Source: a virus
Reading direction: 5' to 3' (one strand)
Length of the DNA stretch: 64,000 nucleotides
Virus genome (UHGV): UHGV-0109738
The translations under genes and the position numbers were made by a program. Below the pieces are notes generated by a model that ran no database searches, was not told where the DNA came from, and was given only the letters and a program-made list of their open reading frames with translations. Of the stretch, positions 1-64,000 are shown in pieces. How positions within the stretch are numbered: the first letter of the stretch is position 1; every line of letters begins with the position of its first letter.

Positions 1-9683: not shown

Positions 9684-9692
9684 CTGCTATCC

Positions 9693-9971
9693 TTAAAACC
9701 ACTCCCTGAGCGGGCGCTCTGGTGTAACCACCCACTCACGGAACACGGAATCATCAAATCCATCGTCAAGAAGACGGATATTAACAAAGTACCCTTCGTT
9801 TCGCGTGTATTCTGGTTCTCCGTCATCAGAAACATCTGTCTCCCTGAACGTAAAACCAATCTCATCAACCAGAACGGCATTCTGCAGCTCTTCGTCCTCT
9901 TCCCAGTTAAGTTTCCTGAGAAATGCCCTGAAATCTGCTTTATCACTGAAACGCAACGTGAAATCTCTCAC
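9693..9971 (-). CDS. hypothetical protein (92 aa), possibly tail-fibre associated
   Basis: ORF track; 4-nt overlap with tail fibre gene stop. Confidence 0.4.
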   Translation of the reverse strand: MRDFTLRFSDKADFRAFLRKLNWEEDEELQNAVLVDEIGFTFRETDVSDDGEPEYTRNEGYFVNIRLLDDGFDDSVFREWVVTPERPLREWF

Positions 9972-11767
9972 TCCACAACCTCCCCAAGCTGCGCATCTGT
10001 TAGCTCTTTATGCCAGAGACGAAAATTCCTCACATGCCCAAATAAATGGCGTAATCCTGCTGTAGTTTGTCCACCAATGCGAATGGTTGCTGTACTCCGG
10101 ATATATTCCCATTTGGTTTTAGTTTCGCTGCTTAACTTACCGTTACTGACTACACATGTGGACCGTTCGGACTTTACCCGCATACCAATAAGCATTTTTT
10201 CCAGCCCGGCATTTTCATTTATTCGTCGGTCTGAACCACCTATATCACAATACGGAAAACCGTCGTACCCACCTGATGAACCAAACCCCATTACGATCCC
10301 CGCATCTGCCTGATGCCGGTATGTGTCAAAAACACGCGGCGCTGCATTTGGCGTTTTATACCAGTTCTTATGTACCTCACAAAGAACCGTAAAAGGAAGA
10401 TTATAAAGATTATTCTTAATCGGAACTGTAACCATATCGCTTGCCCGCGTTACCGGTGCCGTCCCCGTAACAATAAAAGATGATGCGCCTGTACCAGCCT
10501 CAATCTGTGGAGTGGTTACATCGAGATAATCCCCTGATGCAACCATCTGCCCTGTATCCGGAGAATACTGGACAAAACCACCAACCGTATTTTCTGTTGT
10601 ATCTGCTTTTAATGTAGCCTCAAAAAATATCCAGCCAGTTGCATCATCCTTAACAGACCTTGCTGTAACACGGCTTGTCTGACCTGTCTTGCTAATTATG
10701 CGGGTGGTAAGGTTCAGGTTTGCTGCTCCTATTGATGTCCTTACCTCCCCATCATAATGTTCAAATAAAATACGAACGGCGATATTATCAACTTCACTTT
10801 TTACCCGACAGGATATAGTTACATGCTTTTCGTCCCCTGAAGTATCAACCCCTCCGGCACTCGAATACAGTCCGGTAATGGTATGCGCTTTACTTGTACC
10901 AACAATCGAATCCTGTACGACAAACCGGCCATAATTAAACCCAAAACTATCTGTGCCTGTTTCTGTAACGTCCAGTGAAGTTGACTTATTCCACTTCGAA
11001 GGGTCTGTACTGTTTATTAACAGGTTTGTGCGCGTCCCCTCAATCAGTAATCCTTCGCGTTCAAAACGTGGCTCATTAATACCAGCCACAGTTAAAACAC
11101 CTGATTTGTTAATGTAAGTAGCAGTGCTTGCGCGTGAGAAAGAAACAACTTTATCTGATGATATTGTTTTTTCTTCCCCATTAATGGTTACTTTTTTAGT
11201 ACCAGGGCCGTAGCCCGTGATCATATCGAGAGAATCGTTAAACGGTATCCATACGTCCGGCAGCGGTTGCAAAACATACGCGTAAGGCTGTGCGGTCTGA
11301 TTGGCGTATTCGTGGGCTTCGTCTCTGTATGTCTTAGCTGAATCGGCTGCGCTTGTCGCTGTTGTTGCAGCGTTGGTTGCAGTGGTAGCTGATTGTGATG
11401 CTAATTTTGAGGCTGAAATCACATCTTTGTTGTCGCTAAAAAATTCAACTGCGTCCGCTATTTCTGATTCTTTGCCCTGATAGTAACGCAGTGTTTCGGC
11501 GACATCCTGAGCAAGACCATCCACAGAGATCGAATCTGAAAGCAGGATGCTAAATTTAGTTCCAGCCGGAATAGCCGGACTTGCCGCAGGAGTTACCGAC
11601 AAACTTGTTGCGCTTTTTACCTTTGTGATTGAAAAAATCTGCACCGGATCGCTAATGGCAATAAGAGTGCAACCCACTCTGATCAGAGATAATGCGGCGT
11701 TGAATTCAGTCCCTGCCCCGGTAACTGTGTTTCCGCTAACAGCTATAGTGCCTGTTGTGTAAATCAT
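9968..11767 (-). CDS. side tail fibre protein
   Basis: 599 aa; N-terminal MIYTTGTIAVSGNTVTGAGTEFNA and TTATNAATTATSAADSAK region typical of lambdoid Stf proteins. Confidence 0.75.
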   Translation of the reverse strand: MIYTTGTIAVSGNTVTGAGTEFNAALSLIRVGCTLIAISDPVQIFSITKVKSATSLSVTPAASPAIPAGTKFSILLSDSISVDGLAQDVAETLRYYQGKESEIADAVEFFSDNKDVISASKLASQSATTATNAATTATSAADSAKTYRDEAHEYANQTAQPYAYVLQPLPDVWIPFNDSLDMITGYGPGTKKVTINGEEKTISSDKVVSFSRASTATYINKSGVLTVAGINEPRFEREGLLIEGTRTNLLINSTDPSKWNKSTSLDVTETGTDSFGFNYGRFVVQDSIVGTSKAHTITGLYSSAGGVDTSGDEKHVTISCRVKSEVDNIAVRILFEHYDGEVRTSIGAANLNLTTRIISKTGQTSRVTARSVKDDATGWIFFEATLKADTTENTVGGFVQYSPDTGQMVASGDYLDVTTPQIEAGTGASSFIVTGTAPVTRASDMVTVPIKNNLYNLPFTVLCEVHKNWYKTPNAAPRVFDTYRHQADAGIVMGFGSSGGYDGFPYCDIGGSDRRINENAGLEKMLIGMRVKSERSTCVVSNGKLSSETKTKWEYIRSTATIRIGGQTTAGLRHLFGHVRNFRLWHKELTDAQLGEVVE

Positions 11768-11809
11768 CGCAATAACTCCGTTTTGTTAATTAACTAAACA
11801 ATTCTACCA

Positions 11810-11831
11810 TTTTGTGATCTGTGTTACACTT
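11810..11831. promoter_or_regulatory. CRP-consensus-like site TGTGA-N6-TTACA in divergent intergenic region
   Basis: cattTTGTGAtctgtgTTACAc; 19 of 22 nt shared with site at 19160-19181. Confidence 0.35.
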
Positions 11832-11964
11832 TGGGCTTATACATAATGTATTTTTTGATCTATATCAACATACGAAATGATAGCTTCTGCGGTGATTTGC
11901 TCATCGGATGGGTGGATCATCACGAACAACAAATGACAGTAAAACAAACAGTAAGGTGAATACA

Positions 11965-12210
11965 ATGAAAAAACTAATTGTTGCTTGCATCTTATCAGCT
12001 CTGTCTTTTGGTGCTTTTGCTTCTGTAAATTCGACAGATAAGAGTGATGCTGGCACTGCTCAATATGGTGATACTGGCCTTGATAACCAACGTTCGAGTT
12101 ATTTCAATACTGACTCATGGAAAGAAAAACAACTACAAGGTAAAATTATTGACAGTGAATGTAATTTACCTATCCATTTTTCTGGTGTAAATGATGGGTG
12201 TAAAAAATAA
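11965..12210 (+). CDS. secreted small protein (moron), 81 aa with signal peptide
   Basis: MKKLIVACILSALSFGAFA signal sequence; AAGGTGA SD; opposite strand to tail genes; own terminator. Confidence 0.55.
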   Translation: MKKLIVACILSALSFGAFASVNSTDKSDAGTAQYGDTGLDNQRSSYFNTDSWKEKQLQGKIIDSECNLPIHFSGVNDGCKK

Positions 12211-12221
12211 AAACAATGCAT

Positions 12222-12250
12222 AAAAAAACGGGGCTTATGCCCCGTTTTTT
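12222..12250. terminator. bidirectional rho-independent terminator
   Basis: AAAAAA-cggggc-ttat-gccccg-TTTTTT between moron ORF and J stop. Confidence 0.75.
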
Positions 12251-15200
12251 ATGCTGTCGTTGATGTTCTAAATGATCCGGTGCCTCTTGCTACTATCATT
12301 GTTGGAGAATACAACGCGGTACAATATGCGTATCCTTCAGATGATGATGTTTGAGGACAATATATTTTCCCGATAATATCTGATGCTTTTAAACCAGAAA
12401 AAGCGCATTGCACTGTTAATGTGCATCCACCATAAGGCACGTAATATGAAATTGTTTTGTTTTTATCTCCGCAACTAAACGTTACGTTATAAGTGGATCT
12501 ATATTCACCAGACATTAATGAAATAGTCGCCATAAGCATAACTGATTTCGTCAATGCATTATCCGTGCTGTCTTTATATGTGATGGTTGCGCTATAACTT
12601 CCGTTATGCCCAAGCACTCGATCTGGACCAACCCCCATGTTAGCAACGTCACCGACAAATGACTTTGCCTCTACTGTACCTTTAAACTTCCCGCTTGTGG
12701 CCTGAATCTCACCAGTGAATTTACCAGATGTTGCGTACACCGTACCGCGTACAGTGACGTTGTTGAACTCCGCATTGCCGTTTTTATTTAGCATCCAGCC
12801 AGCCGAACCAGCTTTATAGTTGGTTGACTGAATTTGCTGCGCAATCTTCGCGGTAGTGATTGATGCGTCTCTGATCCACGCATCACGGATGTAGCAAGCA
12901 CCGTTAGTAACATAGAACGGGGTCTGATAGGAGCCACCTGCCGCAGTCATAAGCACGAAACGGTCAACGAGGAAAATACACTGCGATTGAACGTTAGTCC
13001 CGCTACCAGTAAGGCCGAGCGACATTCCTGTAGCGTATTTCATACCGTTTTTATCAGTGGCAATCTTAATTGAATATGACGCATCAACGTTACCTTTGAA
13101 GTCAGTCAGTGCTTTTGATGTCGTTTCTATCGCCGTTGTGTTTCCGTTAATAGTTACTTTCAACTGGTCGATTCTGGTTGACAATGCCTCGTCTGCCGTT
13201 GCCATAGCCTGTGACCATTCCGTGATGCTTGAGTTTACATCGTCGAAAGATGCCGAGATCTGGCCAAATTTTTCCGCGCTTGATGTTTCATGCGTAGAAA
13301 GTGCAGTTGACACTTCGGATACTTTCGAATTAATCGTACTGGTAAGCGATGAGTTAAGGCTGCTGATTGCGTCAGTGCGTGCATTCTTCTCATCTGCGAT
13401 CGCTTTATCCATCCTGGTTACGTTGCTTGTCACCTTGCTATCGAGCGTGGAAATTGACGCATTAACCCCGCTAATAGCTTCTGCGCGTGCGCTCGCCTCA
13501 TCTGCGATTGCTTTATCAAGACGGGAAACGCTCGCGTCGGTCTTGCTTTCAAGACTACTGACGCTGGCGTTAACGTTGCTAATAGCTTCTGCGCGTGCGC
13601 TCGCCTCATCTGCGATTGCTGTGTCTACCCTTGCTATTTCCGCTTTTGTTTTTCTTTGTCCTTTCCTGTATTTCGCCTCAATAACAGTGCTCATCTTGCT
13701 TTGCGCCATTGAGTTATTAATAAGCGCCAGAGATGCGTTTTGCAGACCTGCTTTCGCCTGAACTATCTCGTCGCTGTTTTTATCAACCTCACTTTTAACG
13801 CTGCCAAGCGACGCGCTGATACCTGATATCGCCTGAGCGCGTGTGCTTGATTCGTCAGCGATAGCTTGATCAAGACGGCTAACACTGGCATTTGTGTTAT
13901 TTTCAAGCGTTGTTAAATCAGCTTTAACCACTGTTATTGCGTCGCTTCTTGCCTGCGTTTCATCTGATATTGCCTTATCGAGGCGCTTAACACTGGCGTC
14001 AGTTTTCTTGTCAAGCGTTGAGATACTTGCGTTCACGTCGCTGATAGCCTGAGTACGCGCACTTGTTTCGTCTGCAATTGCCCGATCAAGACGGTTTACG
14101 CTGGCGTCAGTTTTCTTGTCAAGATTGCTTATTGAGGCATTTACACCGTTAATAGCTTCAGCGCGAGCGCTGGCCTCGTCAGCTACTGCGCGTTGCACAT
14201 TAGAGATCTGACCTTTAAGGTTTGTGTCCATCACATTCATTTCTGCCGTGATGGTTTCCAGTGATTCCGCTGTCGCTTTTTTCTCTTCAGCGATAACGTT
14301 GTCAATGCGGTCAATTTCCGCTTTCGTCTCTGTCCTGCCTTTCTTGTACTGAGCGGTAAGAGTTACGCGAGTGTTAGTCTGTGCAAGCGAGTTATTAATA
14401 AGAGCAAGTGAGGCGTTTTGCAGACTTGCTTTTGCTTGCGCTAGTTCGCTGCCAACTTTTTCGCTAGACACCTCTAGCGAGTCGATTCTCGACTCATGCT
14501 GTCCAATATCATCGGCGTTTTCCTTAACCTTTTTATAAAGATCTTCCGTTTCTTTTTTAAGTGTGTCCGTGTCAGCTTTTATTGATCCCGTTTCTATGGT
14601 TAGGTTGTCAGTTTCAGTCCTTAAATCGTCAGTTATATTGGTCAGATTATCAGTTGCAGTTTTGAGGTTGTCAGTAGCAGTTTTAAGGTCATTCGTAGCG
14701 CTTTCGATAAGATCAGTGCGGTCGCCTAGATCTTTAATGTCACCAACCATTTCTTTAAATTGTTTGGAATTCATTACGTCTTTGGTGACGTAATCGGTAA
14801 TTTCGTCAAAGTTTTCTGTTGGCTTACCTGACGCTTCCACAAAGTCAGACACACCAAAAGCGTTACGCGTGCGCACATAAACGTAATATATGTGACCTGT
14901 ATTCATGCCGCCAAACGTCCACTGATGACCACGCCCCGTATATTGTGCTTTAGTGGTTACTGATGCCGGGTCGGTGATCTGTGTTTCACCTGAGTAATAA
15001 AACTCGTAACTGGTATCAGTGGTAAGCGTTGTTCTGCTGATCGGATACACTGTTGCCTGGAATACACCAGGAACCCAATTAACGCCAATCGGGGCTGCTG
15101 GTGCACCAATAACCAGATCAACTATACTCTCAGCGCCCTTCATGCCAGTATCATTACGACCGCGAATGCCTAATGAGTAGGTTCCTGAATCAATGCCATA

Positions 15201-17219
15201 AAAATCATAACTGTAATTCGTAGTTTCGTAGCTTTTAACCACAGCGCCGTCGGCGTTATACACGCGAATCTCAAAGGTCAGGCGACGCGTTGTCGTCTGT
15301 GTTTCCCATGTTGCGCGACATTGAACCGTTTCAGATCCAACGTTTAACACCTTCAGATTTTCAATGTTCGGCACGCGGAAGTGATTAAGCGTGTCGTTAT
15401 TGATCTCGAAGATTGCGCCATTATCGACTACGGCCTGCTTATGTGGATCATGCTGTGCGGCCTCGATGGTGTATACGCTGTTATTTTCTGTTTCTGCTAC
15501 GCTGGTGATTCGACATAAAACGGGTTTTGCTGCGTTGGTTGATACAGCAAAAACAGTACCGTTACGAATCCATGCCGGGGCGGATGCAAGGGTAATTTTG
15601 TTTCCGCTAACTCCAGTGATCTGGTGTTTTTTAAACTTGCCATCGCTATCAAGCAGGCTGATCGTATCTCCAGCGGAGATATATTTGGCATCAACCTTGT
15701 CTACAGTTATTACTTTGCCATTGTTCGCAACGATGCGACCGCCTAAGCGAGCGCCTGCGCGGTTATTGTCCAGGATTTCGATAATATCACCTGGCGTAAA
15801 GTGAATCGCGTCACGGGCCATTTTAAACGTGAATTTTGACGGCTCGCGTTTTGCTGTTTCTATCAGCCATTTGCCAGCGCGGTACGCTTGCCCGCGTGAC
15901 GTGCAACCGAAAGCCTCTAGCGTGGTTTCGTTATAACCATCGCGGGCGATCAGTTCATCGTCTGCCACGTATTCTTTTGATTGCTCCCAGCCGTTTTCCG
16001 GGTCAGTCCATGACACAATCACGGCGTTGTAAGATTCTGCGCGGGCAATACTTGAACGAGTAAACGCGCCATCAACTACGTTTGCATTTGTAATGGTGGC
16101 GATTGGATCTTGTGGCGCATCAATCATCACGGTAAGGCGCTGCCCGTCCCATAATGCAATACCACGGAACATGCCTGCAATATTATCCAGTAAGTCGCGT
16201 GCGCTAATTTGTTCCGTGATGTAAGCATTAAGCGTCATGCGAGGTTCAAAGCCGCCGTAACCATCGCTAACCAACTGATCGCAGTATTGGGAAAGCGTAT
16301 ATAATGCGCCATCGTCAACATCAATGTAACCAGCGTGGCGAGCAAGTCCGAAACGTTCATTTTTAACCAGATACCGGAAAAGCCATGCAGGGTTATTGGT
16401 GTACGCTTTTTTAAATCCACCAAGCCATAAACCGGAATACGTGCGCGTTTCAGGGTTATAGTTGTCCGGCACATCAACAATCAGTCCGCGCAGATGATAA
16501 GTGCGGGCAGGAGTATCAGTATACTGGTCATGGTCAATTACCGCGCCAGCTACAGCGGTATGAGGGTAAGACAGGTTATCGTCGATTATCTCGCTGTAAC
16601 TGCTCCACCGCGTATCATTACGAAGAAGATCGCTTTTGCTGTCTGGCGTTACGCGACGAACGCGAATATCAAACGGCTTTTCATCCGGTGCGTTGATAAC
16701 GTGAGCTTCCAGGTATTCACCACTCTGTTTACCAGGCCCGATCGTAATGTCTTTAACCAGCGACCACGTCGATGATGATGATGGCTTAACATCAACCATT
16801 AACATGACTGACGTGTTATATTGATTGCCCTTATCATCTGACTGAACTAGAGCATCAACGCCAACATTCAATCTAACGCGGGTGACGTTTGGGTCTGAAA
16901 CGGTCCTGATTATTGGCGTATCGTGAGTTACCTTCGCATTGACAATAACAGTTGATTCAATGGCGTTAAAACCGTTAATCGGTGATTGGTCAGCTGTGCC
17001 ATTGCGCCACGCTATACTTACCCCAGGGATTGACGTATTTCCGTTGGCGTCAGTAACAGGCGTGTCATTAAGCATCACATCATTTAATGGCGCTTTCTGG
17101 TTTACCGGGCCGTATATCGGCCCCTCGCTGAGAATGTCTAAAACACGATAAAACTGTTTATGATACAGGTTATCGTTCAATAAATGTGGTGTTTTGGCTT
17201 TGCCGCCGCCGCTACTCAT
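12249..17219 (-). CDS. J: host specificity / central tail fibre protein J (expanded, 1656 aa)
   Basis: N-terminal and C-terminal regions align with lambda J (e.g. RVRRVTPDSKSD..WSSYSEIID); about 500 aa repeat-rich coiled-coil insertion. Confidence 0.9.
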   Translation of the reverse strand: MSSGGGKAKTPHLLNDNLYHKQFYRVLDILSEGPIYGPVNQKAPLNDVMLNDTPVTDANGNTSIPGVSIAWRNGTADQSPINGFNAIESTVIVNAKVTHDTPIIRTVSDPNVTRVRLNVGVDALVQSDDKGNQYNTSVMLMVDVKPSSSSTWSLVKDITIGPGKQSGEYLEAHVINAPDEKPFDIRVRRVTPDSKSDLLRNDTRWSSYSEIIDDNLSYPHTAVAGAVIDHDQYTDTPARTYHLRGLIVDVPDNYNPETRTYSGLWLGGFKKAYTNNPAWLFRYLVKNERFGLARHAGYIDVDDGALYTLSQYCDQLVSDGYGGFEPRMTLNAYITEQISARDLLDNIAGMFRGIALWDGQRLTVMIDAPQDPIATITNANVVDGAFTRSSIARAESYNAVIVSWTDPENGWEQSKEYVADDELIARDGYNETTLEAFGCTSRGQAYRAGKWLIETAKREPSKFTFKMARDAIHFTPGDIIEILDNNRAGARLGGRIVANNGKVITVDKVDAKYISAGDTISLLDSDGKFKKHQITGVSGNKITLASAPAWIRNGTVFAVSTNAAKPVLCRITSVAETENNSVYTIEAAQHDPHKQAVVDNGAIFEINNDTLNHFRVPNIENLKVLNVGSETVQCRATWETQTTTRRLTFEIRVYNADGAVVKSYETTNYSYDFYGIDSGTYSLGIRGRNDTGMKGAESIVDLVIGAPAAPIGVNWVPGVFQATVYPISRTTLTTDTSYEFYYSGETQITDPASVTTKAQYTGRGHQWTFGGMNTGHIYYVYVRTRNAFGVSDFVEASGKPTENFDEITDYVTKDVMNSKQFKEMVGDIKDLGDRTDLIESATNDLKTATDNLKTATDNLTNITDDLRTETDNLTIETGSIKADTDTLKKETEDLYKKVKENADDIGQHESRIDSLEVSSEKVGSELAQAKASLQNASLALINNSLAQTNTRVTLTAQYKKGRTETKAEIDRIDNVIAEEKKATAESLETITAEMNVMDTNLKGQISNVQRAVADEASARAEAINGVNASISNLDKKTDASVNRLDRAIADETSARTQAISDVNASISTLDKKTDASVKRLDKAISDETQARSDAITVVKADLTTLENNTNASVSRLDQAIADESSTRAQAISGISASLGSVKSEVDKNSDEIVQAKAGLQNASLALINNSMAQSKMSTVIEAKYRKGQRKTKAEIARVDTAIADEASARAEAISNVNASVSSLESKTDASVSRLDKAIADEASARAEAISGVNASISTLDSKVTSNVTRMDKAIADEKNARTDAISSLNSSLTSTINSKVSEVSTALSTHETSSAEKFGQISASFDDVNSSITEWSQAMATADEALSTRIDQLKVTINGNTTAIETTSKALTDFKGNVDASYSIKIATDKNGMKYATGMSLGLTGSGTNVQSQCIFLVDRFVLMTAAGGSYQTPFYVTNGACYIRDAWIRDASITTAKIAQQIQSTNYKAGSAGWMLNKNGNAEFNNVTVRGTVYATSGKFTGEIQATSGKFKGTVEAKSFVGDVANMGVGPDRVLGHNGSYSATITYKDSTDNALTKSVMLMATISLMSGEYRSTYNVTFSCGDKNKTISYYVPYGGCTLTVQCAFSGLKASDIIGKIYCPQTSSSEGYAYCTALYSPTMIVARGTGSFRTSTTA
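13380..14220. repeat. intragenic tandem repeats within J (coiled-coil repeat region)
   Basis: Exact 43-bp repeat gctaatagcttctgcgcgtgcgctcgcctcatctgcgattgct at 13473 and 13582; protein repeats RLDKAIADExSARxxAIS..NASIS..KTDASV. Confidence 0.7.
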
Positions 17220-17232
17220 GGTTTTTCTCCTG

Positions 17233-17763
17233 TTAACTTACAACGTCTAATGCATCTCTGTTGTTGCTTGTGTCTATGCCTAACGATCCGACGTTTGAAC
17301 CTATTTTCATTTCACCCAACAGGATTGGCACTGGTCTACCCTGGCCTACCTTGTTTTCAACGCTGGTGTAGGTGTTGTTCGTTATGGTGTTATCTTGTGC
17401 GCTTTCTGCTGACGTCTTTATCTTCAGGTTGCGAGACATAAAGATCGAGAACGCAACGCTAACCACTGAAACACCAATCAAGATCCAACCCACAACACCA
17501 ATCCCCGCAATACCACCTTCAACTACTGGAGCAATAATGATGGTTGTTCCGTCAGGGTATTTACTGTTAACCGCTGCTGGCGCGGTCTTTTCGTCATAAT
17601 CTTTTCCGGCAATTCGTAAGCGCAAAGGTGTATTTAAAAAAGCCTTCTTGAACTCCTGATCCTGCGCGGTCAATAGGCTAAGTCCTTGCGCTGGCGTATC
17701 AACGTTTAAACACACTTTGCCGTAATATCTTCGAAGATTGCCCGTAAATCTAAATTTGAGCAT
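17233..17763 (-). CDS. I: tail assembly protein I
   Basis: C-terminal motif PVPILLGEMKIGSNV resembles lambda I (VLPVLYGEMRVGSRV); position between K and J. Confidence 0.75.
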   Translation of the reverse strand: MLKFRFTGNLRRYYGKVCLNVDTPAQGLSLLTAQDQEFKKAFLNTPLRLRIAGKDYDEKTAPAAVNSKYPDGTTIIIAPVVEGGIAGIGVVGWILIGVSVVSVAFSIFMSRNLKIKTSAESAQDNTITNNTYTSVENKVGQGRPVPILLGEMKIGSNVGSLGIDTSNNRDALDVVS

Positions 17764-18437
17764 TTGTCAGATCTCCATATTGAATGCGTTTGTCGAACAT
17801 ACGCGGGCCGCATTTGCTCGCGGCGGCTTAGCAGTCCGGCATTGTCATGATGCAAAACAGTGTTATCGCCCAGGAAAATCATCGCGTGGCATGGGTCAGC
17901 ACCTTTAAACGGCTGGCGGATAATCACGTCACCAGGCTGAATGCTTTGCGCATCAACCATGAAAAACCCGTTCAATGGCAGGTTTTTTATGTACAGGTTT
18001 TCCCCACGCAGCCACCACCCATCGTGGCGCTCAAAGTCAGGTAGATCCACGCCGCAAAGGTGATAGGCGTCACGGAAAAGCGAGTAGCAGTCTGTTTTCC
18101 CGTGCTCAAATTTACGGCCTAACAGGTGCGCTACCGGGAGAAACTTTCTCACCCTGCCACCTGAACATAAAAACCACGGCAGGCCGGAAATAACATGCTG
18201 TTGTCGATCCCGTGCCGACAATACCAGGGTATCATCGGTGTGGGAGTGGAAAACTGCTGTTATAACGCCTAATTCGTCAGCTTTGATATAATCGTCAGGC
18301 GAGATTTTAAAGCTGTTGTGCGGCGTTTCAGACACGTTTAAGCACGGGTAAAAATAATCGTTATCTATCACCAGGCCGCAAACTTCCTCACGCGGGTGTG
18401 CTGCTGCATAGCGAATCATTTTATCTTCAAGCGCCAT
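17706..18437 (-). CDS. K: tail assembly protein K (MPN/JAB plus NlpC/P60-like)
   Basis: HSHTDD metal-binding motif; position between L and I; start set at ATG just after L stop. Confidence 0.7.
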   Translation of the reverse strand: MALEDKMIRYAAAHPREEVCGLVIDNDYFYPCLNVSETPHNSFKISPDDYIKADELGVITAVFHSHTDDTLVLSARDRQQHVISGLPWFLCSGGRVRKFLPVAHLLGRKFEHGKTDCYSLFRDAYHLCGVDLPDFERHDGWWLRGENLYIKNLPLNGFFMVDAQSIQPGDVIIRQPFKGADPCHAMIFLGDNTVLHHDNAGLLSRREQMRPAYVRQTHSIWRSDKCSNLDLRAIFEDITAKCV

Positions 18438-18439
18438 AA

Positions 18440-19144
18440 TCAACCCACCTTGCTTGATCCTGGGAAACATGAAATTGGTAACGGATTCGGGCGCGGAAAA
18501 CGCAAACGGCAACCGCTTAGGCGGTGGCTGCATTTATCCAGCTTTGGATCGCTTGTCGATTCGTCTTTGTCAGTAGCTACAGGGCCGCCACTATATCCGC
18601 AACCGTCGCCGCGATATTGCCACTGGCAAACGTCAGCGAGGATTGTGCGCCCAGGGATAACCGCTTTATCAGCATCAATTGGCGTTGACAGTTCATATTG
18701 CACCTGGTCCGCTGTTTCTTCGCTCATCGCTTCAACGACGTAAAAAGACACAGCCTCAATAGATGGATCTGCATCTGGATTGCCGTTGGGGAAGTTAACG
18801 GCGTCCAGGTATTTTACTTCCACCTGGCGGCGAGTAACCTTCATTCCTCGCAGGTCGTTGAAATCGTTATTCATCCCGGTGATTAGCCCGCCAATGTTGG
18901 CTACTACCATTTGGGGGCGTGAGTAAACGCCTTCGTTTTTCATTTCGAAGCCAGTTGCCTCGATCGGGTAGCTGTTGTAAGCCAAGCCCTTCCAGATAAC
19001 CTGGCCGTAATAGCCATTCGCGCCGGAATGGAAGCGGATAACCTCGCCACCCAGGGGCGTAAGGTCCAGCTCAAATAAGTCAATGACCGCGCCGACTCCG
19101 GCATCGACGGAATCAATAATCATCTCTCTCGGAATATTGCGCAT
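18440..19144 (-). CDS. L: minor tail protein L
   Basis: Aligns with lambda L throughout (e.g. YLDAVNFPNGN, CQWQYRGDGCGYSG, DKCSHRLSGC). Confidence 0.9.
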   Translation of the reverse strand: MRNIPREMIIDSVDAGVGAVIDLFELDLTPLGGEVIRFHSGANGYYGQVIWKGLAYNSYPIEATGFEMKNEGVYSRPQMVVANIGGLITGMNNDFNDLRGMKVTRRQVEVKYLDAVNFPNGNPDADPSIEAVSFYVVEAMSEETADQVQYELSTPIDADKAVIPGRTILADVCQWQYRGDGCGYSGGPVATDKDESTSDPKLDKCSHRLSGCRLRFPRPNPLPISCFPGSSKVG

Positions 19145-19159
19145 TTTCTCACCTTGTCA

Positions 19160-19181
19160 TTTTGTGATCTGCGTCACGCTA
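19160..19181. promoter_or_regulatory. CRP-consensus-like site TGTGA-N6-TCACG in divergent intergenic region
   Basis: cattTTGTGAtctgcgTCACGc; homologous to 11810-11831. Confidence 0.35.
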
Positions 19182-19235
19182 AATCATACCAAAATGGATT
19201 GATCGAGGTTTTTACAATATGTATATTTTACTCAA

Positions 19236-19442
19236 ATGAAGGGGAAGTTAACAAAATGGCACAAAGGGCGCGGGATGAACGATAAACTATGGAGACTGAC
19301 CTTATTTGTGAGTAATGGGCGTGATATCGAGGCTGAATTCGATAACCCTAGCGACGCCTTAGAAACGTCCATTTACCTATCAGAAAAAGATGATCGCGTC
19401 CTGGGCTACCGGATTAAACCGATTAAAAGCGGGGATCAGTAA
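19236..19442 (+). CDS. hypothetical moron protein
   Basis: ORF track; opposite strand to tail genes; start uncertain (internal ATG at 19275). Confidence 0.35.
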   Translation: MKGKLTKWHKGRGMNDKLWRLTLFVSNGRDIEAEFDNPSDALETSIYLSEKDDRVLGYRIKPIKSGDQ

Positions 19443-19443
19443 A

Positions 19444-19794
19444 ATGCAAAAATACCGTCTAGATGTATGGATGGCAGGCAGTAAAGATTGGGAAGGTTAC
19501 GGATTATATGACAGTTACGAAATGGCAGTCGAGGAAGGAGAAAAACTTGTTCGCTTCTTCGGGCGCGCCAGGGAATTCAAAATAACTCAGGTACAAATAG
19601 ATGAGAAGGTGGAAGATATGAACCCGAAAGATATTAACTTTAACGTCAATGTTAATTTTGCTGACTCTATGGATCAGTCTTGCCCTGGTGAAATACACGC
19701 AAAGGGTTTCCCGGCTGATGATCCTGATGCAAAACGCGAATACGAAAAAGCGGCAAAAGATTTCTGTATCGACAATTTAAGTTGCTTTGATTAA
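19444..19794 (+). CDS. hypothetical moron protein (116 aa)
   Basis: ORF track; start reassigned to ATG overlapping upstream stop. Confidence 0.45.
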   Translation: MQKYRLDVWMAGSKDWEGYGLYDSYEMAVEEGEKLVRFFGRAREFKITQVQIDEKVEDMNPKDINFNVNVNFADSMDQSCPGEIHAKGFPADDPDAKREYEKAAKDFCIDNLSCFD

Positions 19795-19799
19795 AAATT

Positions 19800-20285
19800 A
19801 TGAAATGGTACAACATCTTTACTTATAATGAAGGGAAATTATTCTGGAAGATACCAACAAGCGGTAGAATTACCAACGGCAAGGAAGCCGGAAGTTTGCA
19901 CAACGGGTATATTGTTATCTGTGTGCAAAATAAAAAGTATAAGGCACACAACATAATTTGGGAAATGCACAACGGCCCGATCCCAGAAGGGTATGTGATT
20001 GACCATATAAACCATATAAGGAGTGATAACAGAATATAAAATCTAAGAATGATAACAAAACAAGAAAACATGAAAAATATGCCGTTATCCAGAAGGAATA
20101 AGAGCGGGTGCATTGGCGTATGGTGGAATGAAGCGAATAAAAAATGGATTGTAAGAGTGATGATTAGTGGGGTGTATCGGCATATAGGGTGTTTTAATAG
20201 CTACCTTGATGCGTGTAACGCCTCAAAAGAAGCGCACGAAATCGGAGGGTACTATAAAGAACATGGCGCGGCGCAATCACAGTGA
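19800..20285 (+). pseudogene. HNH homing endonuclease with AP2-type DNA-binding domain, interrupted by a single in-frame TAA
   Basis: Two track ORFs (19800-20039, 20049-20285) are in the same frame separated by TAA at 20037-20039; motifs HNGYIVI..AHNIIWE..IDHINHIRSDNRI then NLR..QENMKNM and AP2-like SGCIGVWWNEANKKWIVRV. Confidence 0.7.
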
Positions 20286-20511
20286 TTATGTATACACGTT
20301 GAAACAGGCCGCCCGCCTTATCGGTTATCATGAACACGAATTTATTGATTTGCTGATTGAGCGCGGGATACTGTACCAGGTCTGCTTAACGCTGTACCCT
20401 AAAGCGAAATACCTACAGGAAAAGTTATTTATCATCATGACGGATGAAAACCAGGTTAATCACTCATTCGTCACTGATAAGGGATTGACATATTTGAAGG
20501 GGGCGTTATGA
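20263..20511 (+). CDS. hypothetical protein (82 aa), possible HTH
   Basis: ORF track; internal ATG chosen; overlaps 3' end of HNH ORF in another frame. Confidence 0.35.
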   Translation: MARRNHSDYVYTLKQAARLIGYHEHEFIDLLIERGILYQVCLTLYPKAKYLQEKLFIIMTDENQVNHSFVTDKGLTYLKGAL

Positions 20512-20588
20512 GATGTGCGAACATTACGTTCTGGAAATGATCATTATCATTATTGGATTGTCATGCATTCTGCTATCGACACTATAAA

Positions 20589-20613
20589 CCCCGCCGTGGC
20601 GGGGTGTTTTTTT
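20589..20613 (+). terminator. rho-independent terminator
   Basis: ccccgcc-gt-ggcgggg followed by T-run; ends the plus-strand moron cassette. Confidence 0.7.
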
Positions 20614-20795
20614 TAATCGTAGGATAGAAATGCTACTTCTTTGCCATCCCAAGTCGTACAGCCGATATATCCATCACCCATATCATGAAGATACCACGTC
20701 TCGCCATTATCAGCCCGGACAGTAAGATCATTAATTTCATAGTCGGCGAACAATGTAAAAGCGCCAGTGCGCTCCACTACACAAAAATAAGGCAT
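20613..20795 (-). CDS. hypothetical protein (60 aa)
   Basis: ORF track. Confidence 0.35.
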   Translation of the reverse strand: MPYFCVVERTGAFTLFADYEINDLTVRADNGETWYLHDMGDGYIGCTTWDGKEVAFLSYD

Positions 20796-20806
20796 ATCCC
20801 CTCCCT

Positions 20807-21160
20807 CTAATTAATAACTTGCTCAAATGTTGCATTTAGCGTGTATAGCGGACCGTCTTTAGTCATGCTCCAGCTACGGCAAACAAAAAGCCTTTGCACG
20901 TTATCCATCGACGGCGACCAGTAAAAAGCCTCGACAGCGCCACGCGCCCTCAAGAATGCTTCCGCCTGGATCGCTACATTCCCACCATCGCCGCATCCTG
21001 CACTACTGCCTTTAAAAACCAGGGTGTAACTATCAAGTAATGTGTTAATCCCTTTCGCCTGGCGTTGTTCATACCCATCACCAAGTTTAATGACAGATAC
21101 GTTTGGTTCCCTGGTCACGCTGTAGCTTCTTTGCGGCGTCCATCTGAACACTTCCGGCAT
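20807..21160 (-). CDS. M: minor tail protein M
   Basis: N-terminal FRWTP..GDGYEQR and C-terminal NATFEQVIN match lambda M (FRWKV..GDGYSQR; EFSAEFEQVVN). Confidence 0.85.
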   Translation of the reverse strand: MPEVFRWTPQRSYSVTREPNVSVIKLGDGYEQRQAKGINTLLDSYTLVFKGSSAGCGDGGNVAIQAEAFLRARGAVEAFYWSPSMDNVQRLFVCRSWSMTKDGPLYTLNATFEQVIN

Positions 21161-21192
21161 AAAACCCCCACAAGTTACATTTTGTATATATC

Positions 21193-21216
21193 TTTACGCG
21201 CTTCTACGCGAAAAAT
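21193..21216. promoter_or_regulatory. conserved motif TTTACGCG-N4-TACGCGAAAAAT (copy A) upstream of M
   Basis: tttacgcgcttctacgcgaaaaat; second copy at 33325-33348. Confidence 0.4.
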
Positions 21217-21327
21217 GAGATCTTTGTCACAATGATTATAGCTAGTTTACAAAATGGCTTCACGTAGCATGCAACAAGATGTATATAGAAAGCAAGAAGA
21301 AAGCAGTACCAACGAAGGAGGCCCAAA

Positions 21328-21483
21328 ATGAAACGCTATGTAGTAGTAATGCTAAATAACGCATTCGAACAAGTGGAAATAGCAATCGTTAAGGGTTTCG
21401 ACGACGCATTCAAATACGGTCAATTCATGATGAATGCGAAAGAAGATGAATACCGGGACTTCTTCCTGAAGGCACTTAACTAA
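21328..21483 (+). CDS. small protein (51 aa) with strong RBS
   Basis: GAAGGAGG SD 7 nt upstream of ATG; below the 60-aa track cutoff, found by manual translation. Confidence 0.5.
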   Translation: MKRYVVVMLNNAFEQVEIAIVKGFDDAFKYGQFMMNAKEDEYRDFFLKALN

Positions 21484-21500
21484 GGATGATGGGGTGAGTT

Positions 21501-21755
21501 ATGAAACTGGTAGCGATTGACAAAAACCTGAAAGCACAGAAAAACGCGCCGGAACGTGTAGTTAAAAAAGCAAGGGAGCTTTTGAACGCGTTTTTAAACA
21601 AGGATGTGTCGCCCAAAAAATTAAAAGACGGTTACGGCTACGCCTTCCGCGCCAATTTAGACTGGCGAGTCTATAGCCAGGATCTGAAGGAGTGGGTGAT
21701 TGTTGAACATCATAAATTTAATGAATTATCTGGCGTGCGCGGTTGCCATAAGTGA
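21501..21755 (+). CDS. hypothetical protein (84 aa), weak RelE/HigB-toxin-like motif
   Basis: ORF track; motif GYAFRANLDWRVY..VIVEHH reminiscent of RelE/HigB-type toxins (unverified). Confidence 0.4.
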   Translation: MKLVAIDKNLKAQKNAPERVVKKARELLNAFLNKDVSPKKLKDGYGYAFRANLDWRVYSQDLKEWVIVEHHKFNELSGVRGCHK

Positions 21756-21865
21756 GTCGGGATATGAAGGACGATAAATTCACCTGGCGTGAGATCTGGA
21801 ACATCTGGTTAGTGATGTCCAGTAGGAGTTACATCGCACGTAACGGCAGACTGTAGGAGAAAAAA

Positions 21866-22048
21866 GTGATTATTGAAGAAACAAAACGTTGTTATGGTGT
21901 CCGGTTAGATCTTGAAAATGATGTATTGTGGATAACCGAACTTATGGGGACTGACACCATCGTGATTGACAAGTCGCAGGCTGTACAGCTTATTGCTGGA
22001 CTACAAAAGTTTGTTGATGGTGAGTTTAAAAACGAAGAGGTAGACTAA
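21866..22048 (+). CDS. hypothetical protein (60 aa)
   Basis: ORF track; GTG start with AGGAG SD. Confidence 0.4.
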   Translation: MIIEETKRCYGVRLDLENDVLWITELMGTDTIVIDKSQAVQLIAGLQKFVDGEFKNEEVD

Positions 22049-22053
22049 GAAAA

Positions 22054-22072
22054 AGGCCACTATAAGTGGCCT
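22054..22072. terminator. terminator-like hairpin (bidirectional)
   Basis: aggccac-tataa-gtggcct flanked by A-run and T-containing run. Confidence 0.5.
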
Positions 22073-22077
22073 TAGTG

Positions 22078-24420
22078 TTATTTGCGGCGCGGTTGCAACA
22101 TTCCGCCCGGTCTTTGAGATTCCCTTGTTATCATCTTCATAGCTACACGTTCCATTGTCTGTTCAAGTCTGCGGCTGTCTTCGTCGCTGAATCCGTTCGT
22201 TGTCTGAATGCTGATACTGACAGGCATACTAATACCGCCACCGCCGCCAATATCACGGCCCGGAATAACTCTGCCGTTCTCGCCAGGAATCATATATTGA
22301 TTCCCGTTAGGCGTCTGGAATAGCTCCGTCCTGTTGTTTTCCCCGACACGGTACAAGTTGCCACCAATGACGCTACCACCATTAAAGCGCCTGCCACCGA
22401 AGATGGATGTTGCCAGAGACATGATCGCAGTGAGTGCCGCAGAGCCAGCCGCCGCCCAGCTACCGCCAGTTGATGCTGCTGTTGCCGCCGCTGCCGGGGC
22501 CGCTGCCGCAGCGATGCTACCCTGAGCGGCTACCGCACTTGCCGTTGTGCTGGCCTGCGTTGCCTTGCTTTGTGTCTCCATCATGATTTGATCTGCTATC
22601 CAGTTGGCGGCTATGTCAGAAAGCCTGTTGCCGATGTTCCCTAGTATATTGCTCCCTAAGTTAGCAAAAACATCGCTCAATGATTGAGTGCCGTTAAGCA
22701 GGCCAACAAGCGCATTGCTCATGCCACCTTTAAGGCCATTAACGCAATCACCGATAAGGCCGTTAGTGTCGCTTTGCGCCTGCCACTGCTCCCATTTCAG
22801 ATCGCGGATCTGCTGCTCATAGGCTAACAATTCCTGTTTCTGTTGTGCTTCTGTAGCGCCCAGGTCGATAAGCATTTGCTTACGGACGGCCCATTCATTT
22901 TGTGCCTGCTGGATGGGGTCAACCTCGCCTTTTAGCTGGTCCATCGGGCTAACTATTTGCGACCATTTATCACGCAGTTCATCTACCGGGATCTGCGCTA
23001 ATTCTTCTTTCAGTTCCTTGCCGATCCCTTTTTGCGCGGCGCGGTACTCAAGGAGCGTGATTTTACCCTGGGCAAATGCAGCATCAATGGCCTTGCCGTT
23101 CTCCAACGCTTTGCGCATGGCGGCGGCGTCTTTGTTGTACTGATCAGAAACGCTTATACCTTTGTCACCAAGCCGATCAGCTTCCGATTTCTTCTCTTTT
23201 TTCTGTTTTTTCGGCTTGTCTACTGGCTTGTCGAATCCGGTAATCGCTCCGTCATTGGCAGCATTCTGTTCATTTTTCCTTGCTTCTTCTGTAGCCTGGA
23301 TTGCTGCGGTCAGATCATCCTGTAGTTGCATGACCTTGCCAACGGTCTTCCCGTATTTCTTCTCGTAGTTGCTGTTATATTCGTCGGTTTGCTCTCCTAC
23401 TACCTCCTTCACCCATTTATAGCCATCCATTAGCGCCTTGATTGGCGTCACCATTGCGATGATCTTCTCTGCCACCTCTCCAGCCTTAACAGCCACATCA
23501 TCAAACATGTCGATAAATTCGCTACCAGCCGTTTTGAGTGTGTCGAAGCAGGTTTTAGCGAATTTAGCGCCATCGCCAAGCCCTTTAACGCCTTTCGTGA
23601 TCAAGTCGATAGCTGAAACAACGCCATCTGACACGCCAAAAAGATCATCCAACTGCTCAACAAGGCCCATAATTTCTACTTTAAGCTCATTGATAGCCAT
23701 GCCGGATGTGCGCGGCAACTGAGCAAACTTATCGTTTGTTTCCTGCGTAGCCGCCTGTATTGCGTTAACCATCCTTTCAGCCGTGATCTTGCCGTCCAGC
23801 ATTTCGGCGCGGAACTGGCCCATTGATAATCCCATATGGCGGGCCATTGTTTGTACGATGGTCGGCGTGTTTTCAAGCAGGCTGTTAAATTCTTCGGCAC
23901 GAAGAACACCGCCGTCGATAGACTGACGGAATTGACGCATTGAGTTAGACATCTGTTCCGCTGACGCGCCGCCTAATGCACCCATTTTCTGAATAGTGCC
24001 AACCAGGTTAAGCAATTGCCCTTCCGTAGCGGAGGTGTTTTTTAGTGAGATAGCCAGGCCTTGCCATAATTCGCCAGTATCTTTCAGGCTCTGCCCCGTC
24101 TCCCTGGATATTTCTTTCAGACCATCAAAAACCCGCCCGGCAGATTCCGCGTCGCCTGTAAGCATTTTGATTTTGACGCGTAGCATTTTGGCCTGCTCTG
24201 CCATTTCCATAAACTGTCTAACGGCCTCGGCAGCAATTAGCAGATGGATAACCCTGGTCAGTGCTTTGATTGATGTTTTCAGTGTGTTTACCTGGCGATC
24301 GGCCTGTTTAGCACCGCGCTCTATACGGTCAAAGGCCTGGTCTGCCTGTCGTTGTGCTACAAGAAGTTGTCCTGTTTTTGCGTCAACTTCGTAATAAATT
24401 GTGCCTACACTGGTAGCCAT
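22078..24420 (-). CDS. tail tape measure protein
   Basis: 780 aa, alpha-helical, Gly/Ala-rich C-terminal region; located between tail chaperone position and M. Confidence 0.85.
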   Translation of the reverse strand: MATSVGTIYYEVDAKTGQLLVAQRQADQAFDRIERGAKQADRQVNTLKTSIKALTRVIHLLIAAEAVRQFMEMAEQAKMLRVKIKMLTGDAESAGRVFDGLKEISRETGQSLKDTGELWQGLAISLKNTSATEGQLLNLVGTIQKMGALGGASAEQMSNSMRQFRQSIDGGVLRAEEFNSLLENTPTIVQTMARHMGLSMGQFRAEMLDGKITAERMVNAIQAATQETNDKFAQLPRTSGMAINELKVEIMGLVEQLDDLFGVSDGVVSAIDLITKGVKGLGDGAKFAKTCFDTLKTAGSEFIDMFDDVAVKAGEVAEKIIAMVTPIKALMDGYKWVKEVVGEQTDEYNSNYEKKYGKTVGKVMQLQDDLTAAIQATEEARKNEQNAANDGAITGFDKPVDKPKKQKKEKKSEADRLGDKGISVSDQYNKDAAAMRKALENGKAIDAAFAQGKITLLEYRAAQKGIGKELKEELAQIPVDELRDKWSQIVSPMDQLKGEVDPIQQAQNEWAVRKQMLIDLGATEAQQKQELLAYEQQIRDLKWEQWQAQSDTNGLIGDCVNGLKGGMSNALVGLLNGTQSLSDVFANLGSNILGNIGNRLSDIAANWIADQIMMETQSKATQASTTASAVAAQGSIAAAAAPAAAATAASTGGSWAAAGSAALTAIMSLATSIFGGRRFNGGSVIGGNLYRVGENNRTELFQTPNGNQYMIPGENGRVIPGRDIGGGGGISMPVSISIQTTNGFSDEDSRRLEQTMERVAMKMITRESQRPGGMLQPRRK

Positions 24421-24723
24421 GATTTAACCTCATGCAAAATGTGATCTATGCATCTATTTTATACAAAATGTCTTTATTTTAACGATACCGTTTTGTATAG
24501 ATGATGTAGAGAAAGATAGAAGAGATGCAGGAAGGCCGGATGTCCCGGAGGAAGTGAAAGAGGATAAGAAAATGAGAAACGTAAACTACCGTCCCAACGA
24601 ATATGAACGCTATGCGGACCTTATCGAAGAAATGTTAAAAGCACTTAAAAAATAAACAATATGCGTGTATAACTAAGTTAAAGGAAGCATTTAGCAAATC
24701 AGAATAATTACAGGGGGTTGATT

Positions 24724-25143
24724 ATGAAACGGTTAGCAAAAATGGTGCTTGCTGTGATTGCTGCACTAGCATTTAACGCTAACGCTAACGCTAACGAGGC
24801 CATAAACATTAACTGTGAAGAAGTGGCAAACCATGTAGCCGCATATCACGACATGATCAAAAAAGAACCAGCCGCACCCACAATTCTTTTTAAGGCAATT
24901 GATAAAAATTTTGAAGGTAAACCAGTTTATGCTCGTTGGTTTAATTATGGCCTTGTAAACGAGGCTGCTGTAGGCGTAGTCTTTGAAAACAACAGCGAAA
25001 TAAAAAACAGGATAGCTAACGAGTGTAAAGCAAATAAAGTTGCTTTCGCTGAAAGAATTTTTAATAAAGGCGGCGCTGGTGCAAAAAATCACGCAATTGT
25101 CGATTTAGGTAACGGTTTTATTGATATTGTTAGAATCAAATAA
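24724..25143 (+). CDS. secreted hypothetical protein (moron), 139 aa
   Basis: Signal peptide MKRLAKMVLAVIAALAFNANA; AGGGGG SD; contains AACGCT x3 hexamer repeat. Confidence 0.55.
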   Translation: MKRLAKMVLAVIAALAFNANANANEAININCEEVANHVAAYHDMIKKEPAAPTILFKAIDKNFEGKPVYARWFNYGLVNEAAVGVVFENNSEIKNRIANECKANKVAFAERIFNKGGAGAKNHAIVDLGNGFIDIVRIK

Positions 25144-25150
25144 GACAAAC

Positions 25151-25173
25151 GCCCGGATCTACCGGGCTTTTTC
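25151..25173 (+). terminator. rho-independent terminator
   Basis: gcccgg-atcta-ccgggc followed by TTTTTC. Confidence 0.7.
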
Positions 25174-25845
25174 TTGCTTGCGATTTTCCATTCTTTTTAG
25201 CGCCTTTTTAGCAGCCTCCATTTGCTCGTCATAAGCACGTTTATTTATGTGAACATTTGGTCTACTTCTTTCATTTCTTTCGTCTGGCGGCGTTTTAGCG
25301 CGCACTGCGGCCCTGTATCCGGTCATTGTCATGTTCCACGCTTCTGATTCAGATAATCCCAGATGAGCAACGGCAGAATAAACGAAATCAAGTACATCAA
25401 ATGTCGGCTTGTATTCACCTTCCCGGATCTCGCTTGTATTTTCTTCCGGCCCGTCACCGATTAAACCGTGGTACATGCAGTGTTGCGCCAGCGTAATAAC
25501 ATCATCAACTGGCATTATTCCGGGCTTTAACCTTAATTTGCCCGAAGGAGTAAACCAGCATTCGCCCAATAACGGGCCTGTTTCGTCGTCTGAGCAACAT
25601 TTCAGGATGTGCATTGACGTTTGCACTATCCCACCATAACACCGCGCCATAATGCGATTGCGGAGGTCTGGATCTGTAGGTAATCGTGAAGGGTATTTGC
25701 TACCGTGGATGGTTGCGAAATATTCCACAAGCTCCCTGTCATTACCGATTTTAGCCATCGCAGCGAAACACGGGTTAAATTCATAGCGCTTACCGTTCAC
25801 CATAGCCACAAATTGTCCGGTACGAACATGAATCATAGTCTTCAC
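25159..25845 (-). CDS. putative tail assembly protein (position-based)
   Basis: 228 aa ORF between major tail protein and tape measure genes. Confidence 0.3.
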   Translation of the reverse strand: MKTMIHVRTGQFVAMVNGKRYEFNPCFAAMAKIGNDRELVEYFATIHGSKYPSRLPTDPDLRNRIMARCYGGIVQTSMHILKCCSDDETGPLLGECWFTPSGKLRLKPGIMPVDDVITLAQHCMYHGLIGDGPEENTSEIREGEYKPTFDVLDFVYSAVAHLGLSESEAWNMTMTGYRAAVRAKTPPDERNERSRPNVHINKRAYDEQMEAAKKALKRMENRKQEKAR

Positions 25846-25881
25846 CCTAAAAGAAAGGGGGCTAAATAGCCCCCTTATTGT

Positions 25882-26358
25882 TTACGCAGCAACCGGATCG
25901 GTTACAGTTACCTGGCCAGCGCTTTCGCACTCGATAGACCAGGTCGTCACATCATCATACGGAGCCTCTTCTTTGAAGGAGGTGCAAAGGAATGGCCCCT
26001 CGGTTACATCGGTGGCACTGACAATTTTCAGCCACACATATGGTTGATTTCCGGTAGCAGTGCCCGGAGACATTACATGCCGTTTTAGTGCTTTCTGGTT
26101 GTATGTATCATCGCTACGTGAAACACCATCACCAGAGAAGCTCACTGATTTATAAGTAACCAGCGACTCTTTGGTATAGTCGGCGGATTTATCAGCGGTA
26201 GCGTCTGCGGATTCCCATTCTACGGAAAGCGTTTTGCCGCGCATCATACCTAACGGCTTGTAGCCACCCTCTTCCGGTTTCGCGCTGGGACAAGCAATGG
26301 CATAGAACACGGCAACATCACGCCCGGTAAACGCACCGGATTTACAGGTTTCGGACAT
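25882..26358 (-). CDS. major tail (tube) protein
   Basis: 158 aa; position immediately upstream of chaperone/tape-measure genes. Confidence 0.5.
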   Translation of the reverse strand: MSETCKSGAFTGRDVAVFYAIACPSAKPEEGGYKPLGMMRGKTLSVEWESADATADKSADYTKESLVTYKSVSFSGDGVSRSDDTYNQKALKRHVMSPGTATGNQPYVWLKIVSATDVTEGPFLCTSFKEEAPYDDVTTWSIECESAGQVTVTDPVAA

Positions 26359-26371
26359 ATTGGTTTACCTC

Positions 26372-26758
26372 TTATCTGGATATGATGGATTGAAAAGCTA
26401 CGGTAAAAATAAAGCGCCCTTCTCTTGTCTGCATCGCAGGAATAGCGCCAACTGGCTTCATGTGTGTAATTTTATCAGTTTTATATTCTGTTAACATACT
26501 TTGACGGATGGCATCGGCCAGGTCTTCCACTTCACAGATATTTGCATCATTACGCGCTGAAATAACCAGGATGCGAAAATAATCACGGGTTATTGCTTCT
26601 TCACCAGCCGCGCCGCCGTTTTGCTGGATAACAATGTATCGGTCGTTATTCGAATTGGATTTTTCATTCCAGAAACGGGCCTGCAAAATATAGCCTTTAT
26701 CGTACCCGTGGGATTTAATCCAATCCCTTATTTCGTCGTATACTTCGCTGCGTTTCAT
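26372..26758 (-). CDS. tail completion/terminator-like protein (position-based)
   Basis: 128 aa; ATGA-type overlap with upstream gene. Confidence 0.35.
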   Translation of the reverse strand: MKRSEVYDEIRDWIKSHGYDKGYILQARFWNEKSNSNNDRYIVIQQNGGAAGEEAITRDYFRILVISARNDANICEVEDLADAIRQSMLTEYKTDKITHMKPVGAIPAMQTREGRFIFTVAFQSIISR

Positions 26759-27219
26759 GTTTTGTAACCTTCTACAATCTCTTTATAAATATCGTCGGCG
26801 TTGTTTGGATCTTCGAATGCCTTGCGCAAGAATTCCGGCTCCGCGTTTGGGTCCCAATATTTACCTTTGCCAGTACCGCCGCCGAACTCAATTACCTGTT
26901 TCGGCCCGAAATCTGAAAGGTTATTTGTTTTCCCGAAATGTTCACGCGGCTGGCCTTTTAATGTGCCTGGCATATTGTGCACCCATTCAGCGTAACGGGC
27001 TGTATATCCCAGCCGTAACTGCATACCCTCCGCCGTGTTACCTATATATTGAAATTGGCTGTTAATTAAAAAACCCGTATCAACCGGTGTCATGTTTGCC
27101 GCAAAGCCACCAGCCAGCATACCGACGCGCCATAAAACTTCGTGCGTCTTTTTATCGGTGATTTCCTTTAGCTCCTGCTTTAATCTCTCACGGACGCGTT
27201 TAACTCCCCTGATAGGCAT
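26755..27219 (-). CDS. HK97 gp10-like tail component
   Basis: 154 aa; position in head-tail joining block. Confidence 0.4.
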   Translation of the reverse strand: MPIRGVKRVRERLKQELKEITDKKTHEVLWRVGMLAGGFAANMTPVDTGFLINSQFQYIGNTAEGMQLRLGYTARYAEWVHNMPGTLKGQPREHFGKTNNLSDFGPKQVIEFGGGTGKGKYWDPNAEPEFLRKAFEDPNNADDIYKEIVEGYKT

Positions 27220-27221
27220 GA

Positions 27222-27590
27222 TTAACCCCCTGTCACGATCTTATAATCCGGCGTATCGTTAAACATGCTCATATCCCATTCAACGATCCCGGTAATAATG
27301 TTGGCTCCTGCCGCCATCGGGTCGGTAATATTGGTGGTGTCACCAGTGGCAATCATCCAGCCGTTTTCCGGGCGCTGTACTGGCTGCATATTATGAAGCA
27401 GTTCGGTAAATACGGTTATTGTATTGCTAACCTCATTACCGTTTGTGTCTGTTGCAGTGCCGTCGGTGCGCTCCCATGCGCAGTTAATCAGGTATGGTGC
27501 GCCGTATACGTCGGCGTTTGTCCAGTCGTCATGCGTTACGGGGTAGATGGTGGCTAATGCCTTGTAACTGAATCGCGCAATCTTACTCAT
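27222..27590 (-). CDS. head-tail adaptor protein (position-based)
   Basis: 122 aa. Confidence 0.35.
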   Translation of the reverse strand: MSKIARFSYKALATIYPVTHDDWTNADVYGAPYLINCAWERTDGTATDTNGNEVSNTITVFTELLHNMQPVQRPENGWMIATGDTTNITDPMAAGANIITGIVEWDMSMFNDTPDYKIVTGG

Positions 27591-27774
27591 AGCCGTAACT
27601 CCAGCTAATGACCTTTGGATGAGTTTTCGCCACGCGCGGGCAAAGAATTACCCATAAGCCAGCATCATTGAGGTAGGCCGCCACCTGGCGTCCGCTATCC
27701 GTTTTAACCCACACGCGGGTAAATGGTTTCGGCAATACTGGATTTGGTAATGTCAGGTCGTTCCACATTGTCAC
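27583..27774 (-). CDS. hypothetical structural-module protein (63 aa)
   Basis: ORF track; overlaps neighbours by a few nt. Confidence 0.35.
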   Translation of the reverse strand: MTMWNDLTLPNPVLPKPFTRVWVKTDSGRQVAAYLNDAGLWVILCPRVAKTHPKVISWSYGYE

Positions 27775-28157
27775 ACCCTCCTGCTCTTACCAATCCACAG
27801 CCCGGCGTGCGCGGTGTTTTCTGGATCTGGTGGAATTAGTTCGGCTGTACAATGGTGTTTGTCCAGTGAGTAAAGCAACGAATAGGCCGCCTTCCATCGC
27901 TTATTAAAATCGACATAGCGGTATGACTGACTCGCACCGTTCGGCCCAGTCTGCGAGGAAACGTATTTATCAGCCTGGCTTAGTCCTAACAGGCCAATCA
28001 GATAAAGCTGAATCAATGTTGCAGTGGAGGCCGGATAGTTGGCATCAAGGCATTCATTAACGCTATTTGCCTGCTCCACCAGCAAAGATAAGATAACGTC
28101 TGGCAGGTCAATACCCTGGCTTTCAATATATTCCCGCGCCTGTTCTGTAGTGACCAT
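27771..28157 (-). CDS. head-tail connector-like protein
   Basis: 128 aa from ATG with GGAG SD. Confidence 0.4.
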   Translation of the reverse strand: MVTTEQAREYIESQGIDLPDVILSLLVEQANSVNECLDANYPASTATLIQLYLIGLLGLSQADKYVSSQTGPNGASQSYRYVDFNKRWKAAYSLLYSLDKHHCTAELIPPDPENTAHAGLWIGKSRRV

Positions 28158-28222
28158 TTTGTTTTCTCCACATACAAAAAAATCCCCGGCATCGCGCCGG
28201 GGAGTTACAGGAAACATATCAA

Positions 28223-29287
28223 TCAGGTATTGCTGCCGTAGACCACACCTGAACGACCTTTCATATCACAGGTGATCTGAAGACCCTCAGCAGACATAAT
28301 GCGGAAGTTGTAGTTATCGGTCGGCATCATGCGCGGTAACGGAACTACGCCAGTGGTCATGCCAATCAGCGGGGTGATGACGCCGCGACTACGCTGATAA
28401 GCGATAAATTCGTTGTCAGTCAGCGCATAGGTCTGGCGAATATCATCAACCGGGACAAACGGCTTGATAACATCCAGTACACTACCAACAATTACGCCAT
28501 TAACGATGTGTGGGCGTGCCAGGTTAGCCATGATTTCTGGCGATACCCACATTACATCGTATTTAGCTACGAAGTTGGCGCGGGCCAGTTTCCCGAACTC
28601 ACCAGTGGTAAAGAATTCAATAATCTTATCGAAAGTCGCGGTGGTCAGGTCGATTTTAGCGACAGTTTTCAGTTTAAGTTGCTGGGTGTTTTTGTGGTTT
28701 TTAAGACCCATTGCTTTATGACCATCAACCACGATGCGATCGTTACCATTCAGGTAGAACTGGACGCGTGCTTTGTTGAATTTTTTCAGTTTAAGGCGCT
28801 GGCTGTCTAATGCAAGGTCGATGCCTACAGTATTTAAGCCCTGAGCTAAACGCCAGTTAACACCGTAACCCGCTGCGAACATCGGGATCGGGTCGCCATC
28901 GCTGCCGTATTCGGTGTGATCAAAGCCGTGTGGCGCTTGACCATCCATAGACATCACAACTTCATCATCGATGTCACCGGATACGTTGTACATTTTCAGC
29001 GTTTTACCGATTGGCAGTACGGTTTGCACACCCATCAGGTCGTTTACGATCTCAATACCGATTTCTTCGGTGTTCAGTTCGATAATCTGGTTATCGATTT
29101 CTTTCCAGAATTCTTTTGCGAAGCCGCCGACGGCGTTACAGGTCAACATTTCAGCGGTCATATTTGCCTGATTTGCAGCAATCATGGCGTTGTGCTGCTC
29201 GTTGAAGATATTGCGTTGCGCCCACAGTTCTTTCCAATGGCCCTGCATACGGGCGTTGGTGGCAAGGTTTTCTTTTGTAAAGTACAT
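28223..29287 (-). CDS. major capsid protein
   Basis: 354 aa; position after scaffold/decoration genes; size typical. Confidence 0.65.
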   Translation of the reverse strand: MYFTKENLATNARMQGHWKELWAQRNIFNEQHNAMIAANQANMTAEMLTCNAVGGFAKEFWKEIDNQIIELNTEEIGIEIVNDLMGVQTVLPIGKTLKMYNVSGDIDDEVVMSMDGQAPHGFDHTEYGSDGDPIPMFAAGYGVNWRLAQGLNTVGIDLALDSQRLKLKKFNKARVQFYLNGNDRIVVDGHKAMGLKNHKNTQQLKLKTVAKIDLTTATFDKIIEFFTTGEFGKLARANFVAKYDVMWVSPEIMANLARPHIVNGVIVGSVLDVIKPFVPVDDIRQTYALTDNEFIAYQRSRGVITPLIGMTTGVVPLPRMMPTDNYNFRIMSAEGLQITCDMKGRSGVVYGSNT

Positions 29288-29304
29288 GTTTTTCCCCTTT
29301 TAAA

Positions 29305-29733
29305 TTAAGCAACGCGAACGCGGATAAAATCTTCCGCCTCCAGGGTTACGTCTTCCTGGCAGTATGCGATGATCGGATCTGGCGCTGCCTGTTCACTTGG
29401 CGCAACAAACAGTTTCACCCCGTCGGCTGCGAGAGCAATAGCTGCACCCTTAACATAAGCGGCTGCAGGAACAAGGAGAGCAAACTCTCGGCCCTGTTCC
29501 ACATAATCAGCAACAACAGTTTCATTTGCAGCGATTGCATCAGTAATGGTTTTGCCTTCGTGGAATGCCGGGTTGACGATGTACAACTGAGCTGCACCGA
29601 CATCAGCACTGGTTGCTTTTGCAAACTTACCTCCGTCCAGTTTTACCAGTTCACCTGGTTTTACTGCGACCTTAGCAGTGTAGGTTTCGGTAATGGATTT
29701 ACCATCAATATTTACACGACGAAAACGAGACAT
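29305..29733 (-). CDS. head decoration/structural protein (DUF2190-like)
   Basis: 142 aa, Ala-rich. Confidence 0.4.
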   Translation of the reverse strand: MSRFRRVNIDGKSITETYTAKVAVKPGELVKLDGGKFAKATSADVGAAQLYIVNPAFHEGKTITDAIAANETVVADYVEQGREFALLVPAAAYVKGAAIALAADGVKLFVAPSEQAAPDPIIAYCQEDVTLEAEDFIRVRVA

Positions 29734-29747
29734 TGTATTCCCTCCAG

Positions 29748-31052
29748 TTAGAAATAAGTGTTAAAGTCAGGGACTTCGCCTTTTTTGTCTTCACTTGCTG
29801 TGTTGGCGGCTAGCGGAGTTGCTTTACCCAGGGATTTAAACATTGCCTCTAATGCTTCACCGCTTAATGCGTTAGCAACAATTTCGCCGTGAACTTTTGC
29901 TACTGCGGCGCGTTTTTCTGCTACTTCTTTATTTGCGTTTGCTGCAATTTCTTCTTTAATTGCTTTCTGGTTGGTCTGTAATTCTTCTTGGTTGGTCTGC
30001 AATTCTTCTACGCTTGCCTGTACTGGTTTTAATGCCTCTGCTACTGCATTAGCGATATTGGCGGCTAAGCCTTCGTTAATTTCTTTTACCAGTTCGGCGC
30101 GTTCTTCTTTTGTCAAAGGCATGGGATCGTCCTCCGATTTATTGGCCTTAATTTTTTCATTCAGGGAGAAAAGATTAGAAAGGTGTTCAGCGAACTGAGC
30201 AAACCATGATTTACTTTCCTCGTTGGTTGCAAGCTCGCCATTATTGAGAATAATTTTATCAGCCTGTTTTTCGTAGTTGTATCTTTCCGCACAGTTTTCA
30301 TTAGTGGCGATCGTCACCTCTCTATCAGTGAAGTCCACCACGTATACGTAATCAGCGTCAGGGAACATTTCCCGCGCGGCAGCGGTTAACTGCTTTTCAA
30401 GTGTGCGATAGCTATTTTCTTTCATTGCCACCGCCATTAACGGCTTCGCCTGGTCGGTATTAACCATTAAGCCTACGCCCTGTTCCGGCGAAGCGGCTGG
30501 CGGCTCATGCAGCAAGATAGCGTCATGGTCGATCGACATGATTTTCACTACATGGTCAGCACCCTGGGCTTTCATTTTTTCGGTGGCTGGCATACGCTGG
30601 CGATATACAGCGACGGACGACCAGATAGGATCTTTGCTTTCTCCTTTCTCCAGTGCTTCCAGTCGGGCTAATAATTCGCGGCCCTGGCTTGAATGGCTGG
30701 CGGTTTCCACATCCACCCATTTTTCCACATAAACACGGTTGCCGCGTAACTCAACGTTTCTGTTCCACGCACCACAAAAACCCGTGTTTAATCCTTCCGG
30801 GCTAAATGCTGAAACAAATTTACCGTCAACGGTAGGATGGCCCAGCGGGGCAAGCGTACCCTCCAGTGACTGGTAATTAGCGATAATTTCAGCTTCCGGG
30901 TAATATTCACGATTCATAACGATATTGAATGGCAGCGTATATGATGGCACAACAATGTGCTCGCGTCCGTTATAAGTTTCCCGGCGTATGGTATTAGCGG
31001 TTAATTTGGTATTAACCTGAATCAGTTCTTTACTCACGGTTTTTACTCCCAA
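29748..31052 (-). CDS. putative scaffolding/prohead protein
   Basis: 434 aa with C-terminal coiled-coil (EELQTNQEELQTNQKAIKEE). Confidence 0.45.
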   Translation of the reverse strand: MGVKTVSKELIQVNTKLTANTIRRETYNGREHIVVPSYTLPFNIVMNREYYPEAEIIANYQSLEGTLAPLGHPTVDGKFVSAFSPEGLNTGFCGAWNRNVELRGNRVYVEKWVDVETASHSSQGRELLARLEALEKGESKDPIWSSVAVYRQRMPATEKMKAQGADHVVKIMSIDHDAILLHEPPAASPEQGVGLMVNTDQAKPLMAVAMKENSYRTLEKQLTAAAREMFPDADYVYVVDFTDREVTIATNENCAERYNYEKQADKIILNNGELATNEESKSWFAQFAEHLSNLFSLNEKIKANKSEDDPMPLTKEERAELVKEINEGLAANIANAVAEALKPVQASVEELQTNQEELQTNQKAIKEEIAANANKEVAEKRAAVAKVHGEIVANALSGEALEAMFKSLGKATPLAANTASEDKKGEVPDFNTYF

Positions 31053-31987
31053 TCTTCGCCATATTTAGCGTGCGCAACTTTATAGTTTTCTTGCGCCCGA
31101 TCTAATATTCGTTCGTTTAATATGTTACCGTCTTCGTCAACTAATACGGTAATCGTGCTACATTTGCAGTTAATTGAATTAGGGGATCTACTCCACCATT
31201 CGCGCTGCTCATCTATGGTGTATGTTTTACCGTGCCGCTGCGCGTGCGATAGCCTGGTAGTCGGTGATAATGCCGAAATGTGCATTTGCATAGTGCGCAG
31301 ATTAAATTCTTCTGTCGCCGCTTCTGCCTCATCCATACGCGCTGTGCGTAACGCTGTGCATATTTCAGTTCGAGCAATACGTTTACACCTGTATAGCGGT
31401 AATTGCGTCTCCTGATTCAATGTGCGCGCTATTTCCAGTGGGTTTAAACCACGGGCCATGCCTTCAGTTAGTCGGCGGGCCATATCCTTTTTGATCTGTG
31501 CTGTCAGCCCGCGCATTTCCTCAAATACACGGGTACGGACAAGGGCAAGGCGTGTGCGGTAAGTTGTGCTGGATAGCACGACAGACACATCAGGATAGGC
31601 GCTTGAGTACGTGACAGACTGGTTAGCGAGGTTGGCATATTCCTGTGCCGTGCCGCGCTGATAAGCCACCTTCACGTAATTCTGCCAAAACCAAAAACTT
31701 TCCGGGTCGGTTAGCTCGAATATCTCATCAATCATGTCGCTGGCGTCCTCCAGCATGTCATGCAGTTCATCCATGTAAATCTGAAAGGTGTATTTCTTAT
31801 TAACAGCCAGGCTATATTGTATTCTGTCAAGTATGGCGAGATATGGATCGGCTATTTTGTTCAGGCAGGATTTGAAACGCTTAATAGCGCCAGACCTTAA
31901 CTTCCCTGTCATGGTCGGGTCTTCGGTGTTAGATGGCATTATCGCGGCTGGAGGTATTCGCCTGATTATTTTCTTCACCTTCATCAT
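31043..31987 (-). CDS. head morphogenesis (minor head) protein
   Basis: 314 aa; directly downstream of portal. Confidence 0.5.
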   Translation of the reverse strand: MMKVKKIIRRIPPAAIMPSNTEDPTMTGKLRSGAIKRFKSCLNKIADPYLAILDRIQYSLAVNKKYTFQIYMDELHDMLEDASDMIDEIFELTDPESFWFWQNYVKVAYQRGTAQEYANLANQSVTYSSAYPDVSVVLSSTTYRTRLALVRTRVFEEMRGLTAQIKKDMARRLTEGMARGLNPLEIARTLNQETQLPLYRCKRIARTEICTALRTARMDEAEAATEEFNLRTMQMHISALSPTTRLSHAQRHGKTYTIDEQREWWSRSPNSINCKCSTITVLVDEDGNILNERILDRAQENYKVAHAKYGEDWE

Positions 31988-33302
31988 CGTTTTCCTCGTC
32001 TTCCAGTTCTACTTCATTAGCCGGGCCATCGTATCCGGCAGCTTCACGGATCTCGTCACCGCTGAATATTTCCTCACCAGTAGCGAGACATGCATGATTG
32101 ATTTGTGCCATTTTGTATGCCGCGTCGAGTAGCTCAGCTTTTGTCATGGCGTTAAGGTCGTCCCACAGCACAGATACGTCTACTGGCATACTGATAAGGC
32201 GGAGATCTGCCATCTTGCGGAATAGTTCCTCAAGCTCGCCTCCTATTTCCTCCCGGCGGGTCATACAGCGGTTATTGAAGTAGCGGAGGTCTTCGGTTGA
32301 TGCACGCTCACCCTGCTGATTCCCAACCAGGATACGCGTTGGAATGTCGATGCCAGCGGCGGCGGTTTGCAGGTTGACGTCATAGGTAGCGGACGGATCG
32401 GCTACGGCAGTAACCAGCGGGCTAACGGTAGCTCCCTGCAATGCCATCATCACATCATTACCTTTATTTATATCCTCTGCCGCTTCATTGAATTTTTCGC
32501 GTAGCTCTGTAACGTCGCAACCGTATGTTGCAGCCAGGGAACGGAAATCAATCTCTTTATCGAACGAGATAGCCAGTTGACGTGCTGCGTTTTTCAGGAA
32601 TGATTCACCGCTGCCGCCTTCCACTTTCTCCAGTGAAACGAATGCGTTATAGGACGGTTCAAGGAAAGCGATGGCATCATCAGAATAATCACCGAAGATA
32701 AATATGCGATCTGGATGTATCTTTCTTGCTATGGTCTTACTGTTAATGCGCTCCTTGTATTCCCACCATGTAGGCAGGCCATAGTTTTCTTTATCCGGGT
32801 TTTCTTCGAAGTCCTTCGGTGTAAGAGCACCAGCCCATACGGGGGTAAATTTGGCAATGCCTACGCCTTTTGTTACTGGCTGATCCCACGGCTTGTTATC
32901 CCTGACGTGAATTAACAGTCCAGCATAACGACCGATGAGGCGGCGGCGATCGCATTCAGCAATTACGCGCCAGAATCTATTGTCGAATCGTTTTTTGATT
33001 TCTCTTTCCCACGAAGTTTCCTTTTCCGCTTTCTCGTCTTCCGTACCTTCAATCAGCGTTGGCCTGGTGCGCCAGCACGTAGTAATGATCTTCTCAATAG
33101 CACCGTGAGCGATACCACCGCGACGATACAGTTTGTATAAATCGGCATAGGTGATTTCTTCTTTAAATCCGTATTCACTCCACGCAGCATCACGTTTGGC
33201 ATCTATCCCCATAGTGAACGGATGTGCCGCTGCATAGCGGGCAAAGGCCGCCTGGCGTTGAGACAAGGCAGCATTAACCGCCAATTCTAAATTGGATGGC
33301 AT
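31929..33302 (-). CDS. portal protein
   Basis: 457 aa from ATG preceded by AGGAG; acidic C-terminus; follows terL. Confidence 0.7.
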   Translation of the reverse strand: MPSNLELAVNAALSQRQAAFARYAAAHPFTMGIDAKRDAAWSEYGFKEEITYADLYKLYRRGGIAHGAIEKIITTCWRTRPTLIEGTEDEKAEKETSWEREIKKRFDNRFWRVIAECDRRRLIGRYAGLLIHVRDNKPWDQPVTKGVGIAKFTPVWAGALTPKDFEENPDKENYGLPTWWEYKERINSKTIARKIHPDRIFIFGDYSDDAIAFLEPSYNAFVSLEKVEGGSGESFLKNAARQLAISFDKEIDFRSLAATYGCDVTELREKFNEAAEDINKGNDVMMALQGATVSPLVTAVADPSATYDVNLQTAAAGIDIPTRILVGNQQGERASTEDLRYFNNRCMTRREEIGGELEELFRKMADLRLISMPVDVSVLWDDLNAMTKAELLDAAYKMAQINHACLATGEEIFSGDEIREAAGYDGPANEVELEDEENDDEGEENNQANTSSRDNAI

Positions 33303-33324
33303 AATGTTTACTCCTGAATACATG

Positions 33325-33348
33325 TTTACGCGTTGCTACGCGAAAAAT
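33325..33348. promoter_or_regulatory. conserved motif TTTACGCG-N4-TACGCGAAAAAT (copy B) upstream of portal
   Basis: tttacgcgttgctacgcgaaaaat; 21 of 24 nt identical to copy A. Confidence 0.4.
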
Positions 33349-33413
33349 AGAAAAATTCGTGAGGGATTGTGAGGCAGATTTTGTGTAGCTAATTGAGAAT
33401 TATTATTGTTCAT

Positions 33414-33432
33414 CTTCGAAAATTTTTCGAAG
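33414..33432. repeat. 19-bp perfect palindrome in terL-portal intergenic gap
   Basis: cttcgaaaatttttcgaag. Confidence 0.6.
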
Positions 33433-33450
33433 TTGATAATAATCAATAAC

Positions 33451-34935
33451 TTAAAACCCTCGCAGGCGCTTAGGTAACATAAGGCCCATTGCCTGTGGCT
33501 GGCTTAGTTCGGTGATACCCCATACCATTGCGTCCATACGGTCAGGGGATTTTTTGGCGGTAGCTGGCACGTATTCCATCATTTGATTTTCCAGCGTATA
33601 TAGCTCACCAGTGTGTGCCACCCTTCCTTGTGCATACAGTGCTGATATTGGTTCGGCGCGGGCGAATTTACCTTTGCTTGCGTGCACCTTAACAATGCGG
33701 CCTTTGAATCCTGCATTGCGTAGCGTGGCCTCTGCCATGTCACCGCCCTGGTTGGTTTCGATAACTATCGCGTCAGCTTCATGGATGTCATAAGCGTTCA
33801 TTGCTGCTTGCGCCCAGTCGTTAGGCGACATGCGGCCTGAATAGTCACCGTCTACTGAATACTGTGCGTACTTGCCGCCACCATAAGCGGAACACGCCAT
33901 GATCCCCGTTTCGTCTGACTCATCAGATGATGTTGTCGCAGGGTCAATAGCTATCACAGTGCGGATTTTCTCCTGCGTTATCTGCATCCGGTGCGCGGCG
34001 GTAATCATCGCCTCTGTCCACAACGCACCCTCTTCGTCGAATTTACGCGGGCGCTGCATGTACTGGGCCTCAAATGACCGTCTGTGTGCCTTCAGTCCAG
34101 CTTCATGGGCGTCATTGTGCTTTTTAGGCCATAGCCAGCCATCTGGCAGGTTATGAGGAATGGGGATAGCGAACTCGTTTTCAGGATACAAATCCCGGTA
34201 GTCAACGCTGTTGTCGATTTTCACTGGCAGGTTCAAGTGATACCACTTTTCACCGCTTCCACCGCGTAGCAGGTAGCCGGACAAATCATCGTAGTGGATG
34301 CGCTGCATGATGACGATGACAGGCGTTGTTTGCACCGCCAGACGTGAAGCAAGCGTGTCGTTGTAGTTGGTGTTTACCTGCTTTCTCACCACGTCAGAGT
34401 AAGCGTCAGCGGGTTTTAATGGGTCGTCGATGATTAACGCGCCATTAAATCCTGGCTCCATATACCCCGCACGGAACCCTGTAACCTGGCCAAGCGATGA
34501 CGTTGCATACACGCCGCCACCGTATTCAGTCCACCACATTGATTTTGAGTTTGCATCGTTGCGGATCCTCATGGGCCACATTGCCTGATATTCAGGCGTA
34601 CAGATCATGTTTCTTACGGTCGAGGAATTGAGTAACGCCAGGTTGTTGGAATAGGAGACATGAAGGAATCGTGTGCGGGGATTTATTGCGAGTGACCGCG
34701 CCATCATGTTGATAGTTGCGATCATGGTTTTGCCGTACCCTGGAGGGATGTTAATGATGAGTCGGGTTATCTCACCATTGACAACGCGTTGCAGTGCGTC
34801 GCGGATAGCTAAGTGATGGCCTGAGATTAACATCTTCGTTCCGTTCGCTTGCTTATAGAAGTAGCGATTGAAAAACAGGCCATCGTTTTCACATTTGGAC
34901 TGAATAACTCGTTCTTTGATTGTCAGCATAATCAC
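33451..34935 (-). CDS. terminase large subunit
   Basis: 494 aa; Walker A-like PPGYGKT; follows terS. Confidence 0.85.
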   Translation of the reverse strand: MIMLTIKERVIQSKCENDGLFFNRYFYKQANGTKMLISGHHLAIRDALQRVVNGEITRLIINIPPGYGKTMIATINMMARSLAINPRTRFLHVSYSNNLALLNSSTVRNMICTPEYQAMWPMRIRNDANSKSMWWTEYGGGVYATSSLGQVTGFRAGYMEPGFNGALIIDDPLKPADAYSDVVRKQVNTNYNDTLASRLAVQTTPVIVIMQRIHYDDLSGYLLRGGSGEKWYHLNLPVKIDNSVDYRDLYPENEFAIPIPHNLPDGWLWPKKHNDAHEAGLKAHRRSFEAQYMQRPRKFDEEGALWTEAMITAAHRMQITQEKIRTVIAIDPATTSSDESDETGIMACSAYGGGKYAQYSVDGDYSGRMSPNDWAQAAMNAYDIHEADAIVIETNQGGDMAEATLRNAGFKGRIVKVHASKGKFARAEPISALYAQGRVAHTGELYTLENQMMEYVPATAKKSPDRMDAMVWGITELSQPQAMGLMLPKRLRGF

Positions 34936-35417
34936 ACCTCATCTTCTACTTCCTGAACGATGCGGGCGATCTCTTCTTTTGTGACTTCTACCTGTACTGG
35001 TGCTTCTTCCCTGTTGCCTACGATTTCCTGCGTAACGCGTTCGCCATACTTACGCGGTTGCAGTTTTGCCAATAGCCATTTACGGGTTTCAATCATCAAT
35101 TGATGGCGGCGGCATTGGTCTTTATCGGTGTTCTCCGCTGCGTCCGCTATGTCGATAATCTCATCAGCCAATACCTCAAAACCGATCTCTTTCGCGCGTA
35201 TGTACATGTCCGAGAACTCTGGCACGTCTCTGAACCATTTAAGGATTGTTGAACGCGCAGGCATATCAGGCATCTTCGAAATCTTGTTAATACTTTGACC
35301 GTCCGCCACCAGCTCACAGATCTCTAATGCCTTTTCTTCGGTATAACCATGCGGACGGCCCACCTTTTTAGCTGCTGGCTTTTTATCGTCAGCTTTTGCC
35401 TTTTTAGTGCGGGCCAT
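34932..35417 (-). CDS. terminase small subunit
   Basis: 161 aa; basic N-terminus with HTH; 4-nt overlap with terL. Confidence 0.75.
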   Translation of the reverse strand: MARTKKAKADDKKPAAKKVGRPHGYTEEKALEICELVADGQSINKISKMPDMPARSTILKWFRDVPEFSDMYIRAKEIGFEVLADEIIDIADAAENTDKDQCRRHQLMIETRKWLLAKLQPRKYGERVTQEIVGNREEAPVQVEVTKEEIARIVQEVEDEV

Positions 35418-35582
35418 ATTTCACCTCTCAAAACCATTTGCACAGAATATATAAACACGCAATTAATGTTGCGCAGTATGTTACCGTTTCCAGAAAGTCG
35501 AATAGCTCTTTCATTGATACCATCCACTTTATTTGACTTGCTTAATTTAGGAAGCGCATAAAATGCGCGTCCAAGCCATAAC

Positions 35583-35651
35583 CTATTGAGTCAGTGCGGT
35601 CATGGTAAGAACAATCGCAACAATCAGGAAAAAGAAATCAAGCCATTTCAT
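35583..35651 (-). CDS. micro-ORF P7, hydrophobic peptide (22 aa) MKWLDFFFLIVAIVLTMTALTQ
   Basis: AGGGGG SD 6 nt upstream; single predicted TM helix; member of tandem array. Confidence 0.45.
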   Translation of the reverse strand: MKWLDFFFLIVAIVLTMTALTQ

Positions 35652-35736
35652 TTTTAACCCCCTGCGATTCAGTTGACACTTAAAAGCACCGCAACGATGA
35701 CAATCACTATAATCATGCAAAAGAAGTCTGCTTCCC

Positions 35737-35817
35737 TCATCTTTTAAACCCTCGATAAAAATCAACGGCAATAACTGTAATAACAGCCACCAGCAATAGC
35801 ATTTCGTATGCGTTCAT
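35737..35817 (-). CDS. micro-ORF P6, hydrophobic peptide (26 aa) MNAYEMLLLVAVITVIAVDFYRGFKR
   Basis: Start overlaps P5 stop (ATGA); shared N-terminal motif M-x-x-Y/F-D/E. Confidence 0.45.
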   Translation of the reverse strand: MNAYEMLLLVAVITVIAVDFYRGFKR

Positions 35818-35912
35818 TTGATACTACCCATAACAAGGCCGATGATTATGATTATGGCGACAACGCCTAGCATCATTCCGCACATAATCGCCAGTAATTC
35901 GAATATATCCAT
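35814..35912 (-). CDS. micro-ORF P5, hydrophobic peptide (32 aa) MDIFELLAIMCGMMLGVVAIIIIIGLVMGSIK
   Basis: AGGTGA SD; stop overlaps P6 start. Confidence 0.45.
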   Translation of the reverse strand: MDIFELLAIMCGMMLGVVAIIIIIGLVMGSIK

Positions 35913-35958
35913 GCCGTCACCTATACAACATTCTTCCACCAGAAATAGATAATGACGG

Positions 35959-35994
35959 CTACACCGACCACCAGATGAGATCGTAAATATTCAT
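35959..35994 (-). pseudogene. micro-ORF P4, truncated (MNIYDLIWWSV), hydrophobic continuation in -1 frame
   Basis: GAAGGTG SD; -1 frame continues VAVIIYFWWKNVV to stop at 35921. Confidence 0.3.
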
Positions 35995-36005
35995 GGTGAA
36001 CACCT

Positions 36006-36080
36006 TCAGCTTTCAATGAATATCATGATCGCCAGCCATACAGCGACGCATAAAGAAAGGATAACGAGTGGGTCAATCAT
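36006..36080 (-). CDS. micro-ORF P3, hydrophobic peptide (24 aa) MIDPLVILSLCVAVWLAIMIFIES
   Basis: GGAGGGG SD; start overlaps P2 stop (ATGATTGA). Confidence 0.45.
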   Translation of the reverse strand: MIDPLVILSLCVAVWLAIMIFIES

Positions 36081-36189
36081 CTTGCCCCTCCACCCAGCGC
36101 TTGATCTTTGCGTTTATTAGTGCAACTGCAATAAAACCCACCAGATATACAGAAATGCCGATCAATCCGGCAATGATATAATCATCCAT
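36073..36189 (-). CDS. micro-ORF P2, hydrophobic peptide (38 aa) MDDYIIAGLIGISVYLVGFIAVALINAKIKRWVEGQDD
   Basis: Translationally coupled to P1 and P3. Confidence 0.4.
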   Translation of the reverse strand: MDDYIIAGLIGISVYLVGFIAVALINAKIKRWVEGQDD

Positions 36190-36193
36190 AACA

Positions 36194-36262
36194 TTATTCA
36201 CCAACCAGTAATATTACAGCGGCAGCCATTCCGATAAACAAACCCAACAGAAAAGTAACCAT
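36194..36262 (-). CDS. micro-ORF P1, hydrophobic peptide (22 aa) MVTFLLGLFIGMAAAVILLVGE
   Basis: GGGGGTG SD; ATG 3 nt after stop of HExxH gene. Confidence 0.4.
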   Translation of the reverse strand: MVTFLLGLFIGMAAAVILLVGE

Positions 36263-36264
36263 AA

Positions 36265-36849
36265 TCACCCCCGTTTAAAGCTCATTACACGCGGTACAAG
36301 CGCTTCTTTTGCTTTAGGCTTACGTTTGCCTTTCTTCGCTGGTTTTTTCTCTTCTTTCGGCTCCTCTGCCTGTTCAACTGCCTGTTCTGCTGCATCAGTC
36401 GCCTTTTCCGCCTGGTCTAATGCCTGCTCTACGACTTCAGCCGCCTGCATTGCTGCAACCTGTGCTTCGTTTGATTCTGCCAGGATTGGGAAGAATGCGT
36501 CAAAGATGCGGCCTACCATGTAAGCATATGTCTCGTTTGCTGGGTGAGTTGGATCAGTGGTCGCCACGACGCCTACATCACTTAAAACGTGGAATGTAGT
36601 GTGTGCGCATTCATGTACCAGCGTTCCTAACTCATTATCGAATACTGCGATCACGTAGAAGTTACCGCCTTTCTCACCCGTGCAGGTTAATGTCAGGCCG
36701 CCTGCCAGTTCGAAATCAGGTTCGATCGGAATCCCTGCCTTCTCGCAAAATTCATAAAACATGTCGCGGGTCGGGCAGAAGAAAACAGTTGTATGCTCAA
36801 AGAGCGGAACTTTGAATTGAGGCAACTTGATGCCTTTAGCCTTAGCCAT
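36265..36849 (-). CDS. putative zinc metallopeptidase-like protein (HExxH motif) with lysine-rich C-terminal tail
   Basis: 194 aa; motif LVHECAHTTFH; C-terminus EEKKPAKKGKRKPKAK. Confidence 0.5.
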   Translation of the reverse strand: MAKAKGIKLPQFKVPLFEHTTVFFCPTRDMFYEFCEKAGIPIEPDFELAGGLTLTCTGEKGGNFYVIAVFDNELGTLVHECAHTTFHVLSDVGVVATTDPTHPANETYAYMVGRIFDAFFPILAESNEAQVAAMQAAEVVEQALDQAEKATDAAEQAVEQAEEPKEEKKPAKKGKRKPKAKEALVPRVMSFKRG

Positions 36850-37128
36850 CAGAATATTCCTCTATCCTGAAAAATATAACCCCCGCAAAACTGGACACCG
36901 CAGGGAGTGAAAACAGCTATAAAACACTAAAAACGGCGCTGCATGAGTACCGTTTTCAGAATTTTATAAAACTGGATAATGGCGCTTTCTTCTACCCAGG
37001 TAGCGCCCTACCTGTTAATGAGGTTGTTTACCAGGTATTACGTGTTTTTGACTATTCCGCCGTCGCTCGCGGGAAGGATTGGCCCGGTTATGGCTGGCTG
37101 GCAGAAACGGCGACACGTCCACGCGCTG

Positions 37129-37599
37129 TTATTCTTTGCGTAAGCACTGCGTTTTGATGTAGTCCTGTAACCCAGTGATCTGAGCGTCTTTCGTTTTTAG
37201 TTGTTCTCTGAGGGATAGATAAGCTGATTCAGCGTCGGGAGTGAGTCTACAGGTGGCTCCATCAATGGCGCTGGCGGATCCGGTGGGGTCAGACACTCGC
37301 ACGGGCGTTGCGTTGACGCGCAGCCGGATAGTGCCGTTATCAATACCAGTGCGCAGATCGGCAATGTCAGATCTGATAGCTTTAATTTCATCGTGATACC
37401 TCTTATCAAGTTTTGACAGTTCGGCGTTTCGCTCCTTCATCTGCTGAATAGTATTACTTGCTGTTTTTAGTGCGCCCTGCGTAGTAGTTAGCTCGCTTTG
37501 CATTGTGTTTATCACTGACTGGCAATGACTGAGCGCGGCAACAAGGCCAACAACAATACAAACAACAACGGCGATGATTAACGTCTTCACCTTGTCCAT
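37129..37599 (-). CDS. Rz i-spanin
   Basis: 156 aa; N-terminal TM then coiled-coil; follows endolysin; contains embedded Rz1 frame. Confidence 0.8.
37197..37391 (-). CDS. Rz1 o-spanin lipoprotein (embedded in Rz)
   Basis: [24 protein letters not shown] lipobox; proline-rich; alternative frame within Rz. Confidence 0.75.
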   Translation of the reverse strand: MKLKLSDLTLPICALVLITALSGCASTQRPCECLTPPDPPAPLMEPPVDSLPTLNQLIYPSENN

Positions 37600-38078
37600 G
37601 TTTCACCCCATTCGCAAACGGCATATTCAACCTCGCGGCGGTTAACCAGGCCTTGCCACTTCTTACCGCCAGCGTATACCCAGCGTTTAAGCTGTGCGCA
37701 CGCTTCTGATTTCTTGCCGTCATTGAGTAGCTTCAATAAGGTTGATGTTTTGAAATTGGTAGCGCCTACGTTATAGGCGAATGAATAAAGTGCTGCGCGG
37801 GTAAAATCTGATATTTCGACTTTAATATAGGGATCGATCGCTTTTGCGGTCTTGTGTAGATCTTTATTTAACAAAGCATCGCATTCTGATTGCGTGTAAG
37901 TCTTGCCAAGCATGATGTCTTTTCCCGTATGACCGTGGCAAACAGTCCATACACCAACAACATCACGATAAGGATTGTAATCAACTCCCTCTAATGGCTT
38001 AATCATCACCGCCGCAATAGCGATCGCCCCACCAGCCGCCGCCGCAACAATCTTGTTTTTCAGCGATTGGCTAATCAT
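37587..38078 (-). CDS. SAR endolysin (phage lysozyme)
   Basis: N-terminal signal-anchor [26 protein letters not shown] followed by lysozyme-like domain; start immediately after holin stop. Confidence 0.8.
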
Positions 38079-38079
38079 G

Positions 38080-38280
38080 TTACTTATTCCCCATTCGCGC
38101 GTCGTGTTCCTCTTGCGCTCGCTTGTTCTCCTGTGATTTGAAGTAATAGTTAACGGCAAATGTGCCTACGGTTGATAAGATACCCACAAAGACGGCAATA
38201 TCATTGATGGTTATCGCGCCGAAAAAAGCAGTTACGGCCCCAGTCACATACGCGCACGCCTCCCGTATTCTGTCGAACAT
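38080..38280 (-). CDS. holin (phage 21 S-type pinholin-like)
   Basis: 66 aa, two TM segments, charged C-terminus [26 protein letters not shown]. Confidence 0.75.
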
Positions 38281-38300
38281 AGATTTTCCTCCAACAAAGC

Positions 38301-38322
38301 AAAAACCCGGCGCGGGGCCGGG
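38301..38322 (-). terminator. rho-independent terminator immediately upstream of holin (tR'-like position)
   Basis: Minus-strand cccggc-cccgc-gccggg followed by TTTTT. Confidence 0.6.
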
Positions 38323-38387
38323 TAGTTATAGTTTCGCATTGTTAGAGAATATTTTAATCTGTTTGTTTACGACCTACAAATACGGCG

Positions 38388-38564
38388 TTACGGCTTTCTA
38401 TATATCAGGCCATTATCAAGCAATGTTTGCATATGCCACCGATCCATGTCGCTTAATTCCCAATAAGGAACATCATCAGGTCTTATCATCACCGATTCAC
38501 CTCTAACCAAATAGGCGATGTTAAATACCTTATGTAAATAGATGCCATCTTCGATCTCGTTCAT
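38388..38564 (-). CDS. small hypothetical protein (58 aa), paralog of 38561-38740
   Basis: Manual translation; N-terminus MNEIEDGIY; start overlaps upstream stop (ATGA). Confidence 0.4.
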   Translation of the reverse strand: MNEIEDGIYLHKVFNIAYLVRGESVMIRPDDVPYWELSDMDRWHMQTLLDNGLIYRKP

Positions 38565-38740
38565 AGGTCGCTAACCTTAAACAGTATGCCTTTATCAACG
38601 CCACGCTTAATGTCTTCCCTTGTTGTTTTGAAGAACGGCTCATATTCCCCACCATCGAAGCTGATTGTTACAGTATCGCCGCCCACTATGTAAAAAACGT
38701 TCTCCATCAGGTTTACACCATAGATACCGTCTTCAATCAT
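38561..38740 (-). CDS. small hypothetical protein (59 aa), paralog of 38388-38564
   Basis: Manual translation; N-terminus MIEDGIYGV; ATGA overlaps at both ends. Confidence 0.4.
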   Translation of the reverse strand: MIEDGIYGVNLMENVFYIVGGDTVTISFDGGEYEPFFKTTREDIKRGVDKGILFKVSDL

Positions 38741-38931
38741 TTCTTGCGCTCCTTAATAGCTCGCTTGATCTGCACTACCGTAGCATCGAAGAAAGCGAGA
38801 AACATCACTACAGGCCATAAAGGAATCTCAAGGCCACCACGATCGAGATCGTTATATTTGATGAAACAAGACATCAGGATAGCGCCAGCGATATAAAGGA
38901 GAAATACAGCAAAGATAAGACATTCAATCAT
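38737..38931 (-). CDS. small membrane protein (64 aa)
   Basis: ORF track; hydrophobic N-terminal half. Confidence 0.45.
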   Translation of the reverse strand: MIECLIFAVFLLYIAGAILMSCFIKYNDLDRGGLEIPLWPVVMFLAFFDATVVQIKRAIKERKK

Positions 38932-39064
38932 CCTCTTTCTCCCCGCCTAAATGTTGATATATTTTTTCAGCATTTTCCCCGCGCTCAAAACAATAATGCT
39001 CAAACATGCGCCAGTGTTCACTAAGAAACATAACAATAAACTTGTTTACGTATTCGTCATCCAT
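38924..39064 (-). CDS. small hypothetical protein (46 aa)
   Basis: Manual translation; start 3 nt after upstream stop. Confidence 0.35.
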   Translation of the reverse strand: MDDEYVNKFIVMFLSEHWRMFEHYCFERGENAEKIYQHLGGEKEDD

Positions 39065-39066
39065 CG

Positions 39067-39378
39067 TTAATCATCCTCTTCATCGTCTTCTTGTTCAGCT
39101 AGGAAATCATCGACAGAACAGTAAGTAACTGGCGGGATATATTCGAAGTCATCCGTATCAAGATCGAGCGTCCTGCTGTCGCCGTCGTCGTCAATCGTAT
39201 TCATTCCTAACTCACCGAAAGGGCCGTACCCAATGTGGCCCAGGTATTCGCAACCAATCGCAAACCCAGGGTATTCGCCTTTACACCGGATTTTGTAAAG
39301 TTTATTTGATGCGCTCAATTTCCGACCCTCCACTTTCTGCTTCAGTGATTTTGTATTCTGCCGCCAGTTCAGCGCCAA
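39067..39378 (-). CDS. hypothetical acidic protein (start uncertain)
   Basis: ORF track; acidic C-terminal tail EQEDDEEDD; N-terminal region ambiguous between frames. Confidence 0.3.
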   Translation of the reverse strand: MALNWRQNTKSLKQKVEGRKLSASNKLYKIRCKGEYPGFAIGCEYLGHIGYGPFGELGMNTIDDDGDSRTLDLDTDDFEYIPPVTYCSVDDFLAEQEDDEEDD

Positions 39379-39628
39379 GCAATTCCACTTCCATATTAGC
39401 GATACCCTGGAACATCAGATAGGCAAAAACTAGGCTTTTAATTCTATCCGGGTCTTCAAGATGGTCTGCATTAAAAGGCGGTTCCGATACGTGGAAGCAT
39501 TTAACATGCGCATCGTCTTCAGTGGCTACACGGAAACATGCGCCAGGTTACCCGGCGAATTCCCCCAATCTTTCTTCGTTCGGTAAAGTACCACGGAAAA
39601 CTTTAACGCTGATAAATTTAGTCATTGT

Positions 39629-39910
39629 TTATTCTCCTTCGTAAAGAGTTGCCACCAGTTCGGCATCTGTTAGCGTGTTATAATCTGTATAAAACCCGCA
39701 ACGCATAAGTGAAGAAAGGCCAGCCACTTTGCACCACATAGGGGTCGATTCGCTCAAATATTCATTCTCCCTTTTTTCGCTGTATTCCAGTTCATAAAAC
39801 CGACTATTGTTAACACCCTCAATTACACGGCTGTATGTGCCATCAAGCCTACTAACTCCGCGCCATAGTCTGATCACAACCATAATTTCTACTCCGTTTG
39901 ATGGGGCCAT
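39629..39910 (-). CDS. hypothetical protein (93 aa)
   Basis: ORF track; start lies within a GGGGCC/GGCCCC hairpin. Confidence 0.4.
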   Translation of the reverse strand: MAPSNGVEIMVVIRLWRGVSRLDGTYSRVIEGVNNSRFYELEYSEKRENEYLSESTPMWCKVAGLSSLMRCGFYTDYNTLTDAELVATLYEGE

Positions 39911-39922
39911 TCGGCCCCGTGT

Positions 39923-40063
39923 TTATTCTTCTTCTCCTCCTCTAAATCCTAAGCACTCCGCGTATTCGTCAATGCTTAATGCTTCTTCACCTGGTGCCAA
40001 TACTTCAAAGTAGCGGGCGTATAGTTCGAAAACCCAGGCCGGATATTTAGCGTTAGCGTTCAT
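39923..40063 (-). CDS. small hypothetical protein (46 aa)
   Basis: Manual translation; AAGGGG SD. Confidence 0.35.
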   Translation of the reverse strand: MNANAKYPAWVFELYARYFEVLAPGEEALSIDEYAECLGFRGGEEE

Positions 40064-40072
40064 GGTTCCCCC

Positions 40073-40351
40073 TTATGCCATGCGTGCAAATTCAAGTGAT
40101 TTGCATTCGTAGTCTTCCTCTGCCTGTTCGATGACTGCCATCATCATTTCGTTTGCGTTGTTGAATGCGTTGCTTTGTGCGAACTTGTCGGCTCCACCTT
40201 CTTCTTCGAACTCCGCGTTGTTTGCTGCAATGTAGTGATATTCGATGTTGTTCAGGTAAGGGCTTGCAGCGTGTGCTGGGTCTTCTTTCTCCACCATCTC
40301 CCAAAATGCGTTTAAGCGAGATTCGACTTCTTTGTTAATCCAGCGTTTCAT
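40073..40351 (-). CDS. hypothetical acidic protein (92 aa)
   Basis: ORF track. Confidence 0.45.
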   Translation of the reverse strand: MKRWINKEVESRLNAFWEMVEKEDPAHAASPYLNNIEYHYIAANNAEFEEEGGADKFAQSNAFNNANEMMMAVIEQAEEDYECKSLEFARMA

Positions 40352-40429
40352 TTTTCTACCCTCCGCATCGTTCTCTCTTCAGCTTCTTTATAACAAAATG
40401 GCACTGCCGAAACAATGCCATTTCGTAAA

Positions 40430-40451
40430 CCTTGTGATACAGATCACATTT
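40430..40451. promoter_or_regulatory. perfect CRP-consensus site TGTGA-N6-TCACA
   Basis: ccttgTGTGAtacagaTCACAttt in the only sizeable intergenic gap (40352-40449) of the late small-gene block; adjacent 8-bp inverted repeat aaatggca/tgccattt. Confidence 0.45.
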
Positions 40452-40674
40452 ACGTTTCTTCCGTAAAAGTAACCTTCATCGCCCCATCCGAACTACGGAC
40501 AACATAACGACCAATACCGCCTAGCGGCCCTGCATACCATAAGTGACCGTAAGTGTCAGTTACGACGATAAACGGAAATTTAGGAGACAATCCCATCGGT
40601 TTTTCAGCCGTATACTGTGCGCCTTCTTCAAAACAGCCTAATTTCGATTCGTTACACGTTAAAATCATTTTCAT
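40450..40674 (-). CDS. small protein, paralog family A member 1 (74 aa)
   Basis: Shares F-x-x-G-x-x-Y ... TD-x-x-G-x-LW pattern with three adjacent genes. Confidence 0.5.
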   Translation of the reverse strand: MKMILTCNESKLGCFEEGAQYTAEKPMGLSPKFPFIVVTDTYGHLWYAGPLGGIGRYVVRSSDGAMKVTFTEET

Positions 40675-40910
40675 ACCCCTACATACGAAAACGCAGCAAA
40701 AGCACCACCACCAGCACGCGCATAAACAAGTGCCGTGCCATACCCCATCTTATAAAATCGCCATAACTGACCCTGGTCGTCAGTAATGGCATGAATATAT
40801 TCCTGATCCTTTGCGTCAACCAATGCCGCGTCAACCTCGTAGATCTTGCCATTCTTAAAAAACGCGCTGCATCGTGAGTATGTGCACTGGTATCTATGTT
40901 TCCGATTCAT
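40671..40910 (-). CDS. small protein, paralog family A member 2 (79 aa)
   Basis: FFKNGKIYEV..ITDDQGQLWRFY; ATGA overlap with member 1. Confidence 0.5.
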   Translation of the reverse strand: MNRKHRYQCTYSRCSAFFKNGKIYEVDAALVDAKDQEYIHAITDDQGQLWRFYKMGYGTALVYARAGGGAFAAFSYVGV

Positions 40911-40920
40911 AGCACCTCAC

Positions 40921-41178
40921 TTATTCCGGTTTACTGCCTTCGCGGGCGCAAAACTCCGCGATCTCACGGAAATCATGCACTATGCGATAAATATACAAAC
41001 CAGCGGCGTTATTGATATGGCTAACATAAGCGAAATAAACTTTATCATCATCGCCAGTTATCGCCATTGCACCATCACCGCCCGGTGCGCCGTGGAGTTG
41101 AACGCCGCAATAGATCTTCCCTTCTTCAAAAATATTGCGGTCGCGCGTCTGCAATACCTCAAAATATAAATGTTTCAT
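40921..41178 (-). CDS. small protein, paralog family A member 3 (85 aa)
   Basis: FEEGKIYCGV..ITGDDDKVYFAY; AAGGGG SD. Confidence 0.5.
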   Translation of the reverse strand: MKHLYFEVLQTRDRNIFEEGKIYCGVQLHGAPGGDGAMAITGDDDKVYFAYVSHINNAAGLYIYRIVHDFREIAEFCAREGSKPE

Positions 41179-41188
41179 TGTTGCCCCT

Positions 41189-41401
41189 TTAATAACGTTC
41201 AAAGCTGGCAGCAAAACCTACACCGGATATTTCACCGCCTTCATAGCTCGGCCTGAATACCCATATTTCGTCATGATTATCAATCAAGGCAAGGCAATTA
41301 CTCATTGTGTGTGCTTCATTGCCATAAACGATGTGAACGTCATAAATACTCCCAATCGTGAAAACACTGTCATTGCTTGAGTATGAGCATTTAACTTGCA
41401 T
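41189..41401 (-). CDS. small protein, paralog family A member 4 (70 aa)
   Basis: FTIGSIYDVH..LIDNHDEIWVF. Confidence 0.5.
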   Translation of the reverse strand: MQVKCSYSSNDSVFTIGSIYDVHIVYGNEAHTMSNCLALIDNHDEIWVFRPSYEGGEISGVGFAASFERY

Positions 41402-41646
41402 CAGAAAACCCCTTTATAATCGACCGTGTATTTTGCTATCAGATTCCAGTCGCAGTAATTAAGCATGTTGCGAGGCTGCCAGCCTTTCATCCCGACCGCC
41501 CGCCGCGCAGCGTGACGGCGATAATCATCGTTATAGTCAGCTATGCACCACGGCTGGAGAACAAACATATAATTTGCTTCATTAACCAGGATAGCCACCA
41601 GCTTTCCTGTTGCCTTGTCTTTTGCCCTGAAATAATTCACTTTCAT
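41401..41646 (-). CDS. small hypothetical protein (81 aa)
   Basis: ORF track; tightly packed co-directional. Confidence 0.45.
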   Translation of the reverse strand: MKVNYFRAKDKATGKLVAILVNEANYMFVLQPWCIADYNDDYRRHAARRAVGMKGWQPRNMLNYCDWNLIAKYTVDYKGVF

Positions 41647-41858
41647 TTTAACACCTCGTCGATCAACATTTCTTCTTCCAGGTTAGCCGGACGTTTACGA
41701 AATATCCCGGCAAAAACCAGATCTTCGAGTAGGTCTTTACGCTTAAATAACCACTCTTTCATTATCACCCCGTCGTTGCTGCGATATACGACGCCGCTTT
41801 TCAGAAAATAAAAAGTGCGGCTATTGGTCTGTAGGTAGAGATCTTCGTAAACGTCCAT
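41643..41858 (-). CDS. small hypothetical protein (71 aa)
   Basis: ORF track; 4-nt overlap. Confidence 0.45.
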   Translation of the reverse strand: MDVYEDLYLQTNSRTFYFLKSGVVYRSNDGVIMKEWLFKRKDLLEDLVFAGIFRKRPANLEEEMLIDEVLK

Positions 41859-41862
41859 ACCG

Positions 41863-42090
41863 TTAATCCTCTACAATCTCAAGCCCGCGCCCCTTGTCCC
41901 CGACGAAATCGCCCAAGCTGAACGTATACGACCACGCCGGATTGATGTAATGGTCATCAGCACCAGCGGCAATGAGATCAGCACCATTAATCATGCAAGT
42001 AATATCATCGCTATGAACGACATTAACGACCTTACCAACAACCTGTTTCAATGACTGGTATCCGTGATCGTGCAAGAATTTAACTTTCAT
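41863..42090 (-). CDS. small hypothetical protein (75 aa)
   Basis: ORF track. Confidence 0.45.
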   Translation of the reverse strand: MKVKFLHDHGYQSLKQVVGKVVNVVHSDDITCMINGADLIAAGADDHYINPAWSYTFSLGDFVGDKGRGLEIVED

Positions 42091-42320
42091 TCGTCTGCCT
42101 CCCAGTGGTCTATGCTGATTAAAAAGTCCCGGATAGCGTGTCGTTCGTCGCGCGTTGGCTTGCGCTTACGGTAAATCTTAAAGTCAAACCATTCTTTTTC
42201 TTGTTCGAAATCCAGGTTGTAAGCAAGCACCTCAATATATCCACATTCGTGATACTGGTACGCCACGCCAGCACGAACAAAAAAGCGGGTTTTATCCCGC
42301 TTGTGTTCATAGATACGCAT
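42087..42320 (-). CDS. small hypothetical protein (77 aa)
   Basis: ORF track; 4-nt overlap. Confidence 0.45.
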   Translation of the reverse strand: MRIYEHKRDKTRFFVRAGVAYQYHECGYIEVLAYNLDFEQEKEWFDFKIYRKRKPTRDERHAIRDFLISIDHWEADE

Positions 42321-42330
42321 ATTTGCCCCA

Positions 42331-42561
42331 CTATGCAGTCGTGTAACTATCTACCAGCTTTTCATCCTTCATTCTGGCAAGCTGGGAGATATTCATCGTG
42401 TAGCCTTCATCAGAGAAAAGCCACTCCGCAGCCTTGCGACGAAAAGCTATATCATCATGGTTGCGCGTCCATGTAGCGATCACCACGCGCTTTCCATCAG
42501 TGGCAAACATGGTTAATTCGTTATCAACAACGTCGATAGCCTGCCAGATTTTTAGTTCCAT
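42331..42561 (-). CDS. small hypothetical protein (76 aa)
   Basis: ORF track. Confidence 0.45.
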   Translation of the reverse strand: MELKIWQAIDVVDNELTMFATDGKRVVIATWTRNHDDIAFRRKAAEWLFSDEGYTMNISQLARMKDEKLVDSYTTA

Positions 42562-42917
42562 GATTTATCACCGTAGATCTTGAATAGTTCACACGCTTTC
42601 TGATCTTCAAATATATTCATATGCAGGTCACGCAGACGGCGCATTGTTCGGAATCGCGGTCTAAACTCCTGGCTCCGTTTAATGTATTTGCCGCCAATTG
42701 AATAAATATGCCCGTATGAATACCATCTATTCCCTACCCATATTTCATATTCTTTGCCTTCGTAATTGAATTTTATCGTTAGCTCGTCCACTTCAACTAT
42801 TGACCATTTATCAATGATGTCATTAAGCATTTCGTCCCATTCTTTCAGGAATGGATGCTGATAAAAACCGAAAAGCGTATTTGCAGCGTGGCAAAGGTAA
42901 TCAATGATTATTTGCAT
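42552..42917 (-). CDS. hypothetical protein (121 aa)
   Basis: ORF track. Confidence 0.45.
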   Translation of the reverse strand: MQIIIDYLCHAANTLFGFYQHPFLKEWDEMLNDIIDKWSIVEVDELTIKFNYEGKEYEIWVGNRWYSYGHIYSIGGKYIKRSQEFRPRFRTMRRLRDLHMNIFEDQKACELFKIYGDKSWN

Positions 42918-43137
42918 ATTTCCACCTTCTCAATATGTAGTAAATGTTATCGTAAGCTATATTATCCGCATCTTCCTGTGTTATATGTCTGGCATCAAAA
43001 AAGAAATCAGCGTCGTGCCATACATGAAAAAGAAGTCGCGCGAATTGTCTGCGGCGGCGCTTACTGCGTGATAGTTCGTTAAATTCTATTAACGCTTTAT
43101 CATATGCTCTTATCATGCGCTTACGGTTACTTTTCAT
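42901..43137 (-). CDS. small basic protein, paralog family B member 1 (78 aa)
   Basis: MKSNRKRMIRAYDKALIEF..; tandem paralog of 43142-43342. Confidence 0.5.
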   Translation of the reverse strand: MKSNRKRMIRAYDKALIEFNELSRSKRRRRQFARLLFHVWHDADFFFDARHITQEDADNIAYDNIYYILRRWKYANNH

Positions 43138-43141
43138 ATTG

Positions 43142-43342
43142 TCACCACATCATATAGTAAACGTTATCATCTGCTAATTCGTCTGCGTCTCTTTGGCAGT
43201 CGATTGTCGCATCATCTTCGTGCCATTCTTTAGCAAATAAACGCGCCCATTTACGACGCTCACGTTTATTGTGCCGCAGGTCACTAAAAACCATTAAAGC
43301 CTTGTCGTAAGCTCTTACCAGGCGTTTCATTCTACTTTTCAT
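43142..43342 (-). CDS. small basic protein, paralog family B member 2 (66 aa)
   Basis: MKSRMKRLVRAYDKALMVF.. Confidence 0.5.
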   Translation of the reverse strand: MKSRMKRLVRAYDKALMVFSDLRHNKRERRKWARLFAKEWHEDDATIDCQRDADELADDNVYYMMW

Positions 43343-43548
43343 TTTTCACCCTTCCTTAATTCCTTAATTTCAATATTGCGTAACCGGACGTCGCACGGCG
43401 TTTCAGATTTACCAGTAAGCGCCAGCGTCAGGTTTTCAGGTGTCGTGTAAAGAATTATCTCTTTACCAGTGCTAAATTTAATTTCTATGCGGATCTCGTT
43501 TTCATCACCGCACAATACGCGGCTAATTGACAGGCCAGCTTTTTTCAT
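43339..43548 (-). CDS. small hypothetical protein (69 aa)
   Basis: ORF track. Confidence 0.4.
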   Translation of the reverse strand: MKKAGLSISRVLCGDENEIRIEIKFSTGKEIILYTTPENLTLALTGKSETPCDVRLRNIEIKELRKGEK

Positions 43549-43561
43549 TGCTCAACAAACC

Positions 43562-43873
43562 TTAAAATCTGTATTGCCAGTAAATATCACACTTTATTGC
43601 GAATACCTTCACCGGATCAGGGCCGAATAGTGGATGTTGAATCAACTTGATTTCGTACCCCATGTAAGGCAATACGATAATCCGGTCTTTCTCATCATCC
43701 GATGGATAACCCCATTTAATGATTAATCTTGTGTACTCCCGCCCCTCCAGGCGTTTACGCCAGTATTCATTGTAAAGCCGGTATTCTTCCACCTTCTTTC
43801 CCGCCCGGATGGCGTGGAAGTATTCACCTTTTAAATTCAAATGTAAGTGTTTATTTGCCATCGCTATGATCAT
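43562..43873 (-). CDS. hypothetical protein (103 aa)
   Basis: ORF track. Confidence 0.45.
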   Translation of the reverse strand: MIIAMANKHLHLNLKGEYFHAIRAGKKVEEYRLYNEYWRKRLEGREYTRLIIKWGYPSDDEKDRIIVLPYMGYEIKLIQHPLFGPDPVKVFAIKCDIYWQYRF

Positions 43874-44120
43874 GTAAACAGTCGTTATAGCCTTCGATGT
43901 ATCCGGTTAATCCTGTGTTACTTACTGACCAATCAGCCGAACGGCGCTTGATGGCCTTGTCCATAGTCATCTCGTCACCTGGCCCGCCTGGCTCGATGTA
44001 TTTTCTTAAATCCCTTACTATCCACGCCCTTAATTGTTGCGTATCACTGCACACACGCGCCGTTAATGTCAGATTATTAACCAGCTTTGCGAATAGATGT
44101 TCTTTTAATTTAGGCTTCAT
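43851..44120 (-). CDS. hypothetical protein (89 aa)
   Basis: ORF track. Confidence 0.4.
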   Translation of the reverse strand: MKPKLKEHLFAKLVNNLTLTARVCSDTQQLRAWIVRDLRKYIEPGGPGDEMTMDKAIKRRSADWSVSNTGLTGYIEGYNDCLHDHSDGK

Positions 44121-44310
44121 CCTTCACCTCGCGACGATAGATTTCTACTGGCTTAACCGGAATAGCGTTAAAATCACCTTCATCCAGTGCGGCAATAAAC
44201 GTTAGCGCCAACCGTGCTTCAACACCGCTTAAATACTTGCACCATGCCTCACCGTTATAATCTTTAAAAAGAATAATCACTTTTTTCATGTTTATCTCTT
44301 GTTGTTTCAT
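44110..44310 (-). CDS. hypothetical protein (66 aa)
   Basis: ORF track; begins right at Q stop, leaving no room for a lambda-like pR' gap. Confidence 0.4.
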   Translation of the reverse strand: MKQQEINMKKVIILFKDYNGEAWCKYLSGVEARLALTFIAALDEGDFNAIPVKPVEIYRREVKDEA

Positions 44311-45032
44311 TATTCACCCCGTGTCACTCGTTTAATTTCGTTATCAGCCCGCGCCTCTTCTTTGAACAATTCAGTAATGGCGTCTTCATAGAAAGCACGG
44401 TATTTCTTCCACCACGTTGATCGGCTTACCGGAAATACAAGCTGATTAACCGCACGCCGGACAAGATCTACAGGGAAACGCGAGTACCCGCGCCCGCCGC
44501 AATGCTGGCACGTTTTGAACGCTGGCATTTCCGCTGCTTCACTGGCTGCTTTATCCGGTATCTCGCCGCGCCCTTTGCATCGTTTACAATGATTGCGAAC
44601 TTTTCCATGCCCCTTGCATTTTTTGCAAAGGTGTTTTTCTCCGTAGTCGTCAAACGTAAATTTATATCCGCCGCAATCCATACAAGTTTTTTCTGTCGCG
44701 GCACTCTGGCAGTAATCCCGAAACGCGAAAACGGCAACAAGAATAATAAGATCATTGCGTTTGTCCTCGTCCAACTCCATGACGTATTCGTAATCTTTTG
44801 CCATAGCTCTTAAACGCTCTGTAAGCAAAACTACGGCCCTGTGTTTTTCGGCTTGCGATAATTCCATCTTCCCTAAAAAAGCGCTATAACCAAGCTCTAC
44901 GCGCGATTGCGCCATACCTGCTGCGGTTAGTGCATCAGTAGTATTAAGCGAGTCTGGGGACGTGCCCCGGCTTTCATCTGACAAACGCGGTGATTTTGGG
45001 AGGTGGAATTTAAGAATAGATTCCAAATTCAT
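44310..45032 (-). CDS. Q: late antitermination protein Q (lambda type)
   Basis: N-terminus MNLESILKFHLPKSPRLSDESRGTSPDSL..AAGMAQS aligns with lambda Q; Cys-rich zinc-binding region. Confidence 0.85.
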   Translation of the reverse strand: MNLESILKFHLPKSPRLSDESRGTSPDSLNTTDALTAAGMAQSRVELGYSAFLGKMELSQAEKHRAVVLLTERLRAMAKDYEYVMELDEDKRNDLIILVAVFAFRDYCQSAATEKTCMDCGGYKFTFDDYGEKHLCKKCKGHGKVRNHCKRCKGRGEIPDKAASEAAEMPAFKTCQHCGGRGYSRFPVDLVRRAVNQLVFPVSRSTWWKKYRAFYEDAITELFKEEARADNEIKRVTRGE

Positions 45033-45214
45033 TATTTACCCCCGTAACGTGCAACCAGTCTTTTGCGATCAGATATTGATTGCACTAGCTTTCTTTCAAA
45101 CTCTTTCAATGCAAGCAATTCGCGCATATGAAAAGCCTGGATTTGTCGGACTGTAGCTAAATCATGCTCATCGCGCTGAATATCTATTTGCAGATCTTTA
45201 ACTTCGTTTTTCAT
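45032..45214 (-). CDS. hypothetical protein (60 aa)
   Basis: ORF track. Confidence 0.4.
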   Translation of the reverse strand: MKNEVKDLQIDIQRDEHDLATVRQIQAFHMRELLALKEFERKLVQSISDRKRLVARYGGK

Positions 45215-45618
45215 TGCTCACCCCACATATTAGTCGCGTATTCGTCAATATCCGGTAGTAGGTCGCCGCGTTCGCGGATCTTAATAAACAAGCGTCCGCC
45301 TTTTACCTTCCGGCAGCGGACAATTTTTATTGAGTCAATTTGTCCATCATCTTTCCAAAATCCGGCATAAGTAAGGCTGTCAAATAGGCATTTAGGGATA
45401 TTATCAAGATCCCTGGTCCGGTTATCAGGCGGCGCGGCATAAATGGCGATTGCCAGTCGGCAAGACAGGTTAATGTCTAGATTTAATAATTCGATGATGT
45501 CTTTTACTTGTTCCCGGTATTCCTTCCCCACTTCGCTGATATAGTGAAAACCCCGTGAATGTCGGTAATAGCGGTTATTCGATGGCGGGTAAGGCAGGCT
45601 AAAAGTATATTCATTCAT
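45211..45618 (-). CDS. rusA: crossover junction endodeoxyribonuclease RusA
   Basis: LPYPPSNNRYYRHSRG and RDLDNIPKCLFDSLTYAGFWKDDGQ match RusA. Confidence 0.9.
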   Translation of the reverse strand: MNEYTFSLPYPPSNNRYYRHSRGFHYISEVGKEYREQVKDIIELLNLDINLSCRLAIAIYAAPPDNRTRDLDNIPKCLFDSLTYAGFWKDDGQIDSIKIVRCRKVKGGRLFIKIRERGDLLPDIDEYATNMWGEQ

Positions 45619-46220
45619 GCTGCCTTTCTCCTTAAGGCGTCCAATTTAGCCTGATAGACTTTTATGATCTCCTTGCATTCTTCGATCGCCCATTTATGAG
45701 TTTCGTTGTTGTTCTCCAGCGCTTCCACCCTGGCAAGGCCAATTTTCCTAATCAGCGCTGGGCGATATGCTTCTATGTTGCCATCTAATGTCTGGTTGCA
45801 GTGCCTGCATTGTTTGTGGCAATTATCCTCGTTAAAACGAAGGTGCCCGGCGGCGGCAACCGTTCTATAGTGTCCGGCATCTGCTCCGCATTGTTCGTAA
45901 TAGTAAGTCCCGCATGATATGCACGGCTGACCCGCGTCACGTTCGCGGATATAGGCATTAAATACCGCTTGTGCCTGCTTCAACCAATAACTACGCGGAT
46001 TTAACTGCTTCCGCTTCCGGTTGCGTTCTTCCCGCTGGCTATCACGGCGTTTCTTCCGTTCCATAGCCTTCATAGCCTTCTCACGGTCGCGGCATAGCTG
46101 ATCAAACTTCAGCTCTTCCAGACACTCATCACTGCACCACGTTTGATTGTGATATTTAGGCTCAAAAAAAACGCCGCAGCACTTGCAACGGCGTCTTATT
46201 GGTTTTTTAGGGTTCTGCAT
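45615..46220 (-). CDS. ninG: NinG/Rap recombination protein
   Basis: Aligns with lambda NinG (RRRCKCC..; PRSYWLKQAQ; CISCGT..DAGHYRT; LRFNE.N.HKQC). Confidence 0.85.
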   Translation of the reverse strand: MQNPKKPIRRRCKCCGVFFEPKYHNQTWCSDECLEELKFDQLCRDREKAMKAMERKKRRDSQREERNRKRKQLNPRSYWLKQAQAVFNAYIRERDAGQPCISCGTYYYEQCGADAGHYRTVAAAGHLRFNEDNCHKQCRHCNQTLDGNIEAYRPALIRKIGLARVEALENNNETHKWAIEECKEIIKVYQAKLDALRRKAA

Positions 46221-46234
46221 AAAAACCACCCCTA

Positions 46235-46411
46235 TTATTTTTGATTCTCTGTTTCGTTCAGCCTTTCGGCGTGTCCGGCCCTTAGCCAATGATCTAAGCA
46301 TTCGTTGCACTCGTTACAGCCTCCTTTCTTTGTGCTGCATACATTGCACATTGCACGCATGACGCTTTCTCGTTCATAGTCGTCATGCCATTGGTAATTA
46401 TCAAAAGACAT
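46235..46411 (-). CDS. NinF-like small zinc-finger protein
   Basis: MSFDNYQWHDDYERESVMRA..C-rich; AGGGAGG SD. Confidence 0.55.
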   Translation of the reverse strand: MSFDNYQWHDDYERESVMRAMCNVCSTKKGGCNECNECLDHWLRAGHAERLNETENQK

Positions 46412-46519
46412 AATGCTCCCTCCCTTTAAGGTGATTTCTACGCATTTCAGCGCTGCCGGATTTTTAAAGAGCATTTCGTTTGCTTGAAGTATACAAAATG
46501 GATACGCCAGAACAAGGTG

Positions 46520-46561
46520 AATGGCGCCATTATGTGATCCACATCACGCAATGGCGCCATT
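46520..46561. promoter_or_regulatory. twin 12-bp perfect palindromes AATGGCGCCATT flanking a CRP-like TGTGA-N6-TCACG
   Basis: aatggcgccatt at 46520 and 46550, 30 bp apart; centre atgTGTGAtccacaTCACGc. Confidence 0.45.
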
Positions 46562-46570
46562 TTGTAAATT

Positions 46571-47335
46571 TCAGTCCGGTAAAACGCGGTTAAGCGTAGT
46601 ACGATTGATGGCCCGGTCGTTAGCCAGGAATACAGCACGGGCAAAGCCGCGCGGCGTTAGTGAGCGGATCATCTTAGTGCGTTTCGACTTTCCTCCTAAC
46701 TTCGCGTGCTGTTTGCTGTCTTCCCATTCATCCGGCATAGGTACAGGCCGGAATAGCGGCTGCTTAAATCCATTCCCGCACCAGATACAAGTTTTCTTCG
46801 TGTATGCGTCGCGGTCGGCGATGTATTCCGGGAAAGCAGGATGTTTGTCGTCTTCCGGCAGGTAGCCACCGTAAGCGCACGGATTGAAGATAAAATCCGG
46901 CTTACGCCATAACGTTGACAGTGCGCCCACCGGATTTTCCACCATCCACGGGACGTGATACATGTCAGCCAGCGTTTCTACCAGTTTTGCGTTATATGCC
47001 GCCTTCACCTGGAAGTCAGGATCTTTTTCACGCTTGCTGGCAAACCAACGAGCGTCGGACACGGCTAGATGGTCGCATGGCGGGAAGGCCAGAATAATGT
47101 CAGGATCTGGATAAACAGACAAATCAGGGGAGAACATCACCAGGAAATGGCTGTCAATCCATACGTTAACGTATTCAATATTCGGATGAATGATTTTTAC
47201 GCCTTCATAGTCGCCGTGGTTAGCGCCGTCATAGTTGAAGCAATAACACTTATAGCCAGCGTCAGCCCAATCTTTAACGGCGTACCCGCTGCCGTCGTAC
47301 AACGACCACACCACCCAATTTTTAAGCCCGCTCAT
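46571..47335 (-). CDS. putative DNA (cytosine-5)-methyltransferase-like protein
   Basis: Motifs resembling C5-MTase I (SLYDGSG), IV (FPPCDHLAVS) and VI (ENPVG); 254 aa. Confidence 0.45.
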   Translation of the reverse strand: MSGLKNWVVWSLYDGSGYAVKDWADAGYKCYCFNYDGANHGDYEGVKIIHPNIEYVNVWIDSHFLVMFSPDLSVYPDPDIILAFPPCDHLAVSDARWFASKREKDPDFQVKAAYNAKLVETLADMYHVPWMVENPVGALSTLWRKPDFIFNPCAYGGYLPEDDKHPAFPEYIADRDAYTKKTCIWCGNGFKQPLFRPVPMPDEWEDSKQHAKLGGKSKRTKMIRSLTPRGFARAVFLANDRAINRTTLNRVLPD

Positions 47336-47877
47336 TTTCTGCCCTCAAACGTAAAATAGCGGCGCATGATGATAGTGATCACCGTTACCGCTGCCATTTT
47401 TGAGATGAATTGAATAGCTGATATTTCCGGTATAAATGCCATAAACGATAGCGTGGGAAAAATTAACGCATCGCCGATAGCTGAAGCTATATTTGCAGGC
47501 CAGCGTTTCGAATCGAAATCACCAGGTAAAACACGGTAAACGCCGCCAGAAATAAGCGCACAGGAAACAACCGCAACGAATGACGCGATCGCCACCATTC
47601 CTGCATCATAGTTTATCAGCACCGTAATTGCGCCAGCGGCGGCGCATGTTGTAGCCGACCATTTCAGGCCGCCGTCATATAACAAGAAGTCACGGATCAT
47701 CATATTGACACACACTGCGGCTACCGTGGTGATCGGAATTACCCACGGGCCACAGTGGTTAACAATAAGATTGATGATCACGAAAACGGCGACATAAACG
47801 CAGGCTAATAACCTGTCAATTGTCACCCTTTTCATTTGGATCGTACCTCTTATCACGAATAGCTTCAGCTCTATCAA
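47332..47877 (-). CDS. hypothetical multi-pass membrane protein
   Basis: ORF track; several hydrophobic segments. Confidence 0.45.
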   Translation of the reverse strand: MIELKLFVIRGTIQMKRVTIDRLLACVYVAVFVIINLIVNHCGPWVIPITTVAAVCVNMMIRDFLLYDGGLKWSATTCAAAGAITVLINYDAGMVAIASFVAVVSCALISGGVYRVLPGDFDSKRWPANIASAIGDALIFPTLSFMAFIPEISAIQFISKMAAVTVITIIMRRYFTFEGRK

Positions 47878-48115
47878 ACTTCAAATCAAGTCGAGTTGAA
47901 ATGCAACCACATTGAGGGTTAAGCATAGAAGGCGGCAATCCCTTACAACTGGTTATAGCTTCATCTTTTATTAATCCACCATTCAGCGGCATATCAAAAA
48001 CAGCCTGTTTCTTTCTTTGTTCTTCCTCACGTTCCGTTAATATTTGCTCAGCTTTTAGCGCGTTATAGCTAATTAAATCAATTAGTGTGTCTGTCGGATC
48101 GCTGTTATTGCTCAA
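47816..48115 (-). CDS. hypothetical protein (99 aa)
   Basis: ORF track. Confidence 0.35.
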   Translation of the reverse strand: MSNNSDPTDTLIDLISYNALKAEQILTEREEEQRKKQAVFDMPLNGGLIKDEAITSCKGLPPSMLNPQCGCISTRLDLKFDRAEAIRDKRYDPNEKGDN

Positions 48116-48309
48116 AATAGCCTCTAAACGCGCCTCCTTGAGACAAATTAGCAGATCCCATACATCAAGCGTGGTTAAATCTGCCCCCCTTCTTAGCGTT
48201 GTAAATAGTGGCTATTTTTGGCGCTGATTTTTCCTCTTTTTTGTCGTAGCCGTTTTGCTTACCTCTTTGCTCTATGGTTTCTGATGCAAGTCTTAATAAA
48301 TCTGCTGCC

Positions 48310-48849
48310 TTAGTCATTATTTGCGCCTCTCGCGTATAGCTCTTTACGTGTTATCTGCGTGAAAATACATTCATGTCTGCACCGTGGATGCCAGATCAAG
48401 AACAAGCTCCCTTTATTGTTTCCGCTTGCTGGTTTCCCTGTCGCGGCATTTATAAAAGCCAGCCGCCCGCGCGTAATTAATCGGCATTCGTTTGCCGTCT
48501 CCACGCCGTTCATAAACCAGTTAACAGAAATGTCAGCGGGCAATAACATTACACAGCCAATGTGATTTCGTTGATGTTCAAGCGCCGCCTTATCAACGAA
48601 TGGCCCCGGATTAGAATATGGCGGATTCATCCAGACATACTCACCAGGCATCGCCACCGCTCCCCACGGATAATGGAGCGTGTCCATTTCTTCGGTTATA
48701 TATCGCGGTATTAATGCGTTTGCCTTGTTTGCCGCCACATCCGCGACGAATTCGAATTCCAGATCCATTCCTCTAAAAACAGGTTTCGGCGTCTGCCATA
48801 GGTCTTTTATTTCTTTCGGCGTGTTGCTGCCGCCGTAATCATTTTTCAT
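48310..48849 (-). CDS. phage-type DNA N6-adenine methyltransferase (Dam family)
   Basis: Catalytic NPPY motif (VWMNPPYSN); size 179 aa typical of phage Dam. Confidence 0.7.
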   Translation of the reverse strand: MKNDYGGSNTPKEIKDLWQTPKPVFRGMDLEFEFVADVAANKANALIPRYITEEMDTLHYPWGAVAMPGEYVWMNPPYSNPGPFVDKAALEHQRNHIGCVMLLPADISVNWFMNGVETANECRLITRGRLAFINAATGKPASGNNKGSLFLIWHPRCRHECIFTQITRKELYARGANND

Positions 48850-48858
48850 TACGCCCCC

Positions 48859-49110
48859 TTAGAAATAATCCTGATCAGTTCCCCATCGGTTGTTCAAATA
48901 CCCCACCAGCCAGACAAAACGCTCGATACTGATTAGCGGGGCGACCTTGCGATAATGCTTGTCTAATATCAGCCGCGTGGCTTTATCGCTGTAGCCGTTC
49001 TTTTCCACCTCCGCTTTGCAGGCCGAAAGCGCCGCGCGGGCGGCAGTTTTTACGGCGTTAAATTGCGGCTCTGACATATTGAATAAAGCCATAGGATCAC
49101 CATGTATCAT
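48859..49110 (-). CDS. hypothetical protein (83 aa)
   Basis: ORF track. Confidence 0.4.
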   Translation of the reverse strand: MIHGDPMALFNMSEPQFNAVKTAARAALSACKAEVEKNGYSDKATRLILDKHYRKVAPLISIERFVWLVGYLNNRWGTDQDYF

Positions 49111-49348
49111 CCCAATCCGGCGCGGCAGTCAAGCAAAAACCAATGAATGCGCTCACAGCCAATAAAGCGCGGGCTGCAAAAAGAATATTCCCAATGTCGT
49201 TAAATTCAGGCAGCGACCACGTAATAAACATACCCCCCAGCATAATAACACCGATAACAGTCAGGGCCGCCAGGAAAACAAAAAGCGTAGCCAAAAGCCA
49301 CGCCCCCAACCAGTTAAAAAAGCTCTTAAGCATTTTAAACGTCCTCAA
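49097..49348 (-). CDS. hypothetical membrane protein (83 aa)
   Basis: ORF track; two hydrophobic helices. Confidence 0.4.
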   Translation of the reverse strand: MRTFKMLKSFFNWLGAWLLATLFVFLAALTVIGVIMLGGMFITWSLPEFNDIGNILFAARALLAVSAFIGFCLTAAPDWDDTW

Positions 49349-49538
49349 TTACCCCGCCTTTCACGCGCTCTTTAATATCCCATACGTGAGGCTTGCATAT
49401 TTCTTGATAGTAGTGATCCGGCCTGCTGCCGAAATACCATTTGCCATCCATATAAAAATAAACGCCAGAAAAATTTCCTGGCGCTGCCTTTGTTGCTGCT
49501 TCTGGAATTTTCCATTCCATGTAATGTTTAAATTTCAT
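49335..49538 (-). CDS. hypothetical protein (67 aa)
   Basis: ORF track. Confidence 0.4.
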   Translation of the reverse strand: MKFKHYMEWKIPEAATKAAPGNFSGVYFYMDGKWYFGSRPDHYYQEICKPHVWDIKERVKGGVIEDV

Positions 49539-49722
49539 GAGTTTTTAAATAACCCCTTCTGAATGCTTTGATGTAAAGTCCTAGCCTTCTTATATGCTGA
49601 ACGCCATCAATGATGCGCACTAAATAAATTGCACCGTTTGTGTCAGATACAAAACGACAGCCAAAACCAATACCAACCAACTTCAGGTTGTCAGGTATTC
49701 TATAATCAGTTTTCTGTTCCAT
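49528..49722 (-). CDS. hypothetical protein (64 aa)
   Basis: ORF track. Confidence 0.35.
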   Translation of the reverse strand: MEQKTDYRIPDNLKLVGIGFGCRFVSDTNGAIYLVRIIDGVQHIRRLGLYIKAFRRGYLKTHEI

Positions 49723-49820
49723 GCCTCACCTCATATGGTATTCAATAAGCCACCTGATAAACAGACATAAGGCAATAAAACCCCAGCAACAGCACATATA
49801 AAACAATGTGTCGTCCATAA

Positions 49821-50096
49821 TTAAGCCTCAATAACACCGTAATCAAACGTGCCTAAATACCGTTCGATACTTACAACCTCAATACCATCAATACACCGTT
49901 TCCACACAGACACCTGGCTTTCATTTTCTCTGAAGTGCATATTAGAAAGCACTTCATCGGCTGGATAGTCTTTCCCGGCGACGTAGGCATCGTGACCTAC
50001 GCCACCTTCTACGCAATAAAGCATCAATTCGCGTTCCATTTTTGCTTCCTCCGCACCGTAAACCTTTTGATTTCGGCTTACAAAACGGATATGCAA
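49821..50096 (-). CDS. hypothetical protein (91 aa)
   Basis: ORF track. Confidence 0.4.
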   Translation of the reverse strand: MHIRFVSRNQKVYGAEEAKMERELMLYCVEGGVGHDAYVAGKDYPADEVLSNMHFRENESQVSVWKRCIDGIEVVSIERYLGTFDYGVIEA

Positions 50097-50138
50097 TTAC
50101 AATACAAAATGTATATTTATGTGATCGGAATTACTCGG

Positions 50139-50759
50139 TTAATGCAGTACACGTTTTCCCTGTTCAGGCGTCGGCTGTGCGTTTTTCCGTGCGTCATTAA
50201 GCACAGCGATAGCCGCCTGTACGCCGAAATCATTTGCACGCATATCATTGCCAACCATTTCACCGTAAAACAATGGCATGAGCGATTTTACTTCTTCCTC
50301 TTTGTGGCCTTCCTCAATGTATTTCTGCAACATCTTAACCTCAAAGATATTTTTCATCAGGCCGCGCATAGAATGCAGTGAAACACTACAAAGCTGATCC
50401 TTGTTCAACGGGAAAATAACAGCACTTCCGAACGCGAGCGGATCAACCTCTTCCGGCACTGGTACGCGTCCGAATTCTTCCTCCATGCGCTTCACAAAAG
50501 TAAGAGAGAATACATAACGCGCTACCGATGTTTTTTCTTCCATACTTAAAGACACGTAATCGCGGATTGACGCCCCCATCACAATATCAACAACCTGTAG
50601 CGCCAGATTCAAATCAGCGTCATACGCGCCAGCTTCCATATCTTTCAATACTTCGTGATAATCTTTAATTTCCACTTCGTGAAAGTTTGCATCATCTGTA
50701 TAGCGAGTGATCAACATACCTTCATTACCGAGAGAGTAAGCTGTTTTGATGTCGTTCAT
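50139..50759 (-). CDS. hypothetical protein (206 aa)
   Basis: ORF track. Confidence 0.5.
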   Translation of the reverse strand: MNDIKTAYSLGNEGMLITRYTDDANFHEVEIKDYHEVLKDMEAGAYDADLNLALQVVDIVMGASIRDYVSLSMEEKTSVARYVFSLTFVKRMEEEFGRVPVPEEVDPLAFGSAVIFPLNKDQLCSVSLHSMRGLMKNIFEVKMLQKYIEEGHKEEEVKSLMPLFYGEMVGNDMRANDFGVQAAIAVLNDARKNAQPTPEQGKRVLH

Positions 50760-50772
50760 GATATTTATCCTT

Positions 50773-51105
50773 TTATAGTGGGTGATGCCATTTCATTTCT
50801 GTTTCTGAATTAAACGGGTTTCCTTCGCTTGAAAGGAATAAATCACGCTCCCGTTTCAGTTCTTCCGGGCTTATTTCTATTTCATCAATCTGACCGAACG
50901 ATCCCGGCATCATTCGTTTTAAATCAGATAGCGGACGCATAAGGCCGCAGCCGCGTAACAGCATATCGACCGCGAATTGTCTACGTCCGGCGGCGTCATT
51001 AAAGCGCCGTGCCCAGGGCACAACCACGATCCTGCGTTCGAATTCGATAAATAGTGATAGCTTGTTTGTTTCGCTATCATATGCTTTATGGAATTTAATT
51101 TTCAT
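50773..51105 (-). CDS. hypothetical protein (110 aa)
   Basis: ORF track. Confidence 0.45.
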   Translation of the reverse strand: MKIKFHKAYDSETNKLSLFIEFERRIVVVPWARRFNDAAGRRQFAVDMLLRGCGLMRPLSDLKRMMPGSFGQIDEIEISPEELKRERDLFLSSEGNPFNSETEMKWHHPL

Positions 51106-51286
51106 TTAACACCTCGACGTATTGCTCAAGATGCCATGTACCAACTTCATCCATGTTTTCGTCGTATATAATGACCTCTCCGCCTTGCCTGAATCTGAAA
51201 GCAGTAGCTGTAAATTCACGGCCCCACCACGCCTTTAATCGCTCCCCACCTTTCATGTGTTTAACCTTTACTTCTTTTATGGCCAT
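51095..51286 (-). CDS. hypothetical protein (63 aa)
   Basis: ORF track. Confidence 0.4.
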   Translation of the reverse strand: MAIKEVKVKHMKGGERLKAWWGREFTATAFRFRQGGEVIIYDENMDEVGTWHLEQYVEVLNEN

Positions 51287-51549
51287 ACGCCGAACATCCC
51301 ATTCAGTCCGGCGAACAATTTCCGCCAGTGGTTTTCAACATAAGCCCGGAACGGCTTAACGCGAACATTGCGGGCCTTCAGTTCAATCTTGTCGAAGAAA
51401 CGCGGCTCTATAATTGTTCCGTCCAGATATTTAACCAGGATCGGGCGCTCAAGATCGTTATATGTCTTGTTCAGCACAACCAGACCAGGGTCACTACGAT
51501 ATTCAGACAAAACAACAAGATCGCCCTCTTTTACATTCCAAGTAACCAT
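51277..51549 (-). CDS. hypothetical protein (90 aa)
   Basis: ORF track; ATG start adjacent to upstream micro-ORF stop. Confidence 0.4.
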   Translation of the reverse strand: MVTWNVKEGDLVVLSEYRSDPGLVVLNKTYNDLERPILVKYLDGTIIEPRFFDKIELKARNVRVKPFRAYVENHWRKLFAGLNGMFGVWP

Positions 51550-51668
51550 CACATCACCACCTTACCAATAAAAGCCAATACCGCAGCAAGTGCTCCGCAA
51601 AATACAATCGTAAACAGGAAACAAATAACGCAAAACGCGACCGTCACAATATCCTTACCGACTTTCAT
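51549..51668 (-). CDS. micro-ORF, hydrophobic peptide (39 aa) MKVGKDIVTVAFCVICFLFTIVFCGALAAVLAFIGKVVM
   Basis: Manual translation; ends with ATG-TGA overlapping next start. Confidence 0.35.
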   Translation of the reverse strand: MKVGKDIVTVAFCVICFLFTIVFCGALAAVLAFIGKVVM

Positions 51669-51676
51669 GATTGGCC

Positions 51677-51790
51677 TCACATGTTAGTGATGAGTTTAAT
51701 GATCGATACCGTGATATAAAGCGATACGCTGAGATACAGCACGGCGATAGATAAAGCCGCAAGCAATGCGGCAATTTTTGCAAGGTTCAT
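51677..51790 (-). CDS. micro-ORF, hydrophobic peptide (37 aa) MNLAKIAALLAALSIAVLYLSVSLYITVSIIKLITNM
   Basis: Manual translation; GGAGGG SD; ATGA overlap with upstream gene. Confidence 0.35.
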   Translation of the reverse strand: MNLAKIAALLAALSIAVLYLSVSLYITVSIIKLITNM

Positions 51791-52011
51791 TTGCCACCCT
51801 CCGCAATGAACTTATTAAGCCATTTGTTATTAGCCAGCCGTTCGGTATCTTCGCCGAATGATTTACGGTCGCTTAATTCCTGGCGAGTAAGCTGAGGACA
51901 TTTATCGTGCCACCCCGCAGACGTTTCGAACTCATACAGGCCGCCGTCAAAATAAATAAGCTCATCACGACCGTCAGGAATTTCCTTGTCTACTTCTTTT
52001 TCTTTAATCAT
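51787..52011 (-). CDS. hypothetical protein (74 aa)
   Basis: ORF track. Confidence 0.4.
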   Translation of the reverse strand: MIKEKEVDKEIPDGRDELIYFDGGLYEFETSAGWHDKCPQLTRQELSDRKSFGEDTERLANNKWLNKFIAEGGK

Positions 52012-52023
52012 GATAACACCTCA

Positions 52024-52302
52024 TTAATCGTTAATGACCTGGCCCATACGCCCGCGATATTTGCGCATACGTGGATCGACATATTCAGGCCAATGCATAT
52101 CCGGTTTTCTTTGCAGTGGGTAAAAACTTGCCTGCCAGTTGTCGAACCATATTTGCTTTGCGTACAGGTCACTAAATCTTTTCGCCATCCGATCCGCTGC
52201 CGTGCCGCATAAAAAAAGCCCGCGATCGATTTGATCACGGGCTTCTCTTAAAACTTTCTCTTTTGTTCGCGGCGGCGGTGGTGCTTTTAAATAATTACCC
52301 AT
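52024..52302 (-). CDS. hypothetical protein (92 aa)
   Basis: ORF track. Confidence 0.4.
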   Translation of the reverse strand: MGNYLKAPPPPRTKEKVLREARDQIDRGLFLCGTAADRMAKRFSDLYAKQIWFDNWQASFYPLQRKPDMHWPEYVDPRMRKYRGRMGQVIND

Positions 52303-52317
52303 CGCTAACCTATTGAA

Positions 52318-52734
52318 TCAGAATGGAATATCATCGTCGAAGTCCATCGGCGGCGGATTATTCCCGTTATTATTTTGAGGCGGTGGCGCTTTCTGCTGCT
52401 GGCCTTGCTGCTGGCCTTGTTGGTTAACGTTCATGAATTCAAATTCGTTAACCGCCACTTCTACCGCAGTTCCCTTCGTGCCGTCGTTCCGGTCATATTG
52501 CCGAACATCAAGGCGACCGCTTACCACTATTTTCCCACCCTTGCGGATATGTGGCGCTAATTTTTCCGCACGCTCACCAAATACCAGACAAGTGATCCAC
52601 ATTACCCGCTTATTATCGCCGTAGCCATTCGTTACAGCTAACGGAAAACTACCAATCGCTTTCCCGCTCGGCGTGTAGCGAACCTCCATATCATTACCTA
52701 TATTCCCGCCCGCCGTGATTGAATTTAAACTCAT
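52318..52734 (-). CDS. ssb: single-stranded DNA-binding protein
   Basis: OB-fold N-terminus, Gln/Gly/Pro-rich linker and acidic tip DFDDDIPF. Confidence 0.9.
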   Translation of the reverse strand: MSLNSITAGGNIGNDMEVRYTPSGKAIGSFPLAVTNGYGDNKRVMWITCLVFGERAEKLAPHIRKGGKIVVSGRLDVRQYDRNDGTKGTAVEVAVNEFEFMNVNQQGQQQGQQQKAPPPQNNNGNNPPPMDFDDDIPF

Positions 52735-53375
52735 TAACCCATCTCCCCGTTAAGCTCCGCTTTGCGGATACCATATACGTCTTGCGCTTTCTGCCTTTGC
52801 TCTGAATTTTCAGGCAATAACTTCCAGCATTTACCGAATATTTCCCTTAGTGTTTTTTCGTCCGGCGCTTTCGCTGCTGCATCACAGAAACGTGCTAACA
52901 CTTCATCAGGATTTGGCGGCGCTTTCTTCTGCTGCTGTTGTTGTTTTGGTGGGTTTTTCTGTTGTCGCGGCTGCTGGCCTGTCTGCTTCGCGTAATCATC
53001 AGTATCAGGATCGCGAGCATCATCTATGCAGAATAAACCGTTCAAAGCATATTTCCGCGCGTAACTTGATGTTGCTCCTGTTAGCTGGCTGGCGTCCATA
53101 CCCTTCTTGCTTTCTTCCTCCCTGGCATAAGCAGTTACCGCTATTACGTCTTCACCGTCGCTTAGCGTCGCCGTGGCTTTCACATAATAGCGATTGCCGA
53201 TCAGGACAATTTCATCACTAACAGTCAGCGTGATATTTTGAAGCAGTGGTTTAACCGCCTCTAAAATATCCTCCGCCGACCTGTAATTATACCCGCCAAA
53301 ATTATTACGCTGATTTTTCGGCGCGTTCAGCGTTTGCTGAATCGTCCATAGCTTTTTATGTAACTCTGTTTTCAC
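52734..53375 (-). CDS. erf: Erf-family single-strand annealing recombinase
   Basis: Aligns with P22 Erf (LNAPKNQ..YRS.EDILE.VKPLL; DEIVLIG.RYYVKATAT; KKGMDA.Q.TGATSSYARKY.LNGLF.IDDA). Confidence 0.9.
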   Translation of the reverse strand: MKTELHKKLWTIQQTLNAPKNQRNNFGGYNYRSAEDILEAVKPLLQNITLTVSDEIVLIGNRYYVKATATLSDGEDVIAVTAYAREEESKKGMDASQLTGATSSYARKYALNGLFCIDDARDPDTDDYAKQTGQQPRQQKNPPKQQQQQKKAPPNPDEVLARFCDAAAKAPDEKTLREIFGKCWKLLPENSEQRQKAQDVYGIRKAELNGEMG

Positions 53376-53524
53376 CCTTTAATCTCCTTCGCTGTTAACA
53401 CTATGTATAAGGCTTTATTCGCGGCGCTCCACATTTCGGCATCATGAAGCATTTCCGCTACCGCCAGTTTGAATTGAAGCGCCAGAATAACCATAATGTT
53501 ACCCCCGAATGTTTACATTTTGTA

Positions 53525-53779
53525 TTAATGGTAGCGGACTTTATCCAGGGGTTTTTCCCCTAAATGGCGTGGTTGCGTTGCGTGGTAGTAGTTGCCGCTT
53601 TCATTTTCCGTATACCATTTCACTGATCCTTTGCGACGTTCTTTAATGCTATTTGGTTTGCATCTTTCCTCGTTTGCAAATCGAATAGCTTTATCCACAT
53701 TGTCTGTTTTATTGATTGCAGGTGATGATTTTCTTTCGTTTTCTCTTTTTATCCTTCTGCGTTCTCTGGCATTCATTTT
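53525..53779 (-). CDS. N-like transcription antiterminator (arginine-rich motif)
   Basis: N-terminal ARM MNARERRRIKRENERK; first gene leftward of cI, downstream of nutL-like element. Confidence 0.55.
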   Translation of the reverse strand, partial: KMNARERRRIKRENERKSSPAINKTDNVDKAIRFANEERCKPNSIKERRKGSVKWYTENESGNYYHATQPRHLGEKPLDKVRYH

Positions 53780-53859
53780 GCTATCACATTTGCCATATAT
53801 AATTGTAACGCTCATAATCTGATCTCCGTATATCCTTGATGAAAATTAATAAAAATCAT

Positions 53860-53897
53860 CTTCGTTAATTGCCGCACTTCCAGCGGCTGACCAGATT
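53860..53897 (-). promoter_or_regulatory. nutL-like element (boxA CGCTCATTAAC plus boxB hairpin GCCGC-TGGAAGT-GCGGC)
   Basis: Minus-strand boxA-like sequence 10 nt upstream of a 5-bp-stem hairpin with GA-rich loop, about 80 nt upstream of N start. Confidence 0.45.
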
Positions 53898-54314
53898 GTT
53901 AATGAGCGGCTTAACATCTTTCAACTAATCCCGCAATCATCGCCGTTCCCGGCGTGACCTTGCTCACTCCAAGCAAGCTGACTCGTCGCCTTGCGTGCGG
54001 TTTCGTGGGGGATGTAACGCTTTAAACACCCCATGCGCCTTGTTATCAGTGCCGCTTTCGGTCCCCCATCGGGGAGTTACTCCACGGTTGACAAGGTGTT
54101 AAGCCTGATTTTTAAAGTGCCAGGAAGTTGCTTTTGTTACCTGCGACCTTCCTTTGACTCGCAATATACGCCCCGTAAAACATCGAGTCAATCCATTTTG
54201 TATACTTTTTTAAAATATTTTATATGCTATTGATATTTAAACAATAAATAACGTTTTCTGTTTACGTTTTGGCGTTTTTAAGGCAAAGAAAAGCCGCCAT
54301 CCGGCGGCTAATGT

Positions 54315-54962
54315 TTATGGCAGGTTTACGATCTTCGCATCAACCACCACGCCTATAATTTTCGATTCTGGATTCATAGGGATTGGCGGATACAGCGGAT
54401 TGAGCGAACGTAAAAGCCTTTGACCTCCATCAATAATCAACTGTTTAAACGTCGGTATCTGCCCTTCCTCAAGCTGGGCTATAACCAGTTTGCCGTCAAT
54501 AGCTGGCGCGTGCGGGTCCACAAGTATCATCGTCCCCGCCGGGATGCTCAACCCCTGCGGCGCGTTCATTGATTCACCTTTGGCAACCAGCCAGTAACTG
54601 TCATCTGAACAAATAACGCTAGTCGTAACGTGTCGTAATGCTGAACGCCTTGCGTCATCCATATTGTTTACTGTGTCCTTCCAGTCAATAACCGGGTAAC
54701 TACCTAAATCACGCGGCGGCACGGCCTGAAGTGTATTAGAAACAGAATCATCAATGACCATGCCATCATGTGTAACAGTAAACTGCCGACGACCAAGCTC
54801 GCGCATAATCCGCGCAATATCTTCAAGATTTGGCTCTCGGCGACCGTTCAGCCAGTGTGACAGGCCGCCTTTAGTTATCCCCATACGATCCGCGAGTGAA
54901 TCCTGGCTCATGCCCTGCGCCCGCATGAGCTGCTTTGCTAAGTCATACCATTTTGTTTTCAT
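54315..54962 (-). CDS. CI-type prophage repressor (HTH plus S24 LexA-like peptidase domain)
   Basis: N-terminal HTH (MSQDSLADRMGITKGGLSHWLNGRR); C-terminal S24 motifs (AKGESM..; K in QLIID). Confidence 0.85.
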   Translation of the reverse strand: MKTKWYDLAKQLMRAQGMSQDSLADRMGITKGGLSHWLNGRREPNLEDIARIMRELGRRQFTVTHDGMVIDDSVSNTLQAVPPRDLGSYPVIDWKDTVNNMDDARRSALRHVTTSVICSDDSYWLVAKGESMNAPQGLSIPAGTMILVDPHAPAIDGKLVIAQLEEGQIPTFKQLIIDGGQRLLRSLNPLYPPIPMNPESKIIGVVVDAKIVNLP

Positions 54963-55266
54963 GTCGCTACCCTATAACCTCAAAAAGTTTGATGCAAGTC
55001 ACAAAACGTGTATTTTAAGCCTTGATCTTAAAATTCCATTTTGTAAACTTGCAGACAAGGTAAGGCCATACTTGCAAAGACGCAAGGAAAAAGATACGGA
55101 AGGCACAAAAAGGCACTTACCTTATGCTCTTTAAAAATCCGGTGTCGCTGCGAAGCGAAAAACAAATATCACGCAACGGCGGGATCTGTTGAGCGGTCAG
55201 TCACTGCTATCTAATGCTAATGGGATGCCCGCCCGCGCGTTCACTCTAACCATAGGAGAAAATGCG

Positions 55267-55524
55267 ATGAGTATAAACATGATTAGTAAAGCATGGAACG
55301 TAAAACTTAATAGCCCGATTCAAAAACTTGTCTTAATGGCTCTGGCTGAAAAGGCAGATAACAAAGGACGGGTACATGATGCATCACGCAAAGAAGTAGC
55401 CGCAATGTGTGAACTTCCTGTTCATACGGTACATGATGCCTTCGCCGCGTTAATGGATAAAGGATTTGTTTGTCGTCTTGATGCATTCAGTGATGTCTAT
55501 GTAGTGATGTTGCCGGAGGGATGA
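55267..55524 (+). CDS. putative early regulator / winged-helix protein (Cro- or CII-position)
   Basis: 86 aa from ATG with AGGAG SD; first rightward gene after the cI-divergent region. Confidence 0.4.
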   Translation: MSINMISKAWNVKLNSPIQKLVLMALAEKADNKGRVHDASRKEVAAMCELPVHTVHDAFAALMDKGFVCRLDAFSDVYVVMLPEG

Positions 55525-55527
55525 TCT

Positions 55528-64000: not shown

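Follow-up and report, generated by a model that had tools for sequence, protein, structure and literature searches.

The DNA analyzed here, a 64,000-nucleotide stretch of virus genome UHGV-0109738 (the window), is that of a temperate coliphage of the mEp021-like (mEpimmI) type. Its tail operon runs on the minus strand and is broken up by four plus-strand, AT-rich, terminator-ended cassettes, which lie between J and stf, between M and L, between H and M, and upstream of H. The J-stf cassette encodes an 81-amino-acid (aa) secreted protein (11965 to 12210; GC content, 0.37); in relatives, this slot holds Cor/Lpp exclusion lipoproteins. The M-L cargo (19275 to 20511; GC content, 0.39 to 0.42) comprises genes for 55-aa and 116-aa proteins, an HNH endonuclease pseudogene (19800 to 20039 and 20049 to 20285, with an in-frame stop between the two parts), and a gene for a 74-aa KilAC-domain protein. 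The H-M cargo (21328 to 22048) encodes proteins of 51, 84 (ParE-like), and 60 aa, and the cargo upstream of H (24573 to 25143) consists of a 27-aa open reading frame (ORF) and a gene for a 141-aa secreted protein. The prediction that the J-stf and M-L cassettes each end in their own terminator proved correct, a hairpin with a T-run being present in both cases. The J-stf hairpin (12228 to 12246; ACGGGGC TTAT GCCCCGT, with T-runs on both strands) was missed by the scan and read directly from the sequence; it is bidirectional and also ends J on the opposite strand. The plus-strand M-L terminator (20588 to 20605) was found by the scan. Bidirectional terminators also close the H-M cassette (22053 to 22073) and the cassette upstream of H (25151 to 25167). 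Cargo was variable, with 16 clusters among 45 loci. AT rich, terminator ended, and variable in cargo, the cassettes can be classed as morons.

Each cassette is separated from the neighboring tail gene on the minus strand (stf, L, M, or H) by a compact divergent control region of 90 to 200 bp. All four regions contain one copy of the palindrome TACAATATGTA, for which 17 matches were found in comparison to 6.1 ± 2.6 expected. It overlaps the −10 element of the M-L cassette at 19213 to 19223, and the equivalent copies lie at 11840 to 11850, 21176 to 21186, and 24462 to 24472 (the last with one mismatch). According to the original prediction, the stf and L regions also share a 22-bp sequence fitting the CRP consensus. 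The degenerate sequence CATTTTGTGATCTGYGTYACRC indeed occurred exactly twice, at 11808 to 11829 and 19158 to 19179, with 19 of 22 bases identical; none was expected in 100 shuffles, even with three mismatches allowed. This string begins 2 nt to the left of the canonical 22-bp CRP frame (TTTTGTGATCTG...), which spans 11810 to 11831 and 19160 to 19181, the positions under which the string had been reported. The cores TGTGATCTGTGTTACA (stf) and TGTGATCTGCGTCACG (L) each deviate from TGTGA-N6-TCACA at one position, as predicted. A second shared segment was also found (AATGTATTTTTT at 11845 to 11856 on the plus strand; ATGTATATTTT at 19219 to 19229); its predicted location about 30 bp further on was true only for stf, since it starts ~35 nt from the start of the 22-mer at stf and ~59 nt at L. 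Outside the 22-mer, the two regions aligned poorly.

The window contained seven matches to TGTGA-N6-TCACA with at most one mismatch (expected, 2.0 ± 1.5). Position weight matrix (PWM) scoring, which had been proposed as a check, was performed with a CRP matrix derived from classical sites. In two matrix runs, the L site scored 16.0 and 16.5 bits (rank 3 of ~64,000 positions) and the stf site 15.0 and 15.7 bits (rank 4), compared to 7.4 to 15.2 bits for genuine CRP sites scored when left out of the training set. The set also proved larger than the two sites first noticed, since M was preceded by a third strong site (14.4 and 13.7 bits; rank 5 to 6) and H by a weak half-site. Five sites in the window reached at least 14 bits, while 0.33 was expected. 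In a comparison with real sequences, mEpimmI tail loci totaling 489 kb contained 47 such matches, every locus having one or more, and a distant group lacking the cassettes had none in 418 kb.

The L site (19160 to 19181; core, 19163 to 19178; center, 19170.5) lies upstream of a predicted plus-strand sigma-70 promoter of the M-L cassette (TTGATC-17-TATATT, 19199 to 19227; start at ~19234), which would place its center at −63.5. The promoter scan independently detected this promoter, the only one of the four to exceed the threshold; the M, H, and stf candidates have weak −10 elements. TTGAT and TATATT were invariant in relatives. The M site (21213 to 21234; core TGAGATCTTTGTCACA, 21216 to 21231; center, 21223.5) would be centered at −70.5 from a candidate plus-strand promoter of the H-M cassette (TTCACG-17-TATATA, 21259 to 21287; start at ~21294), whose −35 element is TTCACA in most relatives. 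It was read by eye on the model of the shared TGTATA element, has no T at −7, and stays under the scan threshold. The fourth site (AAATGTGATCTATGCATCTATT, 24437 to 24458; core, 24440 to 24455) has a good left half only and scored 4.6 bits in the window and 12.0 bits in mEp021; some relatives carry TGTGATCTAGATCTCT. Its center would fall at −60.5 from a weak plus-strand candidate promoter (TTTATT-17-TATAGA, 24473 to 24501; start at ~24508), likewise read by eye, under the threshold, and without a T at −7; its −35 element is TTCACT in relatives.

At stf (site, 11810 to 11831; core, 11813 to 11828; center, 11820.5), the second shared segment contains a candidate −10 element, TATTTT (11849 to 11854; TATATT in mEp021), which would set the site at −40.5, a class II-like position. 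Promoter assignment is complicated here by a perfect FNR box (TTGATCTATATCAA, 11855 to 11868) located 41 bp to the right of the site center. Of 28 unique relatives with the cassette, 18 had the exact box and most others TTGAT-N4-GTCAA, with at least four cargo types behind it. Promoters of the ansB type are coactivated by FNR (at −41.5) and CRP (at approximately −91.5). The J-stf slot resembles them in its arrangement of the two boxes but differs in that the corresponding −10 element is poor in the window; alternatively, the FNR box could lie across the start of a class II CRP promoter, with a negative effect. In two relatives (L002 and L005), a GATATT −10 element sets FNR at −41.5 and CRP at −82.5.

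Across ~40 relatives, the half-sites were 96 to 99% conserved, while the 6-bp spacer was free to vary (15 to 17 variants). For the L site (39 unique sequences), GTGAT and CAC were 100% conserved and the spacer positions 64 to 79%, with 15 distinct 16-mers; for the M site (38 unique sequences), the corresponding values were 95 to 100% for TCACA and 53 to 82%, with 17 distinct 16-mers. Averaged over the L region, conservation was 99.2% for the half-sites, 81.2% for the spacer, and 94.0% for the other intergenic columns (half-site excess, P of ~0.03); the M region gave 96.3%, 73.7%, and 91.6% (P of ~0.14). Because intergenic conservation is high overall (92 to 94%), the half-site excess is modest, and the low conservation of the spacer appears more telling. 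The stf and L spacers diverged independently in relatives. The best explanation for the likeness of the two 22-mers is that each fits one and the same protein-binding consensus. None of the 28 unique relatives with the cassette lacked the stf site, although some relatives carry TGTAATC, which weakens the critical G, and it had decayed (to 4.4 bits or less) in three cassette-less junction types. As the stf −10 element survives in the latter, the site is tied to the cassette rather than to stf. The L site was absent from the distant group without the M-L cassette. It does not strictly track the cassette, however, because a relative with an empty slot (L033) keeps the site with no cargo behind it.

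From the matrix scores, the half-site footprint, the co-occurrence with cassettes, and the promoter geometry, the predicted CRP-type promoter architecture gains computational support and extends to M and H. We somewhat favor the reading that the 22-mers are independent host CRP sites, belonging to a set, shared across the family, of one weak and three strong sites that would activate the cassette promoters; CRP as the binder, the start sites, and the direction and sign of regulation are what we infer from these patterns. In a lysogen, cyclic AMP-CRP bound at the sites would recruit RNA polymerase to the weak rightward promoters, in a class II-like geometry at stf (approximately −40.5) and a class I-like geometry at L (approximately −63.5), M (approximately −70.5), and H (approximately −60.5), positions that deviate by 1 to 2 bp from the canonical −41.5, −61.5, and −71.5. 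Because −10-like elements of the tail-gene strand lie directly next to the sites, leftward "restart" promoters may be occluded as well when CRP is bound.

These minus-strand elements raise the tentative but real possibility that the sites serve mainly as operators of the tail-gene promoters, with a protein (CRP or one of phage origin) covering the M, L, and H starts and silencing the tail genes in the lysogen and any effects on the cassettes being secondary, a role compatible with the favored one. Such an element lies 0 to 5 nt from each site, so that regulation could act on the tail-gene promoter: a perfect TATAAT 3 nt from the M core (21235 to 21240; invariant in 38 unique relatives), an extended TGgTATGAT 5 nt from the L core (19183 to 19191; 92 to 97% conserved), TATAAAAT adjoining the H-proximal site (24456 to 24463; 97% conserved), and an extended TGgTAGAAT for stf (11801 to 11809), whose TG corresponds to the first two bases (CA) of the shared 22-mer. 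The M, L, and H site centers would fall at +1.5 to +5.5 (approximately +4.5 at M and +5.5 at L), and, by direct reading and scan, a minus-strand terminator precedes each tail block. The phage encodes a Q-like antiterminator, however, which could read through everything, so that restart promoters are not required. Moreover, the stf −10 element persists (as TAAAAT) in the cassette-less relatives that lost the CRP-type site, and the rightward promoters could just as well use the conserved A/T-rich blocks as UP-like elements. A phage-encoded regulator, or another host factor with CRP-resembling specificity, is an improbable binder. Similar palindromes do occur in other intergenic DNA of the phage (at 40430, 46530, and 50120), often paired with the overrepresented motif CCATTTTGTA / TACAAAATGG, and many small phage ORFs are uncharacterized. 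However, the spacing and half-sites match the 22-bp CRP consensus AAATGTGATCTAGATCACATTT, as do the A/T flanks at M and H (left flank only at stf and L). A screen of the large phage ORFs, and of the PGAP annotation covering the first 49.9 kb of the prophage locus in a relative (99.9% identical across the stf-cassette region), revealed no member of the CRP/FNR family. The sites can also be distinguished from operators of the immunity-region repressor, which use a different motif (ACTTGCA / CTTGC-N6-GCAAG).

The 22-mers had alternatively been proposed to mark a common recombination boundary, and we consider it very unlikely that they are linkers for cassette exchange or scars of mobile cassettes. 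The conserved flanks enclose highly mosaic cargo, and a dead homing-type HNH endonuclease lies inside the M-L cassette; its insertion, however, is specific to the window and one relative (L010). When moron junctions were compared across relatives, the 22-mers were found inside control regions conserved together with stf and L, and the homology breakpoints lay 40 to 100 bp further right (at ~19260 for L and after ~11852 to 11870 for stf), leaving this reading unsupported. In L033, which retains the site without any cargo, the breakpoint (ACAAAAT, ~19257) is ~95 bp to the right of the L site. Conserved half-sites around a free spacer are, furthermore, a protein-binding rather than a crossover-site pattern. 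The least probable explanation, a chance resemblance in AT-rich intergenic DNA or palindromes forming RNA hairpins (terminators or processing sites), is largely refuted. The local intergenic DNA is AT rich, and the mEp021 equivalent of the site at 46530 is annotated as a predicted terminator (TERM_4) within a larger hairpin. Against this stand the shuffles and the distant group, both without copies. The sites had no match in Rfam and folded no better than shuffled sequences (z-scores of −1.9 to +1.1), and any stems would span just 4 bp, with invariant half-sites and no compensatory changes.

As predicted host CRP sites, the motifs can be compared with E. coli CRP promoters (Busby and Ebright), in which CRP is centered at −61.5 (lac P1), −70.5 (malT), or −41.5 (galP1 and melAB). 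Like these class I and II promoters, the phage regions combine a two-fold symmetric 22-bp TGTGA-N6-TCACA site with weak core promoters, and the predicted centers lie close by; in contrast, they are prophage borne and drive cassettes antisense within a tail operon, their start sites and CRP dependence are predicted, and the H site is weak. In the divergent CRP-controlled malEp-malKp and araC-araBAD regions, too, a single CRP site or cluster lies between back-to-back promoters. In the phage, however, the leftward partner is a late gene, probably also reached by Q-antiterminated read-through, and the site overlaps the putative leftward start rather than lying upstream of it.

Morons as defined by Hendrix and Juhala include bor and lom of lambda and cor of phi80, N15, and HK022. 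The cassettes resemble them as extra genes of lower GC content amid conserved structural genes, with a predicted promoter and a terminator of their own, and in the Cor/Lpp-type exclusion genes that relatives carry in the J-stf slot. P2- and P4-like elements harbor accessory and defense hotspots with variable cargo between conserved flanks. The four slots are likewise fixed in position, with fast-exchanged cargo that includes exclusion and toxin-like genes, but they are small, lie in a siphophage tail operon, and each carry a conserved predicted host-regulator site. Lpp exclusion lipoproteins have been described in mEpimmI phages in a study that does not mention CRP, morons, or tail-module promoters (PMC11893012). 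The sites identified here would belong to a familiar type of regulation; what sets the four slots apart is their common, family-wide predicted control architecture, through which exclusion, toxin-like, and other accessory genes would be expressed in the lysogen when glucose is scarce.

The DNA under study belongs to a mEp021-like (mEpimmI) temperate siphophage of E. coli. Its minus-strand tail operon, with H (22078-24420), M (20807-21160), L (18440-19144), then K, I and J between L and stf in the tail-gene order, and stf (9968-11767), is broken by four plus-strand cassettes, located at J|stf, M|L and H|M and upstream of H. This four-cassette layout was kept in all relatives examined, with varying cargo. 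The GC content of the cassettes was 0.37 to 0.43, compared to 0.45 to 0.56 for the tail genes. At cassette-less junctions, J lies directly beside stf (related loci L006, L008, L096 and L104), and M lies directly beside L in a distant group of relatives and in locus L033. The original prediction that the J|stf and M-L cassettes each end in their own terminator was borne out by a hairpin read from the sequence at 12228-12246 and by a terminator scan hit at 20588-20605; the terminators of the other two cassettes were placed at 22053-22073 and 25151-25167. Only the M-L cassette has a predicted promoter that passes the consensus scan, the remaining cassette promoters being weak candidates. Judged from the sequence on the classical criteria (insertion between otherwise adjacent genes, promoter plus terminator, and base composition), the cassettes are morons.

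The cargo in the window comprises small unknown proteins, a KilAC-domain protein, a ParE-like protein, secreted proteins and an HNH endonuclease pseudogene. The last is a homing-type gene (19800-20285) split by an in-frame stop into 19800-20039 and 20049-20285; this phage and related locus L010 have it as an insertion in their M-L cassette, and it is missing from the slot in most relatives. In the region upstream of L, L010 matches the window without a difference, and it encodes the same L protein. In the H-M slot (21328-21755), a 51-amino-acid ORF is followed by an 84-amino-acid ParE-like protein, an arrangement that is conserved in many relatives and possibly represents a toxin-antitoxin pair. 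The J-stf slot of relatives carries Cor/Lpp exclusion lipoproteins, and cloned Lpp genes taken from it confer phage exclusion upon expression (PMC11893012).

A degenerate 22-mer, CATTTTGTGATCTGYGTYACRC, had been noted in the divergent regions upstream of stf and of L. The 64-kb window contains two copies and no more, one at 11808-11829 and the other at 19158-19179, and none was encountered in 100 dinucleotide-preserving shuffles with up to three mismatches allowed. The positions originally assigned to it (11810-11831 and 19160-19181) correspond to the canonical 22-bp frame of CRP, the host cAMP receptor protein, and the quoted string begins 2 nt leftward of this frame. As had been proposed, each core deviates from TGTGA-N6-TCACA at a single position. 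The second shared segment, ATGTAT(A/T)TTTT, was likewise recovered in both regions; its offset from the start of the 22-mer is ~35 nt at stf and ~59 nt at L, so that the predicted distance of about 30 bp did not hold at L. The two regions align poorly beyond the 22-mer, and the spacers of the two sites diverge independently in relatives. On this comparison, the two 22-mers are alike because both match the same consensus.

To score these sequences, we used a CRP weight matrix that was built from classical sites and is distinct from the curated RegulonDB matrix. A sequence was classed as a CRP-type site when it formed a 22-bp twofold symmetric match to AAATGTGATCTAGATCACATTT and scored inside the range of genuine sites; the training sites, each left out of the matrix in turn, scored 7.4 to 15.2 bits. 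Among ~64,000 positions, the L site ranked third (16.5 bits) and the stf site fourth (15.7 bits). A third strong site, AAATGAGATCTTTGTCACAATG, was detected upstream of M (21213-21234; 13.7 bits, rank 6), so that L, stf and M all scored within or above the range of the left-out training sites. The sequence upstream of H, AAATGTGATCTATGCATCTATT (24437-24458), reached only 4.6 bits (rank 107) and fell below this range in the window. The ranking of the sites was the same when the matrix was rebuilt without two poor training sites. Five sites of at least 14 bits were counted in the window versus 0.33 expected. The related phage mEp021 carries the same four sites, with 17.1, 12.8, 11.5 and 12.0 bits.

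Relatives were collected from E. coli genomes and IMG/VR and comprised ~45 mEpimmI-type loci retrieved via the L protein, 32 retrieved via the stf leader, and eight annotated phages and prophages; a megablast search of the stf region against a phage collection returned no match. The prophage of E. coli M1/5 is 99.9% identical to the window in the stf-cassette region and ~93% identical in the L region. At the L site (39 unique sequences; 15 distinct 16-mers), G-T-G-A-T and C-A-C are invariant and the central spacer is conserved at 64 to 79%. At the M site (38 unique sequences; 17 distinct 16-mers), TCACA is conserved at 95 to 100% and the spacer at 53 to 82%. Mean conservation of half-sites, spacer and other intergenic columns was 0.992, 0.812 and 0.940 in the L region and 0.963, 0.737 and 0.916 in the M region. 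Conserved half-sites around a free spacer are the pattern expected of a protein-dimer site; this footprint in the alignments differs from what a crossover point would show, and since compensatory changes are absent, it does not resemble an RNA stem.

The sites are also associated with the cassettes. The J-stf site is present in all 28 unique cassette-bearing sequences (9.6 to 15.4 bits) and is degraded, with scores no higher than 4.4 bits, in three junction types without a cassette, which retain the stf -10 element and the neighboring palindrome. In the distant group (~72% L identity), where M is immediately upstream of L, both cassette and site are absent. As a control on real sequence, matches of at least 14 bits were counted: the mEpimmI-type tail loci (489 kb) gave 47, at least one per locus, and the distant group (418 kb) gave none. 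A counter-example is provided by L033 (IMGVR_UViG_3300045988_076424), which retains the L site although no cargo lies behind it.

CRP activates transcription from centers at -41.5 (class II) or at -61.5, -71.5, -82.5 or -92.5 (class I). An independent promoter scan identified TTGATC-17-TATATT at 19199-19227, both hexamers of which are essentially invariant in relatives. Relative to the start predicted from this M-L promoter (~19234), the L site would be centered at -63.5 (-62.5 in variants shortened by 1 nt). An element common to all four regions, (A/T)TGTATA, was taken as the -10 region for the other candidates: TATTTT at stf (11849-54), TATATA at M (21282-87) and TATAGA at H (24496-501), with predicted starts at ~11861 (or 11903), 21294 and 24508 and predicted site centers of -40.5, -70.5 and -60.5, respectively. 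These three candidates are weak and lie below the scan threshold. Derived from predicted -10 elements, the site centers would fall within 1 to 2 bp of canonical class I/II positions. The TGTATA part of the common element does not fit the pattern of a canonical extended -10.

Each site also abuts a -10-like element on the opposite strand: TATAAT, perfect and invariant, at M (21235-40), TGgTATGAT at L (19183-91), TATAAAAT at H (24456-63) and TGgTAGAAT at stf (11801-09). Therefore, at L, M and H a bound protein would cover the putative leftward start (predicted at ~19176, 21228 and 24450, respectively); at stf (predicted leftward start ~11794), it would instead cover the spacer and -35 region of the putative leftward promoter. 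Such promoters are not strictly required, since the phage encodes a Q-like antiterminator. CRP acting as a class II activator of leftward tail promoters was rejected, as the predicted starts would land within the L and H coding sequences.

Within the gap that separates the J-stf moron from its CRP-type site, positions 11855-11868 form a perfect FNR box (TTGATCTATATCAA), 41 bp to the right of the site center. Of 28 cassette-bearing relatives, 18 have the exact box and most of the others have TTGAT-N4-GTCAA, with at least four cargo types behind it; mEp021 lacks it. An FNR-dependent class II promoter would have a TTGAT-N4-ATCAA box centered near -41.5; in related loci L002 and L005, a GATATT -10 would give the box this position, and the equivalent -10 is poor in the window. 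The box could make the exclusion-gene slot oxygen responsive. A second exact FNR consensus, TTGATAATAATCAA (33433-33446), lies where a short gap separates the terminase large subunit gene from the portal gene.

The original prediction had offered a common recombination boundary as an alternative to CRP-responsive promoters. This alternative is not supported, as the homology breakpoints all fall outside the 22-mers: at L, homology with most relatives crosses the control region and ends at ~19260, and at stf, it ends after ~11852-11870, beyond the 22-mer. L033 keeps the whole control region, its deletion junction lying at ACAAAAT (~19257), ~95 bp to the right of the L site. This locus (L start +100 to +130) represents a natural empty M-L slot, in which the CRP-type site and promoter were kept and cargo and terminator were deleted. 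ACAAAAT is also found near the right end of the M-L slot in the window (~20780), which suggests that the deletion was mediated by microhomology.

Other readings of the sites were examined. An operator of the phage's own CI-type repressor was rejected: the neighborhood of the repressor gene (54315-54962) repeats ACTTGCA and CTTGC-N6-GCAAG, neither of which is contained in the tail sites. A gene for a Dam-type N6-adenine methyltransferase is present (48310-48849), and the stf, L and H sites have GATC in their cores, inside TGTGATC; a dependence on GATC methylation was rejected, as GATC at the M site is not conserved in relatives. An RNA element was rejected as well, given no Rfam match and no significant folding, and the patterns of a LexA box, a TyrR box and, for AAAATGGCAC, a sigma-54 promoter did not fit. 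A search for a phage-encoded CRP/FNR homolog, which covered 10 large early ORFs and the PGAP annotation available for the initial 49.9 kb of the M1/5 locus, gave no candidate. Recognition by CRP is the best-supported reading of the sites; on wholly comparative and sequence-based grounds, we consider it slightly more likely than not.

Several other motifs recur in the window. The motif CCATTTTGTA/TACAAAATGG is strongly overrepresented: its 9-mers number 13 and 12 versus ~0.9 expected, with counts of 13 for CATTTTGTA (0.92 expected) and 9 for ATACAAAATG (0.29 expected). Copies of CCATTTTGTA/TACAAAATGG (e.g., at 21178, 21249, 24463, 40393, 46493, 46558, 50104, 53516, 54194, 55037, 57682, 58820 and 61748) are mostly intergenic, often with a -10-like TAnAnT after them, and the first 8 bases of the motif equal the start of the 22-mer; it may represent a phage-specific promoter or regulator motif. 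Window-wide, 17 copies of the palindrome TACA-WWW-TGTA were counted (6.1 ± 2.6 expected), one per tail control region (11840-11850, 19213-19223, 21176-21186 and 24462-24472) and others at 50103, 53514 and 57681. The palindrome overlaps the candidate cassette -10 at L and stf, and beside the J terminator it is retained in cassette-less relatives.

CRP-like sequences were also observed outside the tail control regions. The top-scoring palindrome, TGTGATCCACATCACG (46530; region 46493-46570), sits between two early genes and has on its flanks two self-complementary AATGGCGCCATT copies as well as inverted ACAAAATGG/CCATTTTGT; its equivalent in mEp021 (20087-20120) carries the annotation TERM_4, a predicted terminator. 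In an early intergenic region upstream of a small gene on the minus strand, a perfect CRP core, TGTGATACAGATCACA (40430; region 40393-40451), adjoins a hairpin (AAATGGCA...TGCCATTT) and a minus-strand extended -10-like TGtTATAAA; it is conserved in the M1/5 prophage. The match near rep, AAGTTTGATGCAAGTCACAAAA (54985; 16.5 to 16.9 bits), is located upstream of the CI-type repressor, 23 bp from its start, and is conserved in mEp021. We did not count it as CRP because it includes the heptad ACTTGCA, repeated in the adjacent putative operators ACTTGCAGACAAGG and ACTTGCAAAGACGCAAG (54985-55090), and is probably a repressor operator; it may also be used by CRP. Within the K gene, AAAGGTGATAGGCGTCACGGAA (18056-18077; 12.2 to 12.4 bits) is conserved in mEp021 and M1/5, probably reflecting coding constraint and not a regulatory site.

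A broader model would assign the mEpimmI gut coliphages four fixed antisense cargo slots in the tail operon, each with one host-CRP site acting as a directional toggle: when bound, the cassette would be on and the overlapping promoter for restarting the tail block off, with the J-stf slot additionally wired to FNR and hence oxygen. This complete model appears unlikely to us. The type of regulation is known and this proposed instance is unreported; a literature search on CRP and morons found nothing relevant, and the mEpimmI paper makes no mention of CRP, morons or tail-module promoters. The family-wide architecture of four slots under one control logic is of modest interest.

If CRP, with FNR at one slot, controls the cassettes, then exclusion lipoproteins, toxin-like proteins and other accessory genes of a prophage family common in human gut E. 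coli would depend on the carbon and oxygen status of the host. The tail operon may comprise several transcription units and not one Q-dependent unit, and if the toggle operates, residual tail-gene expression would follow gut carbon and oxygen status together with the accessory functions of the prophage. The slots would constitute a concrete and easily testable example of morons plugged into host global regulation, in which conserved pairs of promoter and terminator would allow cargo to be exchanged without rewiring its control.

What the first reader, a model, noticed from the sequence alone, without database searches (positions are those of the whole stretch)
12249..17219. J protein expanded by about 500 aa of repetitive coiled-coil sequence with exact DNA repeats
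The N- and C-terminal regions align with lambda J, but the central region contains nested repeats (about 28 aa RLDKAIADExSARxxAIS..NASIS..KTDASV units within about 170-aa duplications) encoded by near-exact DNA repeats, for example a 43-bp exact repeat at 13473 and 13582. Such repeats are prone to recombinational length variation and could modulate tail-fibre reach or antigenicity.
Basis: seen in the sequence. Interest (0 to 1): 0.5.

Follow-up and report, generated by a model that had tools for sequence, protein, structure and literature searches.

The report
Length-variable coiled-coil shaft in tail-fibre J
A prophage tail-tip protein of the lambda J family has its short three-helix "shaft" enlarged about ten-fold by 7-, 36- and 46-residue helical modules, and related E. 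coli prophages carry different numbers of these modules, so the reach of the receptor-binding tip varies in fixed steps.

Summary
The gene is on the minus strand (12249-17219, 1656 aa) and belongs to the lambda J / central-fibre family. Its N-terminal 851 aa align with lambda J 1-858, and aa 1356-1528 align with lambda J 838-1000. About 550 aa lie between them where lambda has a 53-aa alpha-helical shaft.

The repeat unit is 36 aa (108 nt), not 28 aa, and there are eight copies. They form two super-blocks, each a 46-aa leader followed by 36-aa units, offset by 226 aa rather than 170. An upstream array of eight heptads was not reported. The 43-bp exact repeat lies at 13470/13578. Otherwise the units share only 40-68% DNA identity.

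The region has no proline, is predicted almost entirely helical, and shows hydrophobic periods of 3.50 and 3.60. It is homologous to the cryo-EM-solved trimeric coiled-coil shaft of F-type pyocin central fibres.

Relatives have shafts of 255-832 aa, and counted module numbers predict the length exactly in 14 of 16 architectures. One relative carries exactly the +1 unit expected from unequal crossover at the 43-bp repeat.

Whether the shaft is only a spacer or also a fold-switching trigger remains untested. A 2025 paper mentions the repeats in one sentence.

The parts
12249..17219 (-). J-family central tail-fibre / tip attachment gene, 1656 aa
   Evidence: ORF list and translation. Pfam and PHROG phrog_31 'central tail fiber J'. 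Alignment to lambda J 8iyk.
14787..17219 (-). aa 1-811: hub domains plus two FNIII/Ig domains, lambda-J-like
   Evidence: Pfam FNIII-A_GpJ 88-214, Phage-tail_3 335-492, Ig_J 609-707, Ig_J_second 709-811. Query 1-851 aligns to lambda J 1-858.
14532..14699 (-). aa 841-896: eight in-register heptads (ATNDLKT/ATDNLKT...), the canonical coiled-coil part of the shaft; copy number varies among relatives
   Evidence: TRF finds a period-21 array at 14649-14699. Self-offsets of 7/14/21 aa. Hydrophobic period 3.50. Alignment of relatives shows gain or loss of whole heptads.
14310..14447 (-). aa 925-970: 46-aa leader A (ELAQAKASLQNASLALINNS...YKKGRTETKAEID); contains a predicted helix break at aa 959-963
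   Evidence: Repeat family D4. Leader HMM hits. AF2 break between helices 819-958 and 964-1173.
13770..14309 (-). aa 971-1150: array A, five 36-aa units
   Evidence: Repeat families D1/D2 with 108-nt spacing. HMM copies at 971, 1007, 1043, 1079 and 1115.
13632..13769 (-). aa 1151-1196: 46-aa leader B; predicted helix break at aa 1174-1188
   Evidence: Repeat family D4. Leader HMM. AF2.
13308..13631 (-). aa 1197-1304: array B, three 36-aa units
   Evidence: AF2 with alignment gives one helix over aa 1197-1352, pLDDT 93-98.
13470..13512 (-). 43-bp exact repeat, copy in unit B2 (aa ~1236-1250, KAIADEASARAEAIS)
   Evidence: Exact-repeat scan.
13578..13620 (-). 43-bp exact repeat, copy in unit B1; inferred crossover site for the +1-unit allele of strain GN04592
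   Evidence: The hybrid unit in L009 is described.
13993..14015 (-). 23-bp exact repeat; its partner is at 14101-14123 in array A (LDKKTDAS)
13134..13307 (-). aa 1305-1362: non-repetitive distal helix of the shaft, homologous to the distal shaft of the F2 pyocin fibre
   Evidence: Query aa ~1204-1482 aligns to 25vf_A 911-1185, E 5e-29. AF2.
12720..13133 (-). aa 1363-1500: Phage_Tail_Tip domain (the beta-prism 'central straight fibre')
   Evidence: Pfam PF09327, E 1e-39. Alignments to lambda J, F2 pyocin, 9l9p and 23gd.
12249..12719 (-). aa 1501-1656: distal receptor-binding end; not lambda-like, receptor unknown
   Evidence: No alignment to the lambda receptor-binding domain. 100% identical in three prophages with different shaft lengths, and 25-42% identical to the mEp515 and mEp013 ends.
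9968..11767 (-). Side tail-fibre gene (599 aa) whose conserved N-terminal anchor accompanies every long-shaft J examined
   Evidence: PHROG tail protein. N-terminus resembles the depolymerase 7vyv N-terminus and the C-terminus resembles the GTA head spike fibre. The first 100 aa are 74-100% identical in all long-shaft loci.

Best explanation
The gene encodes the trimeric central tail-fibre protein (the lambda J / pyocin CFP family) of an mEpimmI-type E. coli prophage. Its alpha-helical shaft links the FNIII domains that close the tail tip to the distal beta-prism and receptor-binding end. In lambda this shaft is 53 aa. Here it has been enlarged to about 550 aa.

The shaft is modular:
- a helix with eight canonical heptads (hydrophobic period 3.50);
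- two super-blocks, each a 46-aa leader followed by 36-aa units (five, then three);
- a non-repeated distal helix.

Each 36-aa unit has ten core positions (spacing equivalent to 7+7+11+11, period 3.60). That predicts a nearly untwisted three-helix bundle. An invariant Glu9 and a mostly conserved Arg13 (i, i+4) sit in the core line. If fully extended, the helical part (aa 819-1352) would span roughly 80 nm, against about 8 nm in lambda (inferred from 0.15 nm per residue).

Length evolves by unequal homologous recombination between units. Because whole 7-, 36- or 46-aa modules are gained or lost, the helical register is kept. The shaft also serves as the junction where hub and receptor-binding modules are exchanged.

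Most likely function (inferred): the shaft sets how far the receptor-binding end projects from the tail tip and side fibres, for example through O-antigen or capsule. At least its distal, pyocin-homologous part probably relays receptor binding to tip opening by the helix-to-beta conversion seen in lambda and F-type pyocins.
For: Shown:
- Family and context.
- Insert boundaries against lambda J.
- Repeat anatomy.
- Helix: no Pro in aa 820-1362 and periodicity 3.50/3.60, with 0 of 2000 shuffles reaching it. AF2 single-sequence gives helices 819-958, 964-1173 and 1189-1381. AF2 with 48 sequences gives helix 1197-1352 at pLDDT 93-98.
- Homology of aa ~1204-1482 to F2 pyocin fibre 911-1185, E 5e-29. 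That region was solved as a three-stranded coiled coil (PMC13455828; bioRxiv 10.64898/2026.02.24.707460).
- Unit conservation over 133 distinct units: E9 100%, A12 and A22 98%, R13 83%.
- Copy-number variation: 3-15 units in 14 fetched homologues, and shafts of 290-710 aa among the long-shaft J genes in IMG/VR contigs.
- Quantised length: shaft = 552 + 36*d(units) + 46*d(leaders) + 7k, exact for 14 of 16 architectures over a range of 255-832 aa.
- Mechanism of change: the GN04592 allele is 108 nt longer. Its extra unit is 'RLDK' (head of B2) fused to the tail of B1, which is what crossover inside the 43-bp repeat predicts, and it is 94% identical to its neighbour. MIN12 compared with 2-331 shows clean loss of one unit.
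- Module exchange: dS is 0.41 in the hub and 0 in the C-terminal part against strain 2017C. An identical receptor-binding end occurs with shafts of 423, 552 and 588 aa.

From papers: the lambda shaft (aa 809-861) partly converts to beta-sheet on LamB binding and releases the FNIII closure (PMC11101478). The 163-aa coiled coil of F7 pyocin switches to a beta-prism.
Against: - No trimer model could be computed. Oligomeric state and continuity of the coil rest on homology and on J being a trimer.
- AF2 puts helix breaks in both leaders, so the shaft may be kinked or jointed and shorter than 80 nm.
- The paper on the related mEp phages reports ~130 nm tails and, in the passages I searched, no unusually long tip fibre.
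- No phenotype is linked to length. The window's allele is identical in eight IMG/VR contigs, so it is stable rather than hypervariable.
- Only two repeat pairs are long enough (23 bp or more) for efficient RecA recombination.
- The monomer AF2 run gave no beta-prism alternative, so the trigger role of the repeats is untested.
Confidence: 0.7

Rival explanations
1. The whole repetitive shaft, not only its distal part, is a metastable spring. [quoted passage not shown] This shortens the fibre several-fold, draws the tail tip to the outer membrane and opens it. Unit number would then tune both reach and stored energy.
For: - The family precedent is F7 pyocin, with predictions for 21 of 24 siphophage fibres.
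- Each unit matches the published SxSxxMxxLxS pattern three times. There are 32 matches in aa 820-1380, against 9.7 +/- 3.1 in shuffles.
- The invariant Glu9-Arg13 i+4 pair resembles the buried Glu-Arg bridges described for F7.
- A+S+T make up 36% of the region. Small residues are 84-98% conserved at positions 5, 7, 12, 16 and 22, which flank the core positions. That is more constraint than a plain spacer needs.
- It would explain how a binding signal crosses ~80 nm.
Against: - The motif is degenerate and the eight units are not independent, so the enrichment is inflated.
- Small residues flanking core positions can also be explained by tight trimer packing.
- AF2 monomer with an alignment gives a confident helix only.
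- He et al. state that lambda and T5 do not show the extensive switch.
- Only aa ~1204-1380 are homologous to the pyocin switch region.
Confidence: 0.2
2. The shaft is a purely passive, rigid or jointed spacer. Its length is matched to the thickness of host surface layers and to the side fibres. Triggering uses only the last few dozen residues next to the beta-prism, as in lambda.
For: - The same receptor-binding end occurs with three shaft lengths.
- Changes are quantised and preserve the helical register.
- Shaft length and side-fibre length correlate weakly and positively: Spearman 0.43-0.48, p about 0.03, not corrected for phylogeny.
- Helix prediction is confident.
Against: - It does not explain 100% conservation of Glu9, or the near-invariant small residues at outward-facing positions, in units whose DNA has diverged to 40-68% identity.
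- It leaves unexplained how receptor binding is relayed to the FNIII closure ~80 nm away.
Confidence: 0.35
3. The 46-aa leaders are docking collars for the side fibres, as the Gly kink of the F2 pyocin shaft is. The super-block duplication adds a second tier of side fibres, and the 36-aa arrays set the spacing between tiers and the tip.
For: - Side fibres of F-type pyocins attach to a kink in the central-fibre shaft.
- AF2 breaks the helix exactly in both leaders, at YKKGRT and YRKGQR.
- Leaders are the best conserved shaft module and occur once or twice.
- Every long-shaft J is followed by a side-fibre gene with a conserved N-terminal anchor, whereas short-shaft relatives have a different downstream gene.
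Against: - No interaction was modelled.
- The side-fibre N-terminus matches a depolymerase anchor, not the pyocin side-fibre or lambda Stf N-termini.
- In lambda the side fibres attach to a collar on the tube, not to J.
- Helix breaks in a single-sequence monomer model are weak evidence.
Confidence: 0.2
4. The expansion is a selectively neutral by-product of repeat recombination, or serves antigenic variation, and has no role in adsorption geometry.
For: Length varies widely among otherwise similar prophages. No phenotype data exist.
Against: - Units are ancient, with 40-68% DNA identity, yet strongly conserved in protein pattern.
- In 14 of the 16 distinct architectures the length is accounted for entirely by whole, register-preserving modules.
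- No frameshifted or decayed alleles were seen among the 14 annotated homologues fetched.
- Related 33-42-aa 'AIADExxAR' repeats occur in tail proteins from other sources, including one from Rhizorhabdus sp..
- Phage virions are not under adaptive immune selection in the usual sense (own knowledge).
Confidence: 0.1

Closest known systems
Phage lambda gpJ (tip attachment protein J; PDB 8iyk, 8xcj)
   Same: The domain order is the same: hub, two FNIII/Ig domains, alpha-helical shaft, beta-prism fibre, receptor-binding end. The N-terminal 851 aa align end to end, and the gene follows L, K and I. In lambda the shaft is a three-helix bundle that is remodelled on LamB binding.
   Different: The shaft is ~550 aa here against 53 aa in lambda (809-861), and it is built of repeats. 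The receptor-binding end is unrelated. The NCBIfam lambda_TipJ model scores 726 bits, below its cut-off of 1950.
Central fibre protein of F-type pyocins (PyoF10 / PA0641; PDB 25vf) and the siphophage fibres predicted to fold-switch
   Same: The distal shaft plus beta-prism (aa ~1204-1482) is homologous to F2 911-1185, E 5e-29, a better match than to lambda. [quoted passage not shown]
   Different: The pyocin shaft is ~170 aa, non-repetitive and described as a continuous heptad register with one stutter. Here it is three times longer, modular, copy-number polymorphic, and has a 3.60 period in the arrays. Fold switching is not shown here.
J proteins of mEpimmI phages (mEp021, mEp515, mEp013, mEp010, mEp044, mEp554; PMC11893012)
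   Same: They are the closest sequenced phages, at 84-88% DNA identity over most of J and the tail module, and share the same shaft modules. The paper notes that J sizes differ and that J 'contains repeats of different length (positions 950-1475)'.
   Different: This allele has 8 units and 2 leaders, against 5 units in mEp515 and mEp013. It also has a different receptor-binding end: 25-42% identity to those of mEp515 and mEp013, which use OmpA and LamB respectively. The paper gives no unit structure, fold, or mechanism of variation.
Repeat-length polymorphic fibrous surface proteins, such as trimeric autotransporter stalks, streptococcal M proteins, and the collagen-like repeats in Streptococcus thermophilus phage host-specificity proteins (own knowledge, not tested here)
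   Same: Fibre length changes in whole repeat units through recombination between DNA repeats, without loss of fold.
   Different: These are unrelated sequences and different fibre folds or organisms. The comparison is by analogy only.

Membership tests
Lambda J / central tail-fibre (tip attachment) protein family | N-terminal hub domains and two FNIII/Ig domains recognisable by family models | tested here: met
   Pfam FNIII-A_GpJ, Phage-tail_3, Ig_J and Ig_J_second. phrog_31, E = 0. 8iyk aligns 1-851 = 1-858.
Lambda J / central tail-fibre (tip attachment) protein family | C-terminal beta-prism 'tail tip fibre' domain (PF09327) | tested here: met
   PF09327, E 1e-39, aa 1363-1500.
Lambda J / central tail-fibre (tip attachment) protein family | Position in the tail module after tape measure, L, K and I homologues | tested here: met
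   TMP 22078-24420, L 18440-19144, K 17706-18533 and I 17233-17763, all on the minus strand.
Lambda J / central tail-fibre (tip attachment) protein family | Scores above NCBIfam's cut-off for lambda_TipJ itself | tested here: not met
   726 bits against a cut-off of 1950. It is a family member but not a lambda J equivalent. RefSeq names its relatives 'phage tail tip fiber protein'.
Lambda J / central tail-fibre (tip attachment) protein family | Homotrimer at the tail tip | not testable with these tools
   Only monomer AF2 was available.
Trimeric alpha-helical shaft of central fibres (lambda AHS, F-pyocin shaft) | Continuous helix between FNIII-2 and the beta-prism | tested here: met
   AF2 gives helices 819-958, 964-1173 and 1189-1381, and 1197-1352 at pLDDT 93-98. 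No Pro in 820-1362.
Trimeric alpha-helical shaft of central fibres (lambda AHS, F-pyocin shaft) | Sequence homology to a shaft solved as a three-stranded coiled coil | tested here: met
   25vf_A 911-1185, E 5e-29. Structure described.
Trimeric alpha-helical shaft of central fibres (lambda AHS, F-pyocin shaft) | Canonical heptad (3.5) periodicity throughout | tested here: not met
   The period is 3.50 only in aa 820-924. The 36-aa arrays have period 3.60, with 10 core positions per 36 residues.
Fold-switching central fibres (coiled coil to beta-prism; He et al. 2026) | SxSxxMxxLxS pattern and Glu/Asp-Arg i+4 pairs in the helical region | tested here: inconclusive
   32 motif matches against 9.7 +/- 3.1 in shuffles, three per unit. 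E9 is 100% and R13 83% conserved. The motif is degenerate and the units are not independent.
Fold-switching central fibres (coiled coil to beta-prism; He et al. 2026) | Both conformations predicted by multimer AlphaFold at different alignment depths | not testable with these tools
   Only monomer AF2 was available, and it gave helix.
Fold-switching central fibres (coiled coil to beta-prism; He et al. 2026) | Experimentally observed post-binding beta-prism | not testable with these tools
   Needs cryo-EM or cryo-ET.
mEpimmI phage group | High nucleotide similarity and synteny of the tail module with mEp021-type phages | tested here: met
   84-88% identity over J and the tail module to mEp021, 010, 013, 044, 515 and 554. 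Only the 1-25000 part of the window was compared.

The most novel reading that the evidence does not exclude
The entire ~550-aa modular shaft is a unit-by-unit fold-switching spring. Receptor binding at the distal end nucleates coiled-coil-to-beta-prism conversion, which propagates through the 36-aa units. This retracts an ~80-nm fibre, pulls the tail tip onto the outer membrane and opens it. Natural copy-number alleles (3 to 15 units) would then be a ready-made series tuning reach and stored energy. The two leaders could additionally act as docking collars for side fibres.
Probability: 0.2. Interest if true: 0.8.

Novelty: new variant of a known kind. Interest (0 to 1): 0.45.

Why it matters
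The alpha-helical shaft of J-type central fibres has recently been shown to be the element that converts receptor binding into tip opening, in both lambda and F-type pyocins. This prophage family offers the same element in a ten-fold enlarged, modular form. Natural alleles differ only by whole 7-, 36- or 46-aa modules, and some carry an identical receptor-binding end. That is a ready-made allelic series for testing two questions: whether shaft length sets reach through O-antigen or capsule, and whether the helix-to-beta switch can propagate along a long shaft.

There is also a practical point. The repeats break short-read assemblies, and many database entries for this protein are 'partial' fragments that start or end in or near the shaft. 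Lengths and copy numbers should therefore be trusted only from complete or long-read assemblies. The prophage also carries the cytolethal distending toxin operon, so its host range has some medical relevance.

Tried and rejected
- **Word-indexed protein search with the repeat region.** It returned mostly fragments and missed the full-length relatives, so it was not useful for copy-number work. I used annotated E. coli genomes and IMG/VR loci instead.
- **Pfam scan of distant repeat-bearing proteins.** No domains were found, so I could not say what those proteins are.
- **AF2 with a 48-sequence alignment, to look for an alternative beta-prism conformation.** It gave only a confident helix. Because the model is a monomer, this neither supports nor refutes fold switching.
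- **dN/dS on the shaft against the 95%-identical allele.** There were too few substitutions in the shaft (16 synonymous, 9 non-synonymous) to interpret. The test instead exposed a mosaic junction.
- **Fold-back (antiparallel) bundle of the three AF2 helices.** Rejected as the native arrangement. Array A varies from about 3 to 12 units while array B stays at 3-4, which is incompatible with length-matched antiparallel packing.
- **Lambda-Stf-like or pyocin-like side-fibre anchor.** Not supported. The side-fibre N-terminus matches a depolymerase anchor only.
- **Antigenic variation.** Nothing testable here.
- **PF28217.** It is precomputed on fragments of this protein but is absent from the local Pfam copy, so I could not identify it.
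Full report
**What is at the coordinates**

The interval 12249-17219 is one ORF on the minus strand encoding 1656 aa. It sits in a minus-strand tail module. Upstream are a tape measure gene (22078-24420) and homologues of lambda L (18440-19144), K (17706-18533) and I (17233-17763). A side-fibre gene follows at 9968-11767.

Pfam finds five domains: FNIII-A_GpJ (aa 88-214), Phage-tail_3 (335-492), Ig_J (609-707), Ig_J_second (709-811) and Phage_Tail_Tip (1363-1500). PHROGs gives 'central tail fiber J' with E = 0. Against solved structures, lambda J (8iyk) aligns over query 1-851 = J 1-858 (E 1e-181) and again over query 1356-1528 = J 838-1000 (E 1e-6).

So the protein is a J-family central fibre. 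Roughly 500-550 residues occupy the place where lambda has its short alpha-helical shaft, residues 809-861 (PMC11101478). The last ~130 aa do not match the lambda receptor-binding domain.

**Checking the repeats**

The longest exact direct repeat in the gene is 43 bp, at 13470 and 13578, an offset of 108 nt. Codon shuffles give a mean maximum of 12.2 and never more than 14. A second exact repeat of 23 bp lies at 13993/14101.

The repeat finder shows seven copies of a unit with 108-nt spacing, plus a pair 678 nt apart. A BLOSUM self-comparison of the protein peaks at offsets of 36 and 226 aa, with a separate signal at 7/14/21 aa.

The unit is therefore 36 aa, not ~28, and the higher-order duplication is 226 aa, not ~170. 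The anatomy in aa is as follows:

| Segment | aa | Content |
|---|---|---|
| Heptad array | 841-896 | eight heptads |
| Leader A | 925-970 | 46 aa |
| Array A | 971-1150 | five 36-aa units |
| Leader B | 1151-1196 | 46 aa |
| Array B | 1197-1304 | three 36-aa units |
| Distal helix | 1305-1362 | non-repeated |

Apart from the 43-bp stretch, the units are old. Pairwise DNA identity between units in this gene is only 40-68%, so 'near-exact DNA repeats' is an overstatement.

**Is it a coiled coil?**

- The region aa 820-1362 has no proline or cysteine and is 36% Ala+Ser+Thr.
- The periodicity of hydrophobic residues is 3.50 in the heptad part and 3.60 in the 36-aa arrays. None of 2000 shuffles reached the observed power.
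- Over 133 distinct units from this gene and its relatives, positions 2, 6, 17, 20, 24, 27 and 35 are 88-100% hydrophobic. Glu9 is invariant and Arg13 is 83% conserved. Both sit in the line where core residues are expected.
- Ten core positions per 36 residues, equivalent to 7+7+11+11, predict a nearly untwisted bundle rather than a canonical left-handed heptad coil. This follows from coiled-coil geometry and is an inference.
- AF2 without an alignment predicts three long helices (aa 819-958, 964-1173, 1189-1381), with breaks inside both leaders. With a 48-sequence alignment, aa 1197-1352 is a single helix at pLDDT 93-98, followed by the beta-rich tip domain.
- Residues ~1204-1482 align to residues 911-1185 of the F2 pyocin central fibre (25vf_A), E 5e-29. 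This is a stronger match than to lambda J. That pyocin region has been solved as a three-stranded coiled-coil shaft (PMC13455828; bioRxiv 10.64898/2026.02.24.707460).

The trimeric state here is inferred from this homology and from J being a trimer. It could not be modelled.

**Length variation among relatives**

The nearest phages are the mEpimmI group (mEp515, mEp013, mEp021, mEp010, mEp044, mEp554) and MagusPhagus, at 84-88% DNA identity. Thirty-five complete E. coli genomes carry relatives. Six of them carry a 94-95% identical gene of the same length.

In 14 fetched homologues, J is 1358-1935 aa with 3-15 units. An IMG/VR scan added 48 loci. Shaft lengths there were 80 aa (lambda-like) and 290-710 aa. 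The window's allele occurred in eight contigs.

Shaft length is exactly reproduced in 14 of 16 distinct architectures by 552 + 36 x (difference in units) + 46 x (difference in leaders) + the pre-leader difference. The unit and leader counts come from independent HMM hits. The pre-leader difference is a whole number of heptads in 15 of 16 cases. The range is 255-832 aa. All length variation is therefore quantised in register-preserving modules.

**How the length changes**

Strain GN04592 carries a J gene 108 nt longer than the window's. Its extra unit reads RLDK (the head of unit B2) followed by the tail of unit B1, and is 94% identical in DNA to its neighbour. This is exactly what unequal crossover inside the 43-bp exact repeat would produce.

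MIN12 and 2-331 differ by clean loss of one unit, with a hybrid junction.

The shaft is also a junction for module exchange. Against strain 2017C, dS is 0.41 in the hub, 0.04 in the shaft and 0 in the C-terminal part. The last 156 aa are 100% identical in prophages with shafts of 423, 552 and 588 aa.

The allele itself looks stable, and only two repeat pairs are long enough for efficient homologous recombination (the length requirement is from my own knowledge).

**How it most likely works**

Shown: a modular, helical, length-polymorphic shaft lies between the FNIII closure and the beta-prism and receptor-binding end.

Inferred: at 0.15 nm per residue, the helical part would span about 80 nm if straight. 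That compares with ~8 nm in lambda, ~25 nm in F-type pyocins, and 38-123 nm across the family.

The simplest role is a spacer. It would set how far the receptor-binding end projects, for example through O-antigen or capsule to an outer-membrane protein. Related mEp phages use LamB or OmpA.

In lambda, the shaft is remodelled into beta-structure on LamB binding, which frees the FNIII domains and opens the tip. In F7 pyocin, the whole 163-aa coiled coil switches to a beta-prism, and blocking the switch abolishes killing. Because the distal shaft here is homologous to the pyocin shaft, I expect at least that part to act as the trigger relay.

Whether the repeated units also switch is open. Points in favour:
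- Each unit fits the published SxSxxMxxLxS pattern three times (32 matches against 9.7 +/- 3.1 in shuffles).
- Each unit carries the Glu-Arg i+4 pair.
- Small residues are conserved at positions flanking the core.

Points against:
- The motif is degenerate, and the units are not independent.
- Tight trimer packing could explain the small residues.
- Monomer AF2 shows only helix.

A further non-exclusive idea is that the leaders are kinks where side fibres dock, as at Gly955 of the pyocin shaft. AF2 breaks the helix in both leaders. Every long-shaft J is followed by a side-fibre gene with a conserved N-terminal anchor.

**Comparison with what is known, and novelty**

The protein is a member of the J / central-fibre family, though it scores below NCBIfam's cut-off for lambda TipJ itself. 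It belongs to the mEpimmI-type J proteins. The paper describing those phages states that J sizes differ and that the C-terminal region 'contains repeats of different length (positions 950-1475)' (PMC11893012). It gives no unit structure, fold or mechanism.

Long coiled-coil shafts in central fibres are known from F-type pyocins and are predicted in many siphophages. Three things appear new relative to the searchable literature: the ten-fold, modular enlargement; the 36-residue, 3.60-period unit with its invariant Glu; and the quantised copy-number polymorphism with an identified crossover site.

I rate it a new variant of a known kind, of moderate interest. It becomes more interesting if the repeats prove to be fold-switching units.

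A profile of the unit finds only 32 cluster representatives among 1.84 billion proteins at E <= 0.001. Some are tail-like proteins from other taxa, with related 'AIADExxAR' repeats of 33-42 aa.

**Limits**

No multimer modelling, no structure of this protein, and no phenotype data were available. Fibre length, trimeric state, spacer function and fold switching are all inferences. The correlation between shaft and side-fibre length (Spearman 0.43-0.48, p about 0.03) is not corrected for shared ancestry and should be treated only as a hint.

Noticed in passing
window 6793-9001 (minus strand): A cytolethal distending toxin operon lies just downstream of the side-fibre gene. The middle ORF (7362-8183) is CdtB (NCBIfam NF011787, E 9e-120). 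Bases 6694-9209 are 97.5% identical to cdtA/B/C of phage cdtI. The toxin cargo therefore sits in an mEpimmI-type prophage here, not the lambdoid cdtI phage backbone.
   Followed up: partly
window 11965-12210 (plus strand; the listed ORF starts at 11908): A small divergently oriented gene lies between J and the side fibre. It encodes an 81-aa protein with an N-terminal signal peptide (MKKLIVACILSALSFGAFA|S) and has no family match. Relatives carry Cor or other small hypothetical genes at this position. The mEpimmI paper places its Lpp superinfection-exclusion lipoprotein genes within the structural gene cluster. This gene may be an exclusion factor.
   Followed up: partly
window 12249-17219 compared with L003 (E. 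coli 2017C-4173W12): Divergence within J is mosaic: dS 0.41 in the hub (aa 1-811), 0.04 in the shaft and 0 from aa 1305 to the end. The recombination junction lies within the shaft.
   Followed up: partly
L004 (FAH), window, L009 (GN04592): The last 156 aa of J are 100% identical in three prophages whose shafts are 423, 552 and 588 aa long. Receptor specificity and shaft length assort independently.
   Followed up: yes
proteins P0003-P0012 and P0052-P0095: Most database entries matching the shaft or tip region are 'partial' proteins that start or end in or near the shaft. This indicates that short-read assemblies break in this gene. Some carry a Pfam accession (PF28217) that is absent from the local Pfam copy.
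   Followed up: no
window 9968-11767 (minus strand), and the downstream fibre genes of L001-L043: The side fibre has an N-terminal anchor like that of a phage depolymerase (7vyv) and a C-terminal part like the Rhodobacter GTA head spike fibre. Its first 100 aa are conserved (74-100%) in all long-shaft loci. Side-fibre length correlates weakly with shaft length (rho 0.43-0.48, not phylogeny-corrected).
   Followed up: partly
window 13057-13761 (plus strand): A 234-aa antisense ORF lies entirely inside the repeat arrays of J. It is most likely a by-product of the repetitive Ala/Ser-rich coding sequence on the other strand.
   Followed up: no
proteins P0024, P0026, P0027, P0028, P0016, P0017: Distant proteins carry tandem 'AIADExxARxxAI' repeats with periods of 33, 35, 36 or 37 aa; other hits in the same search have 42-aa periods. 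P0016 is a DUF1983 protein from Rhizorhabdus sp. The motif is therefore older and more widespread than this E. coli prophage family. Pfam finds no domains in five of the six; P0028 was not scanned.
   Followed up: partly

What the first reader, a model, noticed from the sequence alone, without database searches (positions are those of the whole stretch)
21193..33348. Shared motif TACGCG-N4-TACGCG-AAAAAT upstream of two late genes (M and portal)
tttacgcgcttctacgcgaaaaat (21193-21216) and tttacgcgttgctacgcgaaaaat (33325-33348) are 21 of 24 nt identical. Each lies 25-55 nt upstream of the start codon of a minus-strand late gene, in unusual gaps within otherwise compact operons. The direct hexamer repeat with 10-bp spacing suggests a protein-binding site, for example a late-gene activator or processing signal.
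Basis: seen in the sequence. Interest (0 to 1): 0.55.

Follow-up and report, generated by a model that had tools for sequence, protein, structure and literature searches.

The report
Conserved hairpin before two late genes
A 27-base imperfect palindrome just upstream of the portal gene and the tail-tip gene M is almost invariant in every phage of the recently described mEpimmI group of E. coli prophages, so it is a real and undescribed control element, but sequence alone cannot say whether it acts as an RNA stem-loop or as a protein-binding DNA site.

Summary
Both 24-mers are at the stated coordinates, are 22 of 24 identical (not 21), and are the only two copies in the window (0 expected by chance). 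The window holds a prophage of the mEpimmI group (mEp021, MagusPhagus), with its late genes on the minus strand. One copy lies 23-46 nt upstream of the portal start, the other 33-56 nt upstream of minor tail gene M. In relatives retrieved through the proteins alone, the motif is present in 50/50 portal loci and 31/31 M loci. Its nucleotide diversity (0.004 and 0.036) is lower than at amino-acid-changing codon positions. It is absent from more distant relatives and from all other deposited phages. The direct hexamer repeat is the core of a 27-nt imperfect palindrome. The variable bases form the loop. One lineage has a 1-nt loop deletion (spacing 9, not 10), and the rare stem changes are G.U-compatible only on the late mRNA strand. 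My best reading (about 0.4) is a sequence-specific stem-loop in the leaders of these two late cistrons. A double-stranded DNA operator (about 0.3) remains open. It is not a sigma-70 promoter, terminator, nut site or Rfam family. Nothing about it was found in the searched literature.

The parts
21190..21216 (-). Site 1 element. The late-strand reading is ATTTTTCGCGTAGAAGCGCGTAAAGAT, a 27-nt imperfect palindrome (11-bp stem with a bulged U and a 4-6 nt loop).
33322..33348 (-). Site 2 element. The late-strand reading is ATTTTTCGCGTAGCAACGCGTAAACAT. It has the same stem sequences as site 1 and a different loop.
20807..21160 (-). Minor tail protein M gene, the cistron directly downstream of site 1. 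Its RBS is GGGGG and its ATG is at 21160.
   Evidence: (PF05939, E 3e-28)
31929..33302 (-). Portal gene, the cistron directly downstream of site 2. An AGGAG lies 8 nt before the ATG at 33302.
   Evidence: (PF06381)
33451..34935 (-). Terminase large subunit gene, the cistron upstream of site 2.
   Evidence: (PF17289)
33303..33321 (-). Spacer between the site 2 hairpin and the portal ATG (GTATTCAGGAGTAAACATT). It is nearly invariant. The 46-nt similarity between the two sites extends into this stretch.
21216..21231 (.). CRP-like palindrome TGAGATCTTTGTCACA abutting site 1. It belongs to the divergent control region of the + strand cassette, not to the shared motif.
21235..21240 (-). TATAAT on the late strand, 19 nt upstream of the site 1 element. 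It is invariant in 26 distinct relatives and may be an internal late-strand -10 element. That would put the element at about +12 to +38 of the transcript.
21248..21287 (+). Probable + strand promoter of the 51-aa/ParE-like cassette: TACAAAATGG box (21248-21257), -35 TTCACG (21259-21264) and -10 TATATA (21282-21287). It transcribes away from the motif.
21328..21755 (+). Opposite-strand cassette that fills the 'gap' at site 1: a 51-aa ORF (21328-21483) and an 84-aa ParE-like toxin (21501-21755).
22053..22073 (.). Bidirectional intrinsic terminator between the tape measure gene and the + strand cassette. Late transcripts must read through it, or restart, to reach M.
33383..33452 (.). 70-nt palindromic insertion right after the terL stop codon. 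It is absent from mEp021 and lies about 35 nt upstream of site 2. It is not part of the motif, but it explains why the gap is longer in this window.

Best explanation
The shared motif is the core of a 27-nt imperfect palindrome that is transcribed as part of the late (minus-strand) mRNA. There it can fold into an 11-bp stem: six A-U/G.U pairs, a bulged U, then CGCG(U)/(R)CGCG, closed by a 4-6 nt variable loop. It ends 19 nt (portal) and 29 nt (M) before the start codons. I propose it is a sequence-specific cis-acting RNA element in the leaders of these two cistrons. It would be a recognition hairpin for a protein or a ribonuclease, a processing, stability or translational operator, that sets the expression of the first gene after an untranslated gap in the Q-antiterminated late transcript. 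Shown: the element exists in two copies in the same orientation relative to late transcription, it is under very strong purifying selection, it is specific to the mEpimmI group, it can form the hairpin, and its natural variation is confined to the loop or to wobble-compatible changes. Inferred: that it acts at the RNA level, and what the consequence is.
For: Two copies only, far beyond chance. Both lie on the late strand at similar distances from an RBS and ATG. In sets retrieved through the proteins, not through the motif, 49/50 portal loci match exactly and the remaining one differs by one base in the T-run. All 31 mEpimmI-type M loci also carry it. Nucleotide diversity in the stems is 0.004 (site 2) and 0.036 (site 1). 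This compares with 0.29-0.33 at third codon positions, 0.036-0.065 at first and second codon positions, and 0.16-0.17 in the flanking intergenic DNA. The loop is 4-13 times more variable than the stems. Natural variants fit a late-strand hairpin. C9>T and C19>T give U.G and G.U pairs. A14>G is in the loop. A 1-nt loop deletion changes the repeat spacing to 9. A/G changes in the 3' arm lie opposite U. The proposed structure is 94.8% paired on the late strand and 83.4% on the + strand, with mean MFE -8.5 against -6.1 kcal/mol. RNAalifold recovers the core helix. The site 1 element looks like a roughly 33-nt block added to a leader that is otherwise homologous to the leader of gene L. No sigma-70 promoter or terminator consensus overlaps it.
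Against: No pair shows a compensatory change on both sides. The wobble-type changes are few, about three inside the hexamers, and all are transitions, of which about two thirds would be neutral by chance. The hairpin is short, and its energy is not clearly better than shuffled sequence (z -1 to -2). The two paralogous copies keep identical stem sequences, which fits recognition of double-stranded DNA equally well. For site 2 the two strands fold about equally well. No transcript, cleavage or binding data exist, and no candidate RNA-binding protein was identified.
Confidence: 0.4

Rival explanations
1. The motif is a double-stranded DNA binding site for a phage or host protein, recognised either as two TACGCG hexamers on the same helical face or as a palindrome. 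It would act as an operator or roadblock inside the late operon, analogous to the stoperators of mycobacteriophage L5. At site 1 it could act as an operator downstream of the conserved late-strand TATAAT.
For: The stems and hexamers are identical in both paralogous copies and nearly invariant across the group, with no covariation. This is what sequence-specific recognition of DNA predicts. The spacing is 10 bp in all but one lineage. The orientation is the same relative to late transcription. At site 1 the element would lie at about +12 to +38 of a possible promoter whose TATAAT is invariant.
Against: One lineage (L166, L168) has 9-bp spacing. Three substitutions fall inside the hexamers. There are only two sites per genome, and single hexamers are not enriched. 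The putative operators of the immunity region are CTTGCA/TGCAAG palindromes unrelated to the motif. The 1-nt asymmetry between the arms (the bulged T) is invariant, which is unusual for a symmetric dimer site. No candidate binding protein emerged.
Confidence: 0.3
2. The motif is a remnant of a duplication, small mobile element or recombination linker at module boundaries (packaging | head and tail tube | tail tip), with no regulatory role of its own. Its conservation would reflect its position next to the ribosome binding sites and the young age of the group.
For: The two sites share a 46-nt stretch of paralogous similarity that extends beyond the hairpin. Site 1 looks like an insertion relative to the homologous leader of L. 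Both sites lie next to hot spots for insertions: the + strand cassette, the 70-nt palindrome, and inserts in ES2 and L363.
Against: At site 1 the hairpin is a conserved island (diversity 0.036) between more variable flanks, including the spacer to the RBS (0.155). Both copies have kept identical stems while their loops and flanks diverged. The element sits at fixed positions in every genome and is found nowhere else, so there is no sign of mobility.
Confidence: 0.12
3. The motif is itself a late promoter, either sigma-70 with a class II activator binding the repeats, or a CII-like direct-repeat activator site. It would restart transcription at portal and M.
For: It lies directly upstream of two late genes. 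A terminator and an antisense cassette lie upstream of M. The repeat geometry (4-6 bp repeats, 10-bp period) recalls TTGC-N6-TTGC of lambda CII (general knowledge).
Against: The consensus scan finds no promoter overlapping either site. The hexamers that could serve as a -10 are not conserved at the key positions: TRTAYN on the late strand and TGAGAT, TAAGAT or TAGAAA on the + strand. A start point downstream of the site 2 motif would leave almost no leader before the Shine-Dalgarno sequence. The phage has a lambda-type Q protein (PF03589), which makes internal late promoters unnecessary.
Confidence: 0.07
4. The motif is an antitermination or termination signal: a nut-like boxB for the N-like Gp17, a put-like RNA, or a degenerate intrinsic terminator.
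For: It has a short G+C stem with a purine-rich loop that begins with U. This superficially resembles the boxB hairpins I read beside boxA in this phage group.
Against: No boxA lies nearby. BoxA matches fall only at the three positions I take to be the known nut sites, given where the literature places them. The loop is not GNRA-like, and its bases vary freely. The U-run precedes rather than follows the hairpin on both strands, and the terminator scan is negative. There is no Rfam match.
Confidence: 0.03

Closest known systems
Intercistronic processing and stability hairpins of phage late or polycistronic mRNAs (for example the RNase III sites of T7, or 5' stem-loop stabilisers such as the ompA leader hairpin)
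   Same: Short, repeated, conserved stem-loops placed between cistrons and just upstream of an RBS, in one orientation relative to transcription.
   Different: T7 RNase III sites are stems of about 20 bp or more with an internal loop and occur about ten times per genome. This element has an 11-bp, largely A-U stem and occurs twice. No cleavage has been shown. A 5' stabiliser must lie within a few nucleotides of the 5' end, which is unknown here.
Translational operator hairpins bound by phage proteins (MS2/PP7 coat protein operators, the Mu Com-mom hairpin, T4 RegA sites)
   Same: A small stem-loop with a conserved bulged base and sequence-specific stem, near a translation start. Two cistrons could be co-regulated.
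   Different: In those systems the hairpin contains or directly controls access to the RBS or start codon, and the loop bases are recognised. Here the loop varies, the Shine-Dalgarno sequence is 10-20 nt outside the hairpin, and no binding protein is known.
Stoperators of cluster A mycobacteriophages (L5 gp71 sites)
   Same: Short asymmetric sites in small intergenic gaps of the structural operon, all in one orientation relative to transcription. They would silence late genes in the lysogen by blocking elongation.
   Different: L5 has about 24-30 copies that match the operator of the immunity repressor. Here there are only two copies, and they do not resemble the putative immunity operators.
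Start-associated sequences (SAS/ESAS) of cluster K mycobacteriophages
   Same: Group-specific conserved motifs a few to tens of nucleotides upstream of start codons of selected genes, partly as inverted repeats, with function still unknown.
   Different: SAS includes the RBS itself and occurs before 10-19 genes. The sequences are unrelated and the host is different.
Lambda CII / P22 C1 sites (TTGC-N6-TTGC)
   Same: A 4-bp direct repeat with a 10-bp period (CGCG-N6-CGCG) in a temperate coliphage.
   Different: CII sites straddle a -35 region with a -10 about 12 nt downstream. No such conserved -10 exists here on either strand. One lineage has altered spacing.
boxB of lambdoid nut sites (including mEp021 nutL, nutR1, nutR2)
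   Same: A 4-5 bp G+C stem with a purine-rich loop in the same phage group.
   Different: There is no boxA. The loop is not GNRA-like and is not conserved. The element is in the late operon, downstream of Q.

Membership tests
Sigma-70 promoter | A -35 and a -10 hexamer with 16-18 bp spacing, with conserved A at -11 and T at -7 | tested here: not met
   The consensus scan finds none overlapping either site. Candidate -10 hexamers next to the motif vary at -11 and -7 among relatives.
Intrinsic terminator | A G+C-rich hairpin followed by a U-run on the transcribed strand | tested here: not met
   No terminator-like site is found at either motif. On both strands the T-run precedes the hairpin.
Lambdoid nut site | boxA (CGCTCTTTAA-like) 5' of the hairpin | tested here: not met
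   BoxA matches lie at 46464, 53899 and 55125, which I take to be the three nut sites. There is none between 12 kb and 36.7 kb.
Lambdoid nut site | boxB with a conserved GNRA-like purine loop | tested here: not met
   The loops are AGAA, AGCA, AGAG, AGCU, AGCG and AGAU. The first base is A and the loop bases vary freely.
Structured cis-regulatory RNA (any Rfam family) | Match to a curated covariance model | tested here: not met
   There are no hits at gathering threshold in the window. Only chance-level hits (E 0.24 to 4) lie around the sites.
Structured cis-regulatory RNA (generic) | Base pairs supported by compensatory changes on both sides | tested here: inconclusive
   94.8% of cells are paired and 6 pairs vary on one side only (wobble). 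No pair changes on both sides. The sequences are too similar to test this properly.
Helically phased direct-repeat DNA-binding site (CII-like or response-regulator-like) | Fixed centre-to-centre spacing of the half-sites | tested here: inconclusive
   The spacing is 10 bp in all variants except one lineage with 9 bp (L166, L168).
Helically phased direct-repeat DNA-binding site (CII-like or response-regulator-like) | A protein that binds the site | not testable with these tools
   This needs EMSA, a DNA pull-down or ChIP.
Stoperator-like repressor sites | The sequence matches the operator of the immunity repressor | tested here: not met
   The repeats in the immunity region are CTTGCA/TGCAAG palindromes, and there is no TACGCG there. 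The true operators have not been defined experimentally.
Stoperator-like repressor sites | Many copies spread through the genome in one orientation | tested here: not met
   There are exactly two copies per genome.
Mobile miniature repeat (REP/MITE-like) | Multiple copies in varied contexts | tested here: not met
   It always occurs in the same two contexts. It is absent from other phages and from other places in E. coli.

The most novel reading that the evidence does not exclude
The element is a sequence-specific RNA operator, a bulged stem-loop read by a so far unidentified phage-encoded or host RNA-binding protein. It would jointly tune synthesis of the two ring-forming assembly initiators, the portal (head) and M (tail tip), independently of the rest of the Q-driven late transcript. 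That would be a post-transcriptional layer of late-gene control not described for lambda-like coliphages.
Probability: 0.12. Interest if true: 0.6.

Novelty: new member of a known kind. Interest (0 to 1): 0.4.

Why it matters
The mEpimmI phages are a newly defined group of temperate coliphages that is common in the gut. Their early antitermination system has been studied, but I found nothing in the searched literature on how their late operon is controlled. That operon is unusual, because three opposite-strand cassettes with their own terminators interrupt the tail genes. This motif is one of the most strongly constrained non-coding sequences in the structural region. It marks the two points where translation resumes after an untranslated stretch. 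If it is an RNA operator or processing site, it would show that expression of individual late cistrons is adjusted after transcription in a Q-antiterminated operon. If it is a DNA operator, it would be a stoperator-like silencing device in an enterobacterial phage. In either case it is a small, well-defined target for mutagenesis in mEp021, which is genetically tractable.

Tried and rejected
1. A third, reverse-oriented partial copy (CTACGCGAAAAAT, 32492-32504, inside the portal gene) is not conserved at synonymous positions in relatives, so it is a chance match.

2. A + strand promoter reading (TTTACG-17-TGAGAT or TAGAAA) fails because the -10 varies at position -11 among relatives.

3. Late-strand -10 candidates just after the motif (TATATA, TGTATT, AAAGAT) are not conserved or lack A at -11 and T at -7.

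4. A class II CRP-dependent promoter would fit the site 1 geometry, but site 2 has no CRP-like site.

5. A small peptide encoded across the motif has no conserved frame or start at site 1 (direct reading).

6. An RBS-sequestering long-range helix predicted at site 2 is not maintained in variants, and its energy equals that of shuffles.

7. Looking for diverged copies to obtain covariation gave nothing. Cronobacter phage ES2, the portal relatives at 60% identity and the M relatives at 65-70% identity all lack the element. A degenerate-stem pattern scan of IMG/VR returned only random A+T-rich hits. A metagenome scan anchored on the portal RBS added no new stem variants.

8. The genome-contig scan with the portal found no relatives.

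9. Literature searches for mEp021, Gp17 and TACGCG found no description of the motif.

10. Pfam and PHROGs searches of neighbouring small proteins gave no candidate binding protein.

Full report
**What is there**

They differ at two positions, so they are 22/24 identical rather than 21/24. A search for TACGCG-N4-TACGCG with one mismatch allowed finds only these two copies (0.37 expected). The full 21-specified-base pattern with up to three mismatches also finds only these two, against 0.00 in shuffles. Single TACGCG hexamers are not enriched (40 against 31 +/- 5). The unit is therefore the whole motif, not a scattered half-site.

**Context**

Megablast places the region in the mEpimmI group of temperate coliphages: mEp021 (MH706966), mEp010, 013, 044, 515 and 554, and MagusPhagus. 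The group was described in PMC11893012.

The structural genes run on the window's minus strand:
- terS at 34932-35417;
- terL at 33451-34935 (Terminase_6C);
- portal at 31929-33302 (Phage_portal_3);
- head and tail genes;
- tape measure at 22078-24420;
- M at 20807-21160 (Phage_min_tail);
- L at 18440-19144;
- a J-like gene at 12249-17219.

A lambda-family Q antiterminator (PF03589) is at 44310-45032. By analogy with lambda, the late genes are probably one Q-antiterminated transcription unit. This is an inference.

Site 2 sits in the terL-portal gap. Its motif ends 22 nt before the AGGAG-preceded ATG at 33302.

Site 1 ends 32 nt before the ATG of M. The 918-nt 'gap' at site 1 is not empty:
- It holds a + strand cassette, a 51-aa ORF plus an 84-aa ParE-like toxin.
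- It holds a bidirectional terminator at 22053-22073.
- Next to the motif lies a CRP-like palindrome at 21216-21231.
- Further on are a TACAAAATGG box and the + strand promoter elements.

**Conservation**

I first searched IMG/VR for the exact motif. It returned 85 loci from about 45 contigs, two per genome about 12 kb apart, always in the same two contexts.

That search is circular, so I retrieved relatives through the proteins instead.
- Of 50 portal loci (84-100% protein identity), 49 match the motif exactly. The remaining one has a single T>C in the T-run.
- All 31 M loci of the mEpimmI type (84-97% identity) carry the motif.
- The 49 M homologues at 65-70% identity from other phage groups do not. 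Many of those have an intrinsic terminator immediately before M.
- In a 1.3-kb alignment, the 50-nt stretch 33350-33301 is the most conserved. Its mean majority frequency is 0.993, against about 0.92 in coding sequence and 0.83 in the neighbouring intergenic DNA.
- At site 1 the motif is a conserved island between variable flanks.

Nucleotide diversity:

| Region | Site 1 / M | Site 2 / portal |
|---|---|---|
| Stem and bulge positions | 0.036 | 0.004 |
| Loop | 0.14 | 0.05 |
| Flanking intergenic DNA | 0.17 | 0.16 |
| First and second codon positions | 0.065 | 0.036 |
| Third codon positions | 0.33 | 0.29 |

The motif is thus constrained at least as strongly as amino-acid-changing positions.

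Outside the group it is absent:
- Only the seven mEp-type records among 50,697 phage records carry it.
- Cronobacter phage ES2 (terL 78% identical) lacks it.
- Enterobacter and Citrobacter prophages with 60%-identical portals have a 15-nt terL-portal gap and no motif.
- The site 2 region occurs in 51 of 5,426 complete E. coli genomes.

**Anatomy**

Read on the late strand, the element is ATTTTT-CGCG-TAG-NNN-CGCG-T-AAA(G/C)AT. CGCG is self-complementary, so the 'direct hexamer repeat' is at the same time the two arms of an imperfect palindrome. The flanking ATTTTT and AAARAT are also complementary.

As RNA it can form an 11-bp stem with one bulged U and a 4-6 nt loop. The energy is -9.3 kcal/mol at site 1 and -6.2 at site 2. 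That is only 1-2 standard deviations better than shuffled sequence.

The positions that vary freely among relatives are the three central bases (+ strand CTT, TTG, ATT, CCT, TAG, TCG, TTT). These lie in the loop or at its closing pair.

The protein-anchored set adds rarer variants:
- C>T at the first base of the 5' CGCG (L169, L173) and of the 3' CGCG (L172). Both give G.U pairs on the late-strand RNA but A.C mismatches on the + strand.
- A>G in the loop (L145, L147).
- A one-base deletion in the loop, which makes the hexamer spacing 9 instead of 10 (L166, L168).
- A T-run of four instead of five (L144).
- A/G exchanges in the 3' arm opposite U.

On 28 distinct variants the proposed structure is 94.8% paired on the late strand and 83.4% on the + strand. 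Mean MFE is -8.5 against -6.1 kcal/mol. RNAalifold recovers the core helix.

There is no pair with changes on both sides, so there is no real covariation. The few stem substitutions are transitions, and about two thirds of possible transitions would be structure-neutral by chance. The hairpin is therefore plausible and favoured, but not proven.

**Origin**

A local alignment shows that the similarity between the two sites extends over 46 nt, from TCT-ATTTTT to GTAA(A)C. This points to duplication of a leader segment.

The control region upstream of M is homologous to those upstream of L and of the tape measure gene. Each of these follows an opposite-strand cassette. Relative to the L leader, the M leader carries an extra block of about 33 nt that is the element.

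**What it is not**

- It is not a sigma-70 promoter. The consensus scan finds none overlapping either site, and candidate -10 hexamers on either strand vary at positions -11 and -7.
- It is not an intrinsic terminator. The T-run precedes the hairpin on both strands.
- It is not a nut site. BoxA matches occur only at three positions, which I take to be the known nut sites given where the literature places them. The loop is not GNRA-like.
- It matches no Rfam family.
- It is unlike the palindromes of the immunity region.
- The reverse 13-mer inside the portal gene is a chance match.

**Most likely mechanism**

The evidence I weigh is:
- the same orientation of both copies relative to late transcription;
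- placement in the leaders of the first cistron after an untranslated stretch;
- tolerance of changes in loop sequence and loop length;
- wobble-type stem changes;
- an invariant bulged base.

Together these favour a cis-acting stem-loop in the late mRNA (about 0.4).

Both paralogous copies keep identical stem sequences, and the hairpin is only moderately stable. This suggests sequence-specific recognition by a protein or ribonuclease, rather than action as a purely physical barrier. A consequence for processing, stability or translation of portal and M is inferred, not shown.

The main rival is a double-stranded DNA operator or roadblock (about 0.3). The absence of covariation supports it. 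So does the invariant late-strand TATAAT 19 nt upstream of site 1, which would put the element at about +12 to +38 of an internal promoter.

A functionless relic (about 0.12), a promoter (about 0.07) and an antitermination or termination signal (about 0.03) are less likely.

**Novelty and verdict**

The paper describing the group discusses nut sites, the repressor, integration, receptors and exclusion, but not this element or late-gene control. Other literature searches found nothing.

The element is a new, group-specific member of a known kind of feature: a conserved intercistronic regulatory motif in a phage late operon. It is not a new kind of system. It is real, strongly constrained and easy to test, but its function is unresolved. 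Interest is about 0.4.

Noticed in passing
window 19144-19240, 21160-21330, 24420-24560: The tail gene cluster is interrupted three times by opposite-strand cassettes: before the tape measure gene, before M and before L. The three junctions share a homologous divergent control region. It consists of a CRP-like TGTGA-N6-TCACA site, a TACAAAATGG box, + strand -35 and -10 elements, and a conserved late-strand -10-like hexamer (TATAAT, TGgTATGAT, TATAAAAT). This suggests internal promoters that restart late-strand transcription after each cassette.
   Followed up: partly
window, 24 sites, e.g. 21248, 24462/24488, 40392/40418, 46492/46557, 54193, 55036: TACAAAATGG (up to 1 mismatch) occurs 24 times against 7 expected, and 0 of 100 shuffles reach this. 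It often lies just 5' of a -35 hexamer, for example in the early promoter TACAAAATGG-ATTGACT-N17-TATATT, or as inverted pairs 26 bp apart. It may be an UP-like promoter element or the binding site of a regulator.
   Followed up: partly
window 11813, 19163, 21216, 40433, 46533 (16-mers): CRP-consensus-like palindromes (TGTGA-N6-TCACA, up to 1 mismatch) occur 7 times against 2.0 expected. Five of them lie next to a TACAAAATGG box. In relatives the half-sites are conserved while the central bases vary. All contain GATC.
   Followed up: partly
window 33383-33452: A 70-nt palindromic insertion lies right after the terL stop codon. It is present in about 30% of related phages and absent from mEp021. 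Copies at 83-85% identity occur at unrelated chromosomal places in other E. coli strains, for example ATCC 8739. It is possibly a small mobile palindromic element.
   Followed up: partly
window 21328-21755 (+): A 51-aa ORF followed by an 84-aa ParE-like toxin (PF24732) is inserted antisense between the tape measure gene and M. It is probably a toxin-antitoxin moron.
   Followed up: partly
window 19800-20039 and 20049-20285 (+): Two adjacent ORFs match consecutive parts of HNH endonuclease families (phrog_99 positions 113-190 and 196-268). This looks like a split, probably decayed, homing endonuclease gene in the cassette before L.
   Followed up: no
window 22053-22073 and about 20585-20612: Bidirectional intrinsic terminators bracket the small M plus 60-aa-ORF unit. 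Only the first was found by the scan. The second was read directly from the sequence and matches TERM_11/12 in the mEp021 annotation.
   Followed up: no
L142 2060-2450 (Cronobacter phage ES2) and L363 1737-1933: In more distant relatives the terL-portal gap carries a different insert that ends in a strong terminator just before the portal RBS. The ES2 insert contains a tRNA-like GGTTCGAGTCC stretch. This junction is a recurrent insertion hot spot.
   Followed up: no
window 31929-33302 (-): RefSeq (PGAP) names this protein 'anti-CBASS protein Acb1 family protein'. Pfam (Phage_portal_3), its position in the genome and the mEp021 annotation indicate a portal protein. The name is probably a propagated misnomer.
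   Followed up: no
window 33321-33323: The mEp021 record starts the portal at the upstream in-frame ATG that abuts the motif, with its annotated RBS lying inside the CDS. The downstream ATG at 33302, preceded by AGGAG, is the more likely start and is the one used in MagusPhagus.
   Followed up: partly

What the first reader, a model, noticed from the sequence alone, without database searches (positions are those of the whole stretch)
21328..22072. Opposite-strand cassette between tail genes M and H with a strong-RBS 51-aa protein and a RelE/HigB-like candidate
Three plus-strand genes are embedded in the minus-strand tail operon and end at a hairpin terminator. The first (51 aa) has a consensus GAAGGAGG RBS. 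The second (84 aa) has a motif GYAFRANLDWRVY..VIVEHH that loosely resembles RelE/HigB-family toxins. This may be a toxin-antitoxin or abortive-infection style moron.
Basis: inference. Interest (0 to 1): 0.5.

Follow-up and report, generated by a model that had tools for sequence, protein, structure and literature searches.

The report
Phage RelE/ParE-fold gene cassette
A small opposite-strand gene cassette inside the tail genes of an mEp021-type E. coli phage does encode a protein with the fold of RelE/ParE bacterial toxins, but public annotation already names this family and the evidence does not support a classical toxin-antitoxin pair.

Summary
Window 21328-22073 is a plus-strand cassette between minus-strand tail genes M and tape measure. 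It has the stated GAAGGAGG ribosome-binding site and ends at a 9-bp bidirectional hairpin. It holds four conserved genes, not three: 51, 84, 30 and 60 aa.

The toxin-antitoxin reading is not established.
- No neighbour resembles a known antitoxin.
- The 51-aa partner is present in 52 of 55 related loci, but its alleles do not co-vary with the 84-aa alleles.
- The 84-aa gene stays intact with the 51-aa gene deleted (three genomes) or frameshifted (one).
- The pair is core to this phage group (35 of 35 E. coli prophages), not sporadic.
- Relatives occur in virulent jumbo phages with unrelated neighbours.

My best reading is a phage-deployed RelE-like effector, probably an mRNA nuclease, with the 51-aa protein as a dispensable partner (confidence 0.4). 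A true toxin-antitoxin module remains a live rival (0.3). Interest is modest.

The parts
20807..21160 (-). Context: minor tail protein (lambda M-like), left boundary of the cassette
   Evidence: Pfam PF05939 Phage_min_tail, E 3.3e-28; phrog_14 minor tail protein.
21161..21327 (.). Conserved divergent intergenic (regulatory) region. By inspection it holds a plus-strand candidate promoter (-35 TTCACG 21259-21264, 17-nt spacer, -10 TATATA 21282-21287). It also holds an invariant TATAAT on the minus strand (21240 to 21235) and a direct repeat TACGCG-N4-TACGCG (21195-21200 and 21205-21210).
   Evidence: Mean pairwise identity across 42 distinct sequences is 87.7%, against 73% and 58% at third codon positions of the 51-aa and 84-aa genes. 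The consensus scan found no promoter that met its criteria, so the promoter calls are inference from conservation.
21314..21321 (+). Shine-Dalgarno GAAGGAGG of the 51-aa gene
   Evidence: Read directly from the sequence. AAGGAGG or AAGGGGG is kept in most relatives.
21328..21483 (+). p51: 51-aa acidic protein of unknown fold. It is the usual upstream partner of the 84-aa gene and the candidate modulator or antitoxin.
   Evidence: It matches phrog_29810 (unknown function) and no Pfam, NCBIfam or PADLOC family. It is found only in this phage group, at 76% identity or more. It is present in 52 of 55 loci with dN/dS 0.06. It was never found without the 84-aa gene.
21501..21755 (+). p84: 84-aa basic protein (about +8 net charge) of Pfam PF24732 'ParE_like', with a RelE/YoeB/YafQ/HigB-type (BECR) fold. 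Its putative ribosome-binding site GGGGTGAG is at 21491-21498.
   Evidence: PF24732 at E 3e-8, 34 bits against a 24.4-bit cut-off. AF2 pLDDT 84.5. [quoted passage not shown] Arg56 is invariant, and Ala24, Lys40, Leu41 and His70 are kept in at least 90% of 20 diverse members.
It is optional within the phage group.
   Evidence: It aligns full-length in 34 of 55 loci (two of those carry an internal stop) with dN/dS 0.06. It has no family match.
21866..22048 (+). p60: 60-aa very acidic protein with a GTG start. It is variable cargo of the cassette.
   Evidence: It matches phrog_13627, E 1.6e-10, unknown function. It is present in about 25 of 55 loci and has no PDB sequence match.
22053..22073 (.). 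Bidirectional intrinsic-terminator hairpin shared by the cassette and the convergent tape measure gene
   Evidence: Terminator-like on both strands. The fold gives a 9-bp stem, -18.6 kcal/mol, z = -3.0. Equivalent terminators are annotated in mEp021, mEp515, mEp554 and mEp010.
22078..24420 (-). Context: tail length tape measure protein, right boundary of the cassette
   Evidence: Pfam PF20155 TMP_3, E 4.6e-50; phrog_1538, E 1.7e-156.

Best explanation
The cassette is a conserved, self-contained plus-strand transcription unit of mEp021-type (mEpimmI) temperate coliphages. It has a fixed 5' module (regulatory region, 51-aa gene, 84-aa gene). Behind that comes a swappable set of small cargo genes, and then a bidirectional terminator.

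The 84-aa protein is a divergent member of the RelE/ParE (BECR-fold) toxin superfamily. It belongs to Pfam PF24732, a family spread through temperate and virulent enterobacterial phages.

I infer that it acts like RelE, YoeB or YafQ. That means a small basic protein that engages the ribosome or RNA and cuts mRNA. The likely functional residues are the family-invariant Arg56 on strand beta3 and the conserved His70-x-x-Tyr/Phe73-Asn74 motif just after beta4.

I infer that the phage uses it as an effector, comparable to T4 RegB, and not as the poison of an addiction module. The 51-aa protein is its habitual partner and may temper it, but it is not required for lysogens to tolerate the 84-aa gene.

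Shown here: the anatomy, family membership, predicted fold, conservation and distribution. Inferred: RNase activity, the target, the timing of expression and the role of the 51-aa protein.
For: Fold and family:
- PF24732 passes its cut-off.
- The AF2 model has pLDDT 84.5.
- Foldseek ranks YoeB first.

Functional site:
- Arg56 is invariant, and Lys40, Leu41 and His70 are kept in at least 90% of 20 members at 20-35% identity. [YF]73-[ND]74 is also conserved.
- hhalign is not significant, but it places Leu41 on YoeB Leu48 and Arg56 on catalytic Arg65.

Not a classical toxin-antitoxin pair:
- The 84-aa gene is intact with the 51-aa gene precisely absent in UMNK88 and two IMG/VR genomes. UMNK88 has no 51-aa gene copy anywhere.
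- The 51-aa gene is frameshifted and the 84-aa gene intact in strain MFDS1019527.
- The alleles do not co-vary: Mantel r 0.09, with 196 of 2000 permutations at or above it. One 51-aa allele pairs with all three 84-aa clades.
- No antitoxin family was found in any neighbour, here or in 10 other lineage contexts.

Effector-like distribution:
- All 35 of 35 E. coli prophages of this type carry it.
- 66 phage records hold relatives. These include jumbo Alcyoneusvirus and other ~350-kb phages in arrays of small genes, and Sortsnevirus and Murrayvirus, where the gene sits next to the lysis genes.

Precedent: T4 RegB has the RelE/YoeB fold and no known antitoxin (PMC3014915).
Against: - No activity data exist for any PF24732 member.
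- The window's own clade has Phe, not Tyr, at position 73.
- The minimal cassette is exactly the 51-aa plus 84-aa bicistron in about 13 loci. The 51-aa gene was never seen without the 84-aa gene. It is acidic, sits upstream and has the stronger ribosome-binding site. All of that is typical of an antitoxin-toxin operon.
- The four cases of 51-aa gene loss could reflect a silent promoter in lysogens, compensating changes or assembly errors.
- That the jumbo phages are virulent rests on my own knowledge and was not tested here.
Confidence: 0.4

Rival explanations
1. This is a bona fide type II toxin-antitoxin module. The 51-aa protein is a small antitoxin that binds and neutralises the 84-aa toxin. 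The pair is expressed from the prophage and provides abortive infection, superinfection exclusion or prophage stabilisation.
For: - The order (small acidic protein first, basic RelE-fold protein second), the 17-nt spacing, and the strong GAAGGAGG site ahead of a weaker GGGGTGAG site fit relBE- or parDE-like operons.
- The pair co-occurs in 52 of 55 loci and is the whole cassette in about 13 loci.
- The 51-aa gene was never found without the 84-aa gene: all 42 IMG/VR loci found with it lie on contigs that the 84-aa search had already returned.
- The toxin fold is supported.
- The unit is opposite-strand with its own terminator, which fits a lysogen-expressed gene.
Against: - An intact 84-aa gene occurs without the 51-aa gene in four genomes, from two independent events: a deletion lineage and a frameshift.
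- The alleles do not co-vary.
- The 51-aa protein is more conserved than the supposed toxin and is hydrophobic and well ordered in appearance. It matches no antitoxin or DNA-binding family.
- Being core to the phage group and present in virulent phages with unrelated neighbours is atypical for addiction modules.
Confidence: 0.3
2. The fold is retained but the protein is not a growth-arresting toxin. It would be a non-catalytic RNA-, ribosome- or protein-binding regulator or an anti-defence factor, and the 51-aa protein would be an unrelated neighbouring gene.
For: - Lysogens tolerate the 84-aa gene without the 51-aa gene.
- No basic residue is conserved on strand beta2, where RelE has Lys52 and Lys54.
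- The window's clade has Phe for Tyr at position 73.
- The neighbours are lineage-specific.
- Purifying selection is strong and the gene is core, which points to a routine phage function.
Against: Arg56 is invariant and the His-x-x-Tyr-Asn motif is conserved across very divergent members. Both sit where RelE, YoeB and YafQ place catalytic residues. The protein has the small size and high positive charge typical of active mRNA interferases.
Confidence: 0.17
3. The protein is a ParE-type gyrase poison, as the Pfam name suggests, and not an RNase.
Against: - Pfam naming does not separate RelE from ParE function (Gerdes 2025, PMC11980606).
- Other annotators called relatives YafQ-like or HigB-like.
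- The conserved Arg and His-Tyr positions resemble RNase sites.
Confidence: 0.08
4. The antitoxin is a downstream gene, in the HigBA-like order: either the 30-aa peptide or the acidic 60-aa protein.
For: - The 30-aa gene starts 8 nt after the 84-aa stop codon, with a GAGG-type ribosome-binding site in most relatives.
- All three loci with the 51-aa gene deleted keep the 30-aa gene.
- The 60-aa protein is strongly acidic (read from the sequence).
Against: The 30-aa gene is absent or decayed in 21 of 55 loci and the 60-aa gene in about 30 of 55, while the 84-aa gene stays intact. About 13 loci have neither. With these frequencies, about one locus lacking both the 51-aa and 30-aa genes is expected by chance, so seeing none is not informative.
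Confidence: 0.05

Closest known systems
Pfam PF24732 'ParE_like' (PGAP name 'ParE family toxin-like protein'); phrog_1525
   Same: The 84-aa protein scores above the family's gathering cut-off. Twenty of 20 diverse relatives hit this family and no other toxin family. NCBI already gives this name to 60-90% identical prophage proteins in E. coli.
   Different: The family is only a computational grouping. I found no paper that mentions it. It is not among the 13 BECR toxin families surveyed by Gerdes 2025 (PMC11980606).
RelE/YoeB/YafQ/HigB ribosome-dependent mRNA interferases of type II toxin-antitoxin systems
   Same: - The size, high positive charge and predicted fold match: beta, helix, then a three-stranded sheet and a short C-terminal helix.
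- The [aromatic]-Arg-[LIV]-[LIV] strand aligns with YoeB His64-Arg65-Leu-Val. A conserved His and an aromatic residue follow the last strand.
   Different: - There is no significant sequence or profile similarity.
- The protein has one long helix where these toxins have two.
- There is no YefM, RelB, DinJ or HigA-type antitoxin next to it.
- It is tolerated without its upstream partner.
- It is core to a phage group rather than sporadically distributed.
ParE gyrase-poisoning toxins (ParDE; PaaA2-ParE2 of prophage CP-933P)
   Different: ParE scores below the RNase toxins. The 51-aa protein shows no similarity to ParD or PaaA2.
Bacteriophage T4 RegB endoribonuclease
   Same: It is a phage-encoded protein with the RelE/YoeB fold, no sequence similarity to them and no known antitoxin. 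The phage uses it to inactivate mRNAs (PMC3014915).
Phage N15 gp49-type (PF05973) HigB-like toxins and other prophage toxin-antitoxin morons
   Same: These are RelE-superfamily toxins carried by temperate phages as small operons that run independently of the structural genes.
   Different: Those have an adjacent HTH antitoxin and are accessory. Here no HTH or RHH partner is detectable and the gene is core.

Membership tests
Pfam PF24732 ParE_like | HMM score above the curated gathering threshold | tested here: met
   34 bits against a 24.4-bit cut-off, E 3e-8, covering residues 19-74 and 65 of 67 profile positions. All 20 aligned relatives also match.
RelE/ParE (BECR-fold) toxin superfamily | Compact alpha/beta fold: N-terminal strand and helix packed on a 3-4-stranded antiparallel sheet, with a C-terminal extension | tested here: met
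RelE/ParE (BECR-fold) toxin superfamily | Detectable sequence or profile homology to a characterised member family (PF05016, PF06769, PF15738, PF05015, PF15781 and others) | tested here: not met
   hmmscan reports only PF24732 at E up to 1. A PDB profile search finds no toxin. hhalign against YoeB, RelE and YafQ gives about 1% probability.
RelE/YoeB-type mRNA interferase | Catalytic constellation: an Arg or Lys on the sheet plus a C-terminal His, Arg or Tyr | tested here: inconclusive
   Arg56 is invariant, His70 is kept in at least 90% of members and [YF]73 is conserved. Arg56 aligns with YoeB Arg65 only in non-significant alignments.
Type II toxin-antitoxin module | An adjacent co-transcribed gene encoding a cognate antitoxin from a recognisable family or with a DNA-binding domain | tested here: not met
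   The 51-aa, 30-aa and 60-aa proteins have no Pfam, NCBIfam or PADLOC hit and no PDB sequence hit. Neighbours of relatives are also unrecognisable, or are ParB-like or DUF5417.
Type II toxin-antitoxin module | The toxin gene is not maintained without its antitoxin, and the partners co-evolve | tested here: not met
   The 84-aa gene is intact without the 51-aa gene in L020, L050 and L051, and with a frameshifted 51-aa gene in L114. Mantel r is 0.09, with 196 of 2000 permutations at or above it.
Type II toxin-antitoxin module | The toxin arrests growth and the antitoxin rescues it by direct binding | not testable with these tools
   This needs expression and rescue assays.
Moron (an independently transcribed accessory insert in a phage late operon) | Its own promoter and terminator, orientation independent of flanking genes, and sporadic presence among related phages | tested here: inconclusive
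   The terminator and opposite orientation are confirmed. The promoter is only inferred from conservation, since the scan found none. Sporadic presence holds for the 30-aa and 60-aa genes and other cargo. It does not hold for the 51-aa/84-aa pair, which is in 35 of 35 prophages.
PADLOC-listed anti-phage defence systems | A match to a defence-system protein model | tested here: not met
   None of the four proteins matches any PADLOC family at E up to 1.

The most novel reading that the evidence does not exclude
PF24732 proteins may be a phage-wide class of stand-alone RelE-like effectors, in effect mini-RegBs, that work without a dedicated antitoxin. They would be carried by temperate mEp021-type phages as a core gene and by virulent jumbo and ~42-kb phages. 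They would be used to reprogramme or shut off translation, or to counter host defences. The 51-aa protein would then be a new kind of small, fold-unknown modulator. The strongly conserved divergent control region would link their expression to tail gene M.
Probability: 0.3. Interest if true: 0.6.

Novelty: new member of a known kind. Interest (0 to 1): 0.35.

Why it matters
If the 84-aa protein is an active RelE-like nuclease that phages carry as a core gene without an antitoxin, it would extend the RegB precedent. It would show that the 'toxin' fold is a routine phage tool and not only an addiction or defence device. It would also give PF24732, a family with no literature, a function.

Practically, the result warns against reading 'ParE family toxin-like protein' annotations as evidence of a toxin-antitoxin system. 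Natural 51-aa-less variants already exist for a clean test. If it turns out to be an ordinary toxin-antitoxin pair, it adds one more small antitoxin type and is of modest interest.

Tried and rejected
- Sequence routes to solved toxins. PDB profile searches and hhalign against E. coli YoeB, RelE, YafQ and a 4-sequence YoeB alignment were all non-significant.
- NCBIfam and PADLOC gave nothing for any of the four proteins.
- Exhaustive HMM search of 1.8 billion representatives found only 12 hits. The family is small and confined to enterobacteria and their phages.
- A conserved antitoxin among neighbours of distant relatives was sought in six metagenomic or genomic contexts and four phage contexts. 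Neighbours are lineage-specific: DUF5417, ParB-like, a kinase-like protein, or unknown. None resembles the 51-aa, 30-aa or 60-aa proteins.
The afdb50 fold library was unavailable.
- Translational-coupling RNA structure around the 84-aa gene's ribosome-binding site: none (z = +0.68).
- Rfam on 20700-22300 found nothing credible.
- The sigma-70 consensus scan found no promoter.
- Literature: the mEpimmI paper (PMC11893012) does not discuss these genes. There are no papers on PF24732, 'ParE family toxin-like' or DUF5417.
- A plasmid search with a DUF5417-linked relative gave one weak hit.
- The 40-aa minus-strand ORF at 21204-21326, annotated in some relatives, is rejected as a gene. The region carries 1- and 2-nt indels among relatives.

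Full report
**What the window is.** The region belongs to a temperate E. coli siphovirus of the mEp021 / 'mEpimmI' group.
- DNA from 21150-22100 matches Escherichia phages MagusPhagus (94%), mEp515, mEp021, mEp554, mEp010 and mEp044.
- An IMG/VR contig is identical over the cassette (L022).
- The flanking minus-strand genes are a lambda-M-like minor tail protein (20807-21160, PF05939) and the tape measure protein (22078-24420, PF20155).

**Checking the observation.**
- The 51-aa ORF is at 21328-21483, preceded by GAAGGAGG at 21314-21321.
- The 84-aa ORF is at 21501-21755 and carries the quoted motifs.
- The 60-aa ORF is at 21866-22048.
- A 9-bp GC-rich hairpin at 22053-22073 scores as a terminator on both strands and folds well beyond shuffled controls (z = -3.0).
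It aligns full-length in 34 of 55 related loci (two with an internal stop) and has dN/dS 0.06.
- The 51-aa and 84-aa genes are clearly real. Across 55 loci (the window, 6 phages, 2 E. coli prophages and 46 IMG/VR contigs), the 84-aa ORF is intact and exactly 84 codons long in 53. The 51-aa ORF is exactly 51 codons long in all 52 loci that have it. dN/dS is 0.06-0.07 at dS near 1.

**Anatomy of the cassette across relatives.** The 5' part is fixed: a ~170-bp intergenic region, the 51-aa gene and the 84-aa gene.
- The 3' part varies. It carries combinations of the 30-aa gene, a 49-aa gene, a 58-aa gene, the acidic 60-aa gene, an HNH endonuclease (mEp515), zinc-ribbon proteins (mEp021) or a membrane protein (strain PAR). 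The terminator always follows.
- In about 13 loci the 51-aa and 84-aa genes are the only intact genes.
- The intergenic region is more conserved (87.7% mean pairwise identity) than third codon positions of the 51-aa gene (73%) or the 84-aa gene (58%), so it is under regulatory constraint.
- By inspection of the alignment it contains a plus-strand TTCACG-17 nt-TATATA. It also has an invariant TATAAT on the minus strand pointing at tail gene M, and a direct repeat TACGCG-N4-TACGCG.
- The consensus promoter scan reported nothing. These promoter calls are therefore inference.

**What the 84-aa protein is.**
- It passes the gathering threshold of Pfam PF24732 'ParE-like toxin domain' (34 bits against 24.4) and matches phrog_1525 (unknown function).
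- Word-indexed and exhaustive HMM searches found only a small family. Sources name members 'ParE family toxin-like protein'.
- Adding 15 distant members gave a confident model (pLDDT 84.5, pTM 0.71) with topology beta-beta-alpha-beta-beta-beta-alpha.
- Foldseek ranked S. aureus and E. coli YoeB first, with probability 0.96 and TM 0.48.
- The scores are moderate, but the enrichment is unambiguous. mRNA interferases consistently rank above ParE gyrase poisons.
- Sequence-level links are absent.
- Across 20 members at 20-35% identity, Arg56 is invariant. Ala24, Lys40, Leu41 and His70 are kept in at least 90%, and [YF]73-[ND]74 is conserved.
- The non-significant hhalign registers put Leu41 on YoeB Leu48 and Arg56 on YoeB catalytic Arg65.
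- The protein is very basic (13 Lys and 5 Arg against 10 acidic residues, counted from the sequence).
- Together this favours a RelE/YoeB/YafQ-like RNA-directed activity, but that remains inference.
- Gerdes (2025, PMC11980606) notes that Pfam names do not separate RelE-type from ParE-type function. That survey lists 13 BECR families, and PF24732 is not among them.

**Is it a toxin-antitoxin pair?**

Points in favour:
- The gene order, spacing and relative ribosome-binding-site strengths fit such an operon.
- The partner is small and acidic.
- The two genes co-occur in 52 of 55 loci, and a two-gene minimal cassette exists.
- The 51-aa gene was never found alone.

Points against:
- The 51-aa, 30-aa and 60-aa proteins match no antitoxin, DNA-binding or defence family.
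- The 51-aa protein is confined to this phage group and is more conserved than the putative toxin.
- 51-aa and 84-aa allele distances are uncorrelated (Mantel r 0.09, 196 of 2000 permutations at or above it). The commonest 51-aa allele pairs with all three 84-aa clades, which differ by up to 40%.
- In E. coli UMNK88 and two ~53-57-kb IMG/VR genomes the 51-aa gene is precisely missing. An intact 84-aa gene sits directly behind the same 5' region. It differs at only two variable positions from an allele found with the 51-aa gene.
- UMNK88 has no 51-aa gene copy elsewhere.
- In strain MFDS1019527 the 51-aa gene has a 1-nt deletion in codon 5 and the 84-aa gene is intact.
- Conversely, the 84-aa gene is frameshifted, at A-runs, in strain PAR and in L066, where the 51-aa gene is intact. 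Either gene can therefore be lost. That is not the asymmetry an addiction module predicts.
- All 35 complete E. coli genomes that carry this phage type's M gene also carry the cassette. The pair is core, not a sporadic moron.

**The wider family.** tblastn against 50,697 phage records finds relatives in 66.
- They include jumbo phages: Klebsiella K64-1 gp471 (annotated 'YafQ-like ribonuclease toxin'), RaK2, Muenster, E. coli G17 and slurp01.
- They include ~42-kb Sortsnevirus and Murrayvirus phages, where the gene lies just upstream of the holin and endolysin genes and overlaps an upstream 125-aa gene by 4 nt.
- They include a Hendrixvirinae Serratia phage ('HigB-like protein', overlapping an upstream ParB-like gene).
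- Metagenomic and genomic members sit behind DUF5417 or ParB-HTH genes, or inside long arrays of small unknown genes.
- The neighbours share no similarity across lineages or with the 51-aa, 30-aa or 60-aa proteins.
- From my own knowledge, the jumbo phages are virulent, so an addiction role makes little sense there.
- T4 RegB is a documented phage RNase with the RelE/YoeB fold and no known antitoxin (PMC3014915).

**Verdict.** The toxin-antitoxin or abortive-infection part is unproven, and several lines of natural-variation evidence argue against it.
- Most likely (0.4): a phage-deployed RelE-like effector, probably an mRNA nuclease, with the 51-aa protein as a dispensable partner.
- A genuine toxin-antitoxin pair with the 51-aa protein as a new small antitoxin: 0.3.
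- A non-toxic repurposed fold: about 0.17.
- A ParE-type gyrase poison: about 0.08.
- A downstream antitoxin: about 0.05.

In terms of novelty this is a new member of a known, uncharacterised family within a well-known superfamily. The interest is moderate and lies in the atypical context: a core phage gene, no recognisable antitoxin, and presence in virulent phages. The literature on this phage group (PMC11893012) does not discuss these genes.

Noticed in passing
window 21764-21856 (+): A conserved 30-codon, Trp-rich micro-gene (MxDDKFTWREIWNIW..SYIARNGRL) starts 8 nt after the 84-aa stop codon. It aligns full-length in 34 of 55 related loci with dN/dS 0.06, has an internal stop in two loci and decayed remnants in others, and matches no family.
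   Followed up: partly
window 21161-21327: The intergenic region between tail gene M and the cassette is more conserved (87.7%) than synonymous sites of the flanking genes (58-73%). It has an invariant TATAAT on the minus strand (21240 to 21235) and a direct repeat TACGCG-N4-TACGCG (21195-21210). Its candidate -35 elements for the two strands overlap at 21258-21264. This may be an internal promoter or operator for the distal tail genes.
   Followed up: partly
window 19800-20285 (+): An HNH_3 homing-endonuclease gene in the neighbouring plus-strand cassette is split by a single in-frame stop codon at 20037-20039 (..SDNRI*NLRMITKQ..). An intact homologue sits inside the ParE-like cassette of mEp515.
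   Followed up: partly
window 19236-20511 (+) and 24554-25143 (+): The minus-strand tail operon is interrupted by two more opposite-strand insertions. One lies between L and M and includes a KilAC antirepressor-like protein (PF03374). The other lies beyond the tape measure gene and encodes a 141-aa protein with a signal-peptide-like N-terminus and no Pfam match.
   Followed up: partly
window 21501-21548 (first 16 codons of the 84-aa gene): Synonymous divergence is much lower in codons 1-16 (dS 0.53) than in codons 17-84 (dS 1.28). Megablast matches to several relatives end about 75 nt into the gene. This points to a recombination (mosaic) boundary inside the 84-aa gene, or an RNA-level constraint at its 5' end.
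   Followed up: no
L021 about 1880-1900 (E. coli PAR) and L066 about 2480-2500: Both natural frameshifts of the 84-aa gene fall in poly-A runs. They could be sequencing errors, slippage-prone sites or real inactivation.
   Followed up: no
L007, L113 (ParB-like); L011, L012, L018 (DUF5417); L110, L015 (kinase-like): PF24732 genes recur in fixed lineage-specific pairings. They overlap the 3' end of a ParB-HTH-like gene in an Enterobacter island and in Serratia phage OS31. They overlap a DUF5417 gene by 4 nt on plasmid- or island-like contigs. In Alcyoneusvirus-like jumbo phages a protein-kinase-like gene follows, directly in L015 and after a membrane-protein gene in K64-1 (L110). The meaning is unknown.
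   Followed up: partly
L007 1-3726 (Enterobacter asburiae CP050520.1): One relative lies in an island with a 1043-aa SbcC/AAA_23-type ATPase, two unknown proteins, a ParB-HTH protein and an AlpA-family regulator. This looks like a defence-island or satellite context.
   Followed up: no

What the first reader, a model, noticed from the sequence alone, without database searches (positions are those of the whole stretch)
33303..33450. 148-bp gap between terL and portal with a 19-bp perfect palindrome
Packaging and portal genes are usually overlapping or adjacent, but here they are separated by a gap containing the perfect palindrome cttcgaaaatttttcgaag (33414-33432) with partially symmetric AT-rich flanks, in addition to the motif above. 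This could be an RNA hairpin, a protein-binding site, or a scar from a lost intervening element.
Basis: seen in the sequence. Interest (0 to 1): 0.45.

Follow-up and report, generated by a model that had tools for sequence, protein, structure and literature searches.

The report
Gene-fragment insertion between terminase and portal
The palindrome lies in a 70-base piece of foreign DNA, a fragment of a roi/rha-type regulator gene, that some relatives of this E. coli prophage carry just after the terminase gene and most lack, so it is most likely an ordinary evolutionary scar that happens to fold into a hairpin.

Summary
The terL stop is at 33451-33453, the portal ATG is at 33302, the gap is 148 nt, and CTTCGAAAA-T-TTTTCGAAG lies at 33414-33432.

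The phage belongs to the mEp021 (mEpimmI) group of E. coli temperate phages. In 53 distinct relatives the gap is either 77-79 nt (36 loci) or 148 nt (17 loci). None has a gene in the gap.

The whole difference is one 70-nt insertion (33381-33450, ±2 nt) directly behind the terL stop. The palindrome sits inside it.

Fifty-nine nt of the insert are 83-85% identical to an internal coding stretch of a Roi/Rha-family gene. That gene lies in an intZ (CPZ-55-type) island between eutA and eutB of 17 E. coli genomes. The stretch encodes the family's most conserved motif (…IQL…EV[D/E]N[N/K]Q…). In the window it is cut short by stops and runs antisense to terL and portal.

In the donor-like gene the palindrome is imperfect (CTTCGAAAAAAAATCGAAG). 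A block AAAA→TTTT change makes it perfect here.

Tests found no terminator, Rfam family, convincing promoter, conserved micro-ORF, second copy or MITE features.

Best reading: a dispensable gene-fragment scar that forms an intercistronic hairpin of about −14 kcal/mol. Low interest.

The adjacent 53-nt core upstream of portal, which holds a 24-nt motif present twice in the window, is the conserved element and looks like the functional one.

The parts
33451..34935 (-). Large terminase subunit gene (terL). Its stop codon TAA is the complement of 33451-33453.
   Evidence: ORF list. Pfam Terminase_6C, E=3.5e-12. Annotated as terminase large subunit in mEp021 and MagusPhagus.
33381..33450 (.). 70-nt insertion relative to most relatives. 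The boundaries can slide up to 2 nt to the right because TT occurs at both junctions. It holds the palindrome and is placed directly 3' of the terL stop.
   Evidence: Alignment with mEp021, mEp013 and MagusPhagus. 17 filled versus 36 empty distinct loci. Found only at this locus, one place per genome.
33394..33452 (+). Stretch homologous to an internal coding piece of a Roi/Rha-family gene from the eutA-eutB (intZ) island. On the + strand it reads *LRIIIVHLRKFFEVDNNQ*, so it is a truncated pseudogene fragment antisense to terL and portal.
   Evidence: blastn 83-85% identity over 59 nt, E=1e-8 to 2e-5, in 17 E. coli genomes. Alignment. tblastn of the island protein against the window hits 33393-33446. 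The motif is conserved across the family.
33414..33432 (.). The 19-nt palindrome CTTCGAAAA-T-TTTTCGAAG (9-nt arms, one central base). It is the top of the composite hairpin.
   Evidence: The donor-like gene has the imperfect CTTCGAAAAAAAATCGAAG at the homologous position.
33399..33443 (.). Extended imperfect inverted repeat. Outer arms ATTATTAT (33399-33406) and ATAATAAT (33436-33443) enclose the palindrome.
   Evidence: the repeat finder I1, I2, I5. Folds.
33356..33380 (.). Variable spacer of the ancestral gap (sense strand AATCTGCCTCACAATCCCTCACGAA). It diverges freely among relatives.
   Evidence: pi = 0.11 among filled loci and 0.21 among empty loci. Sequences listed.
33303..33355 (-). Nearly invariant 53-nt core upstream of portal. 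It holds a U-rich tract, the hairpin CGCGT-AGCA-ACGCG (33329-33342), the direct repeat ATGTTTAC x2 (33304-33311, 33322-33329) and the Shine-Dalgarno AGGAG (33311-33315). It includes the 24-nt motif at 33325-33348, which recurs at 21193-21216.
   Evidence: pi = 0.006 against 0.17-0.29 at third codon positions of the flanking genes. Motif has 2 copies where 0 are expected. Direct repeat. The second copy is conserved in mEp021.
31929..33302 (-). Portal protein gene.
   Evidence: Pfam Phage_portal_3, E=1.4e-17. Annotated as portal in mEp021 and MagusPhagus.

Best explanation
The palindrome is not a free-standing signal. It is the centre of a 70-nt piece of DNA inserted directly behind the terL stop codon in one sub-lineage of mEp021-like (mEpimmI) E. 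coli temperate phages.

The insert is a truncated antisense fragment of a Roi/Rha-family (antirepressor-like DNA-binding) gene. It covers the family's most conserved motif.

It arose in one of two ways, and the data cannot tell which: capture of a short patch by illegitimate recombination, or deletion of a longer insertion down to 70 nt.

The hairpin-forming character was inherited from the donor coding sequence, which is already a strong quasi-palindrome. One block change, AAAA->TTTT, is best explained by an intrastrand template switch that corrects a quasi-palindrome. That change made the central 9+9 palindrome perfect.

The insertion is now a presence/absence polymorphism. Recombination through the invariant 53-nt core upstream of portal, and to a lesser degree through terL, moves it among phage backgrounds.

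In the late polycistronic transcript the insert forms an AU-rich stem-loop of about -14 kcal/mol between terL and portal. I judge it dispensable and close to neutral. At most it modulates local mRNA decay or processing.

Shown:
- the insertion and its boundaries
- its distribution among relatives
- its homology to a roi-like gene
- the truncation of the reading frame
- folding energies
- absence of terminator, promoter, Rfam and MITE features

Inferred:
- the direction of transfer
- the template-switch origin of the perfect palindrome
- near-neutrality
For: 1. Relatives and the indel.
- The window is about 90% identical to mEp021, mEp013, mEp515 and MagusPhagus across terS-terL-portal.
- Those phages have a 78-nt gap, and the difference is one 70-nt block.
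- Among 53 distinct loci from GenBank phages, E. coli prophages, IMG/VR and metagenomes, the gap is 77-79 nt in 36 and 148 nt in 17. None has a gene in it.
- More distant portal relatives (84-87% identity) have the short form, so the insertion is the derived state.

2. Homology to a coding sequence.
- 59 nt of the insert match an internal coding stretch of a 200-aa gene in 17 E. coli genomes at 83-85% identity, E down to 1e-8.
- That gene sits in an intZ island between eutA and eutB.
- It is a distant Roi homologue: 33% identity to Min27 Roi, whose N-terminus matches Phage_pRha just below Pfam's cut-off (27.0 bits against 29.9, E=6.9e-6).

3. The shared stretch is integral to the family.
- It encodes MRMNIIQLRKKIEVDNNQTL.
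- It aligns without gaps to the family's most conserved motif G[VI]IQLPxxxEV[ED]N[NK]QSLSPN in more than 50 remote homologues.
- It therefore belongs to the gene, and the phage copy is the fragment.
- The window reads *LRIIIVHLRKFFEVDNNQ*, with stops on both sides.

4. Exact-pattern scans of IMG/VR, JGI/ENA metagenomes and GTDB genomes find the sequence in only these two contexts.

5. The donor-like segment itself folds strongly: -17.4 kcal/mol, z = -5.5. It carries CTTCGAAAAAAAATCGAAG. The phage copy differs by four adjacent A->T changes of equal length that complete the palindrome.

6. Diversity and recombination.
- Insert diversity is low (pi 0.0185). The adjacent 25 nt show 0.11 and flanking third codon positions 0.17-0.18.
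- The same flanking haplotypes occur with and without the insert.
- This fits a single, relatively recent origin spread by recombination.

7. No functional signature.
- No terminator, and promoter-like hits no more frequent than in shuffles.
- No Rfam match near threshold.
- No second copy in the window.
- The micro-ORF is not conserved: 25 aa here, 10 aa in the common haplotype.
- None of the seven cultured phages of the group carries the insert.
Against: 1. The insert is about 10-fold less diverse than synonymous sites in the flanking genes and about 6-fold less than the adjacent spacer. Purifying selection on a functional hairpin would also produce this. Young age and constraint cannot be separated with these data.
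2. The homologous stretch coincides almost exactly with the hairpin-forming stretch in both contexts. That is a little too neat for a random fragment, and it hints that the structure mattered for capture or retention.
3. No donor closer than 85% identity was found, and no roi-like gene carries the KFFE (AAAATTTTT) version. The polarity of the AAAA/TTTT change therefore rests on one comparison.
4. The left-most 11-13 nt of the insert (TTGTGTAGCTAAT) have no clear counterpart in the donor-like gene.
5. No expression data exist for either allele.
Confidence: 0.68

Rival explanations
1. Selected intercistronic RNA stem-loop. The hairpin just after the terL stop is kept because it protects the upstream terS-terL message from 3' exonucleases, or is a processing site such as an RNase III target. 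Either would uncouple the amounts of terminase and portal/head proteins, much as REP/BIME hairpins do in bacterial operons.
For: - The insert lies in a transcribed intergenic region of the late operon and folds to -14.4 kcal/mol, z = -3.9, on the sense strand.
- Its diversity (pi 0.0185) is far below that of the neighbouring spacer (0.11) and of synonymous sites (0.18).
- The central 9+9 stem is identical in 15 of 17 distinct filled loci.
- The captured fragment corresponds to the hairpin-forming part of the donor.
Against: - Two thirds of relatives, including all seven cultured phages, lack it, so it is dispensable.
- The one natural variant in the central stem (L017, L020 and L026; A->G on the + strand) gives an A/C mismatch in the sense RNA and drops the sense fold to -10.1 kcal/mol. 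It stays a G-U pair only on the antisense strand.
- The outer stems differ between the two main haplotypes without compensation.
- The stem is AU-rich and weak for an exonuclease barrier.
Confidence: 0.2
2. Remnant of a complete antisense-oriented roi-like moron that once sat between terL and portal and was deleted down to 70 nt.
For: - The fragment comes from the middle of a gene and is bounded by stops.
- The terL-portal junction accepts extra DNA in a more distant relative. Cronobacter phage ES2 has a 388-nt gap with a 60-aa ORF, a stem-loop followed by a T-run (terminator-like by eye, not scanned) and a stretch that reads like a tRNA T-arm.
- Opposite-strand morons exist elsewhere in the late region of this phage group.
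Against: - None of the 53 distinct relatives has anything longer than 148 nt at this site, and no intermediate lengths occur.
- The ES2 gap content is unrelated to the insert.
- The surviving piece coincides with a hairpin unit, which fits direct capture of a short structured fragment at least as well.
Confidence: 0.3
3. DNA-level protein-binding site. The 9+9 dyad would be an operator-like site for a dimeric phage or host regulator, or a packaging-related site.
For: Perfect dyad symmetry with half-sites CTTCGAAAA. Intergenic position next to the packaging genes.
Against: - Single copy in 64 kb even with 3 mismatches allowed.
- Absent from most relatives that share the same terS, terL and portal.
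- The symmetry is explained by descent from a quasi-palindromic coding sequence.
- The small terminase is Sf6-type. From general knowledge, the pac site of such headful phages lies within or near terS, not downstream of terL.
Confidence: 0.04
4. Miniature mobile element (MITE-, REP- or ERIC-like palindromic unit) that inserted independently into the phage gap and into the roi-like gene.
For: - Small size and overall imperfect palindromic architecture, with a possible 2-nt (TT) duplication at the junctions.
- It occurs in two unrelated genomic contexts.
- In one of the two main empty-site haplotypes, the one shared by all filled loci, the site is a near-palindrome (GCAGATTTT^AAAATCCGC) centred on the insertion point.
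Against: - Exactly one place per genome in every genome that has it.
- Only two contexts exist in IMG/VR, the metagenomes and GTDB genomes.
- No terminal inverted repeats at the insert ends.
- In the roi-like gene the stretch encodes the family's conserved motif and aligns without gaps to more than 50 homologues, so it was not inserted there.
Confidence: 0.03

Closest known systems
Gene-fragment remnants and small indels at module junctions of mosaic temperate phage genomes (illegitimate recombination, moron gain and loss, as described for lambdoid phages and mycobacteriophages; from general knowledge)
   Same: Short foreign segment placed exactly at a gene boundary. Present in some relatives and absent in others. 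Derived from an unrelated phage-type gene. Flanked by sequence that recombines freely.
   Different: The surviving fragment is only 70 nt and coincides with a hairpin-forming quasi-palindrome. No full-length version at this site is known.
Roi / Rha-family phage DNA-binding (antirepressor-like) genes (Pfam Phage_pRha PF09669; HK022 and Min27 roi)
   Same: The insert is homologous at DNA level to a member of the family. In one + strand frame it still spells the family's conserved ...EVDNNQ motif.
   Different: Only about 19 codons remain, bounded by stop codons, with no start codon or domain. It runs antisense to the surrounding operon. It is a pseudogene fragment, not a member gene.
Intercistronic stem-loops that stabilise upstream mRNA (REP/BIME elements, e.g. 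malE-malF; from general knowledge)
   Same: Imperfect palindrome in a transcribed gap between two genes of one operon, directly after a stop codon.
   Different: Single copy rather than a dispersed repeat family. AU-rich, modest stability. No evidence of an effect on mRNA. Dispensable in most relatives.
Quasi-palindrome correction by intrastrand template switching (Ripley-type mutations; from general knowledge)
   Same: A cluster of adjacent substitutions (AAAA->TTTT) of unchanged length that turns an imperfect inverted repeat into a perfect one.
   Different: Inferred from one comparison with an 85%-identical homologue. The ancestral state is not directly known.
Rho-independent terminators
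   Same: Stem-loop downstream of a stop codon.
   Different: No G+C-rich stem and no U-tract on either strand. The terminator scan finds none in 32800-34000.
MITEs and enterobacterial palindromic repeats (ERIC/IRU, REP)
   Same: Small, palindromic, intergenic.
   Different: One copy per genome, no terminal inverted repeats, at most a 2-nt junction repeat. The second context is genuine coding sequence.

Membership tests
Rho-independent (intrinsic) terminator | G+C-rich stem-loop followed by a run of U on the transcribed strand | tested here: not met
   Scan of 32800-34000 on both strands found 0 terminator-like sites. The stem is A/U-rich. The sense strand continues AUGAACAAU and the antisense strand UUGAUAAUA.
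MITE / dispersed palindromic repeat (REP, ERIC) | Multiple copies per genome at unrelated loci | tested here: not met
   One place per genome in all 26 E. coli genomes with a match. Only two genomic contexts appear in IMG/VR, the metagenomes and GTDB genomes.
MITE / dispersed palindromic repeat (REP, ERIC) | Terminal inverted repeats and a target-site duplication | tested here: not met
   The insert ends (TTGTGTAGC... / ...CAATAAC) are not complementary. The junction repeat is at most TT.
Roi/Rha-family gene (Phage_pRha) | Sequence homology to family members | tested here: met
   59 nt at 83-85% identity to a Roi homologue, E=1e-8. The frame retains IIIVHLRKFFEVDNNQ against the family motif G[VI]IQL...EV[ED]N[NK]Q.
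Roi/Rha-family gene (Phage_pRha) | Intact open reading frame covering the winged-helix domain | tested here: not met
   The frame is bounded by TAA on both sides and spans about 19 codons. It is therefore filed as a fragment, not a gene.
Sigma-70 promoter | -35 and -10 hexamers with 16-18 nt spacing, better than chance and conserved | tested here: inconclusive
   One 9/12 match on each strand (TCGAAA-N16/17-AATAAT). The region has 3 hits against 1.8±1.3 in shuffles. The sense-strand -10 becomes AAGAAT in the common haplotype.
Any curated RNA family (Rfam 15) | Score at or above the family gathering threshold | tested here: not met
   The best overlapping hits are 15-18 bits against thresholds of 46-63, with E about 1-2.
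Intercistronic mRNA-stabilising hairpin (REP-like function) | Stable stem-loop in a transcribed intergenic region | tested here: met
   -14.4 kcal/mol, z = -3.9, on the sense strand. In the 176-nt context z = -2.2.
Intercistronic mRNA-stabilising hairpin (REP-like function) | Measurable effect on upstream mRNA half-life or on relative expression | not testable with these tools
   Needs RNA end mapping and decay measurements in isogenic phages with and without the insert.
Operator / repeated protein-binding site | Recurrence of the site or half-site at other regulatory positions of the genome | tested here: not met
   Only the site itself is found in 64 kb with up to 3 mismatches.
Small protein-coding gene (micro-ORF) in the gap | Reading frame and length conserved among carriers, with a ribosome-binding site | tested here: not met
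   The sense ATG at 33413 gives 25 aa here but 10 aa (TAA) in the common haplotype. No Shine-Dalgarno spacing is present.

The most novel reading that the evidence does not exclude
The 60-nt hairpin may be a functional RNA module shared by two mobile elements. The phage late transcript carries an antisense copy of the conserved core of a roi/rha-type gene. It could pair with the mRNA of that gene in a co-resident island or prophage, or the reverse, giving RNA-level interference between competing elements. The low diversity of the insert would then reflect selection. The evidence does not exclude this, but complementarity is only about 85% and the centre of the hairpin (AAAA versus TTTT) is exactly where the two differ.
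Probability: 0.03. Interest if true: 0.6.

Novelty: new member of a known kind. Interest (0 to 1): 0.2.

Why it matters
It mainly removes a false lead. The striking palindrome is not a packaging, regulatory or mobile-element signal. It is a captured gene fragment that is polymorphic in the phage population.

Two minor points of interest remain.
- It is a clean natural example of a coding quasi-palindrome transplanted into an intergenic region and apparently perfected by a template-switch-type block mutation.
- It shows that the terL-portal junction of the mEpimmI phage group is a recombination and insertion hot spot next to an almost invariant 53-nt element.

That neighbouring element holds the 24-nt motif TTTACGCGnTnCTACGCGAAAAAT, which also occurs upstream of a minor tail gene. 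It is the better candidate for a real late-gene control signal and deserves its own follow-up.

Tried and rejected
- **Intrinsic terminator.** None found on either strand.
- **Known RNA family.** No Rfam match near threshold.
- **Sigma-70 promoter inside the insert.** Only weak 9/12 matches, no more than in shuffles, and the -10 is not conserved in the common haplotype.
- **Micro-ORF.** The sense-strand ORF from 33413 is 25 aa here and 10 aa elsewhere. The + strand frame is a truncated Roi motif of 18-19 codons.
- **MITE or repeat family.** One copy per genome and two contexts in all collections searched. The three GTDB hits and three metagenome hits with other flanks are chance matches to the pattern.
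- **Operator with other copies.** None in the window.
- **A gene lost from this position.** No relative has one.
- **Content of the Cronobacter phage ES2 gap.** Its 388-nt gap is unrelated to the insert, and ARAGORN finds no tRNA there.
- **Closer donor gene.**
  - The word-indexed protein search returned only the island protein itself.
  - phmmer against 1.8 billion representatives gave nothing closer than 38% identity over full length.
  - The plasmid collection holds nothing relevant.
  - No other roi-like sequence exists in the window.
- **Covariation between the spacer (GAGGG) and the terL end (CCCTC) flanking the insert.** The haplotypes assort independently (L008 and L015), so this is not a conserved long-range stem.
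- **Near-palindrome at the empty site (GCAGATTTTAAAATCCGC).** It is not conserved in the AAACCATCC-type relatives, so it is probably not functional.
- **The mEpimmI paper (PMC11893012).** It does not discuss this gap.

Full report
**1. What is in the sequence**

All genes around the finding lie on the minus strand:
- small terminase, 34932-35417, Sf6-type (PF20901)
- large terminase, 33451-34935, Terminase_6C
- portal, 31929-33302, PF06381
- a Mu-F-like head morphogenesis gene, 31043-31987

The terL stop codon is the complement of 33451-33453. The portal most likely starts at the ATG at 33302. AGGAG (complement of 33311-33315) lies 8 nt upstream of it. An in-frame ATG at 33323 also exists.

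CTTCGAAAATTTTTCGAAG lies at 33414-33432. It is a 9+9 inverted repeat around one central T.

The repeat finder extends the arms to 13 nt at 92% complementarity. It also finds outer arms ATTATTAT / ATAATAAT at 33399-33406 / 33436-33443.

A palindrome of this size is not rare on its own. The window has 6 hits at 5 sites with arms >=9 and spacer <=3. Markov-1 random sequences of the same composition average 1.2, and 68% of them hold at least one.

**2. What the phage is and how relatives look**

The terS-terL-portal block is 87-91% identical to mEp021, mEp013, mEp515, mEp044, mEp010, mEp554 and MagusPhagus. These E. coli temperate phages form the "mEpimmI" group described in PMC11893012. That paper does not discuss this gap.

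The left end of the window is 100% identical to E. coli chromosomes, so the window is an E. coli prophage region.

In mEp021, mEp013 and MagusPhagus the terL-portal gap is 78 nt. The alignment shows that the whole difference is one 70-nt block, window 33381-33450. It is inserted directly after the terL stop. Its boundaries can slide 2 nt because TT occurs at both junctions.

I collected relatives from four sources:
- E. coli complete genomes
- IMG/VR, by exact pattern and by portal protein
- metagenomes
- GenBank phages

After removing duplicates there are 53 distinct loci. The gap is 77-79 nt in 36 and 148 nt in 17. There are no intermediate lengths, and no gene ever sits in between.

The most distant E. 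coli-type relatives (portal 84-87% identical) have the short form, so the insertion is the derived state. None of the seven cultured phages carries the insert.

**3. Where the insert comes from**

A sensitive blastn of the insert against 5,426 complete E. coli genomes gave two sets of hits:
- nine prophages carrying it at the same site, at 96% identity
- a second context in 17 genomes, where 59 nt (window 33394-33452) are 83-85% identical, with E from 1e-8 to 2e-5

That second context is a stretch inside a gene next to eutA. The gene lies at the end of an island of roughly 10 kb. The island has an intZ integrase and an HNH endonuclease and sits between eutA and eutB, the position of the CPZ-55 cryptic prophage in K-12.

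The gene encodes a 200-aa protein. By tblastn it is 33% identical to the Roi DNA-binding/antirepressor protein of Stx phages. Roi's N-terminus matches the Phage_pRha domain just below Pfam's cut-off: 27.0 bits against 29.9, E=6.9e-6.

The shared 59 nt encode MRMNIIQLRKKIEVDNNQTL. I ran phmmer against 1.8 billion representative proteins and aligned more than 50 homologues. This stretch aligns without gaps to the family's most conserved motif, G[VI]IQLPxxxEV[ED]N[NK]QSLSPN.

So the stretch is native to the roi-like gene, and the phage copy is the fragment. In the window the same frame on the + strand reads *-LRIIIVHLRKFFEVDNNQ-*. That is about 19 codons bounded by stops, running antisense to terL and portal.

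Exact-pattern scans of IMG/VR, the metagenome collection and one genome per GTDB species found only these two contexts, plus obvious chance matches. No closer donor was found.

**4. Why it is a palindrome**

The homologous part of the roi-like gene is already a strong quasi-palindrome. The codons for IIQLRK and KIEVDNN are largely reverse complements of each other. The segment folds at -17.4 kcal/mol, z = -5.5.

Its centre is CTTCGAAAAAAAATCGAAG, with 6-nt arms and an A-run. The A-run varies from 7 to 9 among strains and shifts the annotated start of the gene.

The phage copy has CTTCGAAAATTTTTCGAAG. It is the same length, with four adjacent A->T changes that complete a 9+9 palindrome. A block change of this kind is the classic footprint of intrastrand template switching at quasi-palindromes. 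This is an inference from general knowledge, because the true donor is unknown.

The palindrome's symmetry therefore has a historical explanation and needs no function.

**5. Tests for function**

- No terminator-like site exists on either strand. The only promoter-like matches are 9/12 and no more frequent than in shuffles.
- The sense-strand -10 of that match is not conserved in the common haplotype.
- Rfam gives nothing near threshold.
- The palindrome has no second copy in 64 kb with up to 3 mismatches, which argues against an operator.
- A sense-strand ATG at 33413 opens a 25-aa ORF here. It stops after 10 aa in the common haplotype and lacks a ribosome-binding site.
- MITE criteria fail: one copy per genome, no terminal inverted repeats, and at most a 2-nt junction repeat.
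- The insert does fold as RNA. The values are -14.4 kcal/mol (z = -3.9) on the sense strand and -14.2 (z = -2.6) on the antisense strand. In the 176-nt context, z = -2.2 on both strands.
- Three IMG/VR contigs carry an A->G change in the left arm. It breaks the central stem in the sense RNA, which drops to -10.1 kcal/mol, but keeps a G-U pair in the antisense RNA.

**6. Population pattern**

Nucleotide diversity (pi) among the 17 distinct filled loci:

| Segment | pi |
|---|---|
| Insert (four haplotypes differing at four sites) | 0.0185 |
| Adjacent 25-nt spacer | 0.11 |
| Third codon positions, last 450 nt of terL | 0.18 |
| Third codon positions, first 450 nt of portal | 0.17 |
| 53-nt core next to portal | 0.006 |

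Filled and empty loci are interspersed when clustered by either flank. Some filled/empty pairs are identical over the first 200 nt of portal and over the 78-nt ancestral gap. On the terL side, 12 of the 17 filled loci cluster together.

The simplest reading is a single insertion younger than the flanking allelic diversity. Recombination then moved it between backgrounds, mostly through the invariant core.

Purifying selection on the insert would give the same low diversity and cannot be excluded. This is the main reason I leave 0.2 on the functional-hairpin rival.

**7. Verdict**

The scar is a fragment of a roi/rha-type gene. It is not demonstrably the remnant of a gene that once stood at this site.

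I judge the insert a dispensable, near-neutral passenger that forms an intercistronic hairpin. Confidence is 0.68 for the whole statement, and about 0.85 for the gene-fragment origin alone.

It is a new example of a known kind of thing, namely junction scars in mosaic phage genomes. Interest is low (0.2).

**8. What looks functional instead**

The ancestral part of the gap is the better candidate. The 53 nt upstream of portal (33303-33355) are almost invariant across all relatives.

They contain:
- a U-rich tract
- the hairpin CGCGT-AGCA-ACGCG (33329-33342), in which loop positions vary and one stem pair changes U-A to U-G in two relatives
- the direct repeat ATGTTTAC x2

The 24-nt motif TTTACGCGnTnCTACGCGAAAAAT occurs a second time at 21193-21216, where none is expected by chance. 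That copy lies about 40 nt upstream of a minor tail gene (ATG 21160, minus strand), just after a cluster of opposite-strand small genes. It is conserved at that position in mEp021 and is not annotated there.

It deserves its own evaluation as a late-gene control element.

Noticed in passing
window 33325-33348 and 21193-21216 (core 33303-33355): The 24-nt motif TTTACGCGnTnCTACGCGAAAAAT occurs twice, where 0 copies are expected by chance. Each copy lies 25-40 nt upstream of a late gene start on the minus strand (portal; minor tail gene with ATG at 21160). The 53-nt core around the first copy is almost invariant in 53 relatives (pi 0.006). The second copy is conserved in mEp021 and is not annotated there. 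It is a candidate late promoter, activator site or RNA signal.
   Followed up: partly
L004 (E. coli ATCC 8739, NC_010468.1) 3859-4461; also L005-L007: The roi-like gene of the eutA-eutB intZ island holds a strong coding hairpin (z = -5.5). An A-run in its loop varies from 7 to 9 A among strains. The variation shifts the frame and the annotated start, so it looks like slipped-strand on/off variation or decay.
   Followed up: partly
E. coli prophage homologues of window 31929-33302: NCBI PGAP names the portal homologues 'anti-CBASS protein Acb1 family protein'. Pfam identifies the protein as Phage_portal_3 (PF06381, ex-DUF1073), and phage records call it portal. The PGAP name looks misleading.
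   Followed up: no
L102 (Cronobacter phage ES2, JF314845.1) 2062-2449: This more distant relative has a 388-nt terL-portal gap. It holds a stretch that reads like a tRNA T-arm (GGTTCGAGTCCAGCC), a stem-loop followed by a T-run (terminator-like by eye; not scanned) and a 60-aa ORF. ARAGORN calls no tRNA there. The content is unrelated to the window's insert, but it shows that the junction accepts extra DNA.
   Followed up: partly
L001 (mEp021) 2895-2925, versus window 33300-33323: mEp021 has lost the usual portal start (ATG->ATA) and has a divergent N-terminus. Its portal is annotated from the upstream in-frame ATG, which corresponds to window 33323.
   Followed up: no
window 21328-21755 (+ strand): Two small + strand ORFs (51 and 84 aa, the first with a strong AGGAGG ribosome-binding site) lie between the 780-aa ORF at 22078-24420 (not identified here) and the minor tail gene. 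They are opposite to the late operon, so they form a moron-like cluster. mEp021 has the same arrangement and, on the far side of the minor tail genes, a 'putative antirepressor' gene.
   Followed up: no
window 60686-60706, 97-117, 25856-25875, 22053-22073: Other perfect inverted repeats with arms of 9 nt or more. ATTTATTAACAGTTAATAAAT and GTGATTGTTGCGAACAATCAC look operator-like. AGGGGGCTAAATAGCCCCCT and AAGGCCACTATAAGTGGCCTT are G+C-rich stem-loops that may be terminators.
   Followed up: no
L012, L013, L014, L016 versus L011, L015 and the window: Insert-bearing prophages carry two different terminase gene sets: terL 1479 nt with terS 486 nt, or terL 1515 nt with an overlapping terS of 516 nt. 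The insert has therefore been combined with different packaging modules.
   Followed up: partly
window 1-2500: 100% identical to a segment present in many E. coli chromosomes, including Nissle 1917. The segment is annotated with RepL and a DUF4756 protein. The window therefore spans E. coli chromosomal or other mobile-element DNA besides the mEp021-like prophage.
   Followed up: no
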